A stretch of DNA of 58,140 bases, taken from the NCBI GenBank assembly GCA_937983475.1, contig CALJZV010000083.1:1-58140 (forward strand), written 5' to 3'. The notes under the pieces are model-generated. The model had not been told where the DNA came from, made no database searches, and saw nothing but the letters and a program-made list of their open reading frames with translations. The stretch is from an uncultured Verrucomicrobiales bacterium (GTDB lineage Bacteria > Verrucomicrobiota > Verrucomicrobiia > Limisphaerales > JACDHS01). Both the position numbers and the translations under genes were made by a program. Shown here piece by piece: positions 1-58,140 of this stretch. The number at the start of each line of letters is the position of its first letter. Within the stretch, counting starts at the first letter, position 1.

Positions 1-4
1 ATAA

Positions 5-142
5 CTCATCTATGACGGCATTCGCACCAACGTCGACTTTGAGCAACGCTTGTTCTACGTGGCCGCCACAATGGCCAAGCACTCGTTCTACATCATCCAG
101 CCCCAGACAGACAGGTTTTATGAGCCCATTTTGGACGGATAA
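5..142 (+). CDS. 3' end of an SF1 (UvrD-like) helicase frame; divergent copy of the window's last 100 nt plus 11 further codons and a stop
   Basis: Frame reads ..YDGIRTNVDFEQRLFYVAATMAKHSFYIIQPQTDRFYEPILDG then TAA at 140-142. Nt 10-109 align without gaps to 58041-58140 (89/100). An in-frame TAA lies at 2-4. Confidence 0.5.
   Translation, partial: LIYDGIRTNVDFEQRLFYVAATMAKHSFYIIQPQTDRFYEPILDG
10..109. repeat. Left copy of the imperfect terminal overlap (pairs with 58041-58140)
   Basis: Hand alignment gives 11 substitutions and no indels over 100 nt. Confidence 0.8.
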
Positions 143-201
143 AAATTATTTGTAGAAAGGTGAAAAAAGTTCTTGCGCAAAATCCATCTTCTCATTAAAC
201 T
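143..201 (+). promoter_or_regulatory. Candidate sigma70-type promoter, a degenerate copy of the repeated early promoter cassette
   Basis: A/T-rich upstream tract, TTGCGC at 173-178, 17-nt spacer, TAAACT at 196-201. Same layout as the cassettes at 8694, 9517, 10864 and 11690. Confidence 0.4.
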
Positions 202-355
202 CAATCTTGTTTGATACTAAATAAGATTTTAGTTCCACTAGAAAGGAGAGCGGATGGAAACACAAAACTAGGTAGAGCGGCGCAGCGCGGTGGCCGCTTA
301 TGTGAGTCAAGCACTGCGCAGGACAAAAGAATTTCGAAAGGAGAATGATAAAGCG

Positions 356-1027
356 ATGAGCAGGTTTTTAGCTTTCGTCTACGCCCCCAAAACAGAAGAG
401 CTGATTGCCAAGTGTGGCGAGAGCACCACTGCAATTGCACTGTGCCGGGAGCACCCCGACTACGTAACAATCACACAGAAAACAATCGGTAAGGAACTTA
501 ACCGAGAACAAATGCTTGCGATCTACAATATGTGTTGCGAGCAGGTTAAGGAATCATTTGACAGCGACGAGCAGGCGGCAACAGAATCATGGGCCGTGTT
601 AGCCGACGCCTTTGCTGCCAACCCCTACACCGATGCCGAGCACGCCGAACTTGTGGCCCGACACTTTCCCAATCAAAAAGGAGACGAGGAAACGATGGCA
701 AAGAAAAAAGCAGCACCGAAAAAGAAAGCAGCCCCCAAGAAAAAGGCGGCAGCAAAAAAGAAAGCCCCGGCCAAGAAGAAGGCCGCAGCTAAAAAGAAAG
801 CCCCGGCCCGCAAGACAGCCGGTAAGCAGAACCGCGTGACGAGCAAGTTCGCTGGCAAAAAGATCCAGCTGCTCAACAAGAAGAACCCTCATAAAGAAGG
901 CACCAAGTCCCACGGGTGGTTCGCACTACTGCGCAACAACATGACGGTGGAGGACTACGTGGCCGCTGGCGGCTTTACGCACTACATCGTTTTCGGCGTG
1001 GAAAAAGGCTTCTTGAAACTCAAGTAA
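356..1027 (+). CDS. Lys/Ala/Pro-repeat (histone H1-like) protein with a conserved C-terminal domain, function unknown
   Basis: ATG 356 follows AAAGGAG; the track ORF 290..1027 starts further upstream at a GTG. Central AKKKAAPKKKAAPKKKAAAKKKAPAKKKAAAKKKAP. C-terminus NPHKEGTKSHGWFALLRNNMTVEDYVAAGGFTHYI is shared with 11802..12449. Confidence 0.6.
   Translation: MSRFLAFVYAPKTEELIAKCGESTTAIALCREHPDYVTITQKTIGKELNREQMLAIYNMCCEQVKESFDSDEQAATESWAVLADAFAANPYTDAEHAELVARHFPNQKGDEETMAKKKAAPKKKAAPKKKAAAKKKAPAKKKAAAKKKAPARKTAGKQNRVTSKFAGKKIQLLNKKNPHKEGTKSHGWFALLRNNMTVEDYVAAGGFTHYIVFGVEKGFLKLK
698..814 (+). repeat. Imperfect in-frame tandem repeat encoding (KKKAAP)-like units
   Basis: Repeated aagaaa..gca/gcc..ccg units are visible in the nucleotide sequence. 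Confidence 0.8.
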
Positions 1028-1050
1028 GCCCCCGCGCTGATTAAACACGC

Positions 1051-1095
1051 GCGCGCCGGGTGCGGTGGAGTCACCCGGCGCGCTGTGTTCTTTTT
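1051..1095 (+). terminator. Rho-independent terminator between the first gene and the modification operon
   Basis: Perfect 12-bp stem GCGCGCCGGGTG/CACCCGGCGCGC (1051-1062 / 1072-1083), 9-nt loop, then TGTGTTCTTTTT. Confidence 0.8.
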
Positions 1096-1123
1096 AACTA
1101 CGAGAAAAGGAGGCACTGCCACA

Positions 1124-2059
1124 ATGCCCGTCAAGCCCATGCGCAAGGTTCCCCGCGCTATTGACCCCGCCACGCCCGACATGTTCTGGAAGCCAGAAGA
1201 TTTCTTTTGGTATTGGATGAACGAACGACACATGATCTACGTTAAGCGGCACAAGATGAGGCTGCCCAAGCCGTGGACAGACGATAAGATTTTGCAGAGC
1301 TACAAGTTCACGAACGTGTTCCGTGAGCTGGACACAGTCAGCCTCTGGATGCGCGAGCACTGGACCAAGCCCAACTGGAACGCGCCGCTGTGGCAAACGG
1401 TTTTGAACTGCGGCATCTTCCGCTTTTTTGGCACCACAGAATTCGCGGCCCTGCTGGGCTGGCAAAAACGCTTTGAACCCGAACACATGACCGACCTTGC
1501 CTACGCCATGCTCGCAGGCGGGGGACGCGTGTTCACGGGTGCTTACATCATAAGCAACTTTGGCCAGCGGCGGCCCAAGCAAGAGGTGATCGTTGAGGAC
1601 GTGCTTGCCCCGTTTGCCGAGGAGTGCAAAGCGATTGCCAAGGTTGCCCGCAAGACGCGCAGTCTGCAAGCTACCTTTGAAGCCATGAGTCACTTGTATG
1701 GCTTTGGCGGCAATGGGTTCATGGCTTATGAGATTGTCAGTGACTTGCGCCACACCAAGGTCCTGCACGACTGCGAGGACAACCTCACATGGGCCAACGC
1801 TGGCCCCGGCGCAAAGCGCGGCTTGAACCGCATCCACGAGCGACCGCTCAATGCCCCGGTGCGCCCCCAACAGGCTTTGGAGGAGATGCAAGAACTGTGG
1901 CGCGGTGCCATACGTGATGGGAAGGTAGGGCAACACATTGTCAAGCAGGCACGCTTTGAGATGCGTGAGATTGAGCACAGCCTCTGTGAGTTTGATAAAT
2001 ACATGCGCGTCCACAACGACGAAGGCAGACCCCGAGGAAGGTATGACGGAACACCATGA
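1124..2059 (+). CDS. aGPT-Pplase clade 1-like DNA base hypermodification enzyme (alpha-glutamyl/putrescinyl thymine pyrophosphorylase family)
   Basis: AAGGAGG at 1107-1113, then ATG 1124; the track start at 1085 lies in the terminator U-tract. The motif PKPWTDDKILQSYKFTNVFRELDTVSLW matches my recollection of the family signature. Confidence 0.65.
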   Translation: MPVKPMRKVPRAIDPATPDMFWKPEDFFWYWMNERHMIYVKRHKMRLPKPWTDDKILQSYKFTNVFRELDTVSLWMREHWTKPNWNAPLWQTVLNCGIFRFFGTTEFAALLGWQKRFEPEHMTDLAYAMLAGGGRVFTGAYIISNFGQRRPKQEVIVEDVLAPFAEECKAIAKVARKTRSLQATFEAMSHLYGFGGNGFMAYEIVSDLRHTKVLHDCEDNLTWANAGPGAKRGLNRIHERPLNAPVRPQQALEEMQELWRGAIRDGKVGQHIVKQARFEMREIEHSLCEFDKYMRVHNDEGRPRGRYDGTP

Positions 2060-3039
2060 GCAAACCCTACAAGCAGCACCCACCCTACGCAATCCAGATA
2101 GAGCCGGTTGAAGGCTGTAATCTGGCTTGCAGCTTTTGCGGCATCAACGGCATCCGCGAGGGCGACACCAGTAGCAAGCCCTTCAAGATGATGAACGTGG
2201 GCCACGCCGAGCAGCTGGCCGTTGGCCTAGCGGCCACGGGCTGGAATCCACGGGTGGAGTTTGCCATGCACGGCGAACCCACTATGCACCCCCAGCTCCG
2301 CGACATTGTCTGGCTCTTCCGCAAACACAACCCCAAGCTCCAGCTGATGGTGACCACCAATGGGGCCGGTCTGATCAAAGAGCCGGTTGCCCGCGTGGCA
2401 GCCCTGTTTGAAGCCGGGTTGAACGTGCTGGCGATCGATAAATACGAGCACGCGACCTACATAAACAGGGTTCTCACGCCGATTTACGATGCCGCCGCTG
2501 CTGGCAGCCTGCCCATGCCGCTACCGTATCCGGAGAATCCCAAGGGCAACCCGCACACCCGCCGCCCGGTAACGGCCCAAGTGATCAGCGTGGTGGAGGA
2601 CATCAGCGATGCCACCAAGGGCACCCACTCCAGCCTGAACAATCACGCGGGCTGCGCTGCGCCTCCCGACCACAGTCAGCAGGGCAAGCGATGCGCCAAG
2701 CCGTTCAGAGAGCTGAGCGTCCGCTACGACGGCAACGTGGCCGTCTGCTGTAACGACTGGCGCGGCACCTATTACGTGGGCAACGTCATTATCGACACCT
2801 TTGAGGAGGTTTGGTGGAGCGCGGCCATGCACGCGGCGCGCGTTAAGCTATACCACGGCCAGCGTGACTTCGGGCCGTGCGACGGGTGTAATGCAAAGTC
2901 TTACCGGGTAGGCCTGCTGCCCGACAAATACGGCAAGGACGCGCTGCCTGAGCCAGATAAGGAGGACCGTGAGACCATAGAGGAGGCTCTAGGCTATGAG
3001 CCCCTAGCCGCCCCCGTGTTGCGGGAGTGGGAAAAGTAA
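2056..3039 (+). CDS. Radical SAM enzyme with a Cys-rich SPASM-like C-terminal domain
   Basis: CNLACSFCG (CxxxCxxC), GEPTMHP and TTNG motifs. C-terminal VCCNDW...GPCDGCN. ATGA overlap with the upstream gene. Confidence 0.85.
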   Translation: MSKPYKQHPPYAIQIEPVEGCNLACSFCGINGIREGDTSSKPFKMMNVGHAEQLAVGLAATGWNPRVEFAMHGEPTMHPQLRDIVWLFRKHNPKLQLMVTTNGAGLIKEPVARVAALFEAGLNVLAIDKYEHATYINRVLTPIYDAAAAGSLPMPLPYPENPKGNPHTRRPVTAQVISVVEDISDATKGTHSSLNNHAGCAAPPDHSQQGKRCAKPFRELSVRYDGNVAVCCNDWRGTYYVGNVIIDTFEEVWWSAAMHAARVKLYHGQRDFGPCDGCNAKSYRVGLLPDKYGKDALPEPDKEDRETIEEALGYEPLAAPVLREWEK

Positions 3040-3053
3040 GAAAGGAGAAAGCA

Positions 3054-3872
3054 ATGAAACGCGAAAAAATAATCGCAGACTTCAAACAAAAGTGTTTGAT
3101 CTACATCCCCAGCCGGGGACGATGCCTGAACCAAAAGACCTTTGAAAATATACCGCGCTCCCTACGCCCGGTCACGAGGATTGTGATCCCCCCGGAGGAC
3201 GAGCAGCGGATGCCGGAGAAGTATGCCCCTTACTGCCGCGTCTGCCCGGAGGAGGGCATAGGACCGACCCGCCAGTGGATACTGCAGACCCACCATGATG
3301 AGCAGCTGCGCCCCTACCTAATCATGAGCGACGATGACCACTCGTTCTTCCGGCGCAAGTCGGAGGAGGACTGGCATTTGCAACGGTGCAGCGACGAGGA
3401 CGTTGAAGACATGTTCATCGCCCTTGGCGACCTGCTTGAGGAATACATGCAAGTCGGTCTCAGCCCGCGCTCGGGCAACAACCGGATGGAGGCACCCGTC
3501 AAGGAATGCACGAGGATGTTCAACTTCCACGGCTACGACGTTGCTGCCTACCATGCGCTCGGCCTGAGATTTGATGAGACGCCCCTGATGGAGGACTTCA
3601 ACGTCACGTTGCGTATCTTGGAGGCGGGCTATCCCAACGCGCTGCTGACTCAATACTGTTGGGACCAGCCCGGCAGCAACAGTGACGGCGGTTGTAGCAG
3701 CTACCGCACCCCCGAATTGCAGGCCAAGGCCGCTAATTTGTTGGCTGAGCTGCATCCCAAGTTCGTCAAAGTTGTTGACAAGAAGAGCAATAATTGGGAA
3801 GGTATGGACACCCGCAAAGACGTGCGCATCCAATGGCGCAAGGCTTACGAGTCAGGAGTAAAAGAATTATGA
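3054..3872 (+). CDS. GT-A-like glycosyltransferase-fold protein (TET/JBP-associated glycosyltransferase-like), tentative
   Basis: AAAGGAG, then ATG 3054. IYIPSRGR near the N-terminus, a short acidic stretch, then LIMSDDDHSFF (DxD-like), which is the GT-A pattern. No Walker A motif. Confidence 0.45.
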   Translation: MKREKIIADFKQKCLIYIPSRGRCLNQKTFENIPRSLRPVTRIVIPPEDEQRMPEKYAPYCRVCPEEGIGPTRQWILQTHHDEQLRPYLIMSDDDHSFFRRKSEEDWHLQRCSDEDVEDMFIALGDLLEEYMQVGLSPRSGNNRMEAPVKECTRMFNFHGYDVAAYHALGLRFDETPLMEDFNVTLRILEAGYPNALLTQYCWDQPGSNSDGGCSSYRTPELQAKAANLLAELHPKFVKVVDKKSNNWEGMDTRKDVRIQWRKAYESGVKEL

Positions 3873-4969
3873 GCAGGAATATCAATAGCGGAATTCCGCA
3901 CGTTCTTGACGTCCGCAACGTGGACGAGGCTTTTTTCAGAGGCGCGGAGCTACTGCGCGAGCAAGGCGTGCAGCGGCCCAGCCGCGACGGCATGACGTTG
4001 GAGTGCCCGTTCCCCGTCATCACCAGCTACGCAAACCCGTGGGAGTGTGTGCTGGGTTACGACCAGCAACGCAAGCCCAACCCGTTCTTCCACTTCTTTG
4101 AGGCGTTGTGGATGCTTGCCGGGCGCAGAGACGTGGAGATGCTGAAGCACTACAACAGCCAGATGGCTGCCTACAGTGACGACGGCGAAGTGTTCCACGC
4201 CGCCTACGGCTACCGGCTGCGGCACCACTTTGGCATAGACCAGATCAACCACTGCATTGCGAAGTTAAAGAAGAACGCCAATGACCGTCAGGTGGTGATG
4301 CAGATCTGGGATTGCAACAGCGATCTGGATAAGGTCAGCAAGGACATCCCATGTAACGACTTTGTGATGTTCCGGGTAGACGACCCGGCCTGTGGCCGCA
4401 GGCTAAACATGACCGTCTGTTGTCGCAGTAACGACATGATCTGGGGCTGCTACGGCAGCAACGTGGTGCAGTTTGCGTTCCTCCACAAATACATTGCCAC
4501 AATGGCCGGGTTCCGGATGGGTCGTTACAATCAGTTAAGTCATAGCTTTCATGTCTATACTGAACGCCCGCAGTGGGAGGCCATCAAAGGGATTTCCTTT
4601 GAGAACTATCTCAATGACACCTACTACACCGGCGGATTCTGCAATATACCTAAAGAAGCTGCAACGCCATCTCAATTAATGATGACCTATCCCGACGACT
4701 GGTATAATGACCTCCTCACCTTCTTGGACGACCCGCAGTGCTGTGACGTGCGGAACTATTGGTTCCACAAAACTGCCCGGCCCATGTGGCTCGCCTACGA
4801 GTGCCACAAGCAGCGCAACTACGACATCGCGCTCACGCACGCTGGCACCATAGAGGCTGACGATTGGAGACTGGCTTGCACCACATGGCTGCGCCGGGTG
4901 CGAGAAGCCTACGAGGACCGCGAGGCGCGCAAACTGCGAGAGGAAAAGGAGGCACAAGCAACATCATGA
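3869..4969 (+). CDS. Thymidylate-synthase-fold pyrimidine hydroxymethylase, probably dUMP hydroxymethylase
   Basis: ATGA overlap at 3869-3872. NPFFHFFEALWMLAG, DIPCNDF (catalytic Cys) and CRSNDMIWGCYGSNVVQF motifs. About 90 aa of C-terminal extension. Confidence 0.75.
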   Translation: MSRNINSGIPHVLDVRNVDEAFFRGAELLREQGVQRPSRDGMTLECPFPVITSYANPWECVLGYDQQRKPNPFFHFFEALWMLAGRRDVEMLKHYNSQMAAYSDDGEVFHAAYGYRLRHHFGIDQINHCIAKLKKNANDRQVVMQIWDCNSDLDKVSKDIPCNDFVMFRVDDPACGRRLNMTVCCRSNDMIWGCYGSNVVQFAFLHKYIATMAGFRMGRYNQLSHSFHVYTERPQWEAIKGISFENYLNDTYYTGGFCNIPKEAATPSQLMMTYPDDWYNDLLTFLDDPQCCDVRNYWFHKTARPMWLAYECHKQRNYDIALTHAGTIEADDWRLACTTWLRRVREAYEDREARKLREEKEAQATS

Positions 4970-5592
4970 GTCGTAAGGACCTCACCAACCCCCTGCGCGT
5001 TATTGAGGAGGCCCCGCACATCGAGCGGTTCCATACGTTCCCCACCATTGGCAAGCAGAACATCGCGAGCCACAGCTGGGGCGTGGCCTTGCTGACGCAC
5101 ACCATCTACGAGGGCGAGCCGCCAGTGGAGGCGATCATGTATGCGCTTTGTCATGACATACATGAAATCGAAGTTGGCGACGTGCCTGCCCCCACCAAAT
5201 GGAAGCACCCCGCGCTCAAGGAGCAACTGAACAAAGCCACCGATGAGTTCGAGCGCATCCACAACATCCAAGTTCCGGAGGACGAGGAGGTGCTGTGCGT
5301 TGTGGATATAGCGGACAAACTCGAAGGCATGTTAAACTGTATCCGCGAAATTAAGCTCGGCAACATGCACATGATCCTCGTCTACACGCGCTGGCGGCGC
5401 GCTGTAACCAACAAGGAGACCCGCAAACTCTACAACTCTAAAGTCTGCACCGCCATCCGATTGAAAACCAATGGGCTGATCAACGAGATCCAAGACCAGT
5501 TCGTCCGCGCCACATGGGACTATCCCCATTACAAACAACTGATTGAAGCCCAAGTGAAAAGCGATGGGCCATCCCTAAAGGAGACTGAATAA
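4966..5592 (+). CDS. HD-domain phosphohydrolase, YfbR-like 5'-deoxynucleotidase
   Basis: ATGA overlap at 4966-4969. SHSWGVALL...LCHDIHEIEVGDVPAPTKW parallels the YfbR H..HD..E..GD.P.P.K motif. Confidence 0.7.
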   Translation: MSRKDLTNPLRVIEEAPHIERFHTFPTIGKQNIASHSWGVALLTHTIYEGEPPVEAIMYALCHDIHEIEVGDVPAPTKWKHPALKEQLNKATDEFERIHNIQVPEDEEVLCVVDIADKLEGMLNCIREIKLGNMHMILVYTRWRRAVTNKETRKLYNSKVCTAIRLKTNGLINEIQDQFVRATWDYPHYKQLIEAQVKSDGPSLKETE

Positions 5593-5594
5593 TT

Positions 5595-6233
5595 ATGGAA
5601 CCGACAGACAAACCAACAGCACTCCAGCAGTTCTACGTTCTACTGGCCCGCGTGGCTGGTGAGGACGTAGAGGAGCTGCTTAAAAAGAACGAGGAGTATG
5701 GCGACAGCTGGAAGAAGCGCGGGGGCATTGGTGCCTTCATGATGTTGGCGCGCAAATGGGATCGCATTGAAAACATGACGCAAGCCGAGCGTTATGACGT
5801 CTTCGAAGCCATCCTAAAAAGCGATGCCGTCACAGGCGTTGTGGATGACATCGGTGATTTGCGCCGCTACCTGCTGCTCGTTGAAACGGAGTGCCGCCTG
5901 CGCCGCTACCAGCAAACCGGAGCCAACAACGCCCCGCTCGCCCCCGGCACCCCGCAACCCACCAGCGGCCCGGTAGCCCTGTTTGAGCAGGAACAGGAAG
6001 CTGAGGTTCCCACTCCGCTGCCGCCCGAGCATATAACGGCTGACGACGAGCTGACGCGCATGGTGCGCACCATCCTTGTCCAAGTGTATGGCAACAAGCA
6101 GCGCGCGCAGACGGAGGCGGCCACGTCCGCTCTGATCCGGCTGTTCAACGAGCGCATCACGGCCATGGGCGAAGCCTTGGCTAAGAACGTTGAGGAACAT
6201 ATTGGCGAGTGCGACCACTCGCCCAACCCATAA
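5595..6233 (+). CDS. DUF1599/MazG-like all-alpha nucleotide pyrophosphohydrolase-fold protein, tentative
   Basis: EEYGDSWKKRGGIGAFMMLARKWDRIENM ... VVDDIGDLRRYLLLVE. The C-terminal half is low complexity. Confidence 0.45.
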   Translation: MEPTDKPTALQQFYVLLARVAGEDVEELLKKNEEYGDSWKKRGGIGAFMMLARKWDRIENMTQAERYDVFEAILKSDAVTGVVDDIGDLRRYLLLVETECRLRRYQQTGANNAPLAPGTPQPTSGPVALFEQEQEAEVPTPLPPEHITADDELTRMVRTILVQVYGNKQRAQTEAATSALIRLFNERITAMGEALAKNVEEHIGECDHSPNP

Positions 6234-6247
6234 AAGGATCTCGCGCA

Positions 6248-8245
6248 GTGCAACTACCACTCTTCCCTCCCGAGATGAAGACCGACTGGACGCCGCCCGG
6301 CCACTTGCCCGACTTGGCCGATGCTAAGATGATAGGCCTAGACGTTGAGACGTGCGACCCCAACCTCCGCACCAAGGGGCCGGGCGGCGTGCGTAAGGAT
6401 GGCCACCTTGCCGGGGTCAGCATAGCCACAGACGACGGATTTAAGGCTTATCTACCCATAAGGCACGGCATGGGGCCGAACATGGCGGCCAGACCCGTCC
6501 TCGCGTGGCTCAGGCGGCAGCTGGGGCGGCGCAATCAGCCCAAGGTGGGAGCCAATCTGCTCTACGACCTTGAGTGGTTGGCCGTGAATGATGTGCCGGT
6601 GGAGGGGCCGTTTTGGGACGTGCAAGTTGCCGAGCCACTGCTGGATGAGAATCTGCACAGCTACAGCTTGGAGTCTATCAGTCGTAAGCACTTGGGCCGG
6701 GGCAAGGAGGAGCAGCTGCTTGAGGAGGCCGCCCTTACTTACCTCGGCCCCAAGGGCGACACTAAAGGTGACCTCTGGAAGTTGCCCGCCAAATACGTTG
6801 GCCCCTACGCGGAGGCCGATGCCGTGCTGCCCCTGCTGATCTTTGAGAAGCAACGGAAGAAGCTGGAGGAGCAGGGGCTAATGGAGGTCTTCAACTTGGA
6901 GACCCGCCTGATTCCCCTGCTGCTTGCCATGCGCCTGCGCGGCGTGCGCGTAGATGTGAATCGCGCCGAGGAGTTGGTTGACCATTTAACGGCCAAGGCC
7001 GCTAATCTACACAAGGAATTGAAGTCCTTGGCCGGGCGTGAGATCGGCGTGTGGGCCAATGATGATCTTGCTTACGCTTTCGATCAGGTGGGCGTCAGCT
7101 ACCCGCGCACCCCCAAAACAGGGAAGGGCCAGTTTCAAAAGACTTGGCTCCAAAACCACCCCGCGCCCATTGCCAAGTTGGTAGTGGATATTCGCGAGTG
7201 CGAAAAGATGCGCGATACGTTTGCCGTCAATCAAATCCTCAACAGCCACGTAGATGGCCGCGTCTATACGCAGTTCCATGCGCTGCGGAGTGACCAGTAT
7301 GGCACCGTCAGCGGAAGATTCAGCAGCAGCAACCCCAACCTGCAACAAGTGCCCAGCCGGGGCGCGTTTGCCAAGATGGTGCGCGGGCTGTTTGTGCCGG
7401 AGGAGGGTCAGCAGTGGTGGTCAGCCGACTTTAGCCAAATTGAGTTCCGGCTGATTGTCCATTATGCTGCGCTGCTGGAACTACGCGGTAGCGATGCAGC
7501 CTGCGCCATGTATAGCAGCGACCCCAAAACGGATTTCCATACCATGGTCGCCACGCTTACCGGGTTAGACCGCAAGCCCGCCAAGAACATCAACTTCGGG
7601 CTGGCCTACAACATGGGCAAGAAGAAGCTGGCCGCCAGCCTTGGCGTTGACCTTGGCACAGCCGAGGGGATGTTCATGCAGTATCATGGCAAGGTGCCTT
7701 TTGTAAAGCTGCTGAACGAGAAGTGCGTGAGCCAAGCTAATCGTCAGGGCTACGTGCGCACACTGGCAGGCCGCCGCCGTAGATTTACGCAGTGGGAAGT
7801 CAACTTCAATCACCCCGAGTATGACCGTTACAAATACGATGCCCCCATGGAATACGGGCAAGCCTTGGAACGCTACAGCGACCGCCGATTTGTGCGCCGC
7901 GCCAAGACCCACAAGGCGATGAACAGTGTTGTGCAAGGCACCGCCGCCGACCTGATGAAATACGCCATGGCCGAGGTCTGGGAGAGCGGTGTGTGTGACG
8001 TCCTCGGCGTGCCCACGCTAACCGTTCACGACGAGCTGGACGGATCTATTGAGCCCACCCCACAACACACCGAGGCCTTGATTGAGTTGGTGCAAACCAT
8101 GATCCACGCCGTTCCCCTAAAGGTGCCCGTGATGGTGGACTGTGAAATTGGCCCCAATTGGGGCGACGTAAGCGAACCCAGCGAAAACGCCCCATGGATG
8201 CGAGGACTAAAGGATGGATGCACTACCAAATTTCAACAAGAGTAA
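6248..8245 (+). CDS. Family A DNA polymerase with a 3'-5' exonuclease domain
   Basis: Exo motifs DVETCD, NLLYDLEWL and YAEADA. Pol motifs SADFSQIEFRL, RKPAKNINFGLAYNMG and TVHDEL. Start is GTG 6248 or ATG 6275; the track start at 6209 overlaps the upstream gene. Confidence 0.9.
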   Translation: MQLPLFPPEMKTDWTPPGHLPDLADAKMIGLDVETCDPNLRTKGPGGVRKDGHLAGVSIATDDGFKAYLPIRHGMGPNMAARPVLAWLRRQLGRRNQPKVGANLLYDLEWLAVNDVPVEGPFWDVQVAEPLLDENLHSYSLESISRKHLGRGKEEQLLEEAALTYLGPKGDTKGDLWKLPAKYVGPYAEADAVLPLLIFEKQRKKLEEQGLMEVFNLETRLIPLLLAMRLRGVRVDVNRAEELVDHLTAKAANLHKELKSLAGREIGVWANDDLAYAFDQVGVSYPRTPKTGKGQFQKTWLQNHPAPIAKLVVDIRECEKMRDTFAVNQILNSHVDGRVYTQFHALRSDQYGTVSGRFSSSNPNLQQVPSRGAFAKMVRGLFVPEEGQQWWSADFSQIEFRLIVHYAALLELRGSDAACAMYSSDPKTDFHTMVATLTGLDRKPAKNINFGLAYNMGKKKLAASLGVDLGTAEGMFMQYHGKVPFVKLLNEKCVSQANRQGYVRTLAGRRRRFTQWEVNFNHPEYDRYKYDAPMEYGQALERYSDRRFVRRAKTHKAMNSVVQGTAADLMKYAMAEVWESGVCDVLGVPTLTVHDELDGSIEPTPQHTEALIELVQTMIHAVPLKVPVMVDCEIGPNWGDVSEPSENAPWMRGLKDGCTTKFQQE

Positions 8246-8693
8246 GCGTGACCCCAAAGAGGAGATCAACGAAAAGCGATTGCGTGAGTGGCTGATGCGC
8301 CTGCATGGCGTCCACTGGCAGCCGGTGGAAACCTACACCAGCCAAGGCGTTCCGGATCTGAATTATCGGACGCTCAATCACGAAGGATGGATAGAACTGA
8401 AAACCATACGCCGCCCAGCGCGCGCCAGCACGTTGGTCAACATAGAACTGCGCTCCAGTCAGGTGGCGTGGATAAGCAAACGTCAACAGGCTGGCGGCAC
8501 GGTTTGGGTGTTGCTGGCGATTGGCTACCACACGCTCGTTCTGCTTACGGGCCACGCAGCTCTAGAACTGCAAATGAACCCCCAGCCCTACAAAGGGCTT
8601 TTAGATTATGCGAGCTGGTATTGTGAGCTTCGCCCATGGCCGCGAGAAACTCTACTTGCGCCTTTAGATAAAGGCTACGGCGACGACGGCTAA
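8214..8693 (+). CDS. VRR-NUC / PD-(D/E)xK nuclease
   Basis: GVPDLNYRTLNHEGWIELK (D...ExK), then SSQVAWI. Confidence 0.6.
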   Translation: MDALPNFNKSKRDPKEEINEKRLREWLMRLHGVHWQPVETYTSQGVPDLNYRTLNHEGWIELKTIRRPARASTLVNIELRSSQVAWISKRQQAGGTVWVLLAIGYHTLVLLTGHAALELQMNPQPYKGLLDYASWYCELRPWPRETLLAPLDKGYGDDG

Positions 8694-8800
8694 AAATATT
8701 TTTGAAAAGTCTAAAATAAATCTTGCGCTAGTCTTTTTCTCTGCTATACTCGTTTCACAATCAAGGGGCGTCAATCCCCAAAAGAAAGCGAGAAAGAAAA
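8694..8800 (+). promoter_or_regulatory. Early promoter/leader cassette copy 1
   Basis: AAAAGTCTAAAATAAATC, TTGCGC at 8723-8728, TATACT at 8745-8750, CGTTTCACAATCAAGGGG, hairpin GGGGcgtcaatCCCC, GAAAGCGAGAAAG at 8784-8796, ATG 8801. Confidence 0.7.
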
Positions 8801-9298
8801 ATGACAGCCAACCTCTTCAAAGACAAGACCCACTACTTCACCATCAGCCCCCGGAAGCACGTCATCTTCGAAATGGGCCTCTGTGAAAACTGCGAGTGTG
8901 AAGTTCAGGAGCCCAACGCCGTCACGATGCTTGAGCCCGAGTCCAAGGTCAAGCGCATGAAGCTGGAGAAGGTCGACCAACTGCCCGACGAGCTGGGCTA
9001 CAGCGAAGAGTTCGGCGGGGCCGTTTGCTGCGACTGCTACAACAAGATCGAAAACGAGAAGAAGGAAGAGGCCCGCAAGAAACTCCAGACCATGAACAAA
9101 GTCAACCGCACCATCGGTGACATCGTGGATTTCGTGAACGACGCCTACCCCACCCACAACCGCGAAGCCCGGATGTTCTACGTCCTCAAGGCGGTGCAGC
9201 CCATAGTGGAAGGCTTGGGCGGCGAGGAGCAAGGCGTGACCGAGGATGTGCTTGAGGCCAGCGTCCGCGATCACTTCAACTGGAAGGGGGTAAAATAA
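8801..9298 (+). CDS. Hypothetical early protein with CxxC...CxxC (possible zinc ribbon)
   Basis: ORF sits directly behind cassette 1. Contains CENCEC and CCDC. Confidence 0.6.
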   Translation: MTANLFKDKTHYFTISPRKHVIFEMGLCENCECEVQEPNAVTMLEPESKVKRMKLEKVDQLPDELGYSEEFGGAVCCDCYNKIENEKKEEARKKLQTMNKVNRTIGDIVDFVNDAYPTHNREARMFYVLKAVQPIVEGLGGEEQGVTEDVLEASVRDHFNWKGVK

Positions 9299-9516
9299 CC
9301 CGGCAGGATGAGAAGCCGGTTGGACGGACGGGGGCTGTTTACCCACTCCCGTCCTTCCAGCTGGCGGTTCAACCGCGAGAAAGGATTGGGCAGGCAATGA
9401 GTCGAGGCTGTTGGACTCCTAGCCGCCGTTCTGCTCCAGACGCCAAGCACCAATAGAGCAGGCCCAAGGATGCGCAAGGGGTGGCGGCAGGCCACCGCCG
9501 CCCCGGCCATCCACAA

Positions 9517-9631
9517 ATTATTTTTCAAAATCTAAAAATAAATCTTGCAAGGTCTGAGGAATCAATTATAATCGTTTCATAATCAAGGGCAGTAAGTCCC
9601 GCGCAACCAGAAAGAGGAAAGCGAGAAAGCC
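9517..9631 (+). promoter_or_regulatory. Early promoter/leader cassette copy 2
   Basis: TTGCAA at 9545-9550, 16-nt spacer, TATAAT at 9567-9572, CGTTTCATAATCAAGGG, GAAAGCGAGAAAG at 9617-9629, ATG 9632. Confidence 0.75.
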
Positions 9632-10135
9632 ATGATCAACTTCACCAAACTTACCTACGAAGAATTCAGCCAGCACGAGATCTTCCGGGGCTACCGCAAC
9701 GCCGAGGCCATCTACCTTGCCCAGCTGGGCAACGGCGACATCGTTGTCATCGGCGCATACACCGGCTGCTTCGTCCCCTTCTACTCGGGCCACATCTACT
9801 TCGGCGGCGTAGAGCAAACCGACTGGCACAACGGCACAGCCATAGGGACCAACGGCATGTTGGACATCATTCTGTCCCCCCGCGATGGCAGCCAATCAGC
9901 CTTCCGCATCGACAGCACCCTGCTCCAGCCCATGTCACGCACGGTGGCGGCCAGCCGCTCAGAAGACGCCGCCGCCCGTCGCACCGTGATCGCCAACCTG
10001 CGCAACGCCGTGCGCAAGGCCATGCAGTTCGCCGCCCGCCAGAACCTGAACACAGGCGGCGCGCGGGAAGACCAGACCAACGGCCAGCCCACCACCAACA
10101 TCACCAAAGAGATCGCAGCCCACATCATAGACTAA
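9632..10135 (+). CDS. Hypothetical early protein
   Basis: ORF sits directly behind cassette 2. Confidence 0.6.
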   Translation: MINFTKLTYEEFSQHEIFRGYRNAEAIYLAQLGNGDIVVIGAYTGCFVPFYSGHIYFGGVEQTDWHNGTAIGTNGMLDIILSPRDGSQSAFRIDSTLLQPMSRTVAASRSEDAAARRTVIANLRNAVRKAMQFAARQNLNTGGAREDQTNGQPTTNITKEIAAHIID

Positions 10136-10174
10136 CCCACCCCATTGGAAAACCTAAGAAAGCGAGAAAGAAGA

Positions 10175-10447
10175 ATGAAAGACCTACTCCAACAAGCCGC
10201 CCAAGTAATCCGCGAGGGACGCACCATCGTCCGCCCCCACCATGCCGCCAACGGCGCGCTCACGCATCGCATCTATATAAAGCTGGGCCGCGCCGAGCTG
10301 ATTCATAGTGGCCCATTTTTCTGGTTCCTGTTCCCCGCGCACAGCGGACGCAAGACGCAGGAACAGGTTGCGCAGTTTCCCATTGGCTGCGGCCTTGCCC
10401 AAGCGTGGGAGGAGCGCATGGAGCACGACGCGGAGGTTCACGCCTGA
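10175..10447 (+). CDS. Hypothetical early protein
   Basis: ATG 10175 lies 4 nt after GAAAGCGAGAAAG (10158-10170). The track start at 10145 is upstream of that motif. Confidence 0.55.
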   Translation: MKDLLQQAAQVIREGRTIVRPHHAANGALTHRIYIKLGRAELIHSGPFFWFLFPAHSGRKTQEQVAQFPIGCGLAQAWEERMEHDAEVHA

Positions 10448-10866
10448 TGGACTTCAACCAACTAGAACGCGGGCGGCAAACGCTCGTTCTGTCGCACAAG
10501 CACTACGTGATGGAGGGGACGCTGCTGGAGAAGTGCAGCGGCTCCCTCATCCAGCTGCAGAGTCCGCTGACGGGGTTTATCGTTGCGCTGGAGCTGCCCC
10601 ACGTTAAGGACTGCCTCCAGATTGACCGTCACCCGTGGTGGCTGGCCAAGCAGAACCGGGGCGGGCGCAGCGTTTACATGCGCCGCCTGACCGACACCCT
10701 CGTGGTCGTCCAGCAAATAACGCCCGACGTCGACTGGCGCATGATGGCTGCAAGTTGCGCCATGCACGACCACACGCCGCAGCACGTTCTTGGCGAACAT
10801 GAGATGCAGCTGGCCCAGCGAAAGTTCCTAAGTAAGCCCGGATCTAAAGGCTTTTCTGTGATCTAA
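10447..10866 (+). CDS. Hypothetical early protein
   Basis: ATG 10447 shares one nucleotide with the upstream TGA (TGATG). The track start is 10405. Confidence 0.5.
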   Translation: MDFNQLERGRQTLVLSHKHYVMEGTLLEKCSGSLIQLQSPLTGFIVALELPHVKDCLQIDRHPWWLAKQNRGGRSVYMRRLTDTLVVVQQITPDVDWRMMAASCAMHDHTPQHVLGEHEMQLAQRKFLSKPGSKGFSVI

Positions 10867-10974
10867 AAATAATTCTAAAAAAGTCTAAAATAAATCTTGC
10901 ATTAATCTCAGATTGTGATATAATCGTTTTCATAATCAAGGGGGAGTCACCCCGAAAGAAAGCGAGAAAGAAAA
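10864..10974 (+). promoter_or_regulatory. Early promoter/leader cassette copy 3
   Basis: TTGCAT at 10897-10902, 16-nt spacer, TATAAT at 10919-10924, CGTTTTCATAATCAAGGGGG, hairpin GGGGgagtcaCCCC, motif at 10958-10970, ATG 10975. Confidence 0.75.
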
Positions 10975-11334
10975 ATGGAAAACACAATCAAACTCACCGC
11001 CAACGAAATCGACGCGCTGGAAGTCTGCCTTAACTACGACACCCGCGAAGGACAGCTCAGCGACAACTACTCCAACGCTGGCGCAGCCGAAATCGCAGCG
11101 GCCTGCGGCATCAGCAAGAGAGCAGCCGGGGGCGTCATCACCAGCCTGCAGAAGAAAGGCCTCGGCATGATGGACGACGAAGGCGACGACATCTTCTGGC
11201 TCAGTGAGAAGGGTGTCAACACCATCTTTGACTACATCGAAGAAGCTCGCAACACCAAGCCCGCCGCCGACCCCCGCATCGAGATCCTTCGCAAAGTCGA
11301 AGTGACCACCGAAGAAGTTTCCGACTGGACGTAA
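10975..11334 (+). CDS. Small acidic protein with a probable winged-helix/HTH segment
   Basis: AEIAAACGISKRAAGGVITSLQKKGL resembles a MarR-type HTH. Confidence 0.45.
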   Translation: MENTIKLTANEIDALEVCLNYDTREGQLSDNYSNAGAAEIAAACGISKRAAGGVITSLQKKGLGMMDDEGDDIFWLSEKGVNTIFDYIEEARNTKPAADPRIEILRKVEVTTEEVSDWT

Positions 11335-11342
11335 TCCTCACC

Positions 11343-11364
11343 GGGCGGCCCTCCGGGGCCGCCC
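11343..11364 (+). other. Stable GC hairpin without a U-tract
   Basis: GGGCGGCCC tccg GGGCCGCCC: 9-bp stem and 4-nt loop, 8 nt after the stop at 11334. Confidence 0.5.
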
Positions 11365-11393
11365 ATCCACACCACACAAAAGGAGAAAGAAGA

Positions 11394-11702
11394 ATGAAAA
11401 GCAAACTGGTCACCATCCAACTCACCGAGGAGCAGTGCGAACAGATTAGCCTAGCCCTCAAAGCCCGCGAGGACTACCTGACCGACGAAGCAACCACCGC
11501 AGCCGGGCAAGCCTACCAATCCACCGGGGATCAACGGAAATACTTCCGACGCAAGATGAAGGGCTACCGCTGCACCAAGGCTCTGGTGGACAAGACTTGG
11601 CAAGCCCTCTATCATACTGTCATGGCCCACCGCACAGTCGGACCAATGCCGCCCCTTGCCGGTGTAGACAGACTTGAGAAAAGGAAATCAAAAAAGTCTT
11701 AA
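11394..11702 (+). CDS. Hypothetical early protein
   Basis: AAGGAGAAAGAAGA precedes ATG 11394. The stop is embedded in cassette 4. Confidence 0.55.
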   Translation: MKSKLVTIQLTEEQCEQISLALKAREDYLTDEATTAAGQAYQSTGDQRKYFRRKMKGYRCTKALVDKTWQALYHTVMAHRTVGPMPPLAGVDRLEKRKSKKS

Positions 11703-11801
11703 AATAAATCTTGCAATCAGTCTTAGACTCAATTAGAATGCACCATAATCAACGGCCATAGTGCCCGCGAAAATTAGAAAGAAGAAAGCGAGAAAGAAAC
11801 A
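11690..11801 (+). promoter_or_regulatory. Early promoter/leader cassette copy 4
   Basis: AAAAAGTCTTAAAATAAATC, TTGCAA at 11711-11716, 17-nt spacer, TAGAAT at 11734-11739, CATAATCAACGG, motif at 11784-11796, ATG 11802. Confidence 0.7.
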
Positions 11802-12449
11802 ATGAGAACCCCAATCCACCCCTACTGCCCGCAGCTTACCCTCGAGGAAAACCTGATAGACGGCCCCGCCGTCTTGGATCCCGAGCGCAACCAACCCCTG
11901 ATGGAAACCAACATGCTTCAGGACTTGCTGACCCACAGCCCGTCCGATGCCATCCAGCTCCTGCCCGGCCTACACCTTGCGCTGTTTGAAGCCCCCGTGC
12001 CTGCCGGTGCCGACCTTACCCTGCTCGAGCAGAAGATCCTCTACGCCCTCCAGCTGCGGGGCCGCGCCCGCTGCGGCGAGCCTGTGAGCCCTGTTCTCCA
12101 GAGCCGATACAACAGGGCTATGCAAATGCTGCCTGCCACGCAGACCGCTCAGCTCCTCATCGCCGCCAAGCAGGCCAACCAAGCAGTGCGGCAGGGCAAA
12201 GATCGCTTCGGCGAGGCCGACACCAGCGGCGCGCCCCGGCAGAAGCGCGTTGGTGGTGGCTACGCTGGCAAAATGCTGCGGATGACGGGCAAGCCCAACC
12301 CGCACCGGGAGGGCACGAAGTCGCACGGGTGGTTCCAGCTGCTACGCGACGGCATGACGGTTGAGGAGTATCTTACGGCGGGCGGGTTCACCCACTATAT
12401 CAAGTTCGCCATCGAACACGCTCTGATCAAACTTGAGGAGGTTAAATAG
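11802..12449 (+). CDS. Hypothetical protein sharing the C-terminal domain of the 356..1027 product
   Basis: NPHREGTKSHGWFQLLRDGMTVEEYLTAGGFTHYIKF aligns with the C-terminus of gene 356..1027. Confidence 0.6.
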   Translation: MRTPIHPYCPQLTLEENLIDGPAVLDPERNQPLMETNMLQDLLTHSPSDAIQLLPGLHLALFEAPVPAGADLTLLEQKILYALQLRGRARCGEPVSPVLQSRYNRAMQMLPATQTAQLLIAAKQANQAVRQGKDRFGEADTSGAPRQKRVGGGYAGKMLRMTGKPNPHREGTKSHGWFQLLRDGMTVEEYLTAGGFTHYIKFAIEHALIKLEEVK

Positions 12450-12479
12450 ATTCGGCCCAGCTTGGGTCGGGTAGGCGCG

Positions 12480-12511
12480 CGCCGTCCCCTCACGGGGGCG
12501 GCGTTTGCTTT
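12480..12511 (+). terminator. Rho-independent terminator closing the rightward early block, at the convergence point
   Basis: 10-bp stem CGCCGTCCCC/GGGGGCGGCG (one G-U pair), loop TCAC, then TTTGCTTT. Confidence 0.75.
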
Positions 12512-12953
12512 ACCAGCGAGAGCGCGTGCCCCGGAGATCCACGTGCCAGCCCCAATCGTATTCATGGAACCCGCCTTGGCTGCCCACCAGTATATCCAGC
12601 GCGGTGCCGAAGTCATCCGGCAGGTTGCGCCGCTTGATATCAGCCGCCAATCCGTAGAGATGCTGACTCCCTTTACCGGGCAAAGCCGTCGTTTCGGGCT
12701 TCCCCCCGACGGCTTCATTGTGCATGGGGCAGCGGTAAGCACACGAGAGCGAGAGCGGCTGACCGCTGGCCGTGCGCACTGCTTGGAGGAAGTCCAACAG
12801 GCGGCTATCTACCAGCACCACCTTGCACCCCGGATACCGCACGCCCACGGGCTTGCCCTCTTCCTTGGCCTTGTCACAGTGGCATTGCACCTCACGCAAA
12901 CGGAAGTTGTCCCATCGCCAGTTCGCGCCAGCATTAAATGGATTGATGATCAT
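12510..12953 (-). CDS. Peptidase M15-family endolysin (zinc D-Ala-D-Ala carboxypeptidase / L-Ala-D-Glu peptidase type)
   Basis: SCAYRCPMHNEAVGG...SQHLYGLAADI...GWHVD matches the M15 H/D/H zinc motif pattern. Confidence 0.8.
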   Translation of the reverse strand: MIINPFNAGANWRWDNFRLREVQCHCDKAKEEGKPVGVRYPGCKVVLVDSRLLDFLQAVRTASGQPLSLSCAYRCPMHNEAVGGKPETTALPGKGSQHLYGLAADIKRRNLPDDFGTALDILVGSQGGFHEYDWGWHVDLRGTRSRW

Positions 12954-13192
12954 CGCTTTCTACCTGCTTTCCACCAGAAGAACCAGCCAAATGTTCGCAC
13001 GCCGCGATAATAGAGATACGCATAGCGGCGTCGCTTTTTATTAGTGCCCGCCTTGCGCAGCATACAGAGGAGGAACCGCCGATCGGCCCGGCGACGACTC
13101 ACACGCTGGCGTCCGTAGTCCACGTCGTGCCGGGCGCAACAACGGCCGAACCATAGGTCGGGGACACCAGTGCAGTGGTCGGGCGGCTTCAT
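12950..13192 (-). CDS. Small basic DUF1353 / phospholipase-A2-like protein
   Basis: CCARHDVDY...RRRADRRFLLCM...YRGVRTFG. ATGA overlap with the endolysin start. Confidence 0.4.
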   Translation of the reverse strand: MKPPDHCTGVPDLWFGRCCARHDVDYGRQRVSRRRADRRFLLCMLRKAGTNKKRRRYAYLYYRGVRTFGWFFWWKAGRKR

Positions 13193-13211
13193 GGCAACGA
13201 GTGCTCATCCT

Positions 13212-14030
13212 CTAGTAAAGATACTCCAGCTCAAATCCGAACTTACCGTTGCCGCCGCCGTTCTTATTGTAACGAAAGCGAATGATGGTGTTGGCTGGAA
13301 TATAGTTACCCCCAATCTTTGAGTCCCCCACGGTTACACGTCCGGGGTCAAATAGTTTATACTTATGGATCATCTTGACTGTGCGCTTTACAAGTGTTGA
13401 CACCGCATGGTTTTGCGTTGCGTTGTTTTCTACCGTAACCACACCGCCAGTAATGTCAGTCACGCATCCCAAGTTGTCGCCACCGATGTCTACGAAGCTG
13501 CCGATGAACAGGTTTGCCAGCGCAGTCACGTCGGGCGTGAAGGTGTTCTCGGCATCGTTCATCTGTGCGGCAAGAGTGCCCACAACCGCATCGGGCGCAA
13601 TTTGAACCTCTATCTCATCGCCTTTGAGATTACCGACGCCAATATACTGCGCCGACAATAATGATACCGGGTGCGGAAAAGTAATGTCCTCTTGAATCCA
13701 TCCGTCTGCCTCGGGCGTTTTGTCGAGGTCAATCTCAACCGTGCGCGATTGGAATCGTCCGCCCGTTTTAAGCACGCCCGGCTCCTCAACAATCAGCACT
13801 TCAGAAGGCGGTGCGGGTGGCGGTGTGCCAGTGTGCGCAGCAGCCACGGCATCAAAGGCCGTTTCGTCAGCGGTGGGCAGCACGTCTTTGAACCACACAT
13901 CAACCGCGCTGCCTTCTACATCAATATGAGAGACGCCAATTGTAATCAGCGGATCAGCGGCAATCTCTGCGGCAAGGCTGTCGCTATTGACCGGAGAAAT
14001 GGTTTTTTCATACTTGGTTTGAGTAGGCAT
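13212..14030 (-). CDS. Hypothetical virion or tail-fibre-associated protein
   Basis: AGGAGA RBS. Last gene of the tail module. Confidence 0.4.
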   Translation of the reverse strand: MPTQTKYEKTISPVNSDSLAAEIAADPLITIGVSHIDVEGSAVDVWFKDVLPTADETAFDAVAAAHTGTPPPAPPSEVLIVEEPGVLKTGGRFQSRTVEIDLDKTPEADGWIQEDITFPHPVSLLSAQYIGVGNLKGDEIEVQIAPDAVVGTLAAQMNDAENTFTPDVTALANLFIGSFVDIGGDNLGCVTDITGGVVTVENNATQNHAVSTLVKRTVKMIHKYKLFDPGRVTVGDSKIGGNYIPANTIIRFRYNKNGGGNGKFGFELEYLY

Positions 14031-14042
14031 GGTGCGCGTCTC

Positions 14043-14909
14043 CTAGTTAATCTTTAAGATGACCAGACTTCGGTCTTCTACAAAAAATGTTCCGCTGTCC
14101 GTTTGGTAACGCACATCCAAGGTTTCCCCACCGGCCAAGCCTGTGATGAGAGCCTGCGAGTGCATCGCCATGTATAAATCATCGCCCTGAGTGCCGGAGT
14201 TGTAATCCTGCAGACGATGAGTGTGTGATATAATAGAAGCGTCCTGATGGATAGCGTATTCCATTTCCTGACTGGGTGTAGATCCCCGGCCCGACGCCGA
14301 AAACATAACCAGATAAGTGCCGCCGCCAGCGGGCACAGCAATGGTCATCGACGGAATGACAACATAGGATGCGCTCGTGGTGCTGACTTGCCCGGTTGCG
14401 CTCACCTGTTGACTAATGGGTGCCTGCCACGACATTCCCTCCGTCGCTCCACTGTCGGCAACAAGCCGGTGACCATCAGGACCAACAGGCAGACGCACGG
14501 GGCTGACGCCGTCGTGCGTCCGCAAGTCGCCTTTGGTGGTGATGATCGGCACCATCACATTGTCATACTTGAGACCAAGCGGCGAGGCTGCGTCAGCGAC
14601 CAAGGCTTGCCCGTCTGCGCCCACTGGTAAACGATCAACCGAAGTTCCGTCATGCCCCAGCACGTCGCCCTTTGTGGTAAGCGCAGCACTCGCACCGTTC
14701 AGCAACACCCACGCCGCGCCATCATCATGGAAGAACTCGTTCGTGTCCGTTGCATAGTAGAACCGGCCAGCATTGCCAAACGCCGGGCGCGCGCCAAGGG
14801 TGCCGACGAGGATGCGGTTCTCATCCAAGTCCTCAAAGTTGCTGTTGACAATTTGCCGCCACAACAAATTCCCCTGTAGAATTTCTAGTAAGCCGTTTGG
14901 GAAGGCCAT
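14043..14909 (-). CDS. Tail fibre protein
   Basis: Start at MAFPNG, after AGGAGA; the track start at 15065 overlaps the upstream gene. Contains the common tail-fibre motif LGARPAFGNAGRFYYATDTNEFFHDDGAAW. Confidence 0.65.
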   Translation of the reverse strand: MAFPNGLLEILQGNLLWRQIVNSNFEDLDENRILVGTLGARPAFGNAGRFYYATDTNEFFHDDGAAWVLLNGASAALTTKGDVLGHDGTSVDRLPVGADGQALVADAASPLGLKYDNVMVPIITTKGDLRTHDGVSPVRLPVGPDGHRLVADSGATEGMSWQAPISQQVSATGQVSTTSASYVVIPSMTIAVPAGGGTYLVMFSASGRGSTPSQEMEYAIHQDASIISHTHRLQDYNSGTQGDDLYMAMHSQALITGLAGGETLDVRYQTDSGTFFVEDRSLVILKIN

Positions 14910-14923
14910 TTCGTTCTCCTGTT

Positions 14924-17509
14924 CTAGATCACTATGGTCTGCGGCAGGCTTTCGCGGCTGCCGAAGAGCTGGGTGATAGTATAAGTTTCCACGCCCGGTT
15001 CCGTAACCATAAAAGTCGGCGACGTCACGATGGTATCCACGCCCCCGGTGCTTACCACATGCCACTCAAGGCCCGCGCTGAAGGTTTTGTCCTCTGCCGG
15101 AAAGGTGTCGGGATCCTGATACAAGGTGCAGCGGCGCGGCTCGCACGCATCCCATGTAAGCGTTACGTCGTTCACCACGCGCACGCCCTGCAAGCGGTCG
15201 ACGGCGTAGGGGGTTTCCACGGTGAAGCCGTAGTCGTAATCGATGAAGCTCTCCGTCCCATAGTTCTGCGTGTTCCACGGCTGGAACCACAAACGCAGCT
15301 CAGCCTGACCGATGAAGGCCTTGTCGGCCGAGTTAAGACGGAACGGGGCAATCCACACAGGGTCGCCAGCCAAATGCTCAAGGAACCCGACCACGTTTTG
15401 CGGCCACACGGGCAACAAGTCGCGCAGTTCGAAGCTGCCGCCGCCAAGGTCGACAATTTCACGCACCGAGAAGATGGTGTAGTTCACGTGACTGTTAGGA
15501 ATGATGGAGTTGCGCCCGTCCATCACAGCCATGCGCTCACCATTTAGCCAAGCCTGCTCTGGGATTACTTCAGCCTCCACGCCCACGGCGTTGTTGATCA
15601 CGACGCTTGCAATGCGCGCCCGGTGGCCCGGCGCAAGGTTTGCGTCCAGCTCGCCTCGCCCGCTGAGCTCATACTGGCCGAGAGCAGGGTTGAGTTGGGC
15701 GTCCTCAAAGGTGCCGCCCTGCCCGCTCTTGTAACACGTGAAGCCTTGCACTTGCTCCCCAACCCGGCCCACACCCAGCGGGAAGACGGTTGGCTGCGGC
15801 GTGATCACATTCTCAGGGGTGGCGTCAAAGGCATCCTCAAAAAGCAAATCGGTGATGTTGAAGTCGATGGATTCATCGCCGCCGTCGGGCAGCGTTCCCA
15901 CGACTACACTGCCAAGGCCAAAGATGTCCTCCACCATCTCAACGTCATATTTCTGGTCGCTGCTTTGGCCGCCACCCGTGCCAAGCACGCGGCAGATGAG
16001 CTCGCTGAATTCCCCGCGTGTGCTGTTGACCTTAACCACGTCGCCGGGGTGGAGGACAATGTCCTTGCGGCTGAGTTTGCAAGTAATGCGGGCCAGCGGC
16101 AGGAACAGCTTCCGCTGTAGACGGGCGAGGGCGTGGCTGGTGGCTTCTTCGCGCGTGAAGAAGGGCCAAACCACCTCCTTCGCCTTGATGTGCTGGAGGA
16201 TGGATTGGTTGGCGTCATTGCTGAGGCGATGGGGCCGTAGTTTCCAGTGGAACCTGTCAATCCACTTGACCTCCAGCTGGGTGTAGACGTCTTCCCACCC
16301 GGCGCGCTCAAGCACTAGGTCATCATAGCGGTCCTCATCAAGCACGGGCAGCGTGTTGGGGTCATAGTCATCGCGGATTAGCTTATACTGATACTTCCCG
16401 ATCTCCTCGTTATAGAAAAGGATGCTGTCCACATGGTCATGGATCTTTTGAATCCAGTCCGCTGCGGTTTTCTGCGTGCTCATTGTTAAGCTGATGCCGC
16501 TGTCCTCAGCAACAAGCGTGGCCGCCGCATCCTGGAAGGAAACCAAATCAATCCGATTGGTTGGTTCTTTGAGGAAGCGCACAAGGATATCATAAACAAC
16601 CCCGGCAGGGTTGGCATCGCCGCTGATGGCCGTGGCCCATGGATATTCATTTTCCAGCGTGTGCTGCGCCACCACTTGGAACGGCTCCACGCTGGTCGTG
16701 TTATCCCCGATGAACGCTCGCCTCATGCTGAGGTAGCTTATACCGTTATTCTTGATAGGAAAGCCCGTCAGGTCTTCGTAGACGCTGTCTACGTAGGTGG
16801 TCTGCGTGCCGTCTACAAACCGAATACGGCTGGGGCCAGTGTTGGAGCCATTGGTAGGCGTAACCGTGCCCGTCTGGGCGCGGAAGGTGTCTTCCTCCAC
16901 TGGGTCGATGAGGGTAAGGGGCAGGTCGCCGGTGGGAGACGGCTCATTGCGCTTACGGAATTCAAGCAGGGTGTCTACGACGCCGCCGATGGCGTAAACC
17001 ATGTCGAGGAAGTAAGCCCAACCAACAACCACCTCAGTGGACTCACCCTTGCCGCCGTCTACCTGTTGCTTGATCTTCTTGGCCCGGAGGTTGCCATACG
17101 CAATCAGATTGAGCGACACCAAGCGCGTGCCGTAAATTTCTGCAACTGGCTTATCCTCATCCGCAGTAGGCACCGTCACCTCGTCCTGTGCCGCAGTGCT
17201 TTCCTGCGCCTGCGCTGTGCTGGGCTGGAATAACAGGAACGCCGCAATGCCGAGCACCAGCCCAACAATGACGCCGATTATAATGGTCGTGATGACGCCA
17301 ATGCTGGGCGAAGCCCCCGTGACTGTCTGCACGTGACGCCAGTATTTAGCCTCACCGTAGACCAATCCGGCACCCAACAGCACCGTGATAGCGATGAGCG
17401 CGCTGGCCAAAGCGTAACGGCCCCGGCTGATGCCTTTAGGCAACTCGGGCCGGTAGAGTTTGGCCTTCCAATAGTAATAGCGGAGGTCTTGTTTTAGTTG
17501 ATTCCACAT
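14924..17509 (-). CDS. Lambda-J / GTA host-specificity-like tail tip protein with an N-terminal two-TM extension
   Basis: DGGKGESTEVVVGWAYFLDMVYAIGGVVDTLLEF resembles the J-family N-terminal region. Sits downstream of the BR0599-like gene. Two hydrophobic helices lie within aa 30-100. Confidence 0.6.
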   Translation of the reverse strand: MWNQLKQDLRYYYWKAKLYRPELPKGISRGRYALASALIAITVLLGAGLVYGEAKYWRHVQTVTGASPSIGVITTIIIGVIVGLVLGIAAFLLFQPSTAQAQESTAAQDEVTVPTADEDKPVAEIYGTRLVSLNLIAYGNLRAKKIKQQVDGGKGESTEVVVGWAYFLDMVYAIGGVVDTLLEFRKRNEPSPTGDLPLTLIDPVEEDTFRAQTGTVTPTNGSNTGPSRIRFVDGTQTTYVDSVYEDLTGFPIKNNGISYLSMRRAFIGDNTTSVEPFQVVAQHTLENEYPWATAISGDANPAGVVYDILVRFLKEPTNRIDLVSFQDAAATLVAEDSGISLTMSTQKTAADWIQKIHDHVDSILFYNEEIGKYQYKLIRDDYDPNTLPVLDEDRYDDLVLERAGWEDVYTQLEVKWIDRFHWKLRPHRLSNDANQSILQHIKAKEVVWPFFTREEATSHALARLQRKLFLPLARITCKLSRKDIVLHPGDVVKVNSTRGEFSELICRVLGTGGGQSSDQKYDVEMVEDIFGLGSVVVGTLPDGGDESIDFNITDLLFEDAFDATPENVITPQPTVFPLGVGRVGEQVQGFTCYKSGQGGTFEDAQLNPALGQYELSGRGELDANLAPGHRARIASVVINNAVGVEAEVIPEQAWLNGERMAVMDGRNSIIPNSHVNYTIFSVREIVDLGGGSFELRDLLPVWPQNVVGFLEHLAGDPVWIAPFRLNSADKAFIGQAELRLWFQPWNTQNYGTESFIDYDYGFTVETPYAVDRLQGVRVVNDVTLTWDACEPRRCTLYQDPDTFPAEDKTFSAGLEWHVVSTGGVDTIVTSPTFMVTEPGVETYTITQLFGSRESLPQTIVI

Positions 17510-17515
17510 GGTGGC

Positions 17516-18331
17516 TTAATATCCATCCAATACGGGATTCTTGCGTGGCATCTTAGGCATCCCTCCATAGTTGGCGATGTTGCCATCGGGACCGGGGCTA
17601 CTGGGCGGGAAGAACTTGCTCTGGCAAGTGCCCTCCAGTTTGTCGCAGCCCGCGATGAACTGATAGTTCGGATTGGTGGCGCGGATAAAGGGGCTGAGTG
17701 TGATCACGGTGTCGCCCACATGGCTAATCACGAACAGCTCCTCCACGCCATTGCGCACTTTGCCCAGCCTAAAGAAGTCGCCGCCATAGGCAGCGATGTC
17801 CGGGTGCGTGAACTCCAAGCCGCTGGCACTAATAACCAACGTCGGATCCCCCGAGGACACCGTCAATCTGAATGCTCCTTGCCCCACCACCGGAGGCGCG
17901 GTTAGGTCGCCCTCGTTCACCCCGCAAGTGCCGTCCTGATAAAGTGGAAACTGGCAGCTACGGCTGTAGGTGCGGTTCGGTATTTTAGAATCTAAAAAGC
18001 GCGACACCACTCTCACGCGAAACTCCACAATTCCCCGTTTGAAAGTATATTTGGCGTTGAGGATTTTACCGGACAGAATGATGACGCCCGTGCTCTCTTC
18101 ATAAACGTCCACCCACATCGGATGCGACGGATTGTTTACCGTAAACAGCAGACTCGGCTCAACGTCCAGCGGCATGGTGATGTTGATTTCCTGATCCTCA
18201 ATTGTCTGCTCCCACTTTTTACGGCGTATGGGGGCGGGCAGCCATTGCAGGGCAAGGAAGGTGATGGCGCGTTTGCTGTCGTTAAAACGCCACTCGTCAA
18301 TCTCGGTTCGGAATCTATACAACTGCGGCAT
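17516..18331 (-). CDS. DUF2163 / phage BR0599-family distal tail protein
   Basis: C-terminal GCDKLEGTCQSKFF...NIANYGGMPKMP matches the BR0599 signature. Confidence 0.65.
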   Translation of the reverse strand: MPQLYRFRTEIDEWRFNDSKRAITFLALQWLPAPIRRKKWEQTIEDQEINITMPLDVEPSLLFTVNNPSHPMWVDVYEESTGVIILSGKILNAKYTFKRGIVEFRVRVVSRFLDSKIPNRTYSRSCQFPLYQDGTCGVNEGDLTAPPVVGQGAFRLTVSSGDPTLVISASGLEFTHPDIAAYGGDFFRLGKVRNGVEELFVISHVGDTVITLSPFIRATNPNYQFIAGCDKLEGTCQSKFFPPSSPGPDGNIANYGGMPKMPRKNPVLDGY

Positions 18332-18981
18332 TAAACCGTCTCCCTTTGCAGCTCAACAAACCGCAGGCGCGCGCTACTGGAGTAGGCGTCATTGATGACC
18401 GGGTCGGTGGCCTCACGATTAAACCGCTGGTCTGCCTCTATGGCAAACTCGTCCTCGCTAAATCGCACGAAGTAGAAAAACTGCGCCCGGTCACCGGGTT
18501 CCACATCGGTGGGGATGGGCGGCACAACTTCAAGCGTGAGGCGATTGAGAACTTCATCCGTTGTAAAGCCAAGGATTTTATGCAGGCTATCAGTGGATCG
18601 GATGTAGATGTAGCGCGTATGAAACTCAAGATCAAAGCGCAGCTCGTCGGCCTCGCTGCCCAACAGGCGCACCACTAGGAACGCGCTGGGAGCCGTGGCC
18701 GGTTCAGCGAACTCAATATCGTCCTTATACGAAAGCACCCAGAACGGCACAGTGCGCCCGGTGTGGGCATCAAAGAAATCCTGAATTTCCCTGCGCTGTT
18801 CTTGACTGTCCTGGAACACCGTAAAGTCCAGCACACTTTCACTTGGCTCGTTACGCCATTTGACTTGACGTTGGTGCTGCTCACCGAGGATCACGTAATT
18901 GTTCTTGATGGCGTAGGTTAGCCGTTCGCGCGGTGCAATTTCCAGCACGTCAAAGCCGTTGAAGGTAGGAGGCAAAGGCAT
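18331..18981 (-). CDS. DUF2460-like distal tail protein
   Basis: Lies immediately upstream of the BR0599-like gene. Contains IQDFFDAHTGRTVPFW. Confidence 0.5.
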   Translation of the reverse strand: MPLPPTFNGFDVLEIAPRERLTYAIKNNYVILGEQHQRQVKWRNEPSESVLDFTVFQDSQEQRREIQDFFDAHTGRTVPFWVLSYKDDIEFAEPATAPSAFLVVRLLGSEADELRFDLEFHTRYIYIRSTDSLHKILGFTTDEVLNRLTLEVVPPIPTDVEPGDRAQFFYFVRFSEDEFAIEADQRFNREATDPVINDAYSSSARLRFVELQRETV

Positions 18982-18982
18982 C

Positions 18983-20053
18983 TTAGCGAATCTCCACCAT
19001 GGTCAGCTTGCCACTGTTACGCCGTTCCAGTAAGAATTCAAAGCTGGTGCTCTGCTGCGGCGTTGCGCTAATAGCAGGCAGCACAAAGTCACCCGGTAAA
19101 AAGCCTACACCGGGCGGGCTGTCTAATACAATATCCGTCGGGTTGATCGTATCGATTGGGCGCACGGCAAAGGTGCGTTCGTTGACGCCCTTGGTGTTTC
19201 CGATGATGACCACCTGATCCACCTTATCAAACTCCCTGTTGGCCGTGGAATCAACGAAGATACAGGGATCCACGTCGCTGGTGGCTTGGGTGAGGGTGCT
19301 GAGGCTGAACCACAGGGGCGTGACCAGTAGGATGCCCGAGCCAAAGCGTATCAGGTTCTCCAACCGCGATAGGTCTTGCCGGTTAAAAGATTTGATGTTC
19401 ATGTTTACCGTGCGCACGGGGATCGGGTCGTTGCTGAGCTGCTCGCGTTGCTCCTTGCCGCCCACGCTGCGGAAGACGTTGGTGACGAAGGCCCGGCTTT
19501 CGCTGTAGCCCTCAAGCAAAGGTTCGTTGATAAGCACTGCGCCGCGAAAGCCAATGATGTGCTCCAGCAAATCTTGGAGATCGTATTCAAACGTGTAGAA
19601 CGCATCTATGACGATGGGGCCAATGTTGCTTACCGTAAACGACACCACGACGCTCTGAGTTGGCGGCAGCTGATCCGGCGGGGAAACCCCCGTAAGCTGG
19701 ATGCCCTCGGTGTTCAACTCTACGATATTGTTGAGCGTGGCCGTTTGCAACGTGTTGTTGTAGTTGTTCCAAATCACAGCGGTGAACACTTGCGGCGTGG
19801 CAATAAACCCGGCATCAATTTGCTCGGGCTTAATCAGCAGTCGCTCGTTGATGAGGTCGTCAAAGCTGGTGGCCAAGGCGCACGCGTGAATCGTCTGCGG
19901 AAAATTAGGCTTTGGCACGTCCACCGTCTGCGGGCACGACTGCGGTGAAGATGCAAGCACCGGCACCGCTGCCGACGGTATGGTGGGAGGGTCGCCGTAG
20001 CCAAGGTCGACGCCTACGGGGTCGGTGATGGTTTGGCAGGGGAAGGTCGCCAC
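18983..20053 (-). CDS. Hypothetical tail or baseplate protein
   Basis: Tightly packed ORF in the tail module. Confidence 0.4.
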   Translation of the reverse strand: MATFPCQTITDPVGVDLGYGDPPTIPSAAVPVLASSPQSCPQTVDVPKPNFPQTIHACALATSFDDLINERLLIKPEQIDAGFIATPQVFTAVIWNNYNNTLQTATLNNIVELNTEGIQLTGVSPPDQLPPTQSVVVSFTVSNIGPIVIDAFYTFEYDLQDLLEHIIGFRGAVLINEPLLEGYSESRAFVTNVFRSVGGKEQREQLSNDPIPVRTVNMNIKSFNRQDLSRLENLIRFGSGILLVTPLWFSLSTLTQATSDVDPCIFVDSTANREFDKVDQVVIIGNTKGVNERTFAVRPIDTINPTDIVLDSPPGVGFLPGDFVLPAISATPQQSTSFEFLLERRNSGKLTMVEIR

Positions 20054-20055
20054 AC

Positions 20056-21063
20056 TTAGACCTCCCTGATGGCCACGCCGCTGAACTGCTCCGGATGCTG
20101 CACACGCTTGCTACGCACTGCGGGAAACACCCTGTAAGACTCCGGCCCAACCGTAAGCAGCTGCGCCTCACCGATTTGTTCGGTGTTGATGTAGAAGGCC
20201 CGGCGCATCTCTCCCATCGGGGCGTGCTTGCCCGCGATCGTAGAGTGAGGCACATAGAGAATGGACGGGATCATGGCGGGCACGATATTAGAGTCGCTCG
20301 TATTGTAGTGGGAGTGCGGAATAATGTTGTCTGCAAAGTTGTTGCCGCTGCCACTGGTGCCGCGTGCGAAACTGAACGCGCTACGCGCGTTATTCTGCGC
20401 ACCGCCTGCGTAAATTTGTTCCCAGTTGCCCGCGTGACTTAACACATGGCCGAAGTCGTTGCCCGACTCACCCTTTAGACCGTAGATGCTCACGTGGGCA
20501 AAGCCGCCGCTGACGAGGCCGCTGTCGTAATCAAAGTCATTATCCGTATAACCAGCGACGGACACATTGCCCACCGAATATTCCCCATTATTCACGCCGT
20601 TAAACGTGGCGATCTGCCCGATGGAAAAATTCTGGTAAACGCCTGTCCCGGCATCCACCTCAACGATGCCGTGCAGATACTCATCGTCGCCGATGAGCCA
20701 CCAATTATGGTTCATCACTGGCAGGCCGGAGCCGCCTTTATCGTTATCGGTATCTTGGATAGACATGGCTTCTTGAGGATTGTATGCGCTGGGCTGCGTA
20801 AAGATATTGTTCAGCAGATCCACAGGATCCACCACCTTGAACGGGAAGCGCGGGCGCGTTGCGCCGATCTGGGTAGAGAACATGAAGTCTTTGCCCCCGG
20901 TGCGGCGAATCACTAAGTCGCTGTCATCCACAAGGCCGGGCACATTGGGTGAATCCCGCCTATTTACCACAGACCAGTTCGCATGAGCCGTGGCCCATGC
21001 TTCAATCGCGTCTAAAACTTGAATCTGTCCGTTGGCTACGCCATTTTGAGCTAAGATGGCCAT
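20056..21063 (-). CDS. Hypothetical tail protein, distant paralogue of 21075..22031
   Basis: Shared landmarks: HNWWLIGD versus HTWWLMD, and C-terminal PMGE..F.I versus PLGQ..F.I. Confidence 0.4.
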   Translation of the reverse strand: MAILAQNGVANGQIQVLDAIEAWATAHANWSVVNRRDSPNVPGLVDDSDLVIRRTGGKDFMFSTQIGATRPRFPFKVVDPVDLLNNIFTQPSAYNPQEAMSIQDTDNDKGGSGLPVMNHNWWLIGDDEYLHGIVEVDAGTGVYQNFSIGQIATFNGVNNGEYSVGNVSVAGYTDNDFDYDSGLVSGGFAHVSIYGLKGESGNDFGHVLSHAGNWEQIYAGGAQNNARSAFSFARGTSGSGNNFADNIIPHSHYNTSDSNIVPAMIPSILYVPHSTIAGKHAPMGEMRRAFYINTEQIGEAQLLTVGPESYRVFPAVRSKRVQHPEQFSGVAIREV

Positions 21064-21074
21064 CAGTCACTCCT

Positions 21075-22031
21075 CTATTGTAAACCCACACAGGCAAAGC
21101 TATTGATATCGGTGCGGAAAGCATTTTGGAAAACCAAATGATCCACGCCCCCGCACTGCACCTCATCATCTTGACTCAAGCCGGTGCCTATCACGTGAAA
21201 CACGTCGTCAAACTGGCCCAAGGGCTGTTCCTGCGCGTCTCCCACTCCAGCGTTGATATTAGCGATCACCATAACGGGCGTGCGGATATACTCGTTGTTC
21301 TCCGTCACAGTGACGTCCAGCATGTTGGAGCCGCCTTGCGTAAAGGCGTCGATGTAGGCGTGCGGGTTGGTAAAGAACCGCAGCTCGGTATCCTGTAGCG
21401 CGGCCTGACTTAGTTCTCGAGCGCGCGCCCACTGGCCGTTCGGTGTGCGCATGTGCGCGGTAGATTCAATGCCTACACCGCCGCGCCTGTCCATGAGCCA
21501 CCATGTATGCTTATCGTTCGTATCGGAAGGCTGCTCATCCTCGTTGTGCATGGCCCCAATGAACAACGGCTGGGGGAAATCACTTGGCGGCCCATACGGA
21601 GTAATCCATCCAATATAGCACGACTCAATCACCGTGCTCACGTTTACCACAATCACAGCCCGCTGCCCGTTGGCGACAAACGTATAGGCCATCGCTCCAT
21701 TACTCAAGAGCATTCTTGGCACCCCGGCCACAACAGGGATGGAACCGGGTTGGTCGTTGAAATCCAGCAGGGTGTCAAACCCAACCGCGCCCTGCATTCT
21801 CCAGAGGTAGTGCGCGCTTGGGCCATCGCTAAAGGTCTGGACGTTCATGTAGATCTCGTCCAAGCCCGATAGCCCCGGTGCCCTGTAGTAAACCTCACCA
21901 TCCACGGTGAAACCTGTGGTCGTGTTCTTCAGCACCGTCCACGCTTGGCCGCCGCCTAAGCCGGTGACGAACGTGGTGAACTGGTCAAGGAGGTCCAGAT
22001 AGTCGGTTGCGTTGCCCTGTTGAAAAGCCAT
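21075..22031 (-). CDS. Hypothetical tail protein, distant paralogue of 20056..21063
   Basis: See the 20056..21063 entry. Lies directly downstream of the tape measure gene. Confidence 0.4.
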   Translation of the reverse strand: MAFQQGNATDYLDLLDQFTTFVTGLGGGQAWTVLKNTTTGFTVDGEVYYRAPGLSGLDEIYMNVQTFSDGPSAHYLWRMQGAVGFDTLLDFNDQPGSIPVVAGVPRMLLSNGAMAYTFVANGQRAVIVVNVSTVIESCYIGWITPYGPPSDFPQPLFIGAMHNEDEQPSDTNDKHTWWLMDRRGGVGIESTAHMRTPNGQWARARELSQAALQDTELRFFTNPHAYIDAFTQGGSNMLDVTVTENNEYIRTPVMVIANINAGVGDAQEQPLGQFDDVFHVIGTGLSQDDEVQCGGVDHLVFQNAFRTDINSFACVGLQ

Positions 22032-22037
22032 TGTCTC

Positions 22038-24251
22038 TTATCCTTCTAATTCCCTGCGCACAACATTGCGGATCGCGATTTCACCGTCGCGGGTGTCCAC
22101 AAAGTCGCCCACAATACTTGGATCAAACACATTTTGATTATTGATCGTCACATTGGGCGGCGGCACGGTTACGCTCACCAGTGGTTCAACCTGCTGGCGG
22201 TCCGGGGCGGCGAAGTCCTCGTTCCCCTGCGTATCTTCAAACCCAGCACCGCCGCCTGTGGCGCGGAAAGCGTCGATGCCTTCCTGTATGGAGCGCAGCC
22301 CGGCCAGATTGCCGCGATTAAGATTATCGAGCGCGGCCACACCCCGGCGATTGACAACAAACTCGCCCGTCTGCAGCACGGCGTTCACCTCGTCTGCTTG
22401 GGTAGCCCGGCCAAACCCTTCCCGCCGCCGTGCGCTGTTGCCCGTAAAGGCGACGAGGCCGCCGTCGTGGAAGCTCTGAGCGGGTTCTGTGGCTGCGATC
22501 TGTGCCACACGCGCCGTTCCCGCTGCGATCGTTGTGGCGACAGCTGCTGTAGCCAGCCCCAACCCGATGATCGGTATGCCCGCCAGCGAAGCGAACGCGG
22601 CTTGGGCTGCGCGGATTGTATCAATGATGGTCTGCGCAATGGCAAACGCCTTGAAGGCCGCAAAGGCTTTCTGATTTTCCCGGCCCGAAGCCTCAAAGCC
22701 CGCCTTGGCCAGTGCGGCAAACCCGCCGAAGAAGCTGCTGGCAATGCTTAACCGTTGTTCGGATGCTGCGGCGTCACGTTCAATTTCCAGCTGCCTGAAC
22801 TCCTCGGAAGTCTCGGAAAGCCCTTCCAGCTGTTGCGTCAATTGCTCAATACGGTTTTCGCCTTCGGTAAACGCTTCGCCAGCGCGTAGGAACTCTCCAA
22901 AGCCGCTGCCCAGCAAACCGCCGAAGCCACTTAGTTCGCCTTCAAGGTTGAGACGGCTGAACGCATCTTGGGCAATAGCCAGCTGGTCACGCGTGGCGTC
23001 GTTCTGCCTCTGGATAACATCCAGCCTCTTCTCTTCCTCTTGCGTAAGGTCACGGAGGTTGTTGCCCAGCTCGATGGAAAGCACCGTTTGCTCGGCGCGT
23101 AAATCCTTGATCTGTTCCTCAAGGTCAAACAGCTCGTCGGAAGTCAGTTTGGTTTTGTCCTGCTCTTCCAAAATGCGGATCTGCGTGGCAAGGATTTGGT
23201 TCTGCAGAGTAAAGCGTTGTCGCAGGCTAGCCTCGGTCTCCTCACTGCCCGCAGCAATAGCATCTTGGATAGCAAGTTCGCGCGTAAGATTGCCAAGCTG
23301 TTGCTGGAGTTGTTGTCCAAGAGCCTCTGCCGCATTAACGGCCAAAGCCGTTCCCACCGCAGTCCCAATCTCGGGAAGGTCTGAATTCAGGAGCTCTTGG
23401 ATCTCGCCGCTAAACTTATCACGGAATTCCTCGCCCGACCGTATGCCTTCTAAGCTAAAGAATGAGGTGATGCTGGCAAGGTCGCTTTCCAGAGCCTCAA
23501 AGATGGCCCGCCGCTTGGCCTGTTGCTCACGCTCAATATCCTCTAGGGCAATGCGGACAGGGGTATCGTCAATGTCAAACTGTAGCTGGATGCCTTGGCG
23601 CGAACCAAGGCGGCCCCCGGTTAAACGCTGCACGAGGGAATTGGCGCGGTCCAAAAACCTGAGGAACTGGTTCACCCGGCGCGTGAAGAAGGTAAGAGGG
23701 TTCTCCAAGATGTCCAGAACAACCGTTGCCGAACGCTTGAAGAATGTCTCTACCTCGTTGCCCAGCAACTTAATCTCGGCCACGAACTTCAGAGTGTTCG
23801 TCACGAGAGTCTGGATACCCTGCGTCACTGGCCCAACCGACCGGGCGATGAACCCAATGGCCTGCCCAATAGCGGCGAACACAGCAGACAGTCGCAACGC
23901 GATGATCTCCTTGTTAGCCTGCAAGAAGCTACGGATCGTGATGAGGGTTTCCTTGAGGCTGTCGCCAAATGGGGCAAGGCCCAGCAAAATAATTTCACCG
24001 ATGACCTCTGTGATGTCACCGAAGATGTTGAGCAGCTGCCGCAGCCCGCCGGATTCTGTTTCGGCTGCGGCCCGTGCAACGCCGCCAAATTGCGTTTCCA
24101 ATTCCTTAAGAATCAGCGTTTGTGCGCCAAGGATATCGCCGCTCTCCTGCAGAACCCTGATTTGATCCTTTTGCTGCTCACTGAACGTGATGCCTACGCG
24201 CTGCAAAGCAGTCACGGATTGGATCATTGAGGGCTTTGCCCAACTGCACAA
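22038..24251 (-). CDS. Tape measure protein, C-terminal ORF
   Basis: Begins ..SVTALQRVGITFSEQQKDQIRVLQESGDILGAQTLILKELETQFGG (TMP core motif), followed by long helical/coiled-coil sequence. Confidence 0.85.
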   Translation of the reverse strand: MCSWAKPSMIQSVTALQRVGITFSEQQKDQIRVLQESGDILGAQTLILKELETQFGGVARAAAETESGGLRQLLNIFGDITEVIGEIILLGLAPFGDSLKETLITIRSFLQANKEIIALRLSAVFAAIGQAIGFIARSVGPVTQGIQTLVTNTLKFVAEIKLLGNEVETFFKRSATVVLDILENPLTFFTRRVNQFLRFLDRANSLVQRLTGGRLGSRQGIQLQFDIDDTPVRIALEDIEREQQAKRRAIFEALESDLASITSFFSLEGIRSGEEFRDKFSGEIQELLNSDLPEIGTAVGTALAVNAAEALGQQLQQQLGNLTRELAIQDAIAAGSEETEASLRQRFTLQNQILATQIRILEEQDKTKLTSDELFDLEEQIKDLRAEQTVLSIELGNNLRDLTQEEEKRLDVIQRQNDATRDQLAIAQDAFSRLNLEGELSGFGGLLGSGFGEFLRAGEAFTEGENRIEQLTQQLEGLSETSEEFRQLEIERDAAASEQRLSIASSFFGGFAALAKAGFEASGRENQKAFAAFKAFAIAQTIIDTIRAAQAAFASLAGIPIIGLGLATAAVATTIAAGTARVAQIAATEPAQSFHDGGLVAFTGNSARRREGFGRATQADEVNAVLQTGEFVVNRRGVAALDNLNRGNLAGLRSIQEGIDAFRATGGGAGFEDTQGNEDFAAPDRQQVEPLVSVTVPPPNVTINNQNVFDPSIVGDFVDTRDGEIAIRNVVRRELEG

Positions 24252-24768
24252 CGGAACTCTGCAGATCTTGTCCTAGGGCTTGGCTCAGATTCAAAGCTGT
24301 TTCAATTGCCGCCGGAAACACTTCACGTCCAATCTGTGTAAATGTTAAAAGCACAGCTTGACCGGCAATAATAGTTTCATCACCAAATGTAGTCACATCC
24401 TGTAGCGCACTGGCCATGCCTTGCAGCTCTTCGGATGTCAACCGAGCAATGCCCTGCGTTGACTCCAGCACGGCGTTCAGCTGGGCAACCGCCTGTTCCT
24501 GTTCAGCAAAGGCGCGCACCGTTTGCCGCACAGCTGCCGTCAGCACCACGCCGCCGAATACCGTGCCGATCAGGTTCCTGACGTTGAGCAGGGATCTGCG
24601 TAGCCGCCCCAGCACGCCGGTCACGCGCCGGATTGCGCTGTCAAAGCGACGGCTGCGGCTGGCAGCGCGATCAAAGCCGCGCCCAACCTCAAGCAGCTCA
24701 CCCTTGGCATTGCGTAGGGTGCCAACACCTCGGTCATCGACCTCGAAAACTAGACTGACTGTGGGCAT
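24178..24768 (-). CDS. Tape measure protein, N-terminal ORF, separated from the rest by a frame change
   Basis: Ends ..LSQALGQDLQSSVVQLGKALNDPI, then 12 off-motif residues and a stop. The motif continues in the other frame. Confidence 0.8.
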   Translation of the reverse strand: MPTVSLVFEVDDRGVGTLRNAKGELLEVGRGFDRAASRSRRFDSAIRRVTGVLGRLRRSLLNVRNLIGTVFGGVVLTAAVRQTVRAFAEQEQAVAQLNAVLESTQGIARLTSEELQGMASALQDVTTFGDETIIAGQAVLLTFTQIGREVFPAAIETALNLSQALGQDLQSSVVQLGKALNDPIRDCFAARRHHVQ

Positions 24769-24780
24769 GGGTGCGGTTCC

Positions 24781-25586
24781 TTAGTGGTTGCCGCCGCCAA
24801 TTCTACGGGGCGGGGCGGGCTGCTGTGGAGCGGTGGGCTCCTGCGGTAAATCCTTCTTAGCCTTCTTGGCCTTGCGTTCGGCTTCTGCCTTGCGGTGCTT
24901 TAATAGCTGCGACTCAACCTCCTTGATCTTGTCCACTGTGCGCACCCTGTCGTCGGGTGGGATGGCCATGTCACGCATGAGCTGCATGGTGGCCGAATAA
25001 TCAAGTTGCCCGCCGTCGAGCCTAAAGTGTTGAGCTACCCGGTAGACCTCATTGAAGACGGCGTTACCGGGTAGCTCTTCAGGCTTTTGGTTAGGGCATC
25101 CGGCGCATGGAGTTGGCAGATTACGCTTGGCAAACGCCACCTCACAATTGCCGCAATAGTCCTCCAGTCCACTCAGTCGCCAGTGCTGGAGGTCGCGGAG
25201 TTTCCCACTAGGGCTTCCTGCGCGTCATCCATTCTGGCTCCCTCGTCACTTGCCCCGTCAACAACACAACCGGCGAGGGTCATGAACTTGGTGGCAAGCA
25301 TTTTCTTATTCTCATCGTCACACGGTAGCGGGTTGCCATGCTGGTCGTCAATGTTGCGCCAGCTTTTAACGCAAGCCACGAAGAGTGACGTTTGGAACCC
25401 GAGCTCGTCCAACTTGGTGCGGCCCTTGCGCCCGTGTTTAGTGTTGGCGTCGCTGGCGCGGGAAAACTTATTCCTGTCCAGCGGTGTCACGACGAACACC
25501 ATGTTCTGTCCCTCATAAGGGGTTTCACGAAAGCACGGGCTATCCCCCGTCAGTTCGATTTCGGTTTGTTCCAGATTCAGTCGCAT
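24781..25586 (-). CDS. Tail assembly chaperone G-T-like fusion, made by a -1 frameshift at 25200-25206
   Basis: The -1 frame is open from 16 codons before the G stop through to 24781. The slippery heptamer is in the correct phase. Confidence 0.65.
25173..25586 (-). CDS. Tail assembly chaperone (gpG-like)
   Basis: Lies between the tube and tape measure genes. Acidic C-terminus. Confidence 0.65.
   Translation of the reverse strand: MRLNLEQTEIELTGDSPCFRETPYEGQNMVFVVTPLDRNKFSRASDANTKHGRKGRTKLDELGFQTSLFVACVKSWRNIDDQHGNPLPCDDENKKMLATKFMTLAGCVVDGASDEGARMDDAQEALVGNSATSSTGD
25200..25206 (-). promoter_or_regulatory. -1 programmed ribosomal frameshift slippery heptamer G GGA AAC
   Basis: The reverse strand reads gtG GGA AAC in the zero frame of the chaperone ORF. 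Confidence 0.65.
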
Positions 25587-25622
25587 TCTGAATTTCTCCT
25601 ATTCTAATTTCTTAGCCTGCGC

Positions 25623-27095
25623 TTAGAAGTAAGCGGGCTGATCATTCAAAAGTTCCACCACAATGCCGGAGCTGTCAGGGTTGGTGGAAAAGAACGCCTG
25701 ATACTCAAGATCGATGCTCACACCCGCTGGCCCCGGTATGGCGGGATCGTTGGACTGATACTTCAGTTCGGGCAAGAAGATGTTGAGCTCATTGCCTGCC
25801 TGCGTGAAGATAGCCCTGAGGCTGCTGGTGATGTTATCCTGCGCCTTGGTCAGGATGGTTTCATCCTCAAACAACGCGCTAATGCTGCCGCCCACGTTGG
25901 CGATTCCCTCGGGCAGTGCCCGGCGAGTGCCGCCACCGCCGATGGTGAAGGTGTCGGTGTCCAAGTTGTTGTTGACGTTGATGCTGAAGGCCGTAAGCAC
26001 TTCCACGGCTGACCCGCCCTCTTCCGCACTGGCATCAAACTGCTCAAAGCGGTCGAGGGGTGGCTGGAGGCGGCTGGGGCTGGGGGGATCGTCAAACGGG
26101 GTGTTGCTCTTAACACGGTCGGCACCGATGATGCCCAGCGTAAGCAGCAGCTCACCGTCGCCGCCGATCTCAATTCCCCATGTGTTGATCTTGCAGCCGG
26201 TGAAGTATTGCCACACTTCGGGGCTGAGATCCTGGAAGCCTCGCGCCAGCGTTGCCGAGATAAGGCTTTCCACCGGGTCGATGGTGTATTTGTGCCGGAA
26301 CTTGGGCTTCGCTTCCAGCGTTTCCATGTCCACGGCAACCTCATCGGCGGGCGTAAGGCCTACGGCATCCACAACCACAACTTGCGAAGTCGAGTTGACG
26401 GCGGTGACGTAGGCTTTCTTATTGGTGTCGTAGATAACCTGCTGCCCCACTGCAACACTCGCCTGCGGCGTATTGAAATCCATGACGCCACTGGTGATGC
26501 TCAGCGTATCGGGCAGGCCGGAGCTGATGTTGGTCACCGCAAAGTTGAGCGTTGCCGCCGTCTGCGGTAGCGAGGGCAAATTGCTGGCTCCGTCGCGCTC
26601 CAGCTTGATGGTCATGTTGCTGTCGTCGGTGCGGACGGTGATGTAGCCGTCAACGACCGTCGTGCCGTCGTCAAGCGTAAGGTTGACGCGGTCACCCAGC
26701 GCAATGCCCGTCTGCGGCACCGACCACACGACGTCACCTGAGGCGTTGATAGCCCCGGTGCCGCCAAGGCCAACGTCCGGCTGCGGCTCTTCCGTTGTAA
26801 CGGGGTCGCCAATGGCCATCCGCAAGAACAGCCCGGCCTGAATAAAGTTGACCGGCACGACGATGGTGCCCGACACATCCTTATTCCCCGAGAAGGGCGG
26901 TGACGGATTCCTGTCACCCCGGATGGTGGCCGCCTGATTAAGCGCGCGGCTCAGCGTAAGATCGTTTGTGTTGAACGGGATGTTCCACGGCACGCGATCA
27001 GCTGGGATGTTTAGACAATTAAAGCCTAAATCTTCAAAGTCCAGCAAGAGTGCTCCAGCTGAACCTTTTGCCTGTGAATTAGGGACTGGACACAT
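25623..27095 (-). CDS. Major tail (tube) protein, large form
   Basis: Position upstream of the chaperones. AAGGAGG RBS. Confidence 0.55.
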   Translation of the reverse strand: MCPVPNSQAKGSAGALLLDFEDLGFNCLNIPADRVPWNIPFNTNDLTLSRALNQAATIRGDRNPSPPFSGNKDVSGTIVVPVNFIQAGLFLRMAIGDPVTTEEPQPDVGLGGTGAINASGDVVWSVPQTGIALGDRVNLTLDDGTTVVDGYITVRTDDSNMTIKLERDGASNLPSLPQTAATLNFAVTNISSGLPDTLSITSGVMDFNTPQASVAVGQQVIYDTNKKAYVTAVNSTSQVVVVDAVGLTPADEVAVDMETLEAKPKFRHKYTIDPVESLISATLARGFQDLSPEVWQYFTGCKINTWGIEIGGDGELLLTLGIIGADRVKSNTPFDDPPSPSRLQPPLDRFEQFDASAEEGGSAVEVLTAFSINVNNNLDTDTFTIGGGGTRRALPEGIANVGGSISALFEDETILTKAQDNITSSLRAIFTQAGNELNIFLPELKYQSNDPAIPGPAGVSIDLEYQAFFSTNPDSSGIVVELLNDQPAYF

Positions 27096-27116
27096 TGGAC
27101 AAGTTCCTCCTTTTAA

Positions 27117-27554
27117 TTAAAGCCCCAAATGATAATGGAACGGAATGTTCACATTTTGCTGGAACCAAGTCCCTTCAGGCGATGTCCCAACCTGAACTTT
27201 CTGTGGCACGCCGCAGCAAAGCGCGGTTCCAAGCGTTAATATACTCAACACGGCCTTGTTATACAAGTCCGATAGTTCATCGGCCACCGGGTCAATGACG
27301 GCCAGCCCCGTATTCACGGGAACGAAGATCTGTAAGAACAGGAACCCCTGTGTCCGCTGCCCGGCATCGCTGGTGCGGTCGACGATGGTTTCCTGGATGC
27401 TTTCGCCATACTGCACGGTCGCCCACACCCAACCACTCGCCCCGTCTACCTTGGGCTCAAACGGCGAGTTAGGATAGCGCACCGGAAGCGTGGTGAAATT
27501 GTCCTGCAAGTGCTTCAGCAAGGTGCCGGTGACTTCTTGTTTTGATGCTGGCAT
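27117..27554 (-). CDS. Tail terminator / tail completion protein
   Basis: Position, and the VRYPNSPFEP...GFLFLQIFVP pattern. Confidence 0.5.
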   Translation of the reverse strand: MPASKQEVTGTLLKHLQDNFTTLPVRYPNSPFEPKVDGASGWVWATVQYGESIQETIVDRTSDAGQRTQGFLFLQIFVPVNTGLAVIDPVADELSDLYNKAVLSILTLGTALCCGVPQKVQVGTSPEGTWFQQNVNIPFHYHLGL

Positions 27555-27997
27555 TAGAAGATCGTCCTTATTGCCCGCGCAGCGATGGAATCAAACTCAT
27601 CAGCCACCACAGCATAGATCCCCTGCGGTGCCTGTTTGCTGTGGCCATTTTCCAATCGTCCCGCGTATGGCGCATTATTGCTGAGGAAAATGTCACGCGT
27701 CACGTCGTCGCCCTTTATCCGATCCAGCTGACGCCCCGCCTTGTTGGCCTGCGTTGCAGCCTCACGCTCGCCGCCTTCACTGAGCCCGGCTCTACTTTGG
27801 ACAAACGTGGATTCAGCGTCAAGCGTCAGATCATGAGACGATCTGTAAAAACCTGAATCCACCGGGCTGCGCCCCACAAGCCGCCTGAACAACTCTAACC
27901 CAAGGATGCGCACAAGTTTGCGCTTGTCCCCGGAGTAGTCCTCCAGATCGTCATTGAGCTGCACGAGAGCCTCTTGGAAGTTGTGCTTAAGAGCCAC
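27554..27997 (-). CDS. HK97 gp10-family neck protein
   Basis: SPVDSGFYRSS...NNAPYAGRLENGHSKQAP. Confidence 0.6.
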   Translation of the reverse strand: MALKHNFQEALVQLNDDLEDYSGDKRKLVRILGLELFRRLVGRSPVDSGFYRSSHDLTLDAESTFVQSRAGLSEGGEREAATQANKAGRQLDRIKGDDVTRDIFLSNNAPYAGRLENGHSKQAPQGIYAVVADEFDSIAARAIRTIF

Positions 27998-28001
27998 CGG
28001 G

Positions 28002-28394
28002 CTATTTCCTCACTTGGCAGATGAACACAATGCCATCCTGATCGAGACGTTTGTTCTTGACCTCGGCGACGATTTCATACCGGGTGCCTAACCACTCCAC
28101 CTGATCCTTGATCTTTACTTCCGGCAGGGCGTTGGTCTTGCGGAAAATCATCTTGAGGTCACCGGCGCGAATCAAACCGCCACTGGCGGCTATCTGTTTT
28201 TCATTATAGCGCACCACGGCGGCAGTGATAGGCAAAGCTGGGTCGAACGTCACGCCGGGGTTGCCCGTGGTGGGGTCATACGTGCCGGGCACCAGCTTGT
28301 AGAAATCCACAGCCTCCACAATACGCAGGCCGGGGATGAGGGTGTTGTCGAAAACGCTGTCCACGATTTTGTTGAGGTCATTTGCGAGCGTCAT
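28002..28394 (-). CDS. Head closure / head-tail joining protein
   Basis: Size and position; similarity by eye to head-tail joining proteins. Confidence 0.45.
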   Translation of the reverse strand: MTLANDLNKIVDSVFDNTLIPGLRIVEAVDFYKLVPGTYDPTTGNPGVTFDPALPITAAVVRYNEKQIAASGGLIRAGDLKMIFRKTNALPEVKIKDQVEWLGTRYEIVAEVKNKRLDQDGIVFICQVRK

Positions 28395-29443
28395 GCGTCT
28401 ACCCCCAGTCGAGTCTTTAATTGATTTACCGTGAGGACGCGCGTATTGCTTGCCAAATCCTCAAGGCTCTTCAGCTTACCAGCGCGCCACAGGGCATAAC
28501 GCTCTTCGCCCAGCCAATCGCGCTTCCAACTGGCGGGCTGGCTACGGAAGAACTGGTCAAAGTTCTGCGTCGTGCGCTTGGTGCTTACGATCTTAGTCTT
28601 GGTGGAAGTGCTGCCATCAGCATGGTTGACCGTCCTAAAGTCCTGATCCGTCACGGCGGGCCGTGTGAGGTCCTCACTGAGCGGCGTGATAGGGACGATG
28701 GTGCATCTGCAGTTCGGGTGCCGCAGTAATTCGGGCAAATCCTCGCGATTCTCCTCGACGCGTCCGTCATCGGGCGCGCAGATGGGGCAAGTGCGGGCAT
28801 CTAGCGTGGCAACATACTGATATCCCTCTATCAGCTGCCCATTGTCGCGATACATCTCGTCCCGCGCGTCGTTGCCCGCCTGTAGTAAGCTGGTCTTCGC
28901 AATGGTGTTGGCCGCCCTGCGCTTTACGCCAAAACCTTCAATCAAACGCTTGGACGCCTGCTGCACTGTCTCGTTCAATGCCAGCGATTTAGCCAGCTCT
29001 GTCCGCGTGGCCCGGATGAGGTTGCTATTTTGCCGCGTGACCCAAGTGGAAAGCGTATGCCCGCCAAACGGCGCAGCGAGCAGGGTGCTGAGCCGCCCGG
29101 TGCTCAGGCGCGTGGCAACCTTGGCCGTTGTGGTCTTGGCTAGGTCATTGGCCAAGGCCTTTGACGCGGCGTTGTATTCCATTTGCAAAACTTCACGCCG
29201 CGCCTTATTCAAGACGTTCGTATATCGTTCACTTACGTCAGCCAGCGTGCCACCCAGCTCGGTGAGCGTGATGGACATCATGCGGCGGGAGAAAGTGGAC
29301 GTATCCTTGAAAGTGCCCAGCTTAGCCAGCGCGGCCCGCTCTGCCTGATCAAGTATCTTGACCAGTTTGACGGCCCGGCCACGCGCAAAAGATTCGATAT
29401 CCAGCACGTTCCGTAGAATTTTGTTCTCAACGCTGAGTGTCAT
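28391..29443 (-). CDS. Minor head protein, Mu F / SPP1 gp7 family
   Basis: YVATLDARTCPICAPDDGRV...LLRHPNCRCTIVPI. Confidence 0.8.
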   Translation of the reverse strand: MTLSVENKILRNVLDIESFARGRAVKLVKILDQAERAALAKLGTFKDTSTFSRRMMSITLTELGGTLADVSERYTNVLNKARREVLQMEYNAASKALANDLAKTTTAKVATRLSTGRLSTLLAAPFGGHTLSTWVTRQNSNLIRATRTELAKSLALNETVQQASKRLIEGFGVKRRAANTIAKTSLLQAGNDARDEMYRDNGQLIEGYQYVATLDARTCPICAPDDGRVEENREDLPELLRHPNCRCTIVPITPLSEDLTRPAVTDQDFRTVNHADGSTSTKTKIVSTKRTTQNFDQFFRSQPASWKRDWLGEERYALWRAGKLKSLEDLASNTRVLTVNQLKTRLGVDA

Positions 29444-29455
29444 GATATCATGAAC

Positions 29456-29989
29456 CTACTTGACGAACTTGAACCTATTGGGGCCGCCCGTAAGCCAATC
29501 GCGCAACAGCGCGTTGATGGCGTCCATGCTGCCCTGCTGCACAGCGGCCTGACTGGTGCTGGTGAAGACCTTCTTGCTGCCTTGGCTAAAGGCCACCTTG
29601 ACAACCTCGGGAACTTCAACGCTGGTGATTGCATTTTCCAGATCATTGGTGCTTAGGCTGCCCGAACCATCGTCCGAGAAGGCCGGGTTCAAGCACTGGA
29701 AAATGATCATGTGGTATTGGGCCTCTATGACCTCCCTTGGCAACTCATCCAACACGCCGTTGCGCGGAAACTCCAAGGCCTGCTCTTCCGTTGACGGGCA
29801 CCCCACAAACTCGAAACGATCAATGGCCCTTGTGGCTTCAATCATTTTGGCGAAATGCTGCTGCTGCGTCAGCGTTCCCCAGAACGTAAAGAAATCCGGA
29901 ATAGATTCGAACCACGCGTCCGCGTCTGCTTCTTCAACGTAGCTATTTGCGTCTGGTCCGGCGATGGTTGTGTCTATAACAAGGGCCAT
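29456..29989 (-). CDS. Head-tail connector (gp6-like adaptor)
   Basis: N-terminal ANSYVEEADADAWF pattern, and position. Confidence 0.5.
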   Translation of the reverse strand: MALVIDTTIAGPDANSYVEEADADAWFESIPDFFTFWGTLTQQQHFAKMIEATRAIDRFEFVGCPSTEEQALEFPRNGVLDELPREVIEAQYHMIIFQCLNPAFSDDGSGSLSTNDLENAITSVEVPEVVKVAFSQGSKKVFTSTSQAAVQQGSMDAINALLRDWLTGGPNRFKFVK

Positions 29990-30014
29990 TGATCGTCACC
30001 TCTTTGCGCCGGGG

Positions 30015-30374
30015 TCAGGTTGCGCCCTTAACGAGCGCGCCCACCAGTGCCCCGGCAAATTTTTGTCCCAACTTGGCAAAGGCCACTTTGAGATTCTTAG
30101 CCATCTCCTCTTTCGCAATACCGAGCTGGCTAAGCGTGGCCACGGTTAGCGCGTTGACGGCGTCTTCCTGTGCCTCGAATTCATCCGAATCCCGCCCGCT
30201 AATAGCTTGCACCACCTTGAGCTCAACCCATGCTGGGATGAGAAGACTCAGGCGGTTCACGAACTTACTGCGGCGGTTCTCGGTCATGTCCTTGAACAAA
30301 ATTGGGTTGATGATCTCCAATTCCTTGATAAGTTCAAGGGCTAATGCCTTGGCGGCGTTGGTATCAATGATCAT
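30015..30374 (-). CDS. Hypothetical protein
   Basis: ORF in operon context. Confidence 0.4.
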   Translation of the reverse strand: MIIDTNAAKALALELIKELEIINPILFKDMTENRRSKFVNRLSLLIPAWVELKVVQAISGRDSDEFEAQEDAVNALTVATLSQLGIAKEEMAKNLKVAFAKLGQKFAGALVGALVKGAT

Positions 30375-30727
30375 GAGCCGTCACCATCGGCCTCAAGGTC
30401 TACGCCCACGCGGGCAGCGTAGTCTTCCAGGCCCAAGTAGAGAGCCTGCTTTTGGTTGTCGTTGTGGATGGTGCTAGCCTCAATACCGGCGCGCGTGAAC
30501 TTGTCATAAGTCTTCAAGTGCTTGCGCACGGTGATTTTTTCAACGCACTCACCCCGGCAGCCTACCAGCACAGCCGAAGACGCCAAGAACAGGATGATGC
30601 CTGCTTTGCGAATGGTTGTGTTGGATCGCCCCGGTGATCGCTTGCGCCGCGCCATGGCCCCGGCTGCGCGTTGCTGCTGCTTGGAGGGTTTGCGCTGTGA
30701 TGATTTTGGGAGTGTTCGCTTTCCCAT
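30371..30727 (-). CDS. Small lipoprotein, o-spanin-like candidate
   Basis: Basic N-terminus, hydrophobic stretch, and lipobox-like LVGC. Alternative start at 30655. Confidence 0.45.
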   Translation of the reverse strand: MGKRTLPKSSQRKPSKQQQRAAGAMARRKRSPGRSNTTIRKAGIILFLASSAVLVGCRGECVEKITVRKHLKTYDKFTRAGIEASTIHNDNQKQALYLGLEDYAARVGVDLEADGDGS

Positions 30728-30733
30728 AATATT

Positions 30734-31147
30734 CTACTTTCCTTTCTTATTAGGGCTTTGACCGCCCTTGAATTTTTGGATGGTGTTCTCAATCATACGG
30801 CGCACACCAGCCTGACCGACCTCGCGCACCACGTCGATGCCGTCCTTGCGCGCCTTGGTCATGAGCTTAGACTGGGCTGCCACAAGGGCTTCCTTACGCT
30901 CATCGGCGGTTAGCTTGCCATCGGCAGCCTTGGCTTTCCAGTCCTTAACCATGTCTTCATAGACTTCCCACACCGCCTCTTCGGCAATGCCGGTGATCTT
31001 CTTGGTCTTCTTGTCGTCCTTCACAACCTTGTTGATCAGGATGGCTACGTAACCAAGCGCGCCGGTGATTAGCGCGCCCAGCACCGTCGTCACGGCGTTG
31101 ATGAAAGCCTCGTTTGCCAGTAGTGAATCAAGCATTGTGTTCCACAC
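30734..31147 (-). CDS. Holin-like membrane protein (LL-H holin family-like)
   Basis: N-terminal TM AVTTVLGALITGALGYVAILI. Charged tail containing DGKLTADERKEAL. Confidence 0.45.
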   Translation of the reverse strand: MWNTMLDSLLANEAFINAVTTVLGALITGALGYVAILINKVVKDDKKTKKITGIAEEAVWEVYEDMVKDWKAKAADGKLTADERKEALVAAQSKLMTKARKDGIDVVREVGQAGVRRMIENTIQKFKGGQSPNKKGK

Positions 31148-31613
31148 CTCCCCTCGTCCTGTCTTTTAATATGGCGATGTCGGTCCCGTGTTTTCTTATC
31201 TGGCTATCGCTTGCGTCTAGGCGTTTGCCAACTTCTTCGTGCTTGTTGAACAACGTCACAATGCGTTCGTCTTGCCGGGCCAGCGTTTTGTCCATGCTTT
31301 GGGTGCGGGTGCCTATGTCGTCCACTTTGCTGTCCACGCTTTTTACGCTGCGGCGCAGCTCGTTGTGAGCACCATCCAAGTCTTCCTTCAGGTTATAGAG
31401 CAGGCGTTTGGTTTCCTCGTGGCCTTGGTCAGCGGGCTGGTGCTGGCCGTTCATCATGCGGGCGGCAGTATCGGGGCCGATATTGCTGCGGTTCTCCGGC
31501 TTGGCGAACTTTGCCTTGTAAACGCCATACGCTAAAAAGATGCCCAAGGTCACGGTGACCACGAACTCGATGGCTTGGCTCAGATCCTTTGCGCCTTCAA
31601 TGACTGTTTCCAT
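31128..31613 (-). CDS. N-terminal-TM coiled-coil protein, i-spanin-like candidate
   Basis: TM FVVTVTLGIFLAYGVY, followed by heptad-rich sequence. Confidence 0.4.
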   Translation of the reverse strand: METVIEGAKDLSQAIEFVVTVTLGIFLAYGVYKAKFAKPENRSNIGPDTAARMMNGQHQPADQGHEETKRLLYNLKEDLDGAHNELRRSVKSVDSKVDDIGTRTQSMDKTLARQDERIVTLFNKHEEVGKRLDASDSQIRKHGTDIAILKDRTRGGVEHNA

Positions 31614-31652
31614 TCCTACGTCCTGCCTTTCCGTAGTTGATTGTCCCGCGCG

Positions 31653-32030
31653 TTACGGGGTGACCTGCGCAGCTACCGTCGTTCGGCAATCCTCCCAAGC
31701 TGTCTTCTGCAACTCCAGATATGTAATTGTCGCCTCGTATCCAGCGATCTGGTTGTCGATGTCAGCAATCTTTTGATTAATGATGTCCACCGAGATGTTG
31801 TATGTGCGCAAAGGCTTGCCCGGTATCTCCACTTCGATCACGACCTTGGTTGTGGCTGTGGTTAGTTCATCATCAGCCTGCCCACTCACAATTTCATAGA
31901 GCGTGGGACGGGCATCGCCGTGAGCGTCCTGCACGGCGATCAGAGGGAGCGCAATAAGCGCAACCACGCCCAGCGCAAGCACGCCCCACACCGTTGCGAT
32001 GGTCCAGTTTTTCCATGTTTTCCTTTTCAT
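31653..32030 (-). CDS. Signal-anchor membrane protein
   Basis: TM WTIATVWGVLALGVVALIALPLIAV. Confidence 0.45.
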   Translation of the reverse strand: MKRKTWKNWTIATVWGVLALGVVALIALPLIAVQDAHGDARPTLYEIVSGQADDELTTATTKVVIEVEIPGKPLRTYNISVDIINQKIADIDNQIAGYEATITYLELQKTAWEDCRTTVAAQVTP

Positions 32031-32042
32031 GTCATTTCACTC

Positions 32043-34229
32043 CTATTCTGGATTGAGCGGCGTCAAGGTGTATTCTACTTCCGCGCCCCAAACTAAATCT
32101 TCCCCGGCAAGCCCGGTCACTTCCAATTGGATAGGGCCAGTCGCCCCGGTTACGTCAATATCATAGCTGATGCTGCCCAGCCCAGCGTCTACAATGGCGA
32201 ACAGTTCCGTCACCAGCCCCTTGCGGGTGTTAGCTGCTCCGTCTATCTTAAACGCAGCGGCAGCCTCTATGATGCCGACATCGCCGATCGTAGAGCCTGT
32301 CTGACCGCCGTCCCAGCTTTGCACGGTAATCTTGGCGCGTAAATACACCAAAGCCGCAGGCAGGCCGACGGGAGGCACATCACTGTCCCACAGGACGGCG
32401 GGTGTGGCGTTGGCCGTCTGGACAGTGCGATGCTCTGTGCGGGTGCGGATTTGTGGCAAGTTAGACCCTGTTTCATCCTGTGTCAACTCCAGGATAATCT
32501 TCTCGTCCTCAAACGCGCCCACTCGCAAGCTGACGTCGTTACTTTTCACATCATTGATGGCTGCATTGTCGCCCTCTAGGATCAAAGAGGCTCCAACCTC
32601 TGTCTGCTCGTTCTGTCCACTGGTAGTTGGCCGCCATGCGTGCAGCAGGAGCGGTGAAGTTGCCGTGCCAGAACTCTCACCCACGCTGATGGTGAACGAT
32701 CCCGCCGCAGTATTGGCCGCTGCCGAAGCGTAGCGCGTTCCCCCGGTGCGCAGCCCTGTGGCAAAAGGACCGAACCTTGAATTCGGCGAACCGTTCAAGT
32801 TGATCTGCGTATAAGCGTCCGCAGAACTCTGGCTGCCAATATAAGCACTGTTGTCACGCGGGCCGTCGGGCGGCTCGTCCATAATGTCGCCAATGACCAG
32901 CACGTTGTCGCCAGAGAAATCGTTGATGAACCGCCCTATGCCAATCGGATCATCACCGGTCATGCGCACGTTGACGCCAATACTGATCCCCTCGTCACCG
33001 ATGTCTGTGCTTGTGCCCGCCGTCCCTGTTGCAGCACCAATGGACACAGCGCGTCGATTCATCGTCTGCGCGTTGCCGATGGCTACGGCTTCACCCGCAG
33101 TGAAGATGCCGTTGGCCGGGCCATGCTCAGCACCGATGATGACGCGTTTGGTGCTGCTGCCCGAGGTCTCCGTGAACGTGTTGCTTGCCGCACTACTGGA
33201 TGGCATGATCAAGACGTTCTCGTTGCCGCTAATCTTGCTGAACGTCTGGTCCTCTGGCCCGATCAACGTGTTGGCACTCCCTAACTTTGCCGAGCGCGTC
33301 ACATCCAGCCCAAACCCGATGTCCACATAACCATTGACGTCCAGCTTATCGTCAGCTGTGATGGAACCCGCAGACCCGTCATTTTGTAGTTCCATGCTCG
33401 CGCCAAAGAGGGTCTGGAACTCTAGAGTGACGGGTCTGCCCAAGGCAAACAAGGAAGCCGTTGTCAAAGGATCCACCGTGGCCGTGATAAGCGCGCTGGG
33501 GAAATTGAATCCTTCTGTGTAACCCCCAATCCCGTCCTCAACGCCGTTGACCCAAAACGCGACCACGCCACCCGCATCACCTGTCCCCGAAATAGCCAAT
33601 GAATCCGTCGTGCCTCTAGAGGCAAAGAGGTTGAGCATCGGAACCCTGTTGGGATAAGCAATAAACGTCCCTGACGGATTAGTGGTGAGGCCTATGCCGT
33701 GAATATCGATGCCCGTGGTTTCCCCGGTATCGTTGTTGCCGAGAATAAGCTCGGGGTTAGTAGAAACAGTAAATGGCAGCGGCGTGAAATCAAAAAAGTG
33801 CGGAGGAATGGTCCCGTTACCCATGCGCGTGATATCCGTCGCCGGGTCAAACGCAAACCGATCAGCGTTTGCCTGAAGCACCAACTGCCCGCCGTTGTCG
33901 AACACAAAGACAACCCCGTCCTCCGGTAAACTGACGCCCCCACCACCAAGCGACTGGAGCAGCGTCCACAAGTCGACGTTGCCGTGCCGCAGCAACGTGA
34001 TATCGTCCAGCCAAAGACGCACATGCGGACGCGAGTCGTCCGAGATGGTGGCCTTACTGGTAGAGAAGTCGGTGCCGCCCGGCTTGATGATACGTATGGG
34101 GAACGGAGGCCCGCTGTCCTCCTGCGCAGAGCACAAAGCCACCGGCAACAGGGCTACCAGCAGCAGGAACAGGGTTACGCGCTGCCAACGGGCGGCGGCG
34201 CGGAGTGCTTTTGCGATATGACTGATCAT
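32043..34229 (-). CDS. Large protein with a Sec-type signal peptide and Gly/Ala/Ser-rich adhesin-like repeats
   Basis: N-terminus KALRAAARWQRVTLFLLLVALLPVALCSA/QE. Central AVAIGNAQT..AVSIGAATG..ISIGVNV..IGIG repeats. Confidence 0.5.
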   Translation of the reverse strand: MISHIAKALRAAARWQRVTLFLLLVALLPVALCSAQEDSGPPFPIRIIKPGGTDFSTSKATISDDSRPHVRLWLDDITLLRHGNVDLWTLLQSLGGGGVSLPEDGVVFVFDNGGQLVLQANADRFAFDPATDITRMGNGTIPPHFFDFTPLPFTVSTNPELILGNNDTGETTGIDIHGIGLTTNPSGTFIAYPNRVPMLNLFASRGTTDSLAISGTGDAGGVVAFWVNGVEDGIGGYTEGFNFPSALITATVDPLTTASLFALGRPVTLEFQTLFGASMELQNDGSAGSITADDKLDVNGYVDIGFGLDVTRSAKLGSANTLIGPEDQTFSKISGNENVLIMPSSSAASNTFTETSGSSTKRVIIGAEHGPANGIFTAGEAVAIGNAQTMNRRAVSIGAATGTAGTSTDIGDEGISIGVNVRMTGDDPIGIGRFINDFSGDNVLVIGDIMDEPPDGPRDNSAYIGSQSSADAYTQINLNGSPNSRFGPFATGLRTGGTRYASAAANTAAGSFTISVGESSGTATSPLLLHAWRPTTSGQNEQTEVGASLILEGDNAAINDVKSNDVSLRVGAFEDEKIILELTQDETGSNLPQIRTRTEHRTVQTANATPAVLWDSDVPPVGLPAALVYLRAKITVQSWDGGQTGSTIGDVGIIEAAAAFKIDGAANTRKGLVTELFAIVDAGLGSISYDIDVTGATGPIQLEVTGLAGEDLVWGAEVEYTLTPLNPE

Positions 34230-34256
34230 GACGGGCGTCCTGCCTTGGGGTGGGAT

Positions 34257-34697
34257 TTAGTTGCTGTCCTTGATCTTCTGCTTGTTGCTCTTGCCCTTGG
34301 GCTTGATGGGACTCAGCGGACGCGGTGCCTTGGTGATGTCTACTTTTCCATCCAACACGGGCGGCGCGTCGGGGTCCTTTTCTTCCGGGGCGGGCGGCGG
34401 CGTGGCGACGGGGTCTGCCGGGGGAGCCTCACTCTTAGAGGGTTCCTCTTCTTCCTGCTTGGGCTTGGGAGCCTCTTCCTCTTCTTCCGGTGCGGGGAAG
34501 CCGTCCACCGGCTCAGCTTTCCAACCCGATTGGCTCTGTGCGTAGCGAACCTGCTCCGGGTCTTTTGTGTAAGCTACGTTGTTCTCAAACTCGAGCCCGC
34601 TGTGGCGGTCCTTGCCGTGCAGTAGTTTGCCTTCCCGCTGTTCTGGCAGCGTGATCTTAAAAACTTGGTCCTTGTCTATTGTGGCAGCAGCAGTCAT
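34257..34697 (-). CDS. Hypothetical protein with a Pro/Glu-rich C-terminal half
   Basis: Start at MTAAAT, after GGAGAATGAA. The track start is 34775. Confidence 0.45.
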   Translation of the reverse strand: MTAAATIDKDQVFKITLPEQREGKLLHGKDRHSGLEFENNVAYTKDPEQVRYAQSQSGWKAEPVDGFPAPEEEEEAPKPKQEEEEPSKSEAPPADPVATPPPAPEEKDPDAPPVLDGKVDITKAPRPLSPIKPKGKSNKQKIKDSN

Positions 34698-34794
34698 TTC
34701 ATTCTCCGTTTCTATCTTTCTTTGTTTGGTTAAACGGGGCGGCCTATGGTGGGGCCGCCCCGTAGGGTCGTCCATCAGCGCGAGCTTCTAGTTA

Positions 34795-35283
34795 TTAGAA
34801 GTCGTGCCGGGCAACGAACGCCGTGAACTGGAGGCTCGGCGTGGTGCCGAAAACCAGAACCCCGAGCGTGAGCTTGGGCCAGACTTTTTCCTGCGCATCG
34901 TTGCTGAAGTGCAGTTCGAAGATACCGGGCACCGCGTCCTCGCTGGCGGGCGAAATCTCGTTCGCCCCGAGGATAAGGCTGCCAAGCACAACCGACTCAT
35001 CTTCTGCGTCGTTGTGCCCCATGAGGACGAAGGTATATTCCTCGTCATCATCTGCGATATCAAGGTCGGTGATATTAAGAATCACCTTACCCGTGAACCG
35101 GCCATTGCCCAGATCCAGTGGGACGACGCTCGGGTTAACGAACGGCCCCTCCCACGCAAAGGTCTGGCGATCGGCCGATGCCGCCGTGATGGCCGCAAAG
35201 CTATCATCACGGATTTCCAGTTCCTTATCGAACATCTTCGATTTATAAGGACTGGTGATTACATCCTGAGGAACCTCAGCCAT
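34795..35283 (-). CDS. Hypothetical head-associated protein, possible decoration protein
   Basis: Lies immediately downstream of the major capsid gene. Confidence 0.35.
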   Translation of the reverse strand: MAEVPQDVITSPYKSKMFDKELEIRDDSFAAITAASADRQTFAWEGPFVNPSVVPLDLGNGRFTGKVILNITDLDIADDDEEYTFVLMGHNDAEDESVVLGSLILGANEISPASEDAVPGIFELHFSNDAQEKVWPKLTLGVLVFGTTPSLQFTAFVARHDF

Positions 35284-35356
35284 TGTTCTTTTTCTCCTTC
35301 CACAAAGTTTCTACAAAAAGCGCAACGAAGGCCGCGCCACGCCAAGCCGCAATGGC

Positions 35357-36295
35357 TTAGCTGTTGTTGATGCCTCGCAAGCGGGCGACGCCGCGCTTGT
35401 TGAAGACTGCCGGGCTGAGCATCCACTCAACACGGGTGCGGAACGCGGGCTTGGTCTGGAGCTCACCGAGATCGGTGACCTCAAGGCCGGGCGCGGCTTC
35501 AAGGATGGCCGAATACTCGTCCACTCCAAAGCGCACCGCGTAAATGGAAGTCGTGGTGAGTGCCTGATCGCCGGGGGCAGGCTCGGTGAACGGAAGAATC
35601 TCCGCACCGGTCTCATCGTCCTCGATCACGCCGATGGGCCACCCTGCATAAGCCATGAACTGCTGGCCGAAAGACGTGCCAACCAGCTCACGCGCCTGAC
35701 CCGCCGCCCGCATAAGGGCGTTGATCTTGCGCCGCATGGTCTTGTTGCAGAAGATGATCGTATCGGCAGGGGAACCGAGGTCGATCGCATCAAGTAGCTC
35801 ATCCAGTTTGTCAAGCGTAAGCGGATCGCCGCCCGCGCCCGCGCCCTGATCAATGAGCTGGGTTCCCGTGCAGCGGCGTTCCATGCCGTCGAAGGCGCGG
35901 TTGTCGCTGGTGGAATCCCCCTTGAAGAAGTTCCGCGTAATGAACCCGGCAAAAGACTTGACCTTCATCGCGTCATAAATGGCGCGGAGGCCGCCGATGC
36001 TGTCGTTCGGACGGGACTTCTCAAGGGCTTTATCCGTATCGCTGTCGCCGCCAGCAATTGCCAACGACTCAACCTGCGGATTGATCACCCCGGTGGACTC
36101 GGTATAGCCTTCGTTGATACCACGAAAGCTGATGCCCGGCATCTCACCTTCCAGATTATACCGATACGCGTTGCCCGCAATTGTTTGAAACTGCGCGAAC
36201 TCCATAACGGCTGAACTTCGGCCGAAAACTTCGATCACTCCCGAGCGTAGCGGGTTGCGTTCGGTTTTGGCGGCCTCTGCGAGAGTCAATGCCAT
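35357..36295 (-). CDS. Major capsid protein (HK97 fold)
   Basis: Position after the scaffold gene, strong AAGGAGGG RBS, and C-terminal SIYAVRFGVDEY...RTRVEW pattern. Confidence 0.8.
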   Translation of the reverse strand: MALTLAEAAKTERNPLRSGVIEVFGRSSAVMEFAQFQTIAGNAYRYNLEGEMPGISFRGINEGYTESTGVINPQVESLAIAGGDSDTDKALEKSRPNDSIGGLRAIYDAMKVKSFAGFITRNFFKGDSTSDNRAFDGMERRCTGTQLIDQGAGAGGDPLTLDKLDELLDAIDLGSPADTIIFCNKTMRRKINALMRAAGQARELVGTSFGQQFMAYAGWPIGVIEDDETGAEILPFTEPAPGDQALTTTSIYAVRFGVDEYSAILEAAPGLEVTDLGELQTKPAFRTRVEWMLSPAVFNKRGVARLRGINNS

Positions 36296-36468
36296 TTTGT
36301 AAACCCTCCTTTAATAAGATTGACTTGCTCTCTCAAGCAGTTTACCCGGTCACTTATCTTATTATGCGAGAGGATCCGTAGCCTCGCAGGGGCCGCCGTA
36401 TATTTAACGAGCGCGTCGTAACGCTCGGGGTTATGTGATCCCGCCCTGTTGGGCGACTAGGTTAGTCC

Positions 36469-37236
36469 TTAGGTTCCGCTCCCGTAGCCTGCTGCCATCC
36501 GTGTGCGAGCGTTTGTTCCATCCTCAAAATCCTGATTGGTCTTACCGGGTTCGCCGCCGTGATGCGTGCCGCTGCCCCGTGGTTCCTTAGAGCGTAGCAG
36601 GTAGGGCTTGTCGGTGGCAAGAACAGAAATTGCCTTGTCTGCCCCCACAACGCGCTCCACCGGATCCTCGCCTTCCTTTTCCACCACGTTCACGCGGAAC
36701 TTGAGGGACAATTCGCCAGTCTTTTTGCCCTCCTCATCGGTATCCTCTTCCCAGAAGGAATTGGGCTTGAGGTAGGCAACAGCGTCACCGGGGTCCTTGA
36801 AGCCCGCCCCCACGGCCAGCGCGGTCAGGGTGTTCTTGAACCGCTCCTGCTTATACATATTGAGACGGTTATCGGCAAGCTCCTGATACTTCTTGGTCTC
36901 AATTTCCTGCTCGCTGCGGGCTTCGGTGGCGCGCTTGGCGGCAATCTCCTCGGAGGAAAGAACTTGGTTCTCCAGCTTGGTGATTTCGGCCCGCAGGTTT
37001 TCGGCGTCTTCCTTGGACGTCGTGTTGGCCAGCTGTTGCTCGTGCTTCTTGATCAGCTCTTCAATGGCCTTCTTGTGGGCATCCTTTTCACGGCCCAGCC
37101 GCTTATTCAGCTGGTCCTCAAAAACTTTTTGCGTCATTACGCCTTCAACTTTGATCTCATTGCCGCTGGCGTCCTTAACGCGCTCGCCTGTAACGTCGTC
37201 CAGGAGGTAGCCTTGGCTGTCTGTCGTGTATGCCAT
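36469..37236 (-). CDS. Scaffolding protein
   Basis: Charged coiled-coil sequence between the portal and capsid genes. Confidence 0.65.
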   Translation of the reverse strand: MAYTTDSQGYLLDDVTGERVKDASGNEIKVEGVMTQKVFEDQLNKRLGREKDAHKKAIEELIKKHEQQLANTTSKEDAENLRAEITKLENQVLSSEEIAAKRATEARSEQEIETKKYQELADNRLNMYKQERFKNTLTALAVGAGFKDPGDAVAYLKPNSFWEEDTDEEGKKTGELSLKFRVNVVEKEGEDPVERVVGADKAISVLATDKPYLLRSKEPRGSGTHHGGEPGKTNQDFEDGTNARTRMAAGYGSGT

Positions 37237-37289
37237 TTTTCTGCCTTTCTAATCCGGCCGTTTACCGTGGCCGTCGCCGTAGTTTCAAA

Positions 37290-38888
37290 TTAGGTGGTTG
37301 CGGCTGGGGTGCCTTGCGGCCCACCGGCTGCATCATCGTCGTCATCGTCATCGTCGTCATCATCGTCATCACCTTCATCCGGCGGTGTTGCGGGCGGCGC
37401 GTTAAAGCCGGGCAACGCCGTGCGGCTCACATCATTATCAATCCTCCTTATTTCCTCGTCTAGGTCTAACTCGGGATCCAATATCTCGCTGGACTGTAAG
37501 GTGGCCAAGAACGTTTCCACACTTAGCAGGCCTTTCTCAGTCATGGTGATAAACTTGTCCACCATGGCGACCTCTATGAGCTTGTCGCTGAAGTCCTTTT
37601 GGTAAGTAACCGTCCCGGCCCAATCGCTGATCTCTTCCCACAGGGCAAAAATTTCCCACGCCTGCTGCTCACTCATCTCCGCATAACAGGCCACAGCCAT
37701 CATAGAAGTGTGGAAGAGCTTCGACTCCTGCTTAAGACTGGCCTCACTCTGGACTTGGCGCGTATCGGACTTCATGGACTGCAACTGCGTCTCAAAGATA
37801 CGCTTAATCAGGTCCCGCTCACTTTGCCGTCCCTGTTCAATGCCCGCGCCCTGATATTCAAGATAACTGACGGATGGAGCCGGGCCGTCTTTACGAACGG
37901 GCAAATACAGGCCGTTCTCACTGGTGACCTCTACCTTCTCAGGGTTAGACTCGGCGATGATAACAGGGATGGGCGTGTTGGTCTTGAATTCGGCGGTGTC
38001 ACGATCGCTCTCTTTGTTATAAACGGCGATGCACTTGCCGACGATGTCCTTGGTCACGGGCCAGCCTAAGAAGTTCCTTTCCCGTATGCCGTAAAACGGC
38101 GTGATGGGAACCACGCCCAGCCCGTGCGTCCCACGCTTGGTCTCAACCCAGCTGCCCTCGCTGGGGGCAACGATGTCCACATCCACTTCGCACTCGTCTT
38201 CGCGGTGGGTGTTGGTAAGCTGATTGATCTGCGATTCGCCGTGGCCCTTGCCGTCAGGCTCATAGATGATCCACTCTTGGCGCGTCCAAACTACGCGCTG
38301 CGGGATACATTGGGCCGTCTCACCGGGGCCGGGCTTATTTTGCCGGTTCTGGGCAACCACCACCCAGTCCAACTTCCTGTCTCCGTCTACATCCCAGTCA
38401 AACACATGCTCACCGGAGATGGCTCGCATATAGGGGCGCAGGCCCAGCTCAAAGTCGTCTTGTCTTGTCAGCTCGCTCGCTTCCACGTCATCGGGCGGCG
38501 CAACCTTGTCCACCAGCACCCAATGGAGGCCCTCCACCATGGCCCGCTCCGTCACAGTCATAAAGAACACGTCAGCCGAAGTGCCGAAGCCGTCAACGTC
38601 GTCAATGAACTTCTCGAGATCACCGAATTCCTCACGGGTGGGCGACTTGGCCCAAAGCAACGCTTGCCGGGCAGCAATGCTCGGCGACATCCAGTTGTCA
38701 TAATGCGCCCGCTTGAGGCGGCGTTCGTAAGACTCTTTTGTTTCTGCCTTGTTGGGGAAGAGGTAGCGGTCTGCGCGCTTCTTGACCAGATACTCCCCCT
38801 CGTAGAGTTCGCTGGCCCTGACCCGTGTGTCATGCACCTTTTTCCAATCCGTGTGCTTCTGGTTGAGGTGCAAGGTTTCTGTGGCCAT
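37290..38888 (-). CDS. Portal protein with a C-terminal poly-Asp tail
   Basis: Size and position next to TerL. The C-terminus has 13 consecutive Asp residues. Confidence 0.75.
   Translation of the reverse strand: MATETLHLNQKHTDWKKVHDTRVRASELYEGEYLVKKRADRYLFPNKAETKESYERRLKRAHYDNWMSPSIAARQALLWAKSPTREEFGDLEKFIDDVDGFGTSADVFFMTVTERAMVEGLHWVLVDKVAPPDDVEASELTRQDDFELGLRPYMRAISGEHVFDWDVDGDRKLDWVVVAQNRQNKPGPGETAQCIPQRVVWTRQEWIIYEPDGKGHGESQINQLTNTHREDECEVDVDIVAPSEGSWVETKRGTHGLGVVPITPFYGIRERNFLGWPVTKDIVGKCIAVYNKESDRDTAEFKTNTPIPVIIAESNPEKVEVTSENGLYLPVRKDGPAPSVSYLEYQGAGIEQGRQSERDLIKRIFETQLQSMKSDTRQVQSEASLKQESKLFHTSMMAVACYAEMSEQQAWEIFALWEEISDWAGTVTYQKDFSDKLIEVAMVDKFITMTEKGLLSVETFLATLQSSEILDPELDLDEEIRRIDNDVSRTALPGFNAPPATPPDEGDDDDDDDDDDDDDAAGGPQGTPAATT
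37331..37369 (-). repeat. (GAY)13 trinucleotide run encoding poly-Asp
   Basis: The + strand shows a continuous atc/gtc run. Confidence 0.9.
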
Positions 38889-38927
38889 GGCTGCGGCTCC
38901 TTGGGGGATAACTGTAACAAAGCCCGC

Positions 38928-40643
38928 CTAGATGAAGGCCGGGCTAATTTCACGGAGGTCTATGGTCTTGACAATCTGCACGTTGACGGGGTTAGAGCCG
39001 ACGTCACAGCTGAGGGCAAGCGTATCGGCAAAGTCGGGCGAACGCTTCAGGCGTTCCTTGATCTTTTCTTTGCTCTCCATCTTAATTTTCCCGGAGCTGT
39101 GCGGCTCGATGCGGCAGACGGACATTTCTGAAAGGCGATTGAGATACTGTGGCGGGATGTAGAAGTCGCATCCCTTTTCGGGGTCCAACAGCTCACGCGT
39201 CTTCCAGTAACACTCGGCGCGGCGGTTGAAGAACTTCTTATGGTCGGCAGCCCTTTCCCCGAATCCAACGCCCTCCAGTCTCTTGACTCCTAGCTTCTTC
39301 AGCTCACCGGACGCGAAGTGCTCCATCAGGCGATCCACGACGCCACCGCCTACGCCCACGTCGTCCACAGAGATCACTGTAGGCTCAAACTGCTCAGCGA
39401 GCAACATAATTCTTCCGGCCGTCTGCATGGTGCTTGCCCCGCGAAAGGCCTCCATATACCACACTCCCTGATCATCCCGGAGCAGGAAAACCGTTAAATC
39501 GCCCGTCTCAGAGCGGGCCACGTCCACGGCCAGAACCGCCGTATCGCGGTTCATTTCGCTTGGCTCGGCGCGCTTGGTGGCTGCCACGATCCAACTGTAG
39601 GGCACAACGGCAAGGCTGTCGTGCTCGGGGAACACGCCTTCCACCCGGCTCTGCCAAGCGGGTGTTCCTTCACCCAATTCCTCGCGCATCAGGTCAATCC
39701 AGCGCGTGGTGACCATGCCGGGGAAGATCTCGCGCCCGCTGACGACGTTGGGATGCTCCCAGCACGGCACATGAATAGAATTCCACTCTGAGCTGAGCGT
39801 GGCCTTGTGAAAAGCCGACCCCGGTGTGTGCGGGTTGCCCGTCAACAAAAGTCTATCGTGCTCGCCCGTAGCGTTACCGAACATCGCTTGTAAGACTTCA
39901 GCCTCTATGCCATCAGCCTCATCGCCAACACCCAACACTCTACGATTATGGAAGCCCGCAAAATTGTTCTTATCCTTGGCCGCCACGGCCACCATTCGCC
40001 AGCGATCTGTGTGACGCGCCCCTTTTTTGCCCGGCAGCCACTCCACAGTCTTAGGCTCTGCCCCCAGAGGCAGCGCAGAGGTATAGAAGAGGTTCCTGAT
40101 TTCAGGCCACAGCACTTTTTCCAGTTCTCGCCAACCGCTGGACGTTGTGAACACCGTGCTCGGCATGTGGCCCATGAGAAACAGGATACTAATCGCCGAC
40201 ACGATCTTAGTCTTCCCCACGCCGTTCCCACTATGGGCCACGGTGAGATTGTGCCTCTGGACAGACTCTAAGATTTCGATCTGCTTGTGCCACGGCTTGA
40301 ATGGGACATGGCCGGGGTCGTTGACGCGCTCGCTGCCCCACAACTTGTCAATCCACTCTTGGCCGTTTTCCCAGATGTCCCGTTGGATGAGCTCTATCTT
40401 ATTGGGCGTGATGCGCTGCTTAAACTGGTCGGGACGCTCCTTCTCAACGTCTACCATGTTGGCCCGCATGGTTAGCGAGACTGCGCCATTGTGTTTGGAC
40501 TGAGCCTCTGGAGTATGCGCGGCGGCGCGCATCTTCTCACCATGCTCGCCAGCCATGCGGCCCTTGGCCGCCTTGGACAGCTTGCGCCGCTTGTTGAGCG
40601 ACACATCAGGGTCTTGGATTTTAGTTAGAGGCTTGAGGCCCAT
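38928..40643 (-). CDS. terL: Terminase large subunit
   Basis: Walker A SGNGVGKT, Walker B LGVGDEAD, and a C-terminal nuclease region. Start is uncertain (40643 or 40556); the track start is a TTG inside the upstream gene. Confidence 0.85.
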   Translation of the reverse strand: MGLKPLTKIQDPDVSLNKRRKLSKAAKGRMAGEHGEKMRAAAHTPEAQSKHNGAVSLTMRANMVDVEKERPDQFKQRITPNKIELIQRDIWENGQEWIDKLWGSERVNDPGHVPFKPWHKQIEILESVQRHNLTVAHSGNGVGKTKIVSAISILFLMGHMPSTVFTTSSGWRELEKVLWPEIRNLFYTSALPLGAEPKTVEWLPGKKGARHTDRWRMVAVAAKDKNNFAGFHNRRVLGVGDEADGIEAEVLQAMFGNATGEHDRLLLTGNPHTPGSAFHKATLSSEWNSIHVPCWEHPNVVSGREIFPGMVTTRWIDLMREELGEGTPAWQSRVEGVFPEHDSLAVVPYSWIVAATKRAEPSEMNRDTAVLAVDVARSETGDLTVFLLRDDQGVWYMEAFRGASTMQTAGRIMLLAEQFEPTVISVDDVGVGGGVVDRLMEHFASGELKKLGVKRLEGVGFGERAADHKKFFNRRAECYWKTRELLDPEKGCDFYIPPQYLNRLSEMSVCRIEPHSSGKIKMESKEKIKERLKRSPDFADTLALSCDVGSNPVNVQIVKTIDLREISPAFI

Positions 40644-40857
40644 CGTCGCCGCTGGTTTTCTCAGCGTTCTCCGCGTGCTTGGCCAATGTGCCAAAGAGGG
40701 CCGCTGTGCCTTCAAGACTGTCAACCTCAAGGGCGATCTCTTCAAGCGTAATGCGGAGCACTTCCTTGACTTGGGCGATGCTCAGTTGCTTCTCACCGCC
40801 CTCGCGCTTGCAAATGCGCTGAGCGAGAGCCTGTTCGTCAATGCAGGGAGTTTCCAT
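40621..40857 (-). CDS. Small hypothetical protein between TerS and TerL
   Basis: GGAAGGAAAGG RBS. Confidence 0.5.
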   Translation of the reverse strand: METPCIDEQALAQRICKREGGEKQLSIAQVKEVLRITLEEIALEVDSLEGTAALFGTLAKHAENAEKTSGDDGPQASN

Positions 40858-40860
40858 GAT

Positions 40861-41199
40861 CTAAGCCTTTCCTTCCATACCTAATTGGATCAATTCTGCG
40901 AGAGAGTTCGGGACTTGGCCTCCTATATTCATCTGCTGGAGCGGCTTGCCCTCTATTCTGTCCCAGATAAAATTGATGGCCCACTTATCGCCTTCCTCGG
41001 TCGCCATGGTTACAACACGGTCGACGATGGCGCACTTAGCTGGGACCGTTTCTCCTTTATACTCAACGTCCTGATCCATGCGCATCTTGAGCAACTTGGT
41101 CAGGGGGAGTTCGGCGGCCTCCACGGTATCTTGGCCCTCGGCTTTGCGGGGCGTCTTGGCGCGGGGGCGGCCTGCGGCTGATTTCTTTTTAGGTGCCAT
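40861..41199 (-). CDS. terS: Terminase small subunit candidate
   Basis: Basic N-terminus KKKSAAGRPRAKTPRK, then WDRIEGKPLQQ. First gene of the leftward operon. Confidence 0.5.
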   Translation of the reverse strand: MAPKKKSAAGRPRAKTPRKAEGQDTVEAAELPLTKLLKMRMDQDVEYKGETVPAKCAIVDRVVTMATEEGDKWAINFIWDRIEGKPLQQMNIGGQVPNSLAELIQLGMEGKA

Positions 41200-41455
41200 A
41201 AGAGTTCTTATTCCTATCCTACAGAGAACAGGAATAACACAGCCCCGCCAAGCGCGGCAAGCAAAAAGACCCCCGGCGCGCCGCCCGGCCCGTAGTAGGC
41301 CCGGCCCAACGGCCTGTCAGCACGGCCCCGGCAACAGGGATGCCGCGTAAACCCAATAAACCCGTGACAGACGCGTCTAATTCTAAAGACGTAGATCGTT
41401 GTCACCACTTCGCTTACGCCCCGATTTTTTGTCCCTTTATAAGGAGATATTTTCA

Positions 41456-41473
41456 CTCATATATGAGAGTCAA
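41456..41473 (-). promoter_or_regulatory. Perfect 12-bp palindrome CTCATATATGAG abutting a leftward TTGACT -35 element (candidate operator/promoter)
   Basis: The reverse strand reads TTGACT-CTCATATATGAG-tgaaaa-TATCTC. Confidence 0.4.
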
Positions 41474-41493
41474 GCCCTGCGCGCGACGGATTA

Positions 41494-41730
41494 GACACTA
41501 CATCTACTACGTGAACTACTACAACGTAGATCCCTGCTCCTGTTACGTTTATCCATCAACCGTAGTAAGTGTAGTAAGTGTAGTAGAGCAGATAGCCACT
41601 GCTGAACCAATTTAGCCTATATAGAAAGCCCTACTACACCCACTACACCTACTACACAGCCCCTAATATAGTAATGAGTAGCCGGGGTGTAGTGCGCCCC
41701 CGTAGTGGTCCCCATGCGGCCCACTACAAA
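41494..41730. repeat. Iteron field of at least 10 TACTAC/GTAGTA-core repeats in both orientations
   Basis: cactacatctactacgtgaactactac; gtagtaagtgtagtaagtgtagtag; ctactacacccactacacctactacac; gtgtagtg, cgtagtgg, ccactac. Confidence 0.85.
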
Positions 41731-41792
41731 CCGCCCCAAAATGTGCCGTTTGGCACCTTGAAAACTTTTTTTGCAAAATGGCGAAATAATGC

Positions 41793-41821
41793 TTGCATGT
41801 AGCAAAAGGGGTCGCTAAAGT
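41793..41821 (+). promoter_or_regulatory. Candidate rightward sigma70-type promoter
   Basis: TTGCAT at 41793-41798, 17-nt spacer, TAAAGT at 41816-41821. Confidence 0.35.
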
Positions 41822-42159
41822 GCTCGCTTCGATGATGAGCAACCGGCACAGAACCAGTGTTTTCCTACAGGCCCAGCCCGCCGCGTGCGGTGCTGGTCTT
41901 CCGCCTGTTGGCGGCGCGCTGGTGGCCGGAGTGTCAGTCATCCTTTTTCGTAGTTGCACACAAAGGGGGATCCATTGTTGAGGCAGCCGATGCCCGCGTG
42001 GCGATGCGCTGGGGTTGGTTGGACTAAGCCGTTTTGGGATGTCCTCATCTGATTTTGGGTTAGTCAGCGTTTCACCCCTCTAGCTAAGCAACCTTAACCG
42101 ATTGCGCTGCGGCCGAGTTGCCACCCCAAACCAAAGCCGCGCCATCGGCTGTCGTAACA

Positions 42160-42705
42160 ATGGATCCCCCGGCGAGTGCTGCCGGTTTACATATAGAAAG
42201 TGAGAAAGGAGAGCGGTGTTCCCTGTGCTCTATACACCCAACCCCAAAAGTGATTGACGTAGAACATGCTGTAATCGTGGCCGCCGTTGTGTGGTTTGTG
42301 CTTGGCCTGCTGGCCGGGTTTGTGCTGTGCGCCGGGCTGCTAAAGGGCGGCACCGCCATGGCCGCCCGTGCTTTGGGCCGCGCCAAGGCTGCGCTGGAGG
42401 AGCTGAAGGCCATGCAGGCCGACGTTGCCCCGCAGACGGCCCGCATCAAGGTGCTTCGCGATGACCTACTGCGGCGCGAGGCCAAGTTCCTCGCTTCGGT
42501 AGCTTTGCTCCAGGAGGTCACCCGTGATGTGGTCAGCTGCCGCAAGCAGAACCAGCACCACCACGAAATCCTGTGTCAGGCCGTCGATGCCTTCCATAAG
42601 CACGTGGAACAGGGCGGTGCGCCCGCTGCCTTCGTGATCCCCGACCTGTTGTATGATAACCTTGCCAAATGGAACGAGGAGGACGAGCAAAATGACAAAG
42701 CCTAA
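42160..42705 (+). CDS. Single-pass membrane protein with a coiled-coil tail
   Basis: TM AVIVAAVVWFVLGLLAGFVLCAGLL. Start is uncertain because there is no clear RBS. Confidence 0.45.
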   Translation: MDPPASAAGLHIESEKGERCSLCSIHPTPKVIDVEHAVIVAAVVWFVLGLLAGFVLCAGLLKGGTAMAARALGRAKAALEELKAMQADVAPQTARIKVLRDDLLRREAKFLASVALLQEVTRDVVSCRKQNQHHHEILCQAVDAFHKHVEQGGAPAAFVIPDLLYDNLAKWNEEDEQNDKA

Positions 42706-43363
42706 CTTACCGCTACACCCTGAAAAAGTCCACTGTATGTTATTGACGAGCGTGCGTCACTTGGGTCAAGAGTATGCGCGCGGCACAGTGATGGAATATA
42801 TTGGCCCCGGTCAGTACGTGGAGAGTGACGTAGTGCTGCGACAGCCGCTTGGAGGCACCCTGTCCATTAGCCGAGAAAGGGTGGCTTTTGTGACAGTGCA
42901 GCTTCGAGACGACAAGGCTAAGACGGAGGAATTTGCCGCCGCTTTTGGTTTGCGCAAGATTGAGAATCCCCACATGGCTGAACTTGAGCGGGTGTTGGGC
43001 TTGCGTTTTCCCGAGCATTTGTGTGAGCTGATCCGCTACCATGTGGACCGCCCACCGGGGCAAGTCCAGTGGCATGATTTTCATACTCGCACTTGGGCGT
43101 GGAGGATTAATGGGGTGTGGAGCACGCCGCTGGACTTGTTGCCGCCCCATGTGCGGAGCAAGGCCTGCGCTGAGGACAGCAAAGCGTGGGAAACCTTCCG
43201 CGAGTCTTGGTTTGCTATCCCCAACGACCGCGAGACGGTCAACAGCGTGTTGGACCATATTTGGCCCCCGGCCCAGCCGGAAGAGAACCCCCAGCTTGCC
43301 AAGTTGGAGGAATTAACCCAAAACCTGATTGAAGTTGTGAAGGAAATAAAATGTCGATCCTAA
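42692..43363 (+). CDS. Hypothetical protein, weak SMI1/KNR4 (SUKH)-like resemblance
   Basis: GAGGAGGA RBS, then ATG 42692. Contains ELERVLGLRFPEHLCELI. Confidence 0.4.
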   Translation: MTKPNLPLHPEKVHCMLLTSVRHLGQEYARGTVMEYIGPGQYVESDVVLRQPLGGTLSISRERVAFVTVQLRDDKAKTEEFAAAFGLRKIENPHMAELERVLGLRFPEHLCELIRYHVDRPPGQVQWHDFHTRTWAWRINGVWSTPLDLLPPHVRSKACAEDSKAWETFRESWFAIPNDRETVNSVLDHIWPPAQPEENPQLAKLEELTQNLIEVVKEIKCRS

Positions 43364-44400
43364 GATTAGGTGAGCTTTTTTGTGGCCCCGGTGGGCTGGG
43401 TTTGGGGGCAGCTATGGCTTCAGACGCGGTGCGCCATGTTTGGGCTACAGACTATGACGCTGATAGTTGTGCCACCTACGGGCTTAATTTGGCAGACGAT
43501 TGGGACAACGTGCTCTGTTGTGATGTGCGGACTTTACGTTGGAGCACGTTAGGCCGAATATCCGCAGTGGATATCTTAACCTTTGGTTTCCCATGCAATG
43601 ACTTCAGCGTTGTGGGCGAGCAGCGTGGGCTGTCTGGTAAATACGGGCCACTTTATGTCTACTGTGCGCGGGCGTTGGAGTATTTCAAGCCATCGTTTTT
43701 TGTTGCCGAAAATGTAGGTGGCCTGCGCTCTGCCGATGGCGGCAGGGCCTTTGAGGCTGTGCTAGGTAGATTCCGCAAAGCTGGATATAGCCTCTATCCA
43801 CACTTATACGATTTCAGCAAATACGGGGTGCCTCAGGCGCGTAAACGGATTGTGATTGTAGGTGTGCGCAGGGATATTGCTCTAGTGTATAGGGTTCCAT
43901 GCCCTAGTTTATATTCGCACATCGATGTTTCCTGCCGCACAGCGTTAGAGTGCCCGCCTATCCCTGAGCTTGCGGCGAATCAAGAGCCCACTAAACAAAG
44001 CCCCGCAGTTATTGAGCGGCTTAGGCACATCAAGCCGGGACAAAACGCTTTCAATGCCGATTTGCCGGAACACTTGAAGTTGAACGTGAAGGGCGCAACT
44101 ATAAGCCAGATCTACAGGCGACTTGATCCCGACAAACCCGCCTACACCATAACCGGCAGCGGAGGCGGTGGAACGCATGTTTACCATTGGGCTGATCCAC
44201 GAGCCTTGACCAATCGGGAGCGGGCGCGCCTGCAAAGTTTTCCGGATTATTATGAGTTCTGTGGCAGGCGTGGCAGTGTTCGTAAACAGATCGGCATGGC
44301 AGTTCCTCCGGTGGGCGCAAAAGCTATTTTTAAGGCCTTATTCAGTTGCGTCAACGGTGTGGAGTATCCTTGGATAGAACAGAATATTAAAGGAGATTGA
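43351..44400 (+). CDS. dcm: DNA (cytosine-5)-methyltransferase
   Basis: Motifs ELFCGPGGLGLG (I), FGFPCNDFS (IV), ENV (VI), QARKR (VIII), TNRERARLQSFPDYYEF (IX) and GMAVPP (X). Confidence 0.9.
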   Translation: MSILRLGELFCGPGGLGLGAAMASDAVRHVWATDYDADSCATYGLNLADDWDNVLCCDVRTLRWSTLGRISAVDILTFGFPCNDFSVVGEQRGLSGKYGPLYVYCARALEYFKPSFFVAENVGGLRSADGGRAFEAVLGRFRKAGYSLYPHLYDFSKYGVPQARKRIVIVGVRRDIALVYRVPCPSLYSHIDVSCRTALECPPIPELAANQEPTKQSPAVIERLRHIKPGQNAFNADLPEHLKLNVKGATISQIYRRLDPDKPAYTITGSGGGGTHVYHWADPRALTNRERARLQSFPDYYEFCGRRGSVRKQIGMAVPPVGAKAIFKALFSCVNGVEYPWIEQNIKGD

Positions 44401-44402
44401 AA

Positions 44403-44756
44403 ATGGAGCGTAAAGCCCGCAAACAACTGGCACACAAGTTGCGCGTGCTGGCCGATGTGAACCAGACGGGCACCCGTGAGGACGTGTCTATCCACTTGGC
44501 CGCCAACTTTACAACCGAAGACCTGCGGCAAGCTGCCGACTGCTGTGAGCCGCCCGATCCGCAACAGGCAGAGGCGGCACTGGAAGAAATAGCGGGAATG
44601 GAAGGAATGACTTTGCTAGGTGCCGATTCAAATTCCCCCGGTGTGACTGGCGCGCCGCGAATGCACGAGATAGGCTCGCATAAAGCGTTCAATCAATGCG
44701 CACAAATAGCGCGGGAAGCCCTAAGCCGGATGCGTGGATTGGAGGCTGGGAAGTGA
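44403..44756 (+). CDS. Hypothetical protein
   Basis: AAGGAG RBS, then ATG 44403. Confidence 0.5.
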   Translation: MERKARKQLAHKLRVLADVNQTGTREDVSIHLAANFTTEDLRQAADCCEPPDPQQAEAALEEIAGMEGMTLLGADSNSPGVTGAPRMHEIGSHKAFNQCAQIAREALSRMRGLEAGK

Positions 44757-45013
44757 AAATCGACATCCCCAAAAAGAAATGGTGTCAGGCCGGATTCTTC
44801 AAGAATGGTGACCTGATGTTTGATGAATCCGACAATCTCTATCTCGGGGTAGCCGATCACATCAACACGGCATATTGGCAAAACCGCTCAACTGTTCCTG
44901 TTGTGGCTTTGCCTCAAGGCTATCTGATGGAGATCCCAAGCATCACCAGAATGAGGCACGCGCACTTGAAGCTGGTTGAAGACCGACAGGCGGAACTGGA
45001 GGCGCGAGGATGA
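44753..45013 (+). CDS. Hypothetical protein
   Basis: GGAGG, then GTG 44753, overlapping the upstream stop. Confidence 0.45.
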   Translation: MKIDIPKKKWCQAGFFKNGDLMFDESDNLYLGVADHINTAYWQNRSTVPVVALPQGYLMEIPSITRMRHAHLKLVEDRQAELEARG

Positions 45014-45759
45014 AGCTCAGCAAACGGAAAAAGCAGATTCGCTACGCTCGCCAACGGGAGCGTGACAAGCGGCCCTGTGTAATGTGCGGCGAGCTGACCA
45101 ACGGCCATTGGGTGCCGCCCTGCTTGGGAGAGCCGGGGTTCTTTATTTGTGAGCGCAAGACCAAGGAAGATGTGAAAAAGGCTGGTGGAAAAATGAGCGA
45201 CAAACTAACAGGGTGGCTCCCTGAGGAAAAGATCGATGATGAGATGCACGAGGCCTACTGTGTTCTTGCAGGCAGGCGGTTGGAGCGGCTGCCCAAGGAC
45301 GAGGTCTTCGCCCTCTACCAGTATTTGCACGCCAACCCCGCGCCCACGGCCGAGGGGTTCTTCAGGTTTGTGCAGCGCAACCGCAGCCCCGCGCAAAAGG
45401 ACTTTAAGCCGTGGCCGCCCTGCGACCGTGAGACGCACCCCGACTACCAGTCGGGCGGGTGGGACAACATGGAGGGCATCCTTGTGTCGCTGCCCGCCTA
45501 CGCTTACGGGCGCGCGTGCGTCAACGCCTTTGCCGGGCGTAGCCCTGACGAGTGTGAGGTGGTTGAGGACGCCGTGATGGCGGAAGTGTCGAAGGTCTAC
45601 ATGCACGTCAGCGACGGACGCTTCAGCAACCCGCGCACGCGGGCAGAACACGTGATCAGCTGTCACGATGAGCTGGTCATGGATGAGCGCGATAAAATTG
45701 AGGCCGAAAAACTTGAGCAAGACCTAAAGGAGAAAATTAAAAATGATCCCAACAATTGA
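45010..45759 (+). CDS. Hypothetical protein with an N-terminal Cys cluster
   Basis: ATGA overlap. Contains CVMCG...PPC...IC. Confidence 0.5.
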   Translation: MKLSKRKKQIRYARQRERDKRPCVMCGELTNGHWVPPCLGEPGFFICERKTKEDVKKAGGKMSDKLTGWLPEEKIDDEMHEAYCVLAGRRLERLPKDEVFALYQYLHANPAPTAEGFFRFVQRNRSPAQKDFKPWPPCDRETHPDYQSGGWDNMEGILVSLPAYAYGRACVNAFAGRSPDECEVVEDAVMAEVSKVYMHVSDGRFSNPRTRAEHVISCHDELVMDERDKIEAEKLEQDLKEKIKNDPNN

Positions 45760-46093
45760 GGAGCTAATGGCCTTCCTTAAACAAGACACCCGCGTCCGCT
45801 CTGCCGAGTTGGTCGTAAACGTGGCGCGGCTTGAAGCTGGGGCCGAATATGTGATATGGATCTACGTAAATTCTTACGGCATAGATACCGATGACATGAG
45901 CACGCTAGACAAGATAGAAATCAAGTCTGATACTTGGACTGCGCTGTGTGTGCTGGTAGGCGACCACCCGCTGTTCAGCAGCAACTACGCTGCGCGAGCC
46001 CATGACGCGATATGGAGCGGTGATCTGCCGTCTGTGTCAGCTTACGGCAAGCTCGGCACCTATGCGGCGCACAAAAGGGAGGAAAACGGATAA
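45743..46093 (+). CDS. Hypothetical protein
   Basis: AAGGAG RBS 10 nt upstream of the start. Confidence 0.5.
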   Translation: MIPTIEELMAFLKQDTRVRSAELVVNVARLEAGAEYVIWIYVNSYGIDTDDMSTLDKIEIKSDTWTALCVLVGDHPLFSSNYAARAHDAIWSGDLPSVSAYGKLGTYAAHKREENG

Positions 46094-46095
46094 TC

Positions 46096-47052
46096 ATGGA
46101 AGTCCTGTCATCAGCAAATCACATCTGCTACGTCCCGCGCCGCTTTGGCAAGCGCACCGCGTTGATGGTGGTGCAAGCCAACGAGATCATCGCGCAATAT
46201 GATCAGCAAGGCTACAAGCTGACGCTGCGGCAGCTTTACTACCAGTTCGTCGCGCGCGGCCTGCTGTCCAACACCCCGCTGAGCTACAAACGGCTGGGCG
46301 AGGTGATCAGTCAGGCCCGGCTGGCCGGGCTAATAAGCTGGCACGCCATAGAGGACCGCACACGTAACCTCCAACGCCTGCCCAGCTGGGAGGGGCCGAG
46401 CGACATCGTTACCAGCTGCGCCAGTCAGTATATGGTAAACACATGGGACTATCAGCCGCGCTACGTGGAGGTCTGGGTGGAGAAGGAAGCCCTCGCCAGC
46501 GTAGTTGCCCGCGCCGCTGACCGCTGGCGTGTGCCGTGGTTCTGCTGCCGGGGTTACGTGAGTCAGAGTGAGATGTGGGCGGCGGCCCAGCGGCTTGCGT
46601 TTAAGAGCCGGGGCGGCGAGCGGCCTGTGGACATCTTACACCTTGGCGACCACGACCCCAGCGGCATCGACATGACGCGTGACATTTTCGACCGCCTAAC
46701 CCTGTTTCAAGTCCAGGATTTAGAAGTGGAACGGCTCGCGCTAAACAGGGATCAGATCAGGAAGTATAACCCGCCCCCAAACCCGGCTAAAATAACCGAC
46801 AGCCGCGCCAACGCCTACATTGATGAGCATGGCGTGAACAGCTGGGAACTTGATGCGCTGGAACCCAACGTGCTGACCACGCTAATCGATAAAGCGATTG
46901 AAAAGCGCGTGGACGGCACTGCATGGAACCGCCGCATCAGCCGCGAGAACCGCGAGCGCGCTCAGCTGAACAACGTGGCGAAGAACTGGTCTATTGTGAC
47001 CAAGGCCATCAAGGCTTATAAGAAGAAAGGAAAAGGCCGTGGAACCCGATAA
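46096..47052 (+). CDS. Stand-alone Spo11 / topoisomerase VI subunit A-like protein (5Y-CAP + Toprim; Topo mini-A-like)
   Basis: TLRQLYYQFVARGL (winged helix with a Tyr pair), VEVWVEKEAL (Toprim Glu) and HLGDHDPSGIDM (DxD). Confidence 0.55.
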   Translation: MEVLSSANHICYVPRRFGKRTALMVVQANEIIAQYDQQGYKLTLRQLYYQFVARGLLSNTPLSYKRLGEVISQARLAGLISWHAIEDRTRNLQRLPSWEGPSDIVTSCASQYMVNTWDYQPRYVEVWVEKEALASVVARAADRWRVPWFCCRGYVSQSEMWAAAQRLAFKSRGGERPVDILHLGDHDPSGIDMTRDIFDRLTLFQVQDLEVERLALNRDQIRKYNPPPNPAKITDSRANAYIDEHGVNSWELDALEPNVLTTLIDKAIEKRVDGTAWNRRISRENRERAQLNNVAKNWSIVTKAIKAYKKKGKGRGTR

Positions 47053-47515
47053 CTCAGAACCGTTTGGCTGGCCCGCTGCCCCCATTAGAATGAATCCGGT
47101 TGTGTATGCCAAGGCTCCCCGGCCCAGCTTTAACCGGGGGCCGGGGCTGCGGTGGCTGCACAACCACCGGCTGGAGGATCCGACGCCCGCGCCCGGCAAC
47201 AGCTGGAAGGTCTACGACCCCGGTGAGCTGGAAGACCTGATCATGAGCCGCTGGGACCTCTACGGCGTGCAGCCTGAGCAACTCTATATTGGCGAGCCGG
47301 TGGCCATCAATACCAGCTACCCCTACCCGTGGCTAGTGGAGCGGCGTTACGTGGGCGTCTATAAGCAGATTATGCCTGAGCAGATGGAGGAGGAGCAGCT
47401 GCACTTTTCAGGCTCCATCATTGTGCAGTGCCTCAGCGGGGTGCCGCGCTACTGGCAGACCAAGCCGCAAGCCAACATAAGAGGAGGCTCGCAATGGGAA
47501 TTCTGGACGCAATAG
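47039..47515 (+). CDS. Hypothetical protein
   Basis: GTG start after AAAGGAAAAGG. Confidence 0.4.
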   Translation: MEPDNSEPFGWPAAPIRMNPVVYAKAPRPSFNRGPGLRWLHNHRLEDPTPAPGNSWKVYDPGELEDLIMSRWDLYGVQPEQLYIGEPVAINTSYPYPWLVERRYVGVYKQIMPEQMEEEQLHFSGSIIVQCLSGVPRYWQTKPQANIRGGSQWEFWTQ

Positions 47516-47826
47516 AAGACCGCTGGCGCATCCCCCTCGATCAGCTGCCTTACGGGCGCGAGTGGCCTTTCCGCTACGGCGCGCAATGGTATTATCGCGT
47601 CAACATGCGGCACGCCGTAGGCGGCAGCGATGGCAAGGGCAGCGTGCGCACGTATAAAGAAGCGTGGCTCCCCGATGATCCTACGTTTGGCTCACCCGTG
47701 CTGCTGACGCAACTGGACTTTGACAGGGTGCTTGCCCTCAGTGATGAGCGCGGCGTCTATGTTGGCCCGATAAACTTTGTTTTGTTCAAAGTGTTCAATT
47801 ATACTATAGGAAAGGTGGATTGGTAG
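47494..47826 (+). CDS. Hypothetical protein
   Basis: GAGGAGG RBS, then ATG 47494. Confidence 0.5.
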   Translation: MGILDAIEDRWRIPLDQLPYGREWPFRYGAQWYYRVNMRHAVGGSDGKGSVRTYKEAWLPDDPTFGSPVLLTQLDFDRVLALSDERGVYVGPINFVLFKVFNYTIGKVDW

Positions 47827-47827
47827 A

Positions 47828-48580
47828 ATGACAGCTGAGATTGAGGAGATCAACGGCGGTGGTGATGGTGAAAAGACAAACGTAGGCAAGAAGAACGCCT
47901 ATGTGTGCCCGGTGTGCCTGCGCACCATCGTCACGGTGGATATGGACGTGGGCGTTACCCCGGCAACGCTCGCCTGCCAGAACGCCCGGTGTTCGGGCGA
48001 TGCTATGATGCGCTCGATGTTCTACAGCATCGACCAAGCCCTCCCCCCGGCCTACGAGTGGCGCAAGCCCACGCCGGAAAAGGTGGAGGAGATTTTGGCC
48101 AGCATTGAGGACGAGCAGATTCGCGATGCTGCTGCCAAGGATTTTGAGGACGGCCTGCTGACCCTTGTGGCCTTGGAGGCCGGGCAGCGCAACACCACGA
48201 TGGACACTGTGGGCAGGCTGAAAAAAGAGATGGTGGAGGGCGAGTCGTATAACGTGCGCGTGCGCACGCGCTGCGGCGGCGAATACGTGCGGCAGTTCAT
48301 TGCCCCGCTGCACGACCTTGTCAACATCCCTCTCATCGACTTTACCGCTATCCCGCCCGGTGCCGAGCTGGACGAGGAGACCGTGGCCAGACTGATGGAG
48401 AACGGCGATGTGCGCCAGTTTGCCCTCGCCACCAATACCGACCCGGCCACGGGCAAAGTGTGGTTCGAGTATCTTGAATTGAAGATGCGCCGCTCCGCTG
48501 CCATGGATAAACTTGTGCGCGCCACCGCGATGCCCAAGATGCCCGGCCCGGCCCGGCCCCCAAAAAGGCGGCGCGTGTAA
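47828..48580 (+). CDS. Hypothetical protein with a CPVC...C..C zinc-ribbon-like motif
   Basis: ORF in operon context. The antisense 330-aa ORF was rejected. Confidence 0.5.
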   Translation: MTAEIEEINGGGDGEKTNVGKKNAYVCPVCLRTIVTVDMDVGVTPATLACQNARCSGDAMMRSMFYSIDQALPPAYEWRKPTPEKVEEILASIEDEQIRDAAAKDFEDGLLTLVALEAGQRNTTMDTVGRLKKEMVEGESYNVRVRTRCGGEYVRQFIAPLHDLVNIPLIDFTAIPPGAELDEETVARLMENGDVRQFALATNTDPATGKVWFEYLELKMRRSAAMDKLVRATAMPKMPGPARPPKRRRV

Positions 48581-48922
48581 GTGTTTGCTGAAGACCCCAT
48601 AGAACGCCTTGAGGAGTTGGAACTTAAATTGTTCCCCCTTACCGAGAAGCGCGTATGCCAGACCGGTCAGACGGAGATGCTTGTTGTGTATCCCGACGGC
48701 GACCGGCTGGCCCGTGGGGTCATGGTGCTGAGGATGCCGCATTGTGTGCTCACGTTCTACCGCAAGAGTAAGCTGCGCGCCTTGGTGGTGGATCATGCCC
48801 GTGAAATCAGCCCGCCCGTTGAGGACCAGACTGGCCCTTACGTGCTAATCAATTGGAATGACTACCAACACGCCCGCGCCGACTTGATTAATTGGGGCAT
48901 GATTGAGCCAAAGGAGTTCTGA
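48581..48922 (+). CDS. Hypothetical protein
   Basis: GTG start directly after the upstream stop. Confidence 0.4.
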   Translation: MFAEDPIERLEELELKLFPLTEKRVCQTGQTEMLVVYPDGDRLARGVMVLRMPHCVLTFYRKSKLRALVVDHAREISPPVEDQTGPYVLINWNDYQHARADLINWGMIEPKEF

Positions 48923-48925
48923 CCC

Positions 48926-49423
48926 GTGGACATCAGTAAAGCCCGCGCCATAGTGGAAGACAACATACAGGCCGCCATGTGGCTACTCAATATCCAACAG
49001 TGGAAAATCCATGTTGAATATCGTGACATCAGCGGCCCCAACGACTTTGACGGCGCGGTGGCCGGACAGTGCTTGGCGAACGAGGGCTATAAGGAAGCCA
49101 CGATCATCATCAACGCCCAAGAGATTAGTGACGAGGAGCAGCTGCTCAACATCCTGCGGCACGAGCTGCTCCATGTGGCCGTAAGCGCGTGCTACCACAC
49201 GTTCCGCAAGGCGTGCTTTGAGCATGTGTGTGACCGCCACGCCGAGAACGCCCTGATGGTCGTCTGGACGCGCTGTGACGAGGATGCTGTGCGCCAACTG
49301 GAGGACGTGTTTACTCATGGCCTCAACTTCCCCAACGCCAAGGCCGCGTTTGATAAGGCGCGCGCTGAGCGGGAAGACTACTTTACATCTTCGACGAAGA
49401 AGAAAAAGAAGAAGAAACAATGA
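48926..49423 (+). CDS. Putative HExxH metallopeptidase-like protein
   Basis: LRHELLHVAV. ATGA overlap with the SNF2 gene. Confidence 0.4.
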   Translation: MDISKARAIVEDNIQAAMWLLNIQQWKIHVEYRDISGPNDFDGAVAGQCLANEGYKEATIIINAQEISDEEQLLNILRHELLHVAVSACYHTFRKACFEHVCDRHAENALMVVWTRCDEDAVRQLEDVFTHGLNFPNAKAAFDKARAEREDYFTSSTKKKKKKKQ

Positions 49424-50916
49424 GCCTCACCCCCGGCTACCAGTTCCACACGCCGCCCTACGACCATCAGCGTGACGTGTTCCACGCCAGCAAAGATGAT
49501 GAGTTCTTTGGCCTGCTAATGCAGCAGGGCACGGGCAAGTCTAAGGTCATCGTCGACACCGCTGCCTATCTCCACCTCCGCGACAAGATTGACGCCGTGG
49601 TTATTATTGCGCCCAAAGGGCTCTATGAAAACTGGATCAACGAGGACCCTGAGGACTTCGGCCAGTTCCCCACCCACTTACACCCAAGCATCCGGCCTTA
49701 TTATTTGCTGTGGGAAAACAAGACTAAGAATAAGACTTACCGCAGGAAATTGGAGCTGGCAGCAGACCCGCCAAAGGGCTACGATTTAACGGTCATGGCC
49801 GTTAACATAGAAGCCATCAGCGCGGGGCGCGCCCACGAGTATCTTATGTGGTTCATCAGGCAGCGGCGGTGCCTGCTGGTGGTGGACGAGTCTACCAAAA
49901 TCAAGAACCGCACCAGCAAACGCACCAAGCGCACGCTTGAACTGGCCCGGCTGAGCGGCGCGCTCTACCGACGGATTTTAACAGGGACCCCTGTTACCCG
50001 CAGCCCGTTGGATGCTTACCCGCAGTTCGAGTTCTTGCAGAAGAACTACTTTGGTCAGCGCACATGGTCGGCGTTTCAGAATCGCTACGCCATAACCGAA
50101 CTGACGCAGATCGGTGGGAGGCGGCCCTTTAAGAAGGTCGTGGGCTATCGTCGCGTGGAAGAGCTGGCCAAGCTAATCCAAGAGCACAGCTACCGCGTGC
50201 TCCGGGCCGATTGCCTAGACTTGCCACCGAAGATCTATAGTAAGTTCCAGCTAGAGCTCGCGCCGGAGCAGCGTAAGATCTACGACCGCATGAAGGAACA
50301 CGCCCTTGCCGAGTATGGCGACACCACCGTCGCCGCCCCGCTGGTGATTACGCAGATGATGAAGGCCCATCAAATCACCTGCGGCTACATCATAGACGAC
50401 AACAAGGTGGTGCATCGCTTCTTTGACGAACCGGCCAAGAACCCTCGCATCGCCGCGCTGCTTGAACTTCTCGAGACTATTGACGGCAAGGTAATCATCT
50501 GGGCCAACTTTGTGCCCTGCATAGAGGACATCTATAATGCCCTCGCTGAAGTCTACGGACGCGACGCCGTGCGCACCTACTACGGCGGCACCAGCGATGA
50601 GGACCGCAAAGAGGCCTTGCGCTCGTTCAAGCGTGAGGACGGCGGGGCGCGGTTCTTTATCAGTAACCAATCCACCGGGGGCAGGGGGTTGACGCTCACC
50701 GTGGCTGCGACCGAGGTTTACTACAGCAACAACTACGACTTGGAGGAACGCCTCCAGAGCGAGGACCGCGCTCATCGTATTGGCCAAACCAAGTCGCTCA
50801 GCATCATCGACCTTGTTGCTTCTAATACGGTGGATGGTAAAATAATTCGCTCGCTGCGGTCCAAGAACATGATGGCCGCCACTGTTACCGGCGACCAACT
50901 TGAGGATTGGATATGA
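49420..50916 (+). CDS. SNF2-family helicase/ATPase
   Basis: QQGTGKSKV, LLVVDESTKIKN, STGGRGLTL and QSEDRAHRIGQ motifs. Confidence 0.85.
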   Translation: MSLTPGYQFHTPPYDHQRDVFHASKDDEFFGLLMQQGTGKSKVIVDTAAYLHLRDKIDAVVIIAPKGLYENWINEDPEDFGQFPTHLHPSIRPYYLLWENKTKNKTYRRKLELAADPPKGYDLTVMAVNIEAISAGRAHEYLMWFIRQRRCLLVVDESTKIKNRTSKRTKRTLELARLSGALYRRILTGTPVTRSPLDAYPQFEFLQKNYFGQRTWSAFQNRYAITELTQIGGRRPFKKVVGYRRVEELAKLIQEHSYRVLRADCLDLPPKIYSKFQLELAPEQRKIYDRMKEHALAEYGDTTVAAPLVITQMMKAHQITCGYIIDDNKVVHRFFDEPAKNPRIAALLELLETIDGKVIIWANFVPCIEDIYNALAEVYGRDAVRTYYGGTSDEDRKEALRSFKREDGGARFFISNQSTGGRGLTLTVAATEVYYSNNYDLEERLQSEDRAHRIGQTKSLSIIDLVASNTVDGKIIRSLRSKNMMAATVTGDQLEDWI

Positions 50917-50946
50917 GCATCCAAACAAGGAAGGAGGTGACGCCCC

Positions 50947-51393
50947 ATGGCTGGAACATTAAACGCCGCGCACTTGTTGCGCATTGCGGAACTTGAAGGG
51001 CAGCTTAAGAACTCGGAAGAGTTGAACCAACGGCTGATGAAAGATAATGACGAGCTCCAAGGCAAGCTGGATTTGGTCATGCACGATGTCGTCGACGTCT
51101 GTGTGCATGAGCTTGGACCAGACGCCGAGCACGAAACACTTAACTTTCGGTCGGAGATTCGGCTTCCCAAAGTTGTGGCCGCGCTAAGCGCAGCCAAACT
51201 CAAGCAGCACTTCAACGCAATGCTGCGCAGTGAACTGGCCAAGCGTATTGAGGGCATCGAGATTGCGCACCTTGAACCCAAGGACTGCGTCGCTCAGCCC
51301 AAGGCTCCAGCGGAACCCGCTGCGCCACCTACGCCCCCGCCAGCTGACCCCGAGCCGCCTGCGGATCCCCCGGCACCACCGCCGGAGGAATAA
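50947..51393 (+). CDS. Coiled-coil protein with a Pro-rich C-terminus
   Basis: ORF followed by a terminator. Confidence 0.5.
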   Translation: MAGTLNAAHLLRIAELEGQLKNSEELNQRLMKDNDELQGKLDLVMHDVVDVCVHELGPDAEHETLNFRSEIRLPKVVAALSAAKLKQHFNAMLRSELAKRIEGIEIAHLEPKDCVAQPKAPAEPAAPPTPPPADPEPPADPPAPPPEE

Positions 51394-51403
51394 GAGGCCC
51401 CTA

Positions 51404-51435
51404 GCGCGGGGTCGTCGGTGGCCCCGCGCATTTTT
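51404..51435 (+). terminator. Rho-independent terminator
   Basis: 8-bp stem GCGCGGGG/CCCCGCGC, 10-nt loop, then ATTTTT. Confidence 0.7.
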
Positions 51436-51453
51436 ACTTTGGAGAGTAGATGG

Positions 51454-51663
51454 ATGGCAGTGCAAAAGATAAATATTGAGCTGAGCAAGGACGAACTGCG
51501 CCTGCTCTGCTGCGTCCATGCCGAAACCATACGCAACAAGGCCGACGCCCTCTGCGATGGTCAGTTCTTTACCCCCGGCACCGACGCCCCCGAGGTTGGT
51601 GAGCTGGTGACGTTATCCCAAACGCTGGAGGATTTACATGGTAAGCTCGACTTACTAAAATAG
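51454..51663 (+). CDS. Small hypothetical protein
   Basis: GGAGAG RBS, then ATG 51454. The track start at 51418 lies inside the terminator. Confidence 0.45.
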   Translation: MAVQKINIELSKDELRLLCCVHAETIRNKADALCDGQFFTPGTDAPEVGELVTLSQTLEDLHGKLDLLK

Positions 51664-51842
51664 AGTTTGCTCTAATGGCGGGCCGCCCCTACCATTACAG
51701 GCTTGGAACTGCGAAGGTTTGCTGTCTCCAAGCCTTGATTAAACGGTGGCCACCAATAAAAGTCAGGCTCCTAACACACAGCCCGCCCCAACGGGCAGGC
51801 CTACGCAGTTCCATTAGAACGTAGAAATAAGAAAGTTATTGT

Positions 51843-52790
51843 ATGCCCACACAAATCACCTCACTCACATTCTGCGCTTTCGATTTAGAAACCACCGGCT
51901 ACGACCCCACCGAGGTTCGCATCTGCGAGTTTGCGGCCAGCCGTTTCAAGCTGGACTACGATGGCAGCGCGCTGGTGCCGTGCCATCTAGATGGCTCTGA
52001 CAGTCTGACCTATCATAAACGATCAGACCCCGGCGTGCCGATACCTCCCGAAGCCAACGGAGAGCAAAAGCAGAGCGATGAAGATGTTGCCACTGCCCTG
52101 CCGGAGGACATGCAGGTTGAGGAGTTTATTAAGAAGATGCGCGGGACGGTGTGGCTTGCCCACAATGCGGCATACGATTATGAGACGCTCGTCCATGCGC
52201 TCATGCGCGCCCGCAAGTGCAGTGAGCAGGAGGCGCGCACCGAGCTGTTCAACGCCCACGTCGGCGTCATCGATACCTTGCGGCTGGCGCGCCATTTGGT
52301 GCCCACCGAGAATCATAAACTCAATACGCTGTTCCATTACTATGGATGTCCGCGCGCCAACGCCCCCACCCACCGGGCCGACGATGATGTGCGCGCGCTG
52401 GTGGATGTGTTCCAAGGTTTGGTTGGCACATGCTTAGAAGGTTTTGCGAAGGACTGGCCCATCACCGAGGACGACCCCGGCCTAAGCCCGAACTTCTGCG
52501 ACGAGCTGTTCAGCACCAGCTACAGCCCGGTAGATTACGGCCGAATCAATTTTGGTAAGCACCGCAACGATGCGCTCGAGGAAGTGCCGTTCTCTTATTT
52601 TGACTGGTGGATCAACAAACGCCGCGCCGAAGACCAGCCCGATTGGGACCGTGAATACACTATGGCCGGGCTTGCCAAACAGGCAGGCGTCAACCCCGAC
52701 AAGTGCGACCGCATCCAAGCCGCCGCCCGCCAGCGATTAGCGGGAGAGCTGCAAGCCTTCTATCCTACCCTTACAGTGGAGCCAGCATAA
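51843..52790 (+). CDS. DnaQ-like DEDDh 3'-5' exonuclease with a DUF3820-like C-terminal domain
   Basis: FDLETTG, HNAAYDYETL and HRADDDVRAL motifs. C-terminal INFGKHRNDALEEVPFSYFDWW. Confidence 0.75.
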   Translation: MPTQITSLTFCAFDLETTGYDPTEVRICEFAASRFKLDYDGSALVPCHLDGSDSLTYHKRSDPGVPIPPEANGEQKQSDEDVATALPEDMQVEEFIKKMRGTVWLAHNAAYDYETLVHALMRARKCSEQEARTELFNAHVGVIDTLRLARHLVPTENHKLNTLFHYYGCPRANAPTHRADDDVRALVDVFQGLVGTCLEGFAKDWPITEDDPGLSPNFCDELFSTSYSPVDYGRINFGKHRNDALEEVPFSYFDWWINKRRAEDQPDWDREYTMAGLAKQAGVNPDKCDRIQAAARQRLAGELQAFYPTLTVEPA

Positions 52791-53221
52791 TGGACAAAAT
52801 CAAGCCCACACCCCAGCCGACAGTCTACGTCGTGCAAGAAGTGCGCGGGCGCAACCTAACCGACGCCGCCCGCTACGGCGACCTCGTAGCCCTGTTGCCG
52901 CCGGGGGAACAGGTTTTCCTGAGGCCAGAGGATACAATTAACACGCTGCGCCGCGCGCTGCGAGACTTTACTTCCGACGACTACCTGTTAGCCATCGGTG
53001 ATCCTGCTGCCATAGCCATCGCGAGCATCGTGGCTGTGGAGGCGAGTGGAGGTTTGTTTACAATGCTCAAGTGGGACAGGGAGCATCGGAAATACTACAA
53101 GATCCGATTAGATATGCGCAAAGCTAAGAAAGGAGAATCATCCAGCGATGCCAATCAAACCGAAAAAGAAGGTGGCCGCCAAAAAAGCGGCGGCTACAAA
53201 GAGCCGAACCAGATTATCTAA
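52790..53221 (+). CDS. Hypothetical conserved phage protein
   Basis: TAATG junction with the upstream gene. The 3' 74 nt overlap the next gene. Confidence 0.5.
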   Translation: MDKIKPTPQPTVYVVQEVRGRNLTDAARYGDLVALLPPGEQVFLRPEDTINTLRRALRDFTSDDYLLAIGDPAAIAIASIVAVEASGGLFTMLKWDREHRKYYKIRLDMRKAKKGESSSDANQTEKEGGRQKSGGYKEPNQII

Positions 53222-53873
53222 ACCCAAGGGCACGGCCAAGGCACCACCGCCCGGCCTGCCGTTTGACATGTTGGAGAAGGATGCCGAGGCACGGGCCGAG
53301 GGCCAAGAGGATACGCTCGCGCTCGTCAGTAAATACGCCGCCGAGGTTGAGGAGTTGGACGAGACTGAGGCGATGCTGCTTGCCAAGGTGGAAACCATTG
53401 GCGCGCGGCGCACAAAGTTGTTGGAGGACGATATACCAAAGTTGATGGAGCAAGTGGGCCTCGCCAGTTTTAAGTTGGAAAACGGCGCGGAGGTTGTGGT
53501 AGACGAACCCATTTATGCTTCCATCAGTAAGAAGAATCAGGGTGACGCTTACCAGTGGCTCCGTGATAACGACCATGAGGACCTCATCAAAAATGAGATC
53601 AAGGTTGCGCTGGGCAAGGGTGAGGACGAACTGGCCAAGTTGGTGATGAAGTATCTTGTCAGCAAAAAGATCGATTTCACACAAAAGGAGAGCGTCCACG
53701 CTGGATCATTAAAGGCTTTTGTGCGCACGTTGCTGGAGGAAGAAGCGCAGCCCGGCTACACCGCCGAAAAATTGCCTCAAGACCTATTTGGCGTTTACCG
53801 GCCCAAGATAGCCAAGATCCAAAAACCTAAAGTAAAGAAAGGAGGCACCCACAAAACCAAGAAAGGAGAATGA
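53148..53873 (+). CDS. Hypothetical protein with a Lys/Ala/Pro-rich N-terminal tail
   Basis: AAAGGAG RBS. N-terminus PIKPKKKVAAKKAAATK. Confidence 0.5.
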   Translation: MPIKPKKKVAAKKAAATKSRTRLSKPKGTAKAPPPGLPFDMLEKDAEARAEGQEDTLALVSKYAAEVEELDETEAMLLAKVETIGARRTKLLEDDIPKLMEQVGLASFKLENGAEVVVDEPIYASISKKNQGDAYQWLRDNDHEDLIKNEIKVALGKGEDELAKLVMKYLVSKKIDFTQKESVHAGSLKAFVRTLLEEEAQPGYTAEKLPQDLFGVYRPKIAKIQKPKVKKGGTHKTKKGE

Positions 53874-53939
53874 CGTAGGTGCGTCTTTCTGCCGTTTAAC
53901 CTTTAACCCAATTGAAAACCAATAGAAGGAGATAGGACT

Positions 53940-54968
53940 ATGGCTCTCAAGCCCGTAGGAAAGAAGAAACCAGCGACTAAGCCGCCCAAGAAAAAAGCGG
54001 CCTCCAAGAAGCCCACAGCGGCCACCGCTAAAAAGAAGCCCCCGGCCACACCGCCGCCCCCAGCAGTGGAGGAGGAAAGTGCCATCGCCACCGAGGAGGC
54101 TCCCGAGGAAGAGGCTCCCCAAACTGCTGCCGCCCCGGCAGTGCGGCAGTCAACGGAAGTTGGCCCGGCCGACGCCTTTGACATGCTGGCGCAGGACAGT
54201 CAAGAGCAAGACCTTGGCTTTGGCCAAGAGGACCTTGAGCTGGCGCGCATTATGCTGCTGCAAAAGTCGAATGACCAATGCACGCCCGGCCATGAGGACC
54301 ACATCGCCGGTGCTCAGCCCGGCATGTATTATCACACTGTGACGAAGGAGATCTTCGACAGCGTGACTGTTATCCCCGTCCACTATCAGCGGATTTATAC
54401 CGAGTGGACTCCGCGGGACGATGGTGGCGGCTTTCACGGCACGCACGACCCGCACAGCAACGTCGTGCAATCGGCCACTCCGCACGAGGAGAACAACCGG
54501 GTGCTTGTGATGGATAATGGACATGAGCTGGTGGAGACGGCGCAATACTTCTGCCTCTTGGTCAAAGAGGACGGAACTCTTGACCCTGTCGTCTTCAGCA
54601 TGAAGGCTACCCACTGGAAGGCCGCGCGGAACTGGAACACCGTAATGTCGCGTCAGCGCATTACGCACCCCAAAACCGGGCGCACGTTCACGGCCCCTAT
54701 GTTCTCAAATATGTATTGCTTTGGCAGCGCGCTGCGCACCGAGGATCAATACAGCTGGCACGTTCCGGAGCTGGAGGGTCACGAGGCTCTGGACTTCGCC
54801 GATGAGGATGCGTTGGCGGCCTATGCCCAAGCGCGCGACCTTGGCCAGCAGGCCCGTGAGGGGCTGGTAAAGGCCAGTGCTGAGGTAGACGTCAGCGGCC
54901 CCCGTGATGTGGATGCAACCGTTGAAGATGATGACGGTGGCGGTGGGAACGGCCAACTTCCGTTCTAA
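53940..54968 (+). CDS. Hypothetical protein with a Lys/Pro/Ala-rich N-terminal tail
   Basis: GAAGGAG RBS. N-terminus KKKPATKPPKKKAASKKPTAATAKKKPPATPPPP. Confidence 0.5.
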   Translation: MALKPVGKKKPATKPPKKKAASKKPTAATAKKKPPATPPPPAVEEESAIATEEAPEEEAPQTAAAPAVRQSTEVGPADAFDMLAQDSQEQDLGFGQEDLELARIMLLQKSNDQCTPGHEDHIAGAQPGMYYHTVTKEIFDSVTVIPVHYQRIYTEWTPRDDGGGFHGTHDPHSNVVQSATPHEENNRVLVMDNGHELVETAQYFCLLVKEDGTLDPVVFSMKATHWKAARNWNTVMSRQRITHPKTGRTFTAPMFSNMYCFGSALRTEDQYSWHVPELEGHEALDFADEDALAAYAQARDLGQQAREGLVKASAEVDVSGPRDVDATVEDDDGGGGNGQLPF

Positions 54969-55045
54969 TTAACCGTTCGCATCTAATTGCGCGGCGGGGT
55001 TAGTTCCCCGCCGCGCTCACATTCTAATCCGATAGCTGACTAACC

Positions 55046-56623
55046 ATGGCCACCAAACGCACAACCAAAAAGAAAAAGCCTGCCGCCCCACCGCCACCGC
55101 CCGAAGAGCAGACGATGGCGTGGCAGTTCCACACCTTGTTTATGGGATGTGAACACAATCACGGGAAATACATCCTCACCAAGGAAACCACCGAGCAGTC
55201 TGCAAAGGGTAAGACCACCGGCAAGGCTTGGACGGCCCCCGGCCCCGCCACCGTGGAGATGTGGGACGAGCACCTTGCCGGGCGCAACGGGCTGGGTGTA
55301 AGCCCGATCCGCAAGGATGGGAAAATATATTGGGCCGCGCTCGACATTGATGTCTACAACACCGACCTAGAAAAACTCAGCCTCACCCTCAAAGACCATC
55401 CCATCCTCCTCTGCCGCACCAAGTCGGGCGGCGCACACCTTTTCTTCTTTTTCAAAGACCCCCTGCCAGCCATAACCGTCCGCAAGAAACTCCAGGAGCT
55501 GGCTAGTAGTTTAGGTCACGGCGATTGCGAGATATTCCCCAAGCAAAGCAAGATCACCAGTAAAGACGACAGCGGCAATTGGATCAACGTGCCCTATTAC
55601 GACCACGAGGTCACAACCCGTTACTGCATCTACCGGGGCAAAGACCTAACCGCTGAAGAGTTTTTAGCCAAGGCCTACGAAGTGCGCATGGACGAAGAGA
55701 CGCTCGTAGGCCTTGCCGTTATCGACACCACTAAGGACCTCGACCTACTGCCCGACGGGCCTCCCTGTTTGCAGCTCCTGTTGAACCAAGGCATCATGGA
55801 GGGCCAACGAGACGTTGCGATGTTCAACGTGGCCGTGTGCTACCGCAAGAAGTTCACTGAAAGCTGGCGGCAGGAACTGGAGAAGACGAACAGGGATAAC
55901 TGTAAGCCGCCGCTAAATAGCGAGGAGATTGGGAAGATAATCAAGTCGGTGGAGCGGAAGGATTATTTTTACCAGTGCAACAACGCGCCGCTGAAGAATT
56001 ACTGCAACCGTCAGCTGTGCATGACGCGCCCATTTGGCATCAATCCGGAGGATGAACTGCCGGACTTTAGCGGGCTGACCAAGGTGGAGACGGACCCGCC
56101 CATGTATTTCGTCACGGTAAATGAGGACAGGCTGGGGCCGGTCTCGGCCAATGAGCTGCTGAACCAAAGGCTGTTCCAAACGCGCTGCTTTGAGGGCGTC
56201 AACATTGTCATTCCCCAAGTGGCCGCAAAGGACTGGCGGCGTGTGATGACCACCTTAACCGAACGCATGGACACCATCAGCATCCCCGAAGAGATGACGG
56301 CCAAGGGCCAGCTGCTCCAACACTTGCACGACTACTGTGATAAGAACAGCCGTCCCGACCGTGAGAAGCTGGTGAACTATAAAGTGTGGGAAGACGACCG
56401 GGCAATTTACAACTTCCGCATTGAGGGCTTCATGCGTTACTTGGAGCAAGTGCGCTTTAGAGAGTTTACGCGGCAACAAGTGGTCAGCATTTTCCACAAC
56501 ATAGGCATGAAGAAGCGACAACTCTGGGTCAAGCAGCGGCACTTCAACGTCTGGCTGTTGCCGAAGCCCGAGTATGAAGAAATTGTCCACGAGACCCCAC
56601 ACATTGAGGAGCCACCGTTCTAA
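55046..56623 (+). CDS. AEP-family primase-polymerase with a PriCT-like domain
   Basis: AALDIDVY (DxD), KSGGAHLFFFF (sGxH), and PPCLQLLLNQGIMEGQRDVAMFNVAVCY. Confidence 0.7.
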   Translation: MATKRTTKKKKPAAPPPPPEEQTMAWQFHTLFMGCEHNHGKYILTKETTEQSAKGKTTGKAWTAPGPATVEMWDEHLAGRNGLGVSPIRKDGKIYWAALDIDVYNTDLEKLSLTLKDHPILLCRTKSGGAHLFFFFKDPLPAITVRKKLQELASSLGHGDCEIFPKQSKITSKDDSGNWINVPYYDHEVTTRYCIYRGKDLTAEEFLAKAYEVRMDEETLVGLAVIDTTKDLDLLPDGPPCLQLLLNQGIMEGQRDVAMFNVAVCYRKKFTESWRQELEKTNRDNCKPPLNSEEIGKIIKSVERKDYFYQCNNAPLKNYCNRQLCMTRPFGINPEDELPDFSGLTKVETDPPMYFVTVNEDRLGPVSANELLNQRLFQTRCFEGVNIVIPQVAAKDWRRVMTTLTERMDTISIPEEMTAKGQLLQHLHDYCDKNSRPDREKLVNYKVWEDDRAIYNFRIEGFMRYLEQVRFREFTRQQVVSIFHNIGMKKRQLWVKQRHFNVWLLPKPEYEEIVHETPHIEEPPF

Positions 56624-58140
56624 TGTATAACAATCTCCACATGCTGCTGGGGCCGCCCGGCACGGGTAAAACCACGCGGTTGCTCAAGATCGTAGAGGAG
56701 ACGCTAAAGGCTGGCACCCCGGCCAACCGGATAGCGTTTGTGTCGTTCACCAAGAAGGCCACCGAAGAGGCTCGCGACCGGGCCGTGCAGACCCTCGGCC
56801 TTGGCCGTAATCAGTTCCAATGGTTCCGCACGCTGCACAGCTTTGCGTTCCGCTGCTTGGGCATGACGCGCAATGAAGTGCTGGACAAGAACCACTATCG
56901 CGAAATCGGCGCGCTCATTGGCGTCCCCATGTCGGGCTATACCAACTTTGAGGACGATGAAGATGCGGGCAAGGCCCACGAGGGCGACTCTATGTTGTTC
57001 GTGATTAACCTTGCGCGCATCATGGAGGTTCCCCTTGATTACGCCTTTGACAAATACAACAACGACGAGCGCATCGACTTTGCCGAAACCAAACAACTGG
57101 CCGCCACCATCGACGACTATAAACGCAAGCATGGGATGTGCGACTACTGCGACATGATTGCCCGATTTGCTCTCAGCGACGACCCCTACATCCCATCCCT
57201 GCACACGCTGATCGTAGACGAAGCGCAGGACCTCAGTCGTCTTCAATGGCGCATGGTGCGCAAGTTATACAAAGCAGCCGAGGTGAGTTACTTGGCGGGC
57301 GATGACGACCAAGCAATTTATGAGTGGGCCGGTGCCAGCGTGGATGACTTCATTCGCGTTGGTCGGGAGGCCGAAACATGCGAGGTTCTGGATAAGAGCT
57401 ACCGCCTGCCGCGCGCTGTGTATGAACGCGGCTTGGATATTATAGACAACGTGGAGGAGCGGCTACCCAAGGATTGGACACCCCGTGAGGAACAGGGTTA
57501 CGTGGAGACCTATCCGGACCTCAGCCATGTTGACATGGGACCAAAGACTGGCAGTTGGCTGGTGCTGGTGCGCAACAACTTTCTCATTCCGACGGCGGTG
57601 CAGTTTTTGCGTGAGAGCGGGCTGCCTTACCAGACCCGTAGATGGTCGCCGGTTACGTGTGAGAACTTAAAAGCGATCCGCATGTGGGAACGCCTCCGCA
57701 AAGGCGGCAGCCTTACGTTGGAAGAAGTCAAAGAGGTCTACGGCAAGATGCCGCCGCGCCGTGAGTTTGTTGATCCCAAGCGTAGGAACTTGAAAGGCGC
57801 GGACCCGGATGGCCAGTTCACCCTTGCCGTGCTCAAGGAACACCACGGCCTGAACACCGAACGCGTCTGGTATGAAGCCCTGATGAAAATACACGACGAG
57901 GAGCGTGAGTATTATCGCGCCGTGTTAAAGGGCGGCGAGCCGCTTAACAAGCCGCCGCGCATCACGGTGAGCAGCATACACGGGGCCAAGGGCGGCGAGG
58001 CTGATAACGTGTTAGTGATGCCCGATGTGAGCTACCGCACCTATGACGGCATCCGCACCAACGCCGACTGTGAGCATCGCGTGTTATACGTGGCCGCCAC
58101 AAGGGCCAAGCACGCGCTCCACATTATCCAGCCCCAGACA
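56623..58140 (+). CDS. SF1 UvrD/PcrA-like helicase, open at the window end
   Basis: TAATG start. GPPGTGKTT, LIVDEAQDL, KSYRLPR, IHGAKGGEADNV and LYVAATRAK motifs. 506 codons with no stop. Not in the supplied ORF track. Confidence 0.85.
   Translation, partial: MYNNLHMLLGPPGTGKTTRLLKIVEETLKAGTPANRIAFVSFTKKATEEARDRAVQTLGLGRNQFQWFRTLHSFAFRCLGMTRNEVLDKNHYREIGALIGVPMSGYTNFEDDEDAGKAHEGDSMLFVINLARIMEVPLDYAFDKYNNDERIDFAETKQLAATIDDYKRKHGMCDYCDMIARFALSDDPYIPSLHTLIVDEAQDLSRLQWRMVRKLYKAAEVSYLAGDDDQAIYEWAGASVDDFIRVGREAETCEVLDKSYRLPRAVYERGLDIIDNVEERLPKDWTPREEQGYVETYPDLSHVDMGPKTGSWLVLVRNNFLIPTAVQFLRESGLPYQTRRWSPVTCENLKAIRMWERLRKGGSLTLEEVKEVYGKMPPRREFVDPKRRNLKGADPDGQFTLAVLKEHHGLNTERVWYEALMKIHDEEREYYRAVLKGGEPLNKPPRITVSSIHGAKGGEADNVLVMPDVSYRTYDGIRTNADCEHRVLYVAATRAKHALHIIQPQT
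58041..58140. repeat. Right copy of the imperfect terminal overlap (pairs with 10-109)
   Basis: 89/100 identity with no gaps. Confidence 0.8.

Follow-up and report, generated by a model that had tools for sequence, protein, structure and literature searches.

The window, a stretch of 58,140 nucleotides, is a complete phage genome, since its ends overlap and a permuted contig of 57,889 nt exists in ENA. ORF analysis places six co-directional reading frames on the + strand between positions 1124 and 6233, immediately 5' of a gene for a family-A DNA polymerase. Head-to-tail packing of these genes with ATGA start/stop overlaps, just upstream of the polymerase, had been described in the initial annotation and is confirmed by the ORF coordinates, the overlaps lying at exactly 2056, 3869 and 4966. 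Ribosome-binding sites of the form AAAGGAG(G) precede the reading frames starting at 1124, 3054, 4966 and 5595. The gene identities given in that annotation agree with the Pfam and PHROG domain calls for all genes except the sixth, and the features of the locus are as follows:

1124..2059, + strand: PF18723 protein (HMUDK_hel, formerly aGPT-Pplase1; Pfam 3.1e-46)
2056..3039, + strand: BtrN-like radical-SAM (rSAM) enzyme with Twitch domain (Pfam, NCBIfam, PDB profile, Foldseek)
3054..3872, + strand: predicted TAGT-family GT-A DNA glycosyltransferase (PF20691, phrog_842)
3869..4969, + strand: putative ThyA-fold dUMP hydroxymethylase (Pfam, phrog_5131, signature residues)
4966..5592, + strand: YfbR-like HD-domain 5'-deoxynucleotidase (PF12917, HD_3, HD)
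5595..6233, + strand: small helical Pam3 gp54-like protein (tblastn to Pam3_54, 1e-24)
6209..8245, + strand: family-A DNA polymerase with 3'-5' exonuclease domain (Pfam DNA_pol_A 6e-65; DNA_pol_A_exo1 1e-6)

The ThyA-like protein matches Thymidylat_synt (Pfam, 2.2e-22) and phrog_5131 (1.4e-103). As the Pfam and NCBIfam names both read 'thymidylate synthase', it might be taken for an ordinary thymidylate synthase in a cluster of ordinary nucleotide metabolism, with a TAGT that acts on a target other than DNA. This appears highly improbable, as alignments to MilA and ThyA reveal Asp at the position of L143 (E. coli numbering), as in hydroxymethylases, scores against the NCBIfam ThyA equivalogs are all far below cut-off, and the orthologs in M6-like phages supply a pathway with 5hmdU as its starting point (PMC8989533). 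The other diagnostic positions are occupied by Cys146, Asp169 and Asn177, and by the residues defined for the types of ThyA-fold enzymes (PMC13326640) the combination D143/D169/N177 indicates a uracil-specific hydroxymethylase and not a 5-hydroxy-dCMP synthase. The DCRDN signature is present in 37 of 40 phage ThyA-like homologs, including those of M6-like Bhz59 and of Pam3.

The HD protein matches PF12917 (1.2e-16), HD_3 and HD in Pfam and an NCBIfam 5'-deoxynucleotidase model at 4e-10, which is below cut-off, and is syntenic with the HD proteins Pam3 gp53 and PaMx11 gp52; its role might be to deplete the competing dTMP/dNMP pool. For hydroxymethylase and nucleotidase, domains and signature thus bear out the supply-side reading of the initial annotation. 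The sixth gene had been read as MazG/DUF1599-like, which is not confirmed: neither its product nor any of its 23 aligned relatives has a DUF1599 or MazG match in Pfam, and the protein and its close relatives match no other Pfam family either. Over its N-terminal ~100 amino acids it shows homology to Pam3 gp54 ('nucleotide modification'), the C-terminal half is of low complexity and unique, the motif YGDSWKKRGG...DLRRYL is conserved, and the corresponding proteins of M6-like phages and PhiJL001 belong to DUF3310. The polymerase (PolA), 35% identical to Pam3 PolA, forms the context of the module and presumably incorporates 5hmdUTP. By homology, a first, pre-replicative stage can be proposed in which the ThyA-like enzyme would turn dUMP into 5-hm-dUMP, the nucleotide pool would be biased by the HD nucleotidase together with the gp54-like small protein, and PolA would make DNA containing 5-hydroxymethyluracil (5hmU) for thymine, as in M6-like phages.

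The first gene had been considered to encode an aGPT-Pplase1, and comparison with the aGPT-Pplase profiles, proposed as a test, indeed yields PF18723, the family that also matches Pam3 gp50 (annotated 'aGPT-Pplase1' by its authors), PhiJL001 gp19 and RSL1 ORF231. The function attached to that name, a hallmark transferase in need of a kinase, belongs elsewhere: it is clade 2 (ADDT, PF18724), not clade 1, that acts on phosphorylated 5hmU, and M6 gp55, a PF18723 protein, was dispensable in the in vitro reconstitution (PMC8989533). The AF2 model (pLDDT 91) is helical throughout, its fold distantly resembling that of HhH-GPD glycosylases, and its sole Foldseek match in the PDB is MjOgg (E 0.096, prob 0.96). 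C288, E289 and K292 are invariant in PF18723 proteins (Cys288-Glu289-x2-Lys292), and the motif around the cysteine, [IV]-E/Q-H-S-L-C, resembles V-E243-T-I-L-C247 of PaMx11 gp46, where Cys247 was proposed to attack C6 and Glu243 to hold a metal at O4 (PMC11472151). Together with the presence of PF18723 in 40 of 49 IMG/VR loci that contain a homolog of the radical-SAM enzyme, this resemblance might suggest a kinase-independent group transfer with new activation chemistry, a possibility raised in the initial annotation, in which the PF18723 cysteine attacks C6 of the modified uracil, a glycoside (possibly oxidised by the rSAM enzyme) or water is expelled and another nucleophile is installed. However, clade 1 and clade 2 do not align significantly as profiles (hhalign probability 1.8%), PF18723 is conserved to the same extent in M6-like phages, the final bases of which are completely accounted for without it, and there is no gene related to a donor; we regard such a transfer as quite unlikely. 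The PF18723 protein would rather be part of the conserved 5hmU core, outside the kinase pathway; as its invariant Cys and Glu recall the catalytic pair in ADDT, it may catalyse a step that is missing from our model.

No 5-hmdU DNA kinase, ADDT (Pplase2), PLP enzyme or Nmad5 is detectable in the complete genome. For kinase and PLP enzyme, whose lack had been noted in the initial annotation, this holds genome-wide: neither was found by tblastn with Pam3 proteins against the whole genome or with small HMMs against all six-frame ORFs, and Pfam scans of the remaining genes gave nothing relevant to them. The same four enzymes are encoded in none of the 49 IMG/VR loci. The Walker A motifs reported for TerL, SNF2 and the SF1 helicase were not recovered, as the strict form [AG]x4GK[ST] occurs in no real ORF of the genome, TerL and SNF2 having only deviant GKT/GKS motifs. 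The apparent anomaly of PF18723 without a kinase also dissolves: PF18723 accompanies the ThyA-like gene irrespective of the presence of a kinase (PhiJL001, RSL1 and the 40 loci mentioned above), and 'no kinase' is therefore no paradox. O-glycosylation of 5hmU, the chemistry of base J, does not require a kinase.

The TAGT protein matches PF20691 at 9.7e-17 (62 bits, cut-off 27.5) and phrog_842 at 4e-46, and displays the conserved motifs DDD (DxD), ED and GGC. One member of the TAGT family is the trypanosome base-J glucosyltransferase, which acts on 5hmU in DNA, and the phage protein is predicted to glycosylate 5hmU in DNA. The earlier suggestion of a glycosylated thymine derivative is supported.

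For the product of 2056..3039, Pfam detects Radical_SAM (7e-8) and SPASM (6e-10) and NCBIfam a twitch rSAM (4e-10). The core motif CX3CX2C corresponds to C21/C25/C28, and auxiliary cysteines are C213, C231, C275 and C278, with an additional invariant C232. In a PDB profile search BtrN was the best match (7.6e-20, the next at 9e-6), with four of four auxiliary-cluster cysteines aligned, and Foldseek with the AF2 model (pLDDT 91.5) also retrieved BtrN (2.5e-15, TM 0.82), then AbmM, SpeY and DesII, all of which act on sugars or cyclitols. Further Twitch radical-SAM enzymes of sugars and cyclitols are the NeoN-type epimerases. From sequence and model, the protein is assigned as a BtrN-like radical-SAM enzyme with a Twitch domain, that is, a single auxiliary 4Fe-4S cluster; the radical-SAM assignment of the initial annotation is supported, whereas 'SPASM-like' was imprecise for a single four-Cys site. 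Core motif and auxiliary spacing (C-x17-C ... C-x2-C) are shared with BtrN. Unlike BtrN, the 2-deoxy-scyllo-inosamine dehydrogenase of butirosin synthesis, the phage enzyme lies inside a DNA-modification operon, has the extra invariant Cys beside an auxiliary ligand and a C-terminal extension of 40 residues, and presumably uses a DNA-borne sugar or an NDP-sugar instead of an aminocyclitol. As identity to BtrN is 16-19%, the substrate is not transferable by homology.

Relatives of this enzyme form a family of 162 representatives at E<=1e-30. Neither tblastn against 50,697 phage records nor pattern scanning of 185,579 species genomes detected any relative. In the 49 IMG/VR loci, a TAGT is encoded in 45, directly adjacent to the rSAM gene in 42, and a ThyA-like protein in 44. 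Two independent natural TAGT-rSAM fusions exist, P0271 (TAGT 7e-19), embedded in a PF18723/ThyA/HD/PolA context and with a TAGT half 40% identical to the TAGT studied here, and P0243 (TAGT 8e-8). The combination is widespread in uncultured phages. Full-text literature searches gave no paper that brings radical SAM, TAGT and 5hmU together, in line with the earlier statement that the gene set matches no described pathway, and the combination likely yields a so far unknown modified DNA base.

Weak PADLOC matches to pVip (2e-6, residues 18-119 only), an NCBIfam viperin match of 23 bits and the 'annotated viperins' near GT/ThyS clusters reported in the preprint of Pyle et al. could be taken to mean that the rSAM enzyme is viperin-like, or another auxiliary protein unrelated to DNA modification, leaving plain glucosyl-5hmU or only 5hmU as product. 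We give this very little credence, as these matches span only the generic rSAM core and remain far under the cut-off (23 versus 180 bits), BtrN surpasses the next PDB family by 14 orders of magnitude, and fusions and strict synteny point to a common pathway with the TAGT. Alternatively, the enzyme might act on the base and not on the sugar, for example by converting the hydroxymethyl of 5hmU to 5-formyluracil (in DNA or nucleotide) or by forming a C-C bond at C5; the TAGT would then serve another subset of sites. BtrN and anSME, among the PDB matches, are radical-SAM dehydrogenases (alcohol to carbonyl), a divergent homolog (L053, 35% identity) is located at a distance of ~3 kb from a Tet_JBP-like gene, no TAGT being recognisable there, and locus L025 has an rSAM gene with no TAGT within 8 kb upstream. 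Action on the base is nevertheless judged unlikely in view of the adjacency and the fusions; moreover, a formyl group would eliminate the hydroxyl required by the TAGT, and sugars or cyclitols are the substrates of the nearest structural relatives. The rSAM-only loci L025 and L051-L053 do indicate that the enzyme is not strictly bound to TAGT, and TAGT plus ThyA-like modules without it (PhiJL001, MW202897) are consistent with an add-on tailoring step.

We favour, with moderate confidence, a lytic phage with a DNA hypermodification module that works in two stages, supply of 5hmU being followed by TAGT glycosylation and rSAM tailoring; the phage probably swaps thymine for 5hmU and then adds a sugar. 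In the second, post-replicative stage, the TAGT would transfer a sugar, donated by an NDP-sugar of the host, straight to the 5-CH2OH group. The BtrN-like enzyme, coupled to the glycosyltransferase as adjacency and natural fusions show, would, in analogy to its nearest relatives, abstract a hydrogen from a carbon of the sugar, either DNA-bound or still in the NDP-sugar donor, and either oxidise a secondary hydroxyl to the keto form or cause epimerisation, in which latter case the invariant Cys232 would be the hydrogen donor. As no NDP-sugar biosynthesis gene or aminotransferase is encoded in the window, there is no evident next step for a keto-sugar. The most likely product would be a sugar-tailored glycosyl-5hmU.

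Among known phages, PhiJL001, Caudoviricetes sp. ctUhy936 (MW202897) and Ralstonia phage RSL1 likewise combine TAGT, ThyA-like and HD proteins with no kinase, the TAGT gene being a neighbour of the ThyA-like gene; PF18723 is also present in PhiJL001 and RSL1 and was not seen in the examined part of MW202897. By tblastn all three lack the rSAM enzyme, in place of which PhiJL001 has Nmad5, and RSL1 has an additional sulfotransferase, APS kinase and nucleotidyltransferases; a literature search found no paper on their DNA chemistry. In base J synthesis (JBP and JGT) and in phage TAGT/GT-A glycosylation (T-even beta-alpha-glucosyltransferase; the 5mYOX/ThyS-associated GTs of Pyle et al.), a TAGT-family GT-A enzyme also stands beside an enzyme that makes a 5-hydroxymethylpyrimidine, and the predicted step is the same, O-glycosylation of the hydroxymethyl in DNA without prior phosphorylation. 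In contrast to base J, 5hmU would here come from a ThyA homolog acting before replication and not from a dioxygenase, and none of the described DNA glycosylation systems includes a radical-SAM partner, which here is in some cases fused with the GT (the word 'radical' is absent from the preprint of Pyle et al.). The order of the 5hmU-supply genes, PF18723, ThyA-like, HD nucleotidase, small helical protein and PolA, is that of M6-like phages, PaMx11 and Pam3, this core being common to Pam3, Bhz59, PaMx11 and PhiJL001, and the replication module is related to that of Pam3 (PolA and Pam3 gp33/gp34-like proteins). The M6-like/PaMx11/Pam3 cluster type comprises 5-HMUDK and ADDT/aGPT-Pplase2, with or without PLP enzyme, rSAM isomerase, FAD enzyme and acetyltransferase; the P-loop 5-hmdU DNA kinase, ADDT, PLP decarboxylase and photolyase-like rSAM isomerase of these phages, as well as Nmad5, are all lacking here. 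Whereas in M6 5hmU is phosphorylated by 5-HMUDK and the phosphate is then displaced by an amine (ADDT), direct glycosylation is proposed for the present phage, in which the TAGT and an unrelated, BtrN-like rSAM enzyme replace the post-replicative enzymes of the M6-like phages.

The region 1124-6233 carries six genes on the + strand with hardly any intergenic space in the ORF layout, and their products were assigned as follows:

1124-2059, + strand, PF18723 (HMUDK_hel) protein (Pfam 3.1e-46)
2056-3039, + strand, Radical_SAM plus SPASM protein (Pfam)
3054-3872, + strand, TAGT protein, PF20691 (Pfam 9.7e-17; phrog_842 4e-46)
3869-4969, + strand, ThyA-like protein, Thymidylat_synt (Pfam 2.2e-22; phrog_5131 1.4e-103)
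4966-5592, + strand, YfbR-like HD protein (Pfam 1.2e-16)
5595-6233, + strand, sixth protein, no Pfam or PHROG match

The head-to-tail packing of the six genes and the ATGA start/stop overlaps at 2056, 3869 and 4966, as described in the initial annotation, were borne out by the ORF and overlap positions. AAAGGAG(G) ribosome-binding sites lie upstream of the starts at 1124, 3054, 4966 and 5595, and a family-A DNA polymerase gene (PolA; 6209-8245) follows downstream. The gene directly upstream of the operon (290-1027, + strand) encodes a Lys/Ala-rich (KKKAAP)n protein, the C-terminal 69 residues of which share 58% identity with the end of the product of 11802-12449 (+ strand; BLASTP 2e-29); this shared C-terminus is a duplicated domain that possibly binds DNA.

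The ThyA homolog of the window could be aligned with ThyA and MilA and possesses, in E. coli numbering, Asp at L143, Cys146, Asp169 and Asn177. In ThyA-fold enzymes, an acidic residue at position 143 indicates hydroxymethylation and not methylation, Asn177 indicates a uracil substrate, and Asp169 rules out 5-hydroxy-dCMP synthases (PMC13326640). The DCRDN signature was found in 37 of 40 collected phage homologs, including those of the M6-like phage Bhz59 and of Pam3, and by this residue signature the ThyA-like enzyme is predicted to be a dUMP hydroxymethylase. A cytosine-directed pathway leading to 5hmC or 5-hydroxy-C was rejected on the grounds of Asn177 and Asp169 and because the genome has no TET/JBP gene. 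The window shares with the phages Pam3, Bhz59, PaMx11 and PhiJL001 the common order PF18723 - ThyA-like - HD - small protein - PolA, and in M6-like phages this core puts 5hmdU into DNA (PMC8989533). The sixth protein has a homolog in Pam3 gp54 (1e-24), and no Pfam family at E<=0.1 and no PDB relative was detected for it. Its earlier label as a DUF1599/MazG-like protein is unsupported and was abandoned, as neither the protein itself nor any of its 23 relatives matches DUF1599; four distant counterparts match DUF3310.

A 57,889-nt ENA contig contains the same genes in permuted order, and positions 58032-58140 at the end of the window overlap positions 1-109 at its start (~109 nt, about 87% identity), from which it follows that the window is a complete genome with circular permutation; the gene of a UvrD-type helicase runs across the junction and is therefore missing from the ORF list. 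The genome is contained in ENA sample ERZ869936 and run SRR7515930. For the P-loop 5-hmdU DNA kinase (5-HMUDK, PF18748), no tblastn match was obtained with the Pam3 kinase and no Pfam match in the gene scans, and a 3-sequence HMM run against all six-frame ORFs gave a best E of 2.3. Likewise, the amino acid:DNA transferase ADDT (the former aGPT-Pplase2, now PF18724) was not detected in the complete genome by tblastn with the Pam3 protein or by Pfam, and the top HMM match among six-frame ORFs (E 0.026, 9 bits) fell on a capsid-region ORF. Neither tblastn with Pam3 proteins nor small HMMs on six-frame ORFs nor Pfam revealed a PLP enzyme, an isomerase-type radical-SAM enzyme or Nmad5. Beyond the operon, the Pfam scans covered 31 other early genes and 36 structural-region genes, and the absence of a kinase and of a PLP enzyme, previously claimed from a reading of the translations, was thus confirmed by tblastn, by small HMMs on six-frame ORFs and by Pfam on every gene. 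Compared with the kinase-dependent thymidine hypermodification pathway (Lee et al. 2018/2021), the window lacks the kinase and ADDT and has the pre-replicative supply of 5hmdU, by way of the predicted ThyA-like dUMP hydroxymethylase.

Other early genes encode a C5 cytosine methyltransferase, an SNF2 helicase, an exonuclease, an AEP primase, Pam3 gp33/gp34-like proteins and a SprT-like protein, and no gene assignable to the synthesis of sugar nucleotides, to deamination or to TET-type oxidation was detected. Two early proteins encoded within 44000-56700 (+ strand) match Pfam Pam3_Gp34 (5.5e-49) and DUF7307 / Pam3 gp33-like (8.7e-25), which ties the replication region of the window to the lineage of cyanophage Pam3. 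The methyltransferase gene is the following:

43351-44400, + strand, C5 cytosine DNA methyltransferase (Pfam DNA_methylase 1.8e-64; motifs FCGPGG, FPCNDFS and ENV)

As no TET/JBP dioxygenase is encoded in the genome, this enzyme is without a dioxygenase partner and probably provides plain 5mC protection, apart from the thymine module.

The product of 1124-2059, initially described as aGPT-Pplase1-like, matches PF18723 over its full length (158.4 bits versus a cut-off of 25; profile positions 5-277 of 281), and Pam3 gp50, annotated as aGPT-Pplase1 by the Pam3 authors, matches the same family, PF18723 being its present Pfam name. The designation 'kinase helical domain' is in keeping with SP10 gp186, in which a kinase is fused to a PF18723-type domain (PMC5889632). 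In the reconstituted pathways of M6, ViI and PaMx11, phosphorylated 5hmU is used by clade 2 (ADDT), and M6 gp55, a PF18723 protein, could be omitted from the reconstitution (PMC8989533); a 2026 study still gives the pathway as 5-HMUDK and Pplase2 only (PMC13458397). PF18723 genes adjoin ThyA-like genes without a kinase in PhiJL001, in RSL1 and in 40 of 49 metagenomic loci. The initial annotation had taken aGPT-Pplase1 for a hallmark enzyme that requires a kinase, a view that does not agree with these data: PF18723 belongs to the 5hmU core and is no marker of the kinase pathway, which removes the apparent paradox of the missing kinase. In Ralstonia phage RSL1 (L005, record positions 163104-171498), PF18723 and ThyA-like genes lie beside three TAGT paralogs, a sulfotransferase, an APS kinase and two nucleotidyltransferases, a gene set suggestive of 5hmU DNA that bears a sulfated oligosaccharide.

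The predicted structure of the PF18723 protein (pLDDT 91) showed a weak Foldseek resemblance to an Ogg-type HhH-GPD glycosylase and to no other protein. Cys288-Glu289-x2-Lys292 is invariant in the family, and the motif [IV]-E/Q-H-S-L-C preceding this Cys-Glu resembles the V-E243-T-I-L-C247 site of PaMx11 gp46, where Cys247 is the proposed attacker of C6 (PMC11472151). A profile search of the PDB gave no match and a profile-profile alignment with three ADDT sequences (hhalign) was insignificant. Kinship with the solved ADDT structure was therefore rejected on the basis of the PDB search, Foldseek and hhalign; the short motif resemblance remains and might serve as a lead only. The alternative that PF18723 itself drives a kinase-independent substitution, to which this lead would be relevant, appears quite unlikely.

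The GT-A-like protein of the initial annotation was identified as a TAGT protein (PF20691, 62 bits versus a gathering cut-off of 27.5) with an invariant DDD motif, corresponding to the DxD of GT-A enzymes, and an E-D pair. The TAGT family includes JGT, the enzyme that glycosylates the hydroxymethyl group in base J synthesis, and the window TAGT is predicted to be a DNA glycosyltransferase acting on a 5-hydroxymethylpyrimidine.

In an alignment of 48 sequences, the radical-SAM enzyme displays an invariant C21-x3-C25-x2-C28 (CX3CX2C) motif, and it matches Pfam PF04055 with 33.2 bits (cut-off 29.5) and SPASM PF13186 with 39.7 bits. A full SPASM domain has seven cysteines and two auxiliary 4Fe-4S clusters, whereas only five invariant cysteines (C213, C231, C232, C275 and C278) occur in the C-terminal domain in the same 48-sequence alignment, and they are arranged as in a Twitch domain. 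The initial description of the cysteine cluster as 'SPASM-like' is imprecise in this respect. When the profile was compared with all PDB sequences, the best match was BtrN (7.6e-20; next family 9e-6), the alignment spanning the radical-SAM core and the Twitch domain, and C213, C231, C275 and C278 coincide with the four cysteines of the BtrN auxiliary cluster (C169, C188, C232 and C235 in BtrN numbering). The Foldseek neighbours of the AlphaFold model (pLDDT 91.5) were, in this order, BtrN (E 2.5e-15; TM 0.82 normalised to BtrN), AbmM, SpeY, DesII and then peptide-modifying enzymes. The enzyme therefore has a BtrN-like Twitch architecture, with a four-cysteine single auxiliary cluster, BtrN spacing and the BtrN fold. 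All four of the nearest solved structures act on sugars or cyclitols, and by its likeness to BtrN the enzyme putatively oxidises a secondary alcohol of such a compound; the extra invariant C232 might allow epimerisation, as a cysteine beside an auxiliary ligand would presumably suit a hydrogen donor, like in radical-SAM epimerases. His197 lines up with residue 152 of BtrN, the proposed base of that enzyme. That the enzyme targets the base itself, for example by converting 5hmU to 5-formyl-U, seems unlikely next to these sugar-active and cyclitol-active relatives. In the homologous protein P0254, an intein containing an HNH endonuclease interrupts the sequence precisely between the invariant adjacent cysteines C231 and C232 (window numbering), a placement that is a sign of a functionally central site.

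A viperin (pVip) identity of the radical-SAM enzyme was also considered, as viperin models do produce matches (NCBIfam 23 bits versus a cut-off of 180; PADLOC 25 bits, residues 18-119 only). These matches are generic and confined to the radical-SAM core, and an unrelated viperin-like gene is accordingly very improbable. Generic matches of this type may explain the 'annotated viperins' near GT/ThyS clusters (Pyle et al. preprint).

Relatives of the radical-SAM enzyme were found neither in 50,697 phage genome records (tblastn) nor in 185,579 GTDB species-representative genomes (pattern scan). The metagenomic family, by comparison, has more than 1,300 matching clusters at 90% identity and, at 50% clustering, 162 representatives at E<=1e-30 and 687 at E<=1e-10; the representatives sit on phage-sized contigs, with a G+C content of 39 to 62% in nine loci checked. 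Co-occurrence was counted in 49 IMG/VR loci with a homolog of the enzyme. TAGT occurs in 45 of these, and in 42 as an immediate same-strand neighbour of the homolog; ThyA-like genes occur in 44, PF18723 in 40 and PolA in 39, and none of the 49 contains a kinase, ADDT, PLP enzyme, isomerase radical-SAM enzyme or Nmad5. Gene order varies by lineage, being rSAM-TAGT in the window and in locus L016 and TAGT-rSAM elsewhere. Two homologs, P0271 (TAGT 7e-19) and P0243 (TAGT 8e-8), are single-chain fusions of TAGT and radical-SAM parts, which look independent, as the identity of the TAGT part with the window TAGT is 40% in the former and 24% in the latter; P0271 has the same PF18723 / ThyA / HD / PolA context as the window. 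These results show that coupling of TAGT and the radical-SAM enzyme is tight, both genomically and physically, within a 5hmU module without the kinase route. That the cluster represents plain nucleotide metabolism is hardly credible.

In a further homolog, P0277 (L060, 969-3098), the radical-SAM enzyme is fused to a 390-residue N-terminal domain that has no PDB sequence match; its gene lies directly upstream of HNH, ThyA-like, HD and PolA genes, a separate TAGT gene was not called in this locus, and the 390-residue domain might represent another type of glycosyltransferase. Phages PhiJL001 and MW202897 have TAGT and ThyA-like genes as the window does but no radical-SAM gene, so that the latter looks like an added tailoring step. 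Around the radical-SAM gene of variant loci, no sugar-nucleotide or aminotransferase genes were seen, only replication genes, one SAM methyltransferase and DUF2284. In L048, a 97-kb viral contig, a class-I SAM methyltransferase and a DUF2284 metal-binding protein (6236-7153, 9280-9933) flank the TAGT-rSAM pair and may be extra tailoring enzymes. In L053 (IMGVR_UViG_3300025647_000066; 4007-4969, 7995-8945), a divergent homolog, 35% identical, lies just after terminase genes, and a Tet_JBP-like ORF (34.5 bits, just below the cut-off of 34.9) is located at a distance of ~3 kb, whereas neither TAGT nor ThyA could be recognised in the vicinity; pathways based on a dioxygenase may thus also be served by the family.

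We propose that T would be replaced by 5hmU during replication and that TAGT would then glycosylate the 5hmU hydroxymethyl group with a host NDP-sugar, as JGT does for base J, an O-glycosylation for which activation of the acceptor would be unnecessary. The radical-SAM enzyme would abstract a hydrogen from the sugar and subsequently oxidise or epimerise it, either on DNA or on the donor. As a whole, this sequence of 5hmU supply, glycosylation and sugar tailoring is somewhat favoured by the evidence, and within it, action of the radical-SAM enzyme on the sugar is plausible at slightly less than even chances. More tentatively, the BtrN-like enzyme, complexed with or fused to the glycosyltransferase, could be the first radical-SAM enzyme to edit a DNA-attached glycan, converting glucosyl-5hmU (base J) in the polymer to a keto-, epimerised or otherwise rearranged sugar, and PF18723, in which Cys-Glu is conserved, may contribute a further kinase-independent step. 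If true, a large group of uncultured phages would possess a previously unknown DNA base. What is predicted is a new nucleoside, together with a radical-SAM enzyme whose substrate may be a sugar linked to DNA. DNA hypermodifications of phages set restriction and CRISPR resistance, hamper sequencing and supply enzymes for DNA labelling.

A full-text search of the literature revealed no paper in which a radical-SAM enzyme is connected with a DNA glycosyltransferase or with glycosylated 5hmU, in agreement with the initial statement that the gene set matches no described pathway. The module is of a known kind, pyrimidine replacement based on a ThyA homolog with subsequent post-replicative decoration, and the variant in the window is new. 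To our knowledge, the sole radical-SAM enzyme in thymidine hypermodification is the M6 isomerase, which is unrelated to that of the window. Every characterised 5hmU-derived pathway that we know of runs via a DNA kinase and an amine transferase, every characterised DNA glycosylation system known to us consists of glycosyltransferases and ordinary sugar-nucleotide enzymes, and the module of the window represents a third design, in which 5hmU supply and TAGT are combined with an obligatory radical-SAM partner.

Follow-up and report, generated by a model that had tools for sequence, protein, structure and literature searches.

A Mini-A homologue of topoisomerase VI subunit A, with a putative DNA cleavage site, in the replication operon of a phage with a thymidine-hypermodification cassette

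What could a relative of the topoisomerase VI A subunit (Top6A) and of Spo11 do in a phage when it is encoded without an ATPase partner? This question is raised by a gene in the window analysed here, which covers positions 1 to 58,140 of contig CALJZV010000083.1 (assembly GCA_937983475.1) from an uncultured Verrucomicrobiales bacterium and which comprises phage replication, modification and structural modules. A preceding sequence-only reading had described the product as a stand-alone Topo VI-A/Spo11-like protein of the mini-A type. The Mini-A family carries more weight than the copy in the window, as it is one of the most extensive groups of viral DNA enzymes still awaiting characterisation and retains an intact Spo11/Topo VI cleavage site in the absence of the ATPase. 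Its function would bear on how phages start and manage their replication and on the origin of type IIB topoisomerases and Spo11.

The open reading frame has exact bounds at 46096..47052 on the plus strand, starts with ATG and encodes 318 aa; its assignment is based on the ORF listing, a match to PHROG 6247 and the hhalign comparison with Top6A described below. A Shine-Dalgarno sequence (GGGAGG) was read at 46077..46082 on the same strand, 13 nt 5' of the ATG. The start codon lies 2 nt past the stop codon of the upstream gene, and the following ORF (GTG at 47039) shares 14 nt with the 3' end. The gene is embedded in a rightward early/replication operon with functions in replication and nucleotide metabolism, for which we infer an extent of 41750..51429 (plus strand) solely from the packing of the genes and from consensus scans. 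Promoter-like sites are found near 41.75 kb, and the only strong intrinsic terminator is located at 51404-51429. Further members on this strand include a C5 methyltransferase (43351-44400) and an SNF2-type helicase (49420-50916). The phage also encodes its own PolA, primase and helicases. As the sequence-only reading had stated, it is equipped for making modified DNA, since a thymidine-hypermodification cassette with a 5-hmdU kinase is present. The metagenome-assembled genome (MAG) holds one Mini-A copy, and 40 related genomes gave a single distant match.

All motifs quoted in that reading are present in the translation and in the order given: TLRQLYYQFVARGL (residues 43-56), ARLAGLISW..IEDRTR (74-90), VWVEKEAL (126-133) and HLGDHDPSGID (182-192). 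They fall into two domains delimited with the help of an AF2 model and the hhalign alignment. The winged-helix 5Y-CAP domain comprises approximately residues 19-90 (46150..46365, plus strand) and carries R45 and the candidate catalytic Y49 on a predicted helix (44-53) as well as the DRTR motif (87-90). The Toprim core at about residues 123-213 (46462..46734, plus strand) shows E129 after the predicted strand 123-128, the motif CRGY.S (151-156), and D185-H-D187-P-S-G190 after the predicted strand 178-183. It is followed on the plus strand by PPPNPAK.TDSR (residues 226-237; 46771..46806), nearly invariant in Mini-A proteins, and by SWELDAL (residues 249-255; 46840..46860), which corresponds to the T2BI box as defined in PMC7671362.

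These features can be compared directly with those of Mini-A, a subfamily among the type IIB topoisomerase A subunits whose described exemplars are proteins of Pseudomonas phage NP1 and of a Listeria monocytogenes prophage (Takahashi et al. 2019/2020, PMC7671362). Its members have about 300 aa, an R-x-x-Y/F-Y motif, a Toprim Glu followed by DxDxxG, and xWELDAL in the C-terminal T2BI box, which distinguishes them from Topo VI and Topo VIII; they are encoded by viruses or proviruses, and a Bergerat-fold gene is absent from their neighbourhood (PMC7671362). The 318-aa window protein displays R45-Q-L-Y48-Y49, E129 followed by D185-H-D187-P-S-G190, and S249-W-E-L-D-A-L255, and it is located among phage modules. 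It matches PHROG 6247 ('DNA topoisomerase') over residues 11-305 (E=8.8e-108) and shares 44.9% identity with the NP1 protein (89% coverage, E=8e-73), the exemplar named in the legend of Figure 2 in PMC7671362. The best identity to any database protein does not exceed 57%. We therefore regard the gene as almost certainly belonging to this already described and very widespread viral subfamily, as the sequence-only reading had proposed.

With clustering at 50%, the family comprises 12,057 representatives. Conservation was counted in 94 relatives, including those of an archaeal virus and of Cellulophaga phages, with pairwise identities mostly below 50%. E129, D185, G190 and E251 are present in all 94, R45, Y49 and D187 in 93 each, and W250 in 89; since the catalytic residues are retained at this level in such diverse relatives, the motifs are not a product of chance. 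In some members inteins have the Glu motif of the Toprim active site as their homing target, as is typical of phage enzymes of DNA metabolism. Unusually long members were considered as potentially informative domain fusions and discarded, as they turned out to contain inteins, while the C-terminally extended ones are devoid of any Pfam domain.

The relationship to Top6A itself is more distant. The sequence-only reading had staked itself on profile and structure searches, and by routine tools these formally went against it. No Topo VI-A match was obtained for the window protein in Pfam and NCBIfam or in PDB searches by phmmer and hmmsearch (the latter run with profile A1 and with a broader profile, A3), and Foldseek with the AF2 model (pLDDT 84.5) returned no Topo VI-A, Spo11 or JetD structures. 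In Pfam, neither TP6A_N nor the Toprim model matched the window protein; TP6A_N appeared at E>=0.18 only, in 3 of 37 Mini-A members, and was not found elsewhere in the MAG. The relationship becomes visible only in a profile-profile comparison built for the purpose. When the 94 Mini-A proteins were aligned by hhalign with 44 genuine archaeal Top6A sequences, E=1.5e-5 and a probability of 80% were obtained over 203 colinear columns. The score of 46.6 compares with 18.6 for the reversed template and was reached by none of 100 column shuffles (maximum 27.7) and none of 100 block shuffles (maximum 35.5). All three catalytic landmarks are in register: LTLRQLYY pairs with STLRELYY of Top6A, the Toprim motifs with IAIETGG, KGQPA and FTDGDPW, and PPPNPAK.TDSR with the segment 'ELSTD--KLTDKD'. 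Because the Foldseek, Pfam, NCBIfam and PDB searches were negative, the proposed homology rests on this one comparison, significant against its controls, and on the motif register. The alignment begins at residue 22 of Mini-A and residue 86 of Top6A; the B-binding N-terminus is therefore missing in Mini-A.

A sceptical interpretation of the negative searches would be that the protein is unrelated to Topo VI-A and that a generic Rossmann-like or primase-type Toprim protein resembles it by chance. Foldseek indeed found nothing beyond generic alpha/beta folds and weak primase/TOPRIM matches, Pfam, NCBIfam and PDB matches are absent, and in Parabacteroides phage PDS1 half of the gene is labelled 'primase'. 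This explanation hardly deserves credence, since it would have to account for a colinear alignment that spans both domains with three motifs in register and is equalled by no shuffle. In addition, hhalign comparisons of the shallow alignment A1 with single sequences, not significant in themselves, independently picked the catalytic-Tyr motif both of Spo11 (TTVRDIFYS; E=0.17) and of M. mazei Top6A (E=0.023), no other weak Pfam match recurs among members as often as TP6A_N, and the relationship between Mini-A and Topo VI-A has been published (PMC7671362).

Regarding an ATPase partner, the sequence-only reading had seen none in the window, and the searches agree. A six-frame scan of the contig with models for Top6B and for the GHKL-like families G1 and G2 and with an N-box pattern detected no GHKL/B subunit, the Top6B model consisting of a single sequence, so that this negative carries less weight than the one obtained with Pfam: HATPase_c_3 has 16 matches in the MAG and none on the Mini-A contig. 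Among neighbours scanned with PHROGs there was no SMC-like annotation. A conserved cis partner is likewise absent across 76-80 related viral loci; the window's own neighbours recur in at most 5 of 80, the best neighbour family built de novo is found in 11 of 76, and at other loci helicases and a polymerase occur most often next to Mini-A. The GHKL-like pair G1/G2, which about 6 of 76 loci have near Mini-A, was considered as a general partner ('Mini-B') and rejected, as only 5 of 33 G1 loci hold Mini-A and the hhalign comparison of G1 or G2 with Top6B was not significant. A partner may be encoded elsewhere, by the phage or by the host.

The protein thus consists of a 5Y-CAP domain (R45/Y49) fused to a Toprim domain (E129, D185/D187), without the N-terminal segment that holds a B subunit and without an ATPase partner. 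From this architecture a mechanism can be proposed. Mini-A would act as a homodimer, with Mg2+ coordinated by the acidic Toprim residues of one protomer and the attack on the DNA backbone made by Tyr49 of the second, and a 5'-phosphotyrosyl protein-DNA intermediate would result that could be resealed. Such ATP-independent breaking and rejoining of phage DNA would take place in replication or recombination; it might provide the nick or break that starts rolling-circle or recombination-dependent replication, or it might release local topological stress. Archaeal Top6A requires Top6B and ATP for cleavage, and a stand-alone activity of Mini-A would therefore be an extrapolation from SPO11. The mouse protein by itself cleaves DNA, for which it has to dimerise; it remains attached to the 5' ends and is able to reseal nicks (PMC11922746). 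No activity has been published for any Mini-A, and the literature still knows the family from bioinformatics only and lists its function as unknown, in line with the sequence-only reading. Judging from the conserved residues and the SPO11 analogy, covalent Tyr-mediated cleavage is probably the chemistry of Mini-A, and the combination of Mini-A identity with DNA breaking and rejoining is likely to be the best explanation as a whole.

The absence of any known activity, together with records of Microbacterium and Curtobacterium phages in which the homologue is named 'DNA binding protein', might also suit a DNA-binding protein or scaffold devoid of catalytic activity, or a decoy that lures Topo VI-A-like defence nucleases of the host. 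We consider this very improbable, as near-invariant catalytic residues across more than 12,000 clusters are unexpected for a scaffold and as inteins target the Toprim Glu motif.

With respect to the biological role, a task in phage replication or recombination, rather than an attack on host DNA, has about even odds. In its favour are the position of the gene in the replication operon, the helicases and polymerase next to Mini-A at other loci, the inteins and the size of the family, although the neighbourhood gives weak support to a role in replication. A specific variant of this role is a site-specific nickase that would start replication in the rolling-circle (sigma) mode, in the manner of HUH endonucleases: Tyr49 would nick the origin and stay on the 5' end, and the 3'-OH would prime the phage polymerase. 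This has been proposed for Asgard skuldviruses, in which Mini-A is the only replication protein (10.1101/2021.07.29.453957), and both the covalent 5' link and the position of the gene in a replication operon would fit. For the phage studied here such a nickase appears unlikely, given that PolA, a primase and helicases are at hand, so that Mini-A is not needed as the sole replication protein, and that beyond the CAP domain no sequence-specific DNA-binding module is evident; furthermore, WyrdV4 possesses both an HUH Rep and Mini-A, which argues against redundancy (10.1101/2021.07.29.453957). A broader, tentative reading is that Mini-A proteins are self-sufficient, ATP-independent Spo11-like homodimers that start or sustain genome replication in bacterial and archaeal viruses. 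They would possibly do so by making and resealing covalent 5'-phosphotyrosyl nicks or breaks, be it a rolling-circle nick or a recombination-priming break. In evolutionary terms, Mini-A might represent an ancestral stand-alone type IIB cleavage core that predates the recruitment of the GHKL ATPase.

An attack on host DNA would correspond to a hydrolytic Toprim nuclease similar to JetD/MksG that degrades host or competitor DNA while hypermodified thymidine and 5mC protect the phage. The model for this is MksG, a Toprim nuclease that needs no ATP and resembles Topo VI-A in its fold (PMC10123090); the phage does encode a C5 methyltransferase as well as the cassette with the 5-hmdU kinase, and one Mini-A member touches Pfam DUF2399, the C-terminal domain of JetD (E=0.085). 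However, the CAP-like domain of MksG/JetD lacks a catalytic tyrosine (PMC10123090), whereas R45/Y49 is found in 93 of 94 Mini-A proteins, and 5 of 50 viral records with Mini-A are proviruses, in which uncontrolled degradation of host DNA would be harmful. A coupling of host DNA cleavage, one of the roles raised in the sequence-only reading, to DNA modification gains no support from co-occurrence either: a 5-hmdU kinase accompanies Mini-A in 1 of 50 viral records, and the INPHARED lists for Mini-A and 5-hmdU (83 and 409 records) barely overlap. A general tie between Mini-A and 5-hmdU hypermodification was accordingly rejected, and a nuclease of this kind is quite improbable. The pairing seen in the window phage is unusual for the family.

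Our analysis adds another divergent Mini-A member and an uncommon pairing with hypermodification, and leaves the current picture of the family unchanged. More generally useful are the absence of a conserved cis partner among the 76-80 loci, the finding that the GHKL-like neighbour is no general 'Mini-B', and the inteins at the Toprim Glu.

In comparison with the Mini-A exemplars, the window protein agrees in size, RxxYY, Toprim E/DxDxxG, xWELDAL, viral origin and the lack of a B-binding segment and of a Bergerat-fold neighbour. Nothing essential differs; it is set apart by six additional residues at the N-terminus, by a short basic extension at the C-terminus and by its hypermodifying phage. 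With Top6A (1D3Y, 2ZBK, 2Q2E) it shares the colinear 5Y-CAP and Toprim core, equivalent R/Y, E and DxD residues, and a T2BI-box Glu in equivalent position (PMC7671362). In contrast to Top6A, it has only about 15% identity, remains below Pfam thresholds, and lacks the first ~85, Top6B-binding residues as well as Top6B/GHKL ATPase; this excludes ATP-driven strand passage as carried out by Topo VI. Topo VIII, a plasmid-borne B-A fusion, is similarly restricted to mobile elements and its A-like half also has no N-terminal 5Y-CAP segment (PMC7671362), but its fused GHKL and transducer half is missing here, and SWELDAL stands in place of its RVELNAM box. JetD/MksG of the Wadjet/MksBEFG systems have a Topo VI-A-like architecture with a Toprim domain, MksG being dimeric and cleaving DNA in vitro without ATP (PMC10123090); unlike Mini-A, with its invariant R/Y and no conserved partner, they lack the CAP-like catalytic Tyr and act with an SMC complex. 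Spo11 (8URQ/8URU) is a eukaryotic, chromosomal protein with many controlling partners, and its single sequence is not significantly matched. As an A-subunit homologue able to act without an ATPase (PMC11922746), it would nevertheless offer the best analogy to work with for a Mini-A that acts on its own.

The gene under study, which encodes a Mini-A protein of 318 aa, extends from 46096 to 47052 on the forward strand with an ATG start, and a Shine-Dalgarno sequence, GGGAGG, can be read at 46077-46082 (+). Only 2 nt separate its start codon from the end of the preceding ORF (45743-46093), its final 14 nt are overlapped by the downstream ORF, which starts with GTG at 47039, and the only strong intrinsic terminator nearby is located at 51404-51429. 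Given this spacing, overlap and terminator position, the gene appears to lie inside a compact, tightly packed rightward operon. The ORF and all motif strings quoted in the sequence-only reading, which had proposed a stand-alone Topo VI-A/Spo11-like protein of the mini-A type, are present in the translation in the order claimed. Mini-A proteins have been defined by a length of approximately 300 residues, an RxxY/FY motif with the catalytic Tyr, the Toprim Glu followed by DxDxxG, xWELDAL in a C-terminal "T2BI" box, a viral or proviral location and the lack of a Bergerat-fold neighbour (Takahashi et al., PMC7671362). Of these, xWELDAL distinguishes Mini-A from Topo VI and from Topo VIII, which has RVELNAM (PMC7671362). 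The protein carries R45-Q-L-Y48-Y49, E129, D185-H-D187-P-S-G190 and S249-WELDAL-255, and every membership feature tested was found. Aligned over 89% of its length with the gene product of Pseudomonas phage NP1, it shows 44.9% identity (E=8e-73); Figure 2 of the same study names two Mini-A exemplars, of which NP1 is one (PMC7671362). Identity to the gene products of Chi-like Salmonella phages, likewise cited there, is 41-43% (PMC7671362). The closest protein in the collection is at most 57% identical. This copy is thus a divergent new member of an already known family. The family was described in 2019, and PHROGs as well as many phage entries of RefSeq label it "DNA topoisomerase".

In routine searches, the protein matched phrog_6247 ("DNA topoisomerase") over its full length (E=8.8e-108), and there were no matches in Pfam or NCBIfam. 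Neither phmmer with the protein nor hmmsearch with two Mini-A family profiles returned a match among PDB chains. An AlphaFold2 model was obtained with a mean pLDDT of 84.5 and a pTM of 0.76; Foldseek searches of this model against PDB and BFVD gave generic Rossmann-like alpha/beta folds and marginal primase/TOPRIM domains, with no Topo VI-A match. TP6A_N was the Pfam family most often touched below threshold by Mini-A members (3/37). The sequence-only reading had held that it would fall if profile and structure searches gave no 5Y-CAP/Toprim match. Taken literally, that is the outcome of the Pfam, NCBIfam, PDB and Foldseek searches, and homology to Topo VI-A was therefore tested directly by profile-profile comparison, where the relationship was recovered.

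For this comparison, a yeast Spo11 sequence was used solely as bait against PDB sequences and returned the real chain 8urq_A as well as Top6A chain fragments. Archaeal loci were fetched with the M. mazei Top6A fragment, and Top6A genes were then harvested phylum-wide around a complete Methanococcoides genome, giving 44 sequences including haloarchaeal-type ones approximately 30% identical to the others. The Mini-A set of 94 comprised 92 representatives from a library clustered at 50% identity and two distant viral members, Haloarcula virus HCIV-1 ORF35 and Cellulophaga phage phi38:2 gp62. Hhalign joined the two sets in a single colinear alignment, 203 columns long and with a score of 46.6 (E=1.5e-5, probability 80%), in which the catalytic Tyr (LTLRQLYY in Mini-A, STLRELYY in Top6A), the Toprim Glu (VWVEKEAL, IAIETGG) and the DxD (LGDHDPSG, FTDGDPW) are in register and further segments (CRGY.S with KGQPA, PPPNPAK.TD with ..KLTD) are aligned. 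Against this score, the reversed template reached 18.6, and the maxima were 27.7 for 100 column shuffles and 35.5 for 100 shuffles of 10-column blocks, which preserve the motifs. The result was weaker without the two distant members (P=7.8e-4), and comparison with the single Spo11 and M. mazei Top6A sequences gave E=0.17 and 0.023, respectively, the sole local alignment being the catalytic-tyrosine motif. Toprim folds have the Glu after strand 1 and the DxD after strand 3, and the predicted secondary structure, with strand 123-128 ending at E129 and strand 178-183 ending at D185, fits this arrangement. The Mini-A protein is a genuine, very divergent 5Y-CAP and Toprim protein, which bears out the assignment made from the sequence. 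As the alignment starts at Top6A residue 86, the Top6B-binding N-terminal segment is absent, as has also been described for Mini-A (PMC7671362).

Among the 94 members, most of them less than 50% identical, R45, Y49 and D187 are each conserved in 93 and E129, D185, G190 and E251 in all. The Glu at the corresponding T2BI position of M. jannaschii Top6A forms hydrogen bonds with both the Arg and the catalytic Tyr (PMC7671362). Beside this intact catalytic set, a non-catalytic protein is highly improbable. The family itself is large, with 12,057 representatives at E<=1e-3 and 2,920 at E<=1e-30 in the 50%-identity library. Four long members (P0170, P0178, P0209 and P0230; 650-712 aa) were considered as fusions, a reading rejected on finding that the extra length consists of Hint and LAGLIDADG inteins. 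These are inserted at E125|V126 and W127|V128 (numbering of the protein studied here), 1-3 residues N-terminal to the Toprim Glu. Inteins home into conserved catalytic motifs, mostly in proteins of replication, recombination and repair. Their positions support the importance of the Toprim site without defining the reaction. In the distant relative HCIV-1 ORF35 (L130:5926-6957), the box reads VELNAL, which resembles RVELNAM of Topo VIII more than WELDAL, and the acidic motif is GDFNPSG, with Asn replacing the second Asp. In Parabacteroides phage PDS1 (L132:5944-6830) and Roseobacter phage RDJL Phi 1, Mini-A is annotated as two CDS ("DNA topoisomerase" and "DNA primase"; gp26 and gp27) and matched by tblastn in two pieces, which points to a frameshift, an error in sequencing or a gene that is truly split. 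Four haloarchaeal-type genomes (G032, G094, G043 and G021; L120-L123) carry a normal Top6A (LSIRQLFYTLK ... FTDMDPWG) and a second Top6A-like paralogue of approximately 430-444 aa with STKRDCYYMLK, in which a pattern search found no DxDxxG.

A six-frame search of the window gave no match to a Top6B model, the GHKL N-box pattern or two GHKL-like families, G1 and G2, that occur near some Mini-A genes. HATPase_c_3 had 16 matches in the metagenome-assembled genome (MAG) and none on this contig. In 80 IMG/VR loci with relatives 46-57% identical and flanks of up to 10 kb, no neighbour of the window's gene recurred in more than 5, and the commonest families from de novo clustering, which were helicases, a recombinase-like protein and PolA, reached at most 11 of 76 loci. 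G1 (481 aa, N-box ELLQNAWD) shows sub-threshold similarity to HATPase_c_3 (E=5e-4) and HATPase_c (E=5e-3) and a C-terminal HEFxH metalloprotease-like motif; G2 (475 aa) has the N-box EFVSNAIDR. Their distance to Mini-A is 2-4 genes in approximately six loci (L135, genes 13 and 14; L158, genes 20 and 22; L165, L172, L176 and L207), and neither aligns significantly with Top6B. A reverse search from G1 (33 loci, L213-L245) placed Mini-A within 10 kb in 5, of which four are close to identical among themselves, which rules out G1/G2 as a general "Mini-B" partner. G1 is itself widespread in viral contigs, mostly without Mini-A. Neither the window nor the family sample thus shows a conserved cis partner for Mini-A, and the absence of a GHKL ATPase noted from the sequence holds.

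The window is an entire contig of the MAG (4.0 Mb, 623 contigs, 81% complete). Its last 15 nt recur at nt 95 and its ends (1-110 and 58041-58140) overlap imperfectly. A complete phage genome is therefore probable, and the overlap suggests circular permutation or terminal redundancy, with a mixed population behind the assembly. Mini-A is situated in a rightward DNA-metabolism arm with a C5 methyltransferase (43351-44400), an SNF2-type helicase (49420-50916), a polymerase-exonuclease-like protein (51843-52790), adjacent Pam3 gp33-like (DUF7307, E=9e-25) and gp34-like (E=6e-49) proteins found by Pfam (53148-54968, +), a primase (55046-56623) and an SF1 helicase (56623 to the window end). Pseudanabaena phage Pam3 has its own Mini-A (49% identity), so the replication arm is partly common to this cyanophage. 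The arm wraps past the contig end into a thymidine-hypermodification cassette (1085-5592, +), comprising a 5-hmdU DNA kinase (1085-2059, +; PF18723, E=3.6e-46), a radical-SAM/SPASM enzyme, a TAGT-type glycosyltransferase, a thymidylate-synthase homologue, which is a probable dUMP hydroxymethylase, and an HD/YfbR-like nucleotidase, directly followed by a family A DNA polymerase (6209-8245). The earlier remark that this phage makes modified DNA was therefore correct. The pairing of radical-SAM enzyme and glycosyltransferase suggests that the chemistry may differ from the characterised M6/ViI/SP10 types. A link between Mini-A and 5-hmdU modification was rejected: among INPHARED records, 83 carry a Mini-A relative (PaMx25/NP1-like, Chi-like, Sano/Salvo, RDJL, Brevundimonas, Microbacterium and others) and 409 the kinase (YuA/M6-like, ViI-like, SP10 and others), with hardly any organism common to both among the matches listed. 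The kinase was found in one of 50 whole IMG/VR records bearing Mini-A (35-166 kb, some with direct terminal repeats, five proviruses) and in one of the 32 at least 90% complete. Cellulophaga phage phi38:2 (L131:8770-12153) is a second DNA-modifying phage with Mini-A, of different chemistry: its 7-deazaguanine cluster (GTP cyclohydrolase I, QueF, DpdA-like transglycosylase) has the distant Mini-A-like gp62 approximately 2 kb upstream. Mini-A is single-copy in the MAG, and of 40 related genomes only one gave a match, itself distant, in line with a gene that is viral and mobile. As a module, Mini-A is widespread and not the companion of one lifestyle.

Without an ATPase gate, Mini-A cannot be a strand-passage machine of the Topo VI type. 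For a gene located in a replication operon, we regard a role in replication or recombination as an evenly balanced prospect. Within it, an Asgard-virus preprint proposes rolling-circle initiation (10.1101/2021.07.29.453957), and a site-specific replication initiator seems doubtful to us; a nuclease directed against host or competitor DNA is less probable still. A review of December 2024 calls the biological role of Mini-A unexplored. For working out what Mini-A does, this window is no more tractable than the cultivable phages already carrying the gene. Overall, both the observation and the interpretation of the sequence-only reading were judged correct. As for the reaction, topoisomerase/Spo11 chemistry is most likely, because the 5Y-CAP Arg/Tyr pair is as invariant as the metal ligands, and covalent cleavage is predicted with reasonable confidence. 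The protein would act as a homodimer whose active sites are hybrid, like those of Top6A and Spo11; Tyr49 would attack with the help of Mg2+, and the resulting 5'-phosphotyrosyl link would be reversible. In contrast, MksG/JetD hydrolyses without a tyrosine (PMC10123090), which we rank as less likely for Mini-A. Mouse SPO11 establishes that an A subunit can work unaided: it needs no partner to cut DNA, remains attached to the 5' ends and is able to reseal nicks, its activity being limited by dimerisation (PMC11922746).
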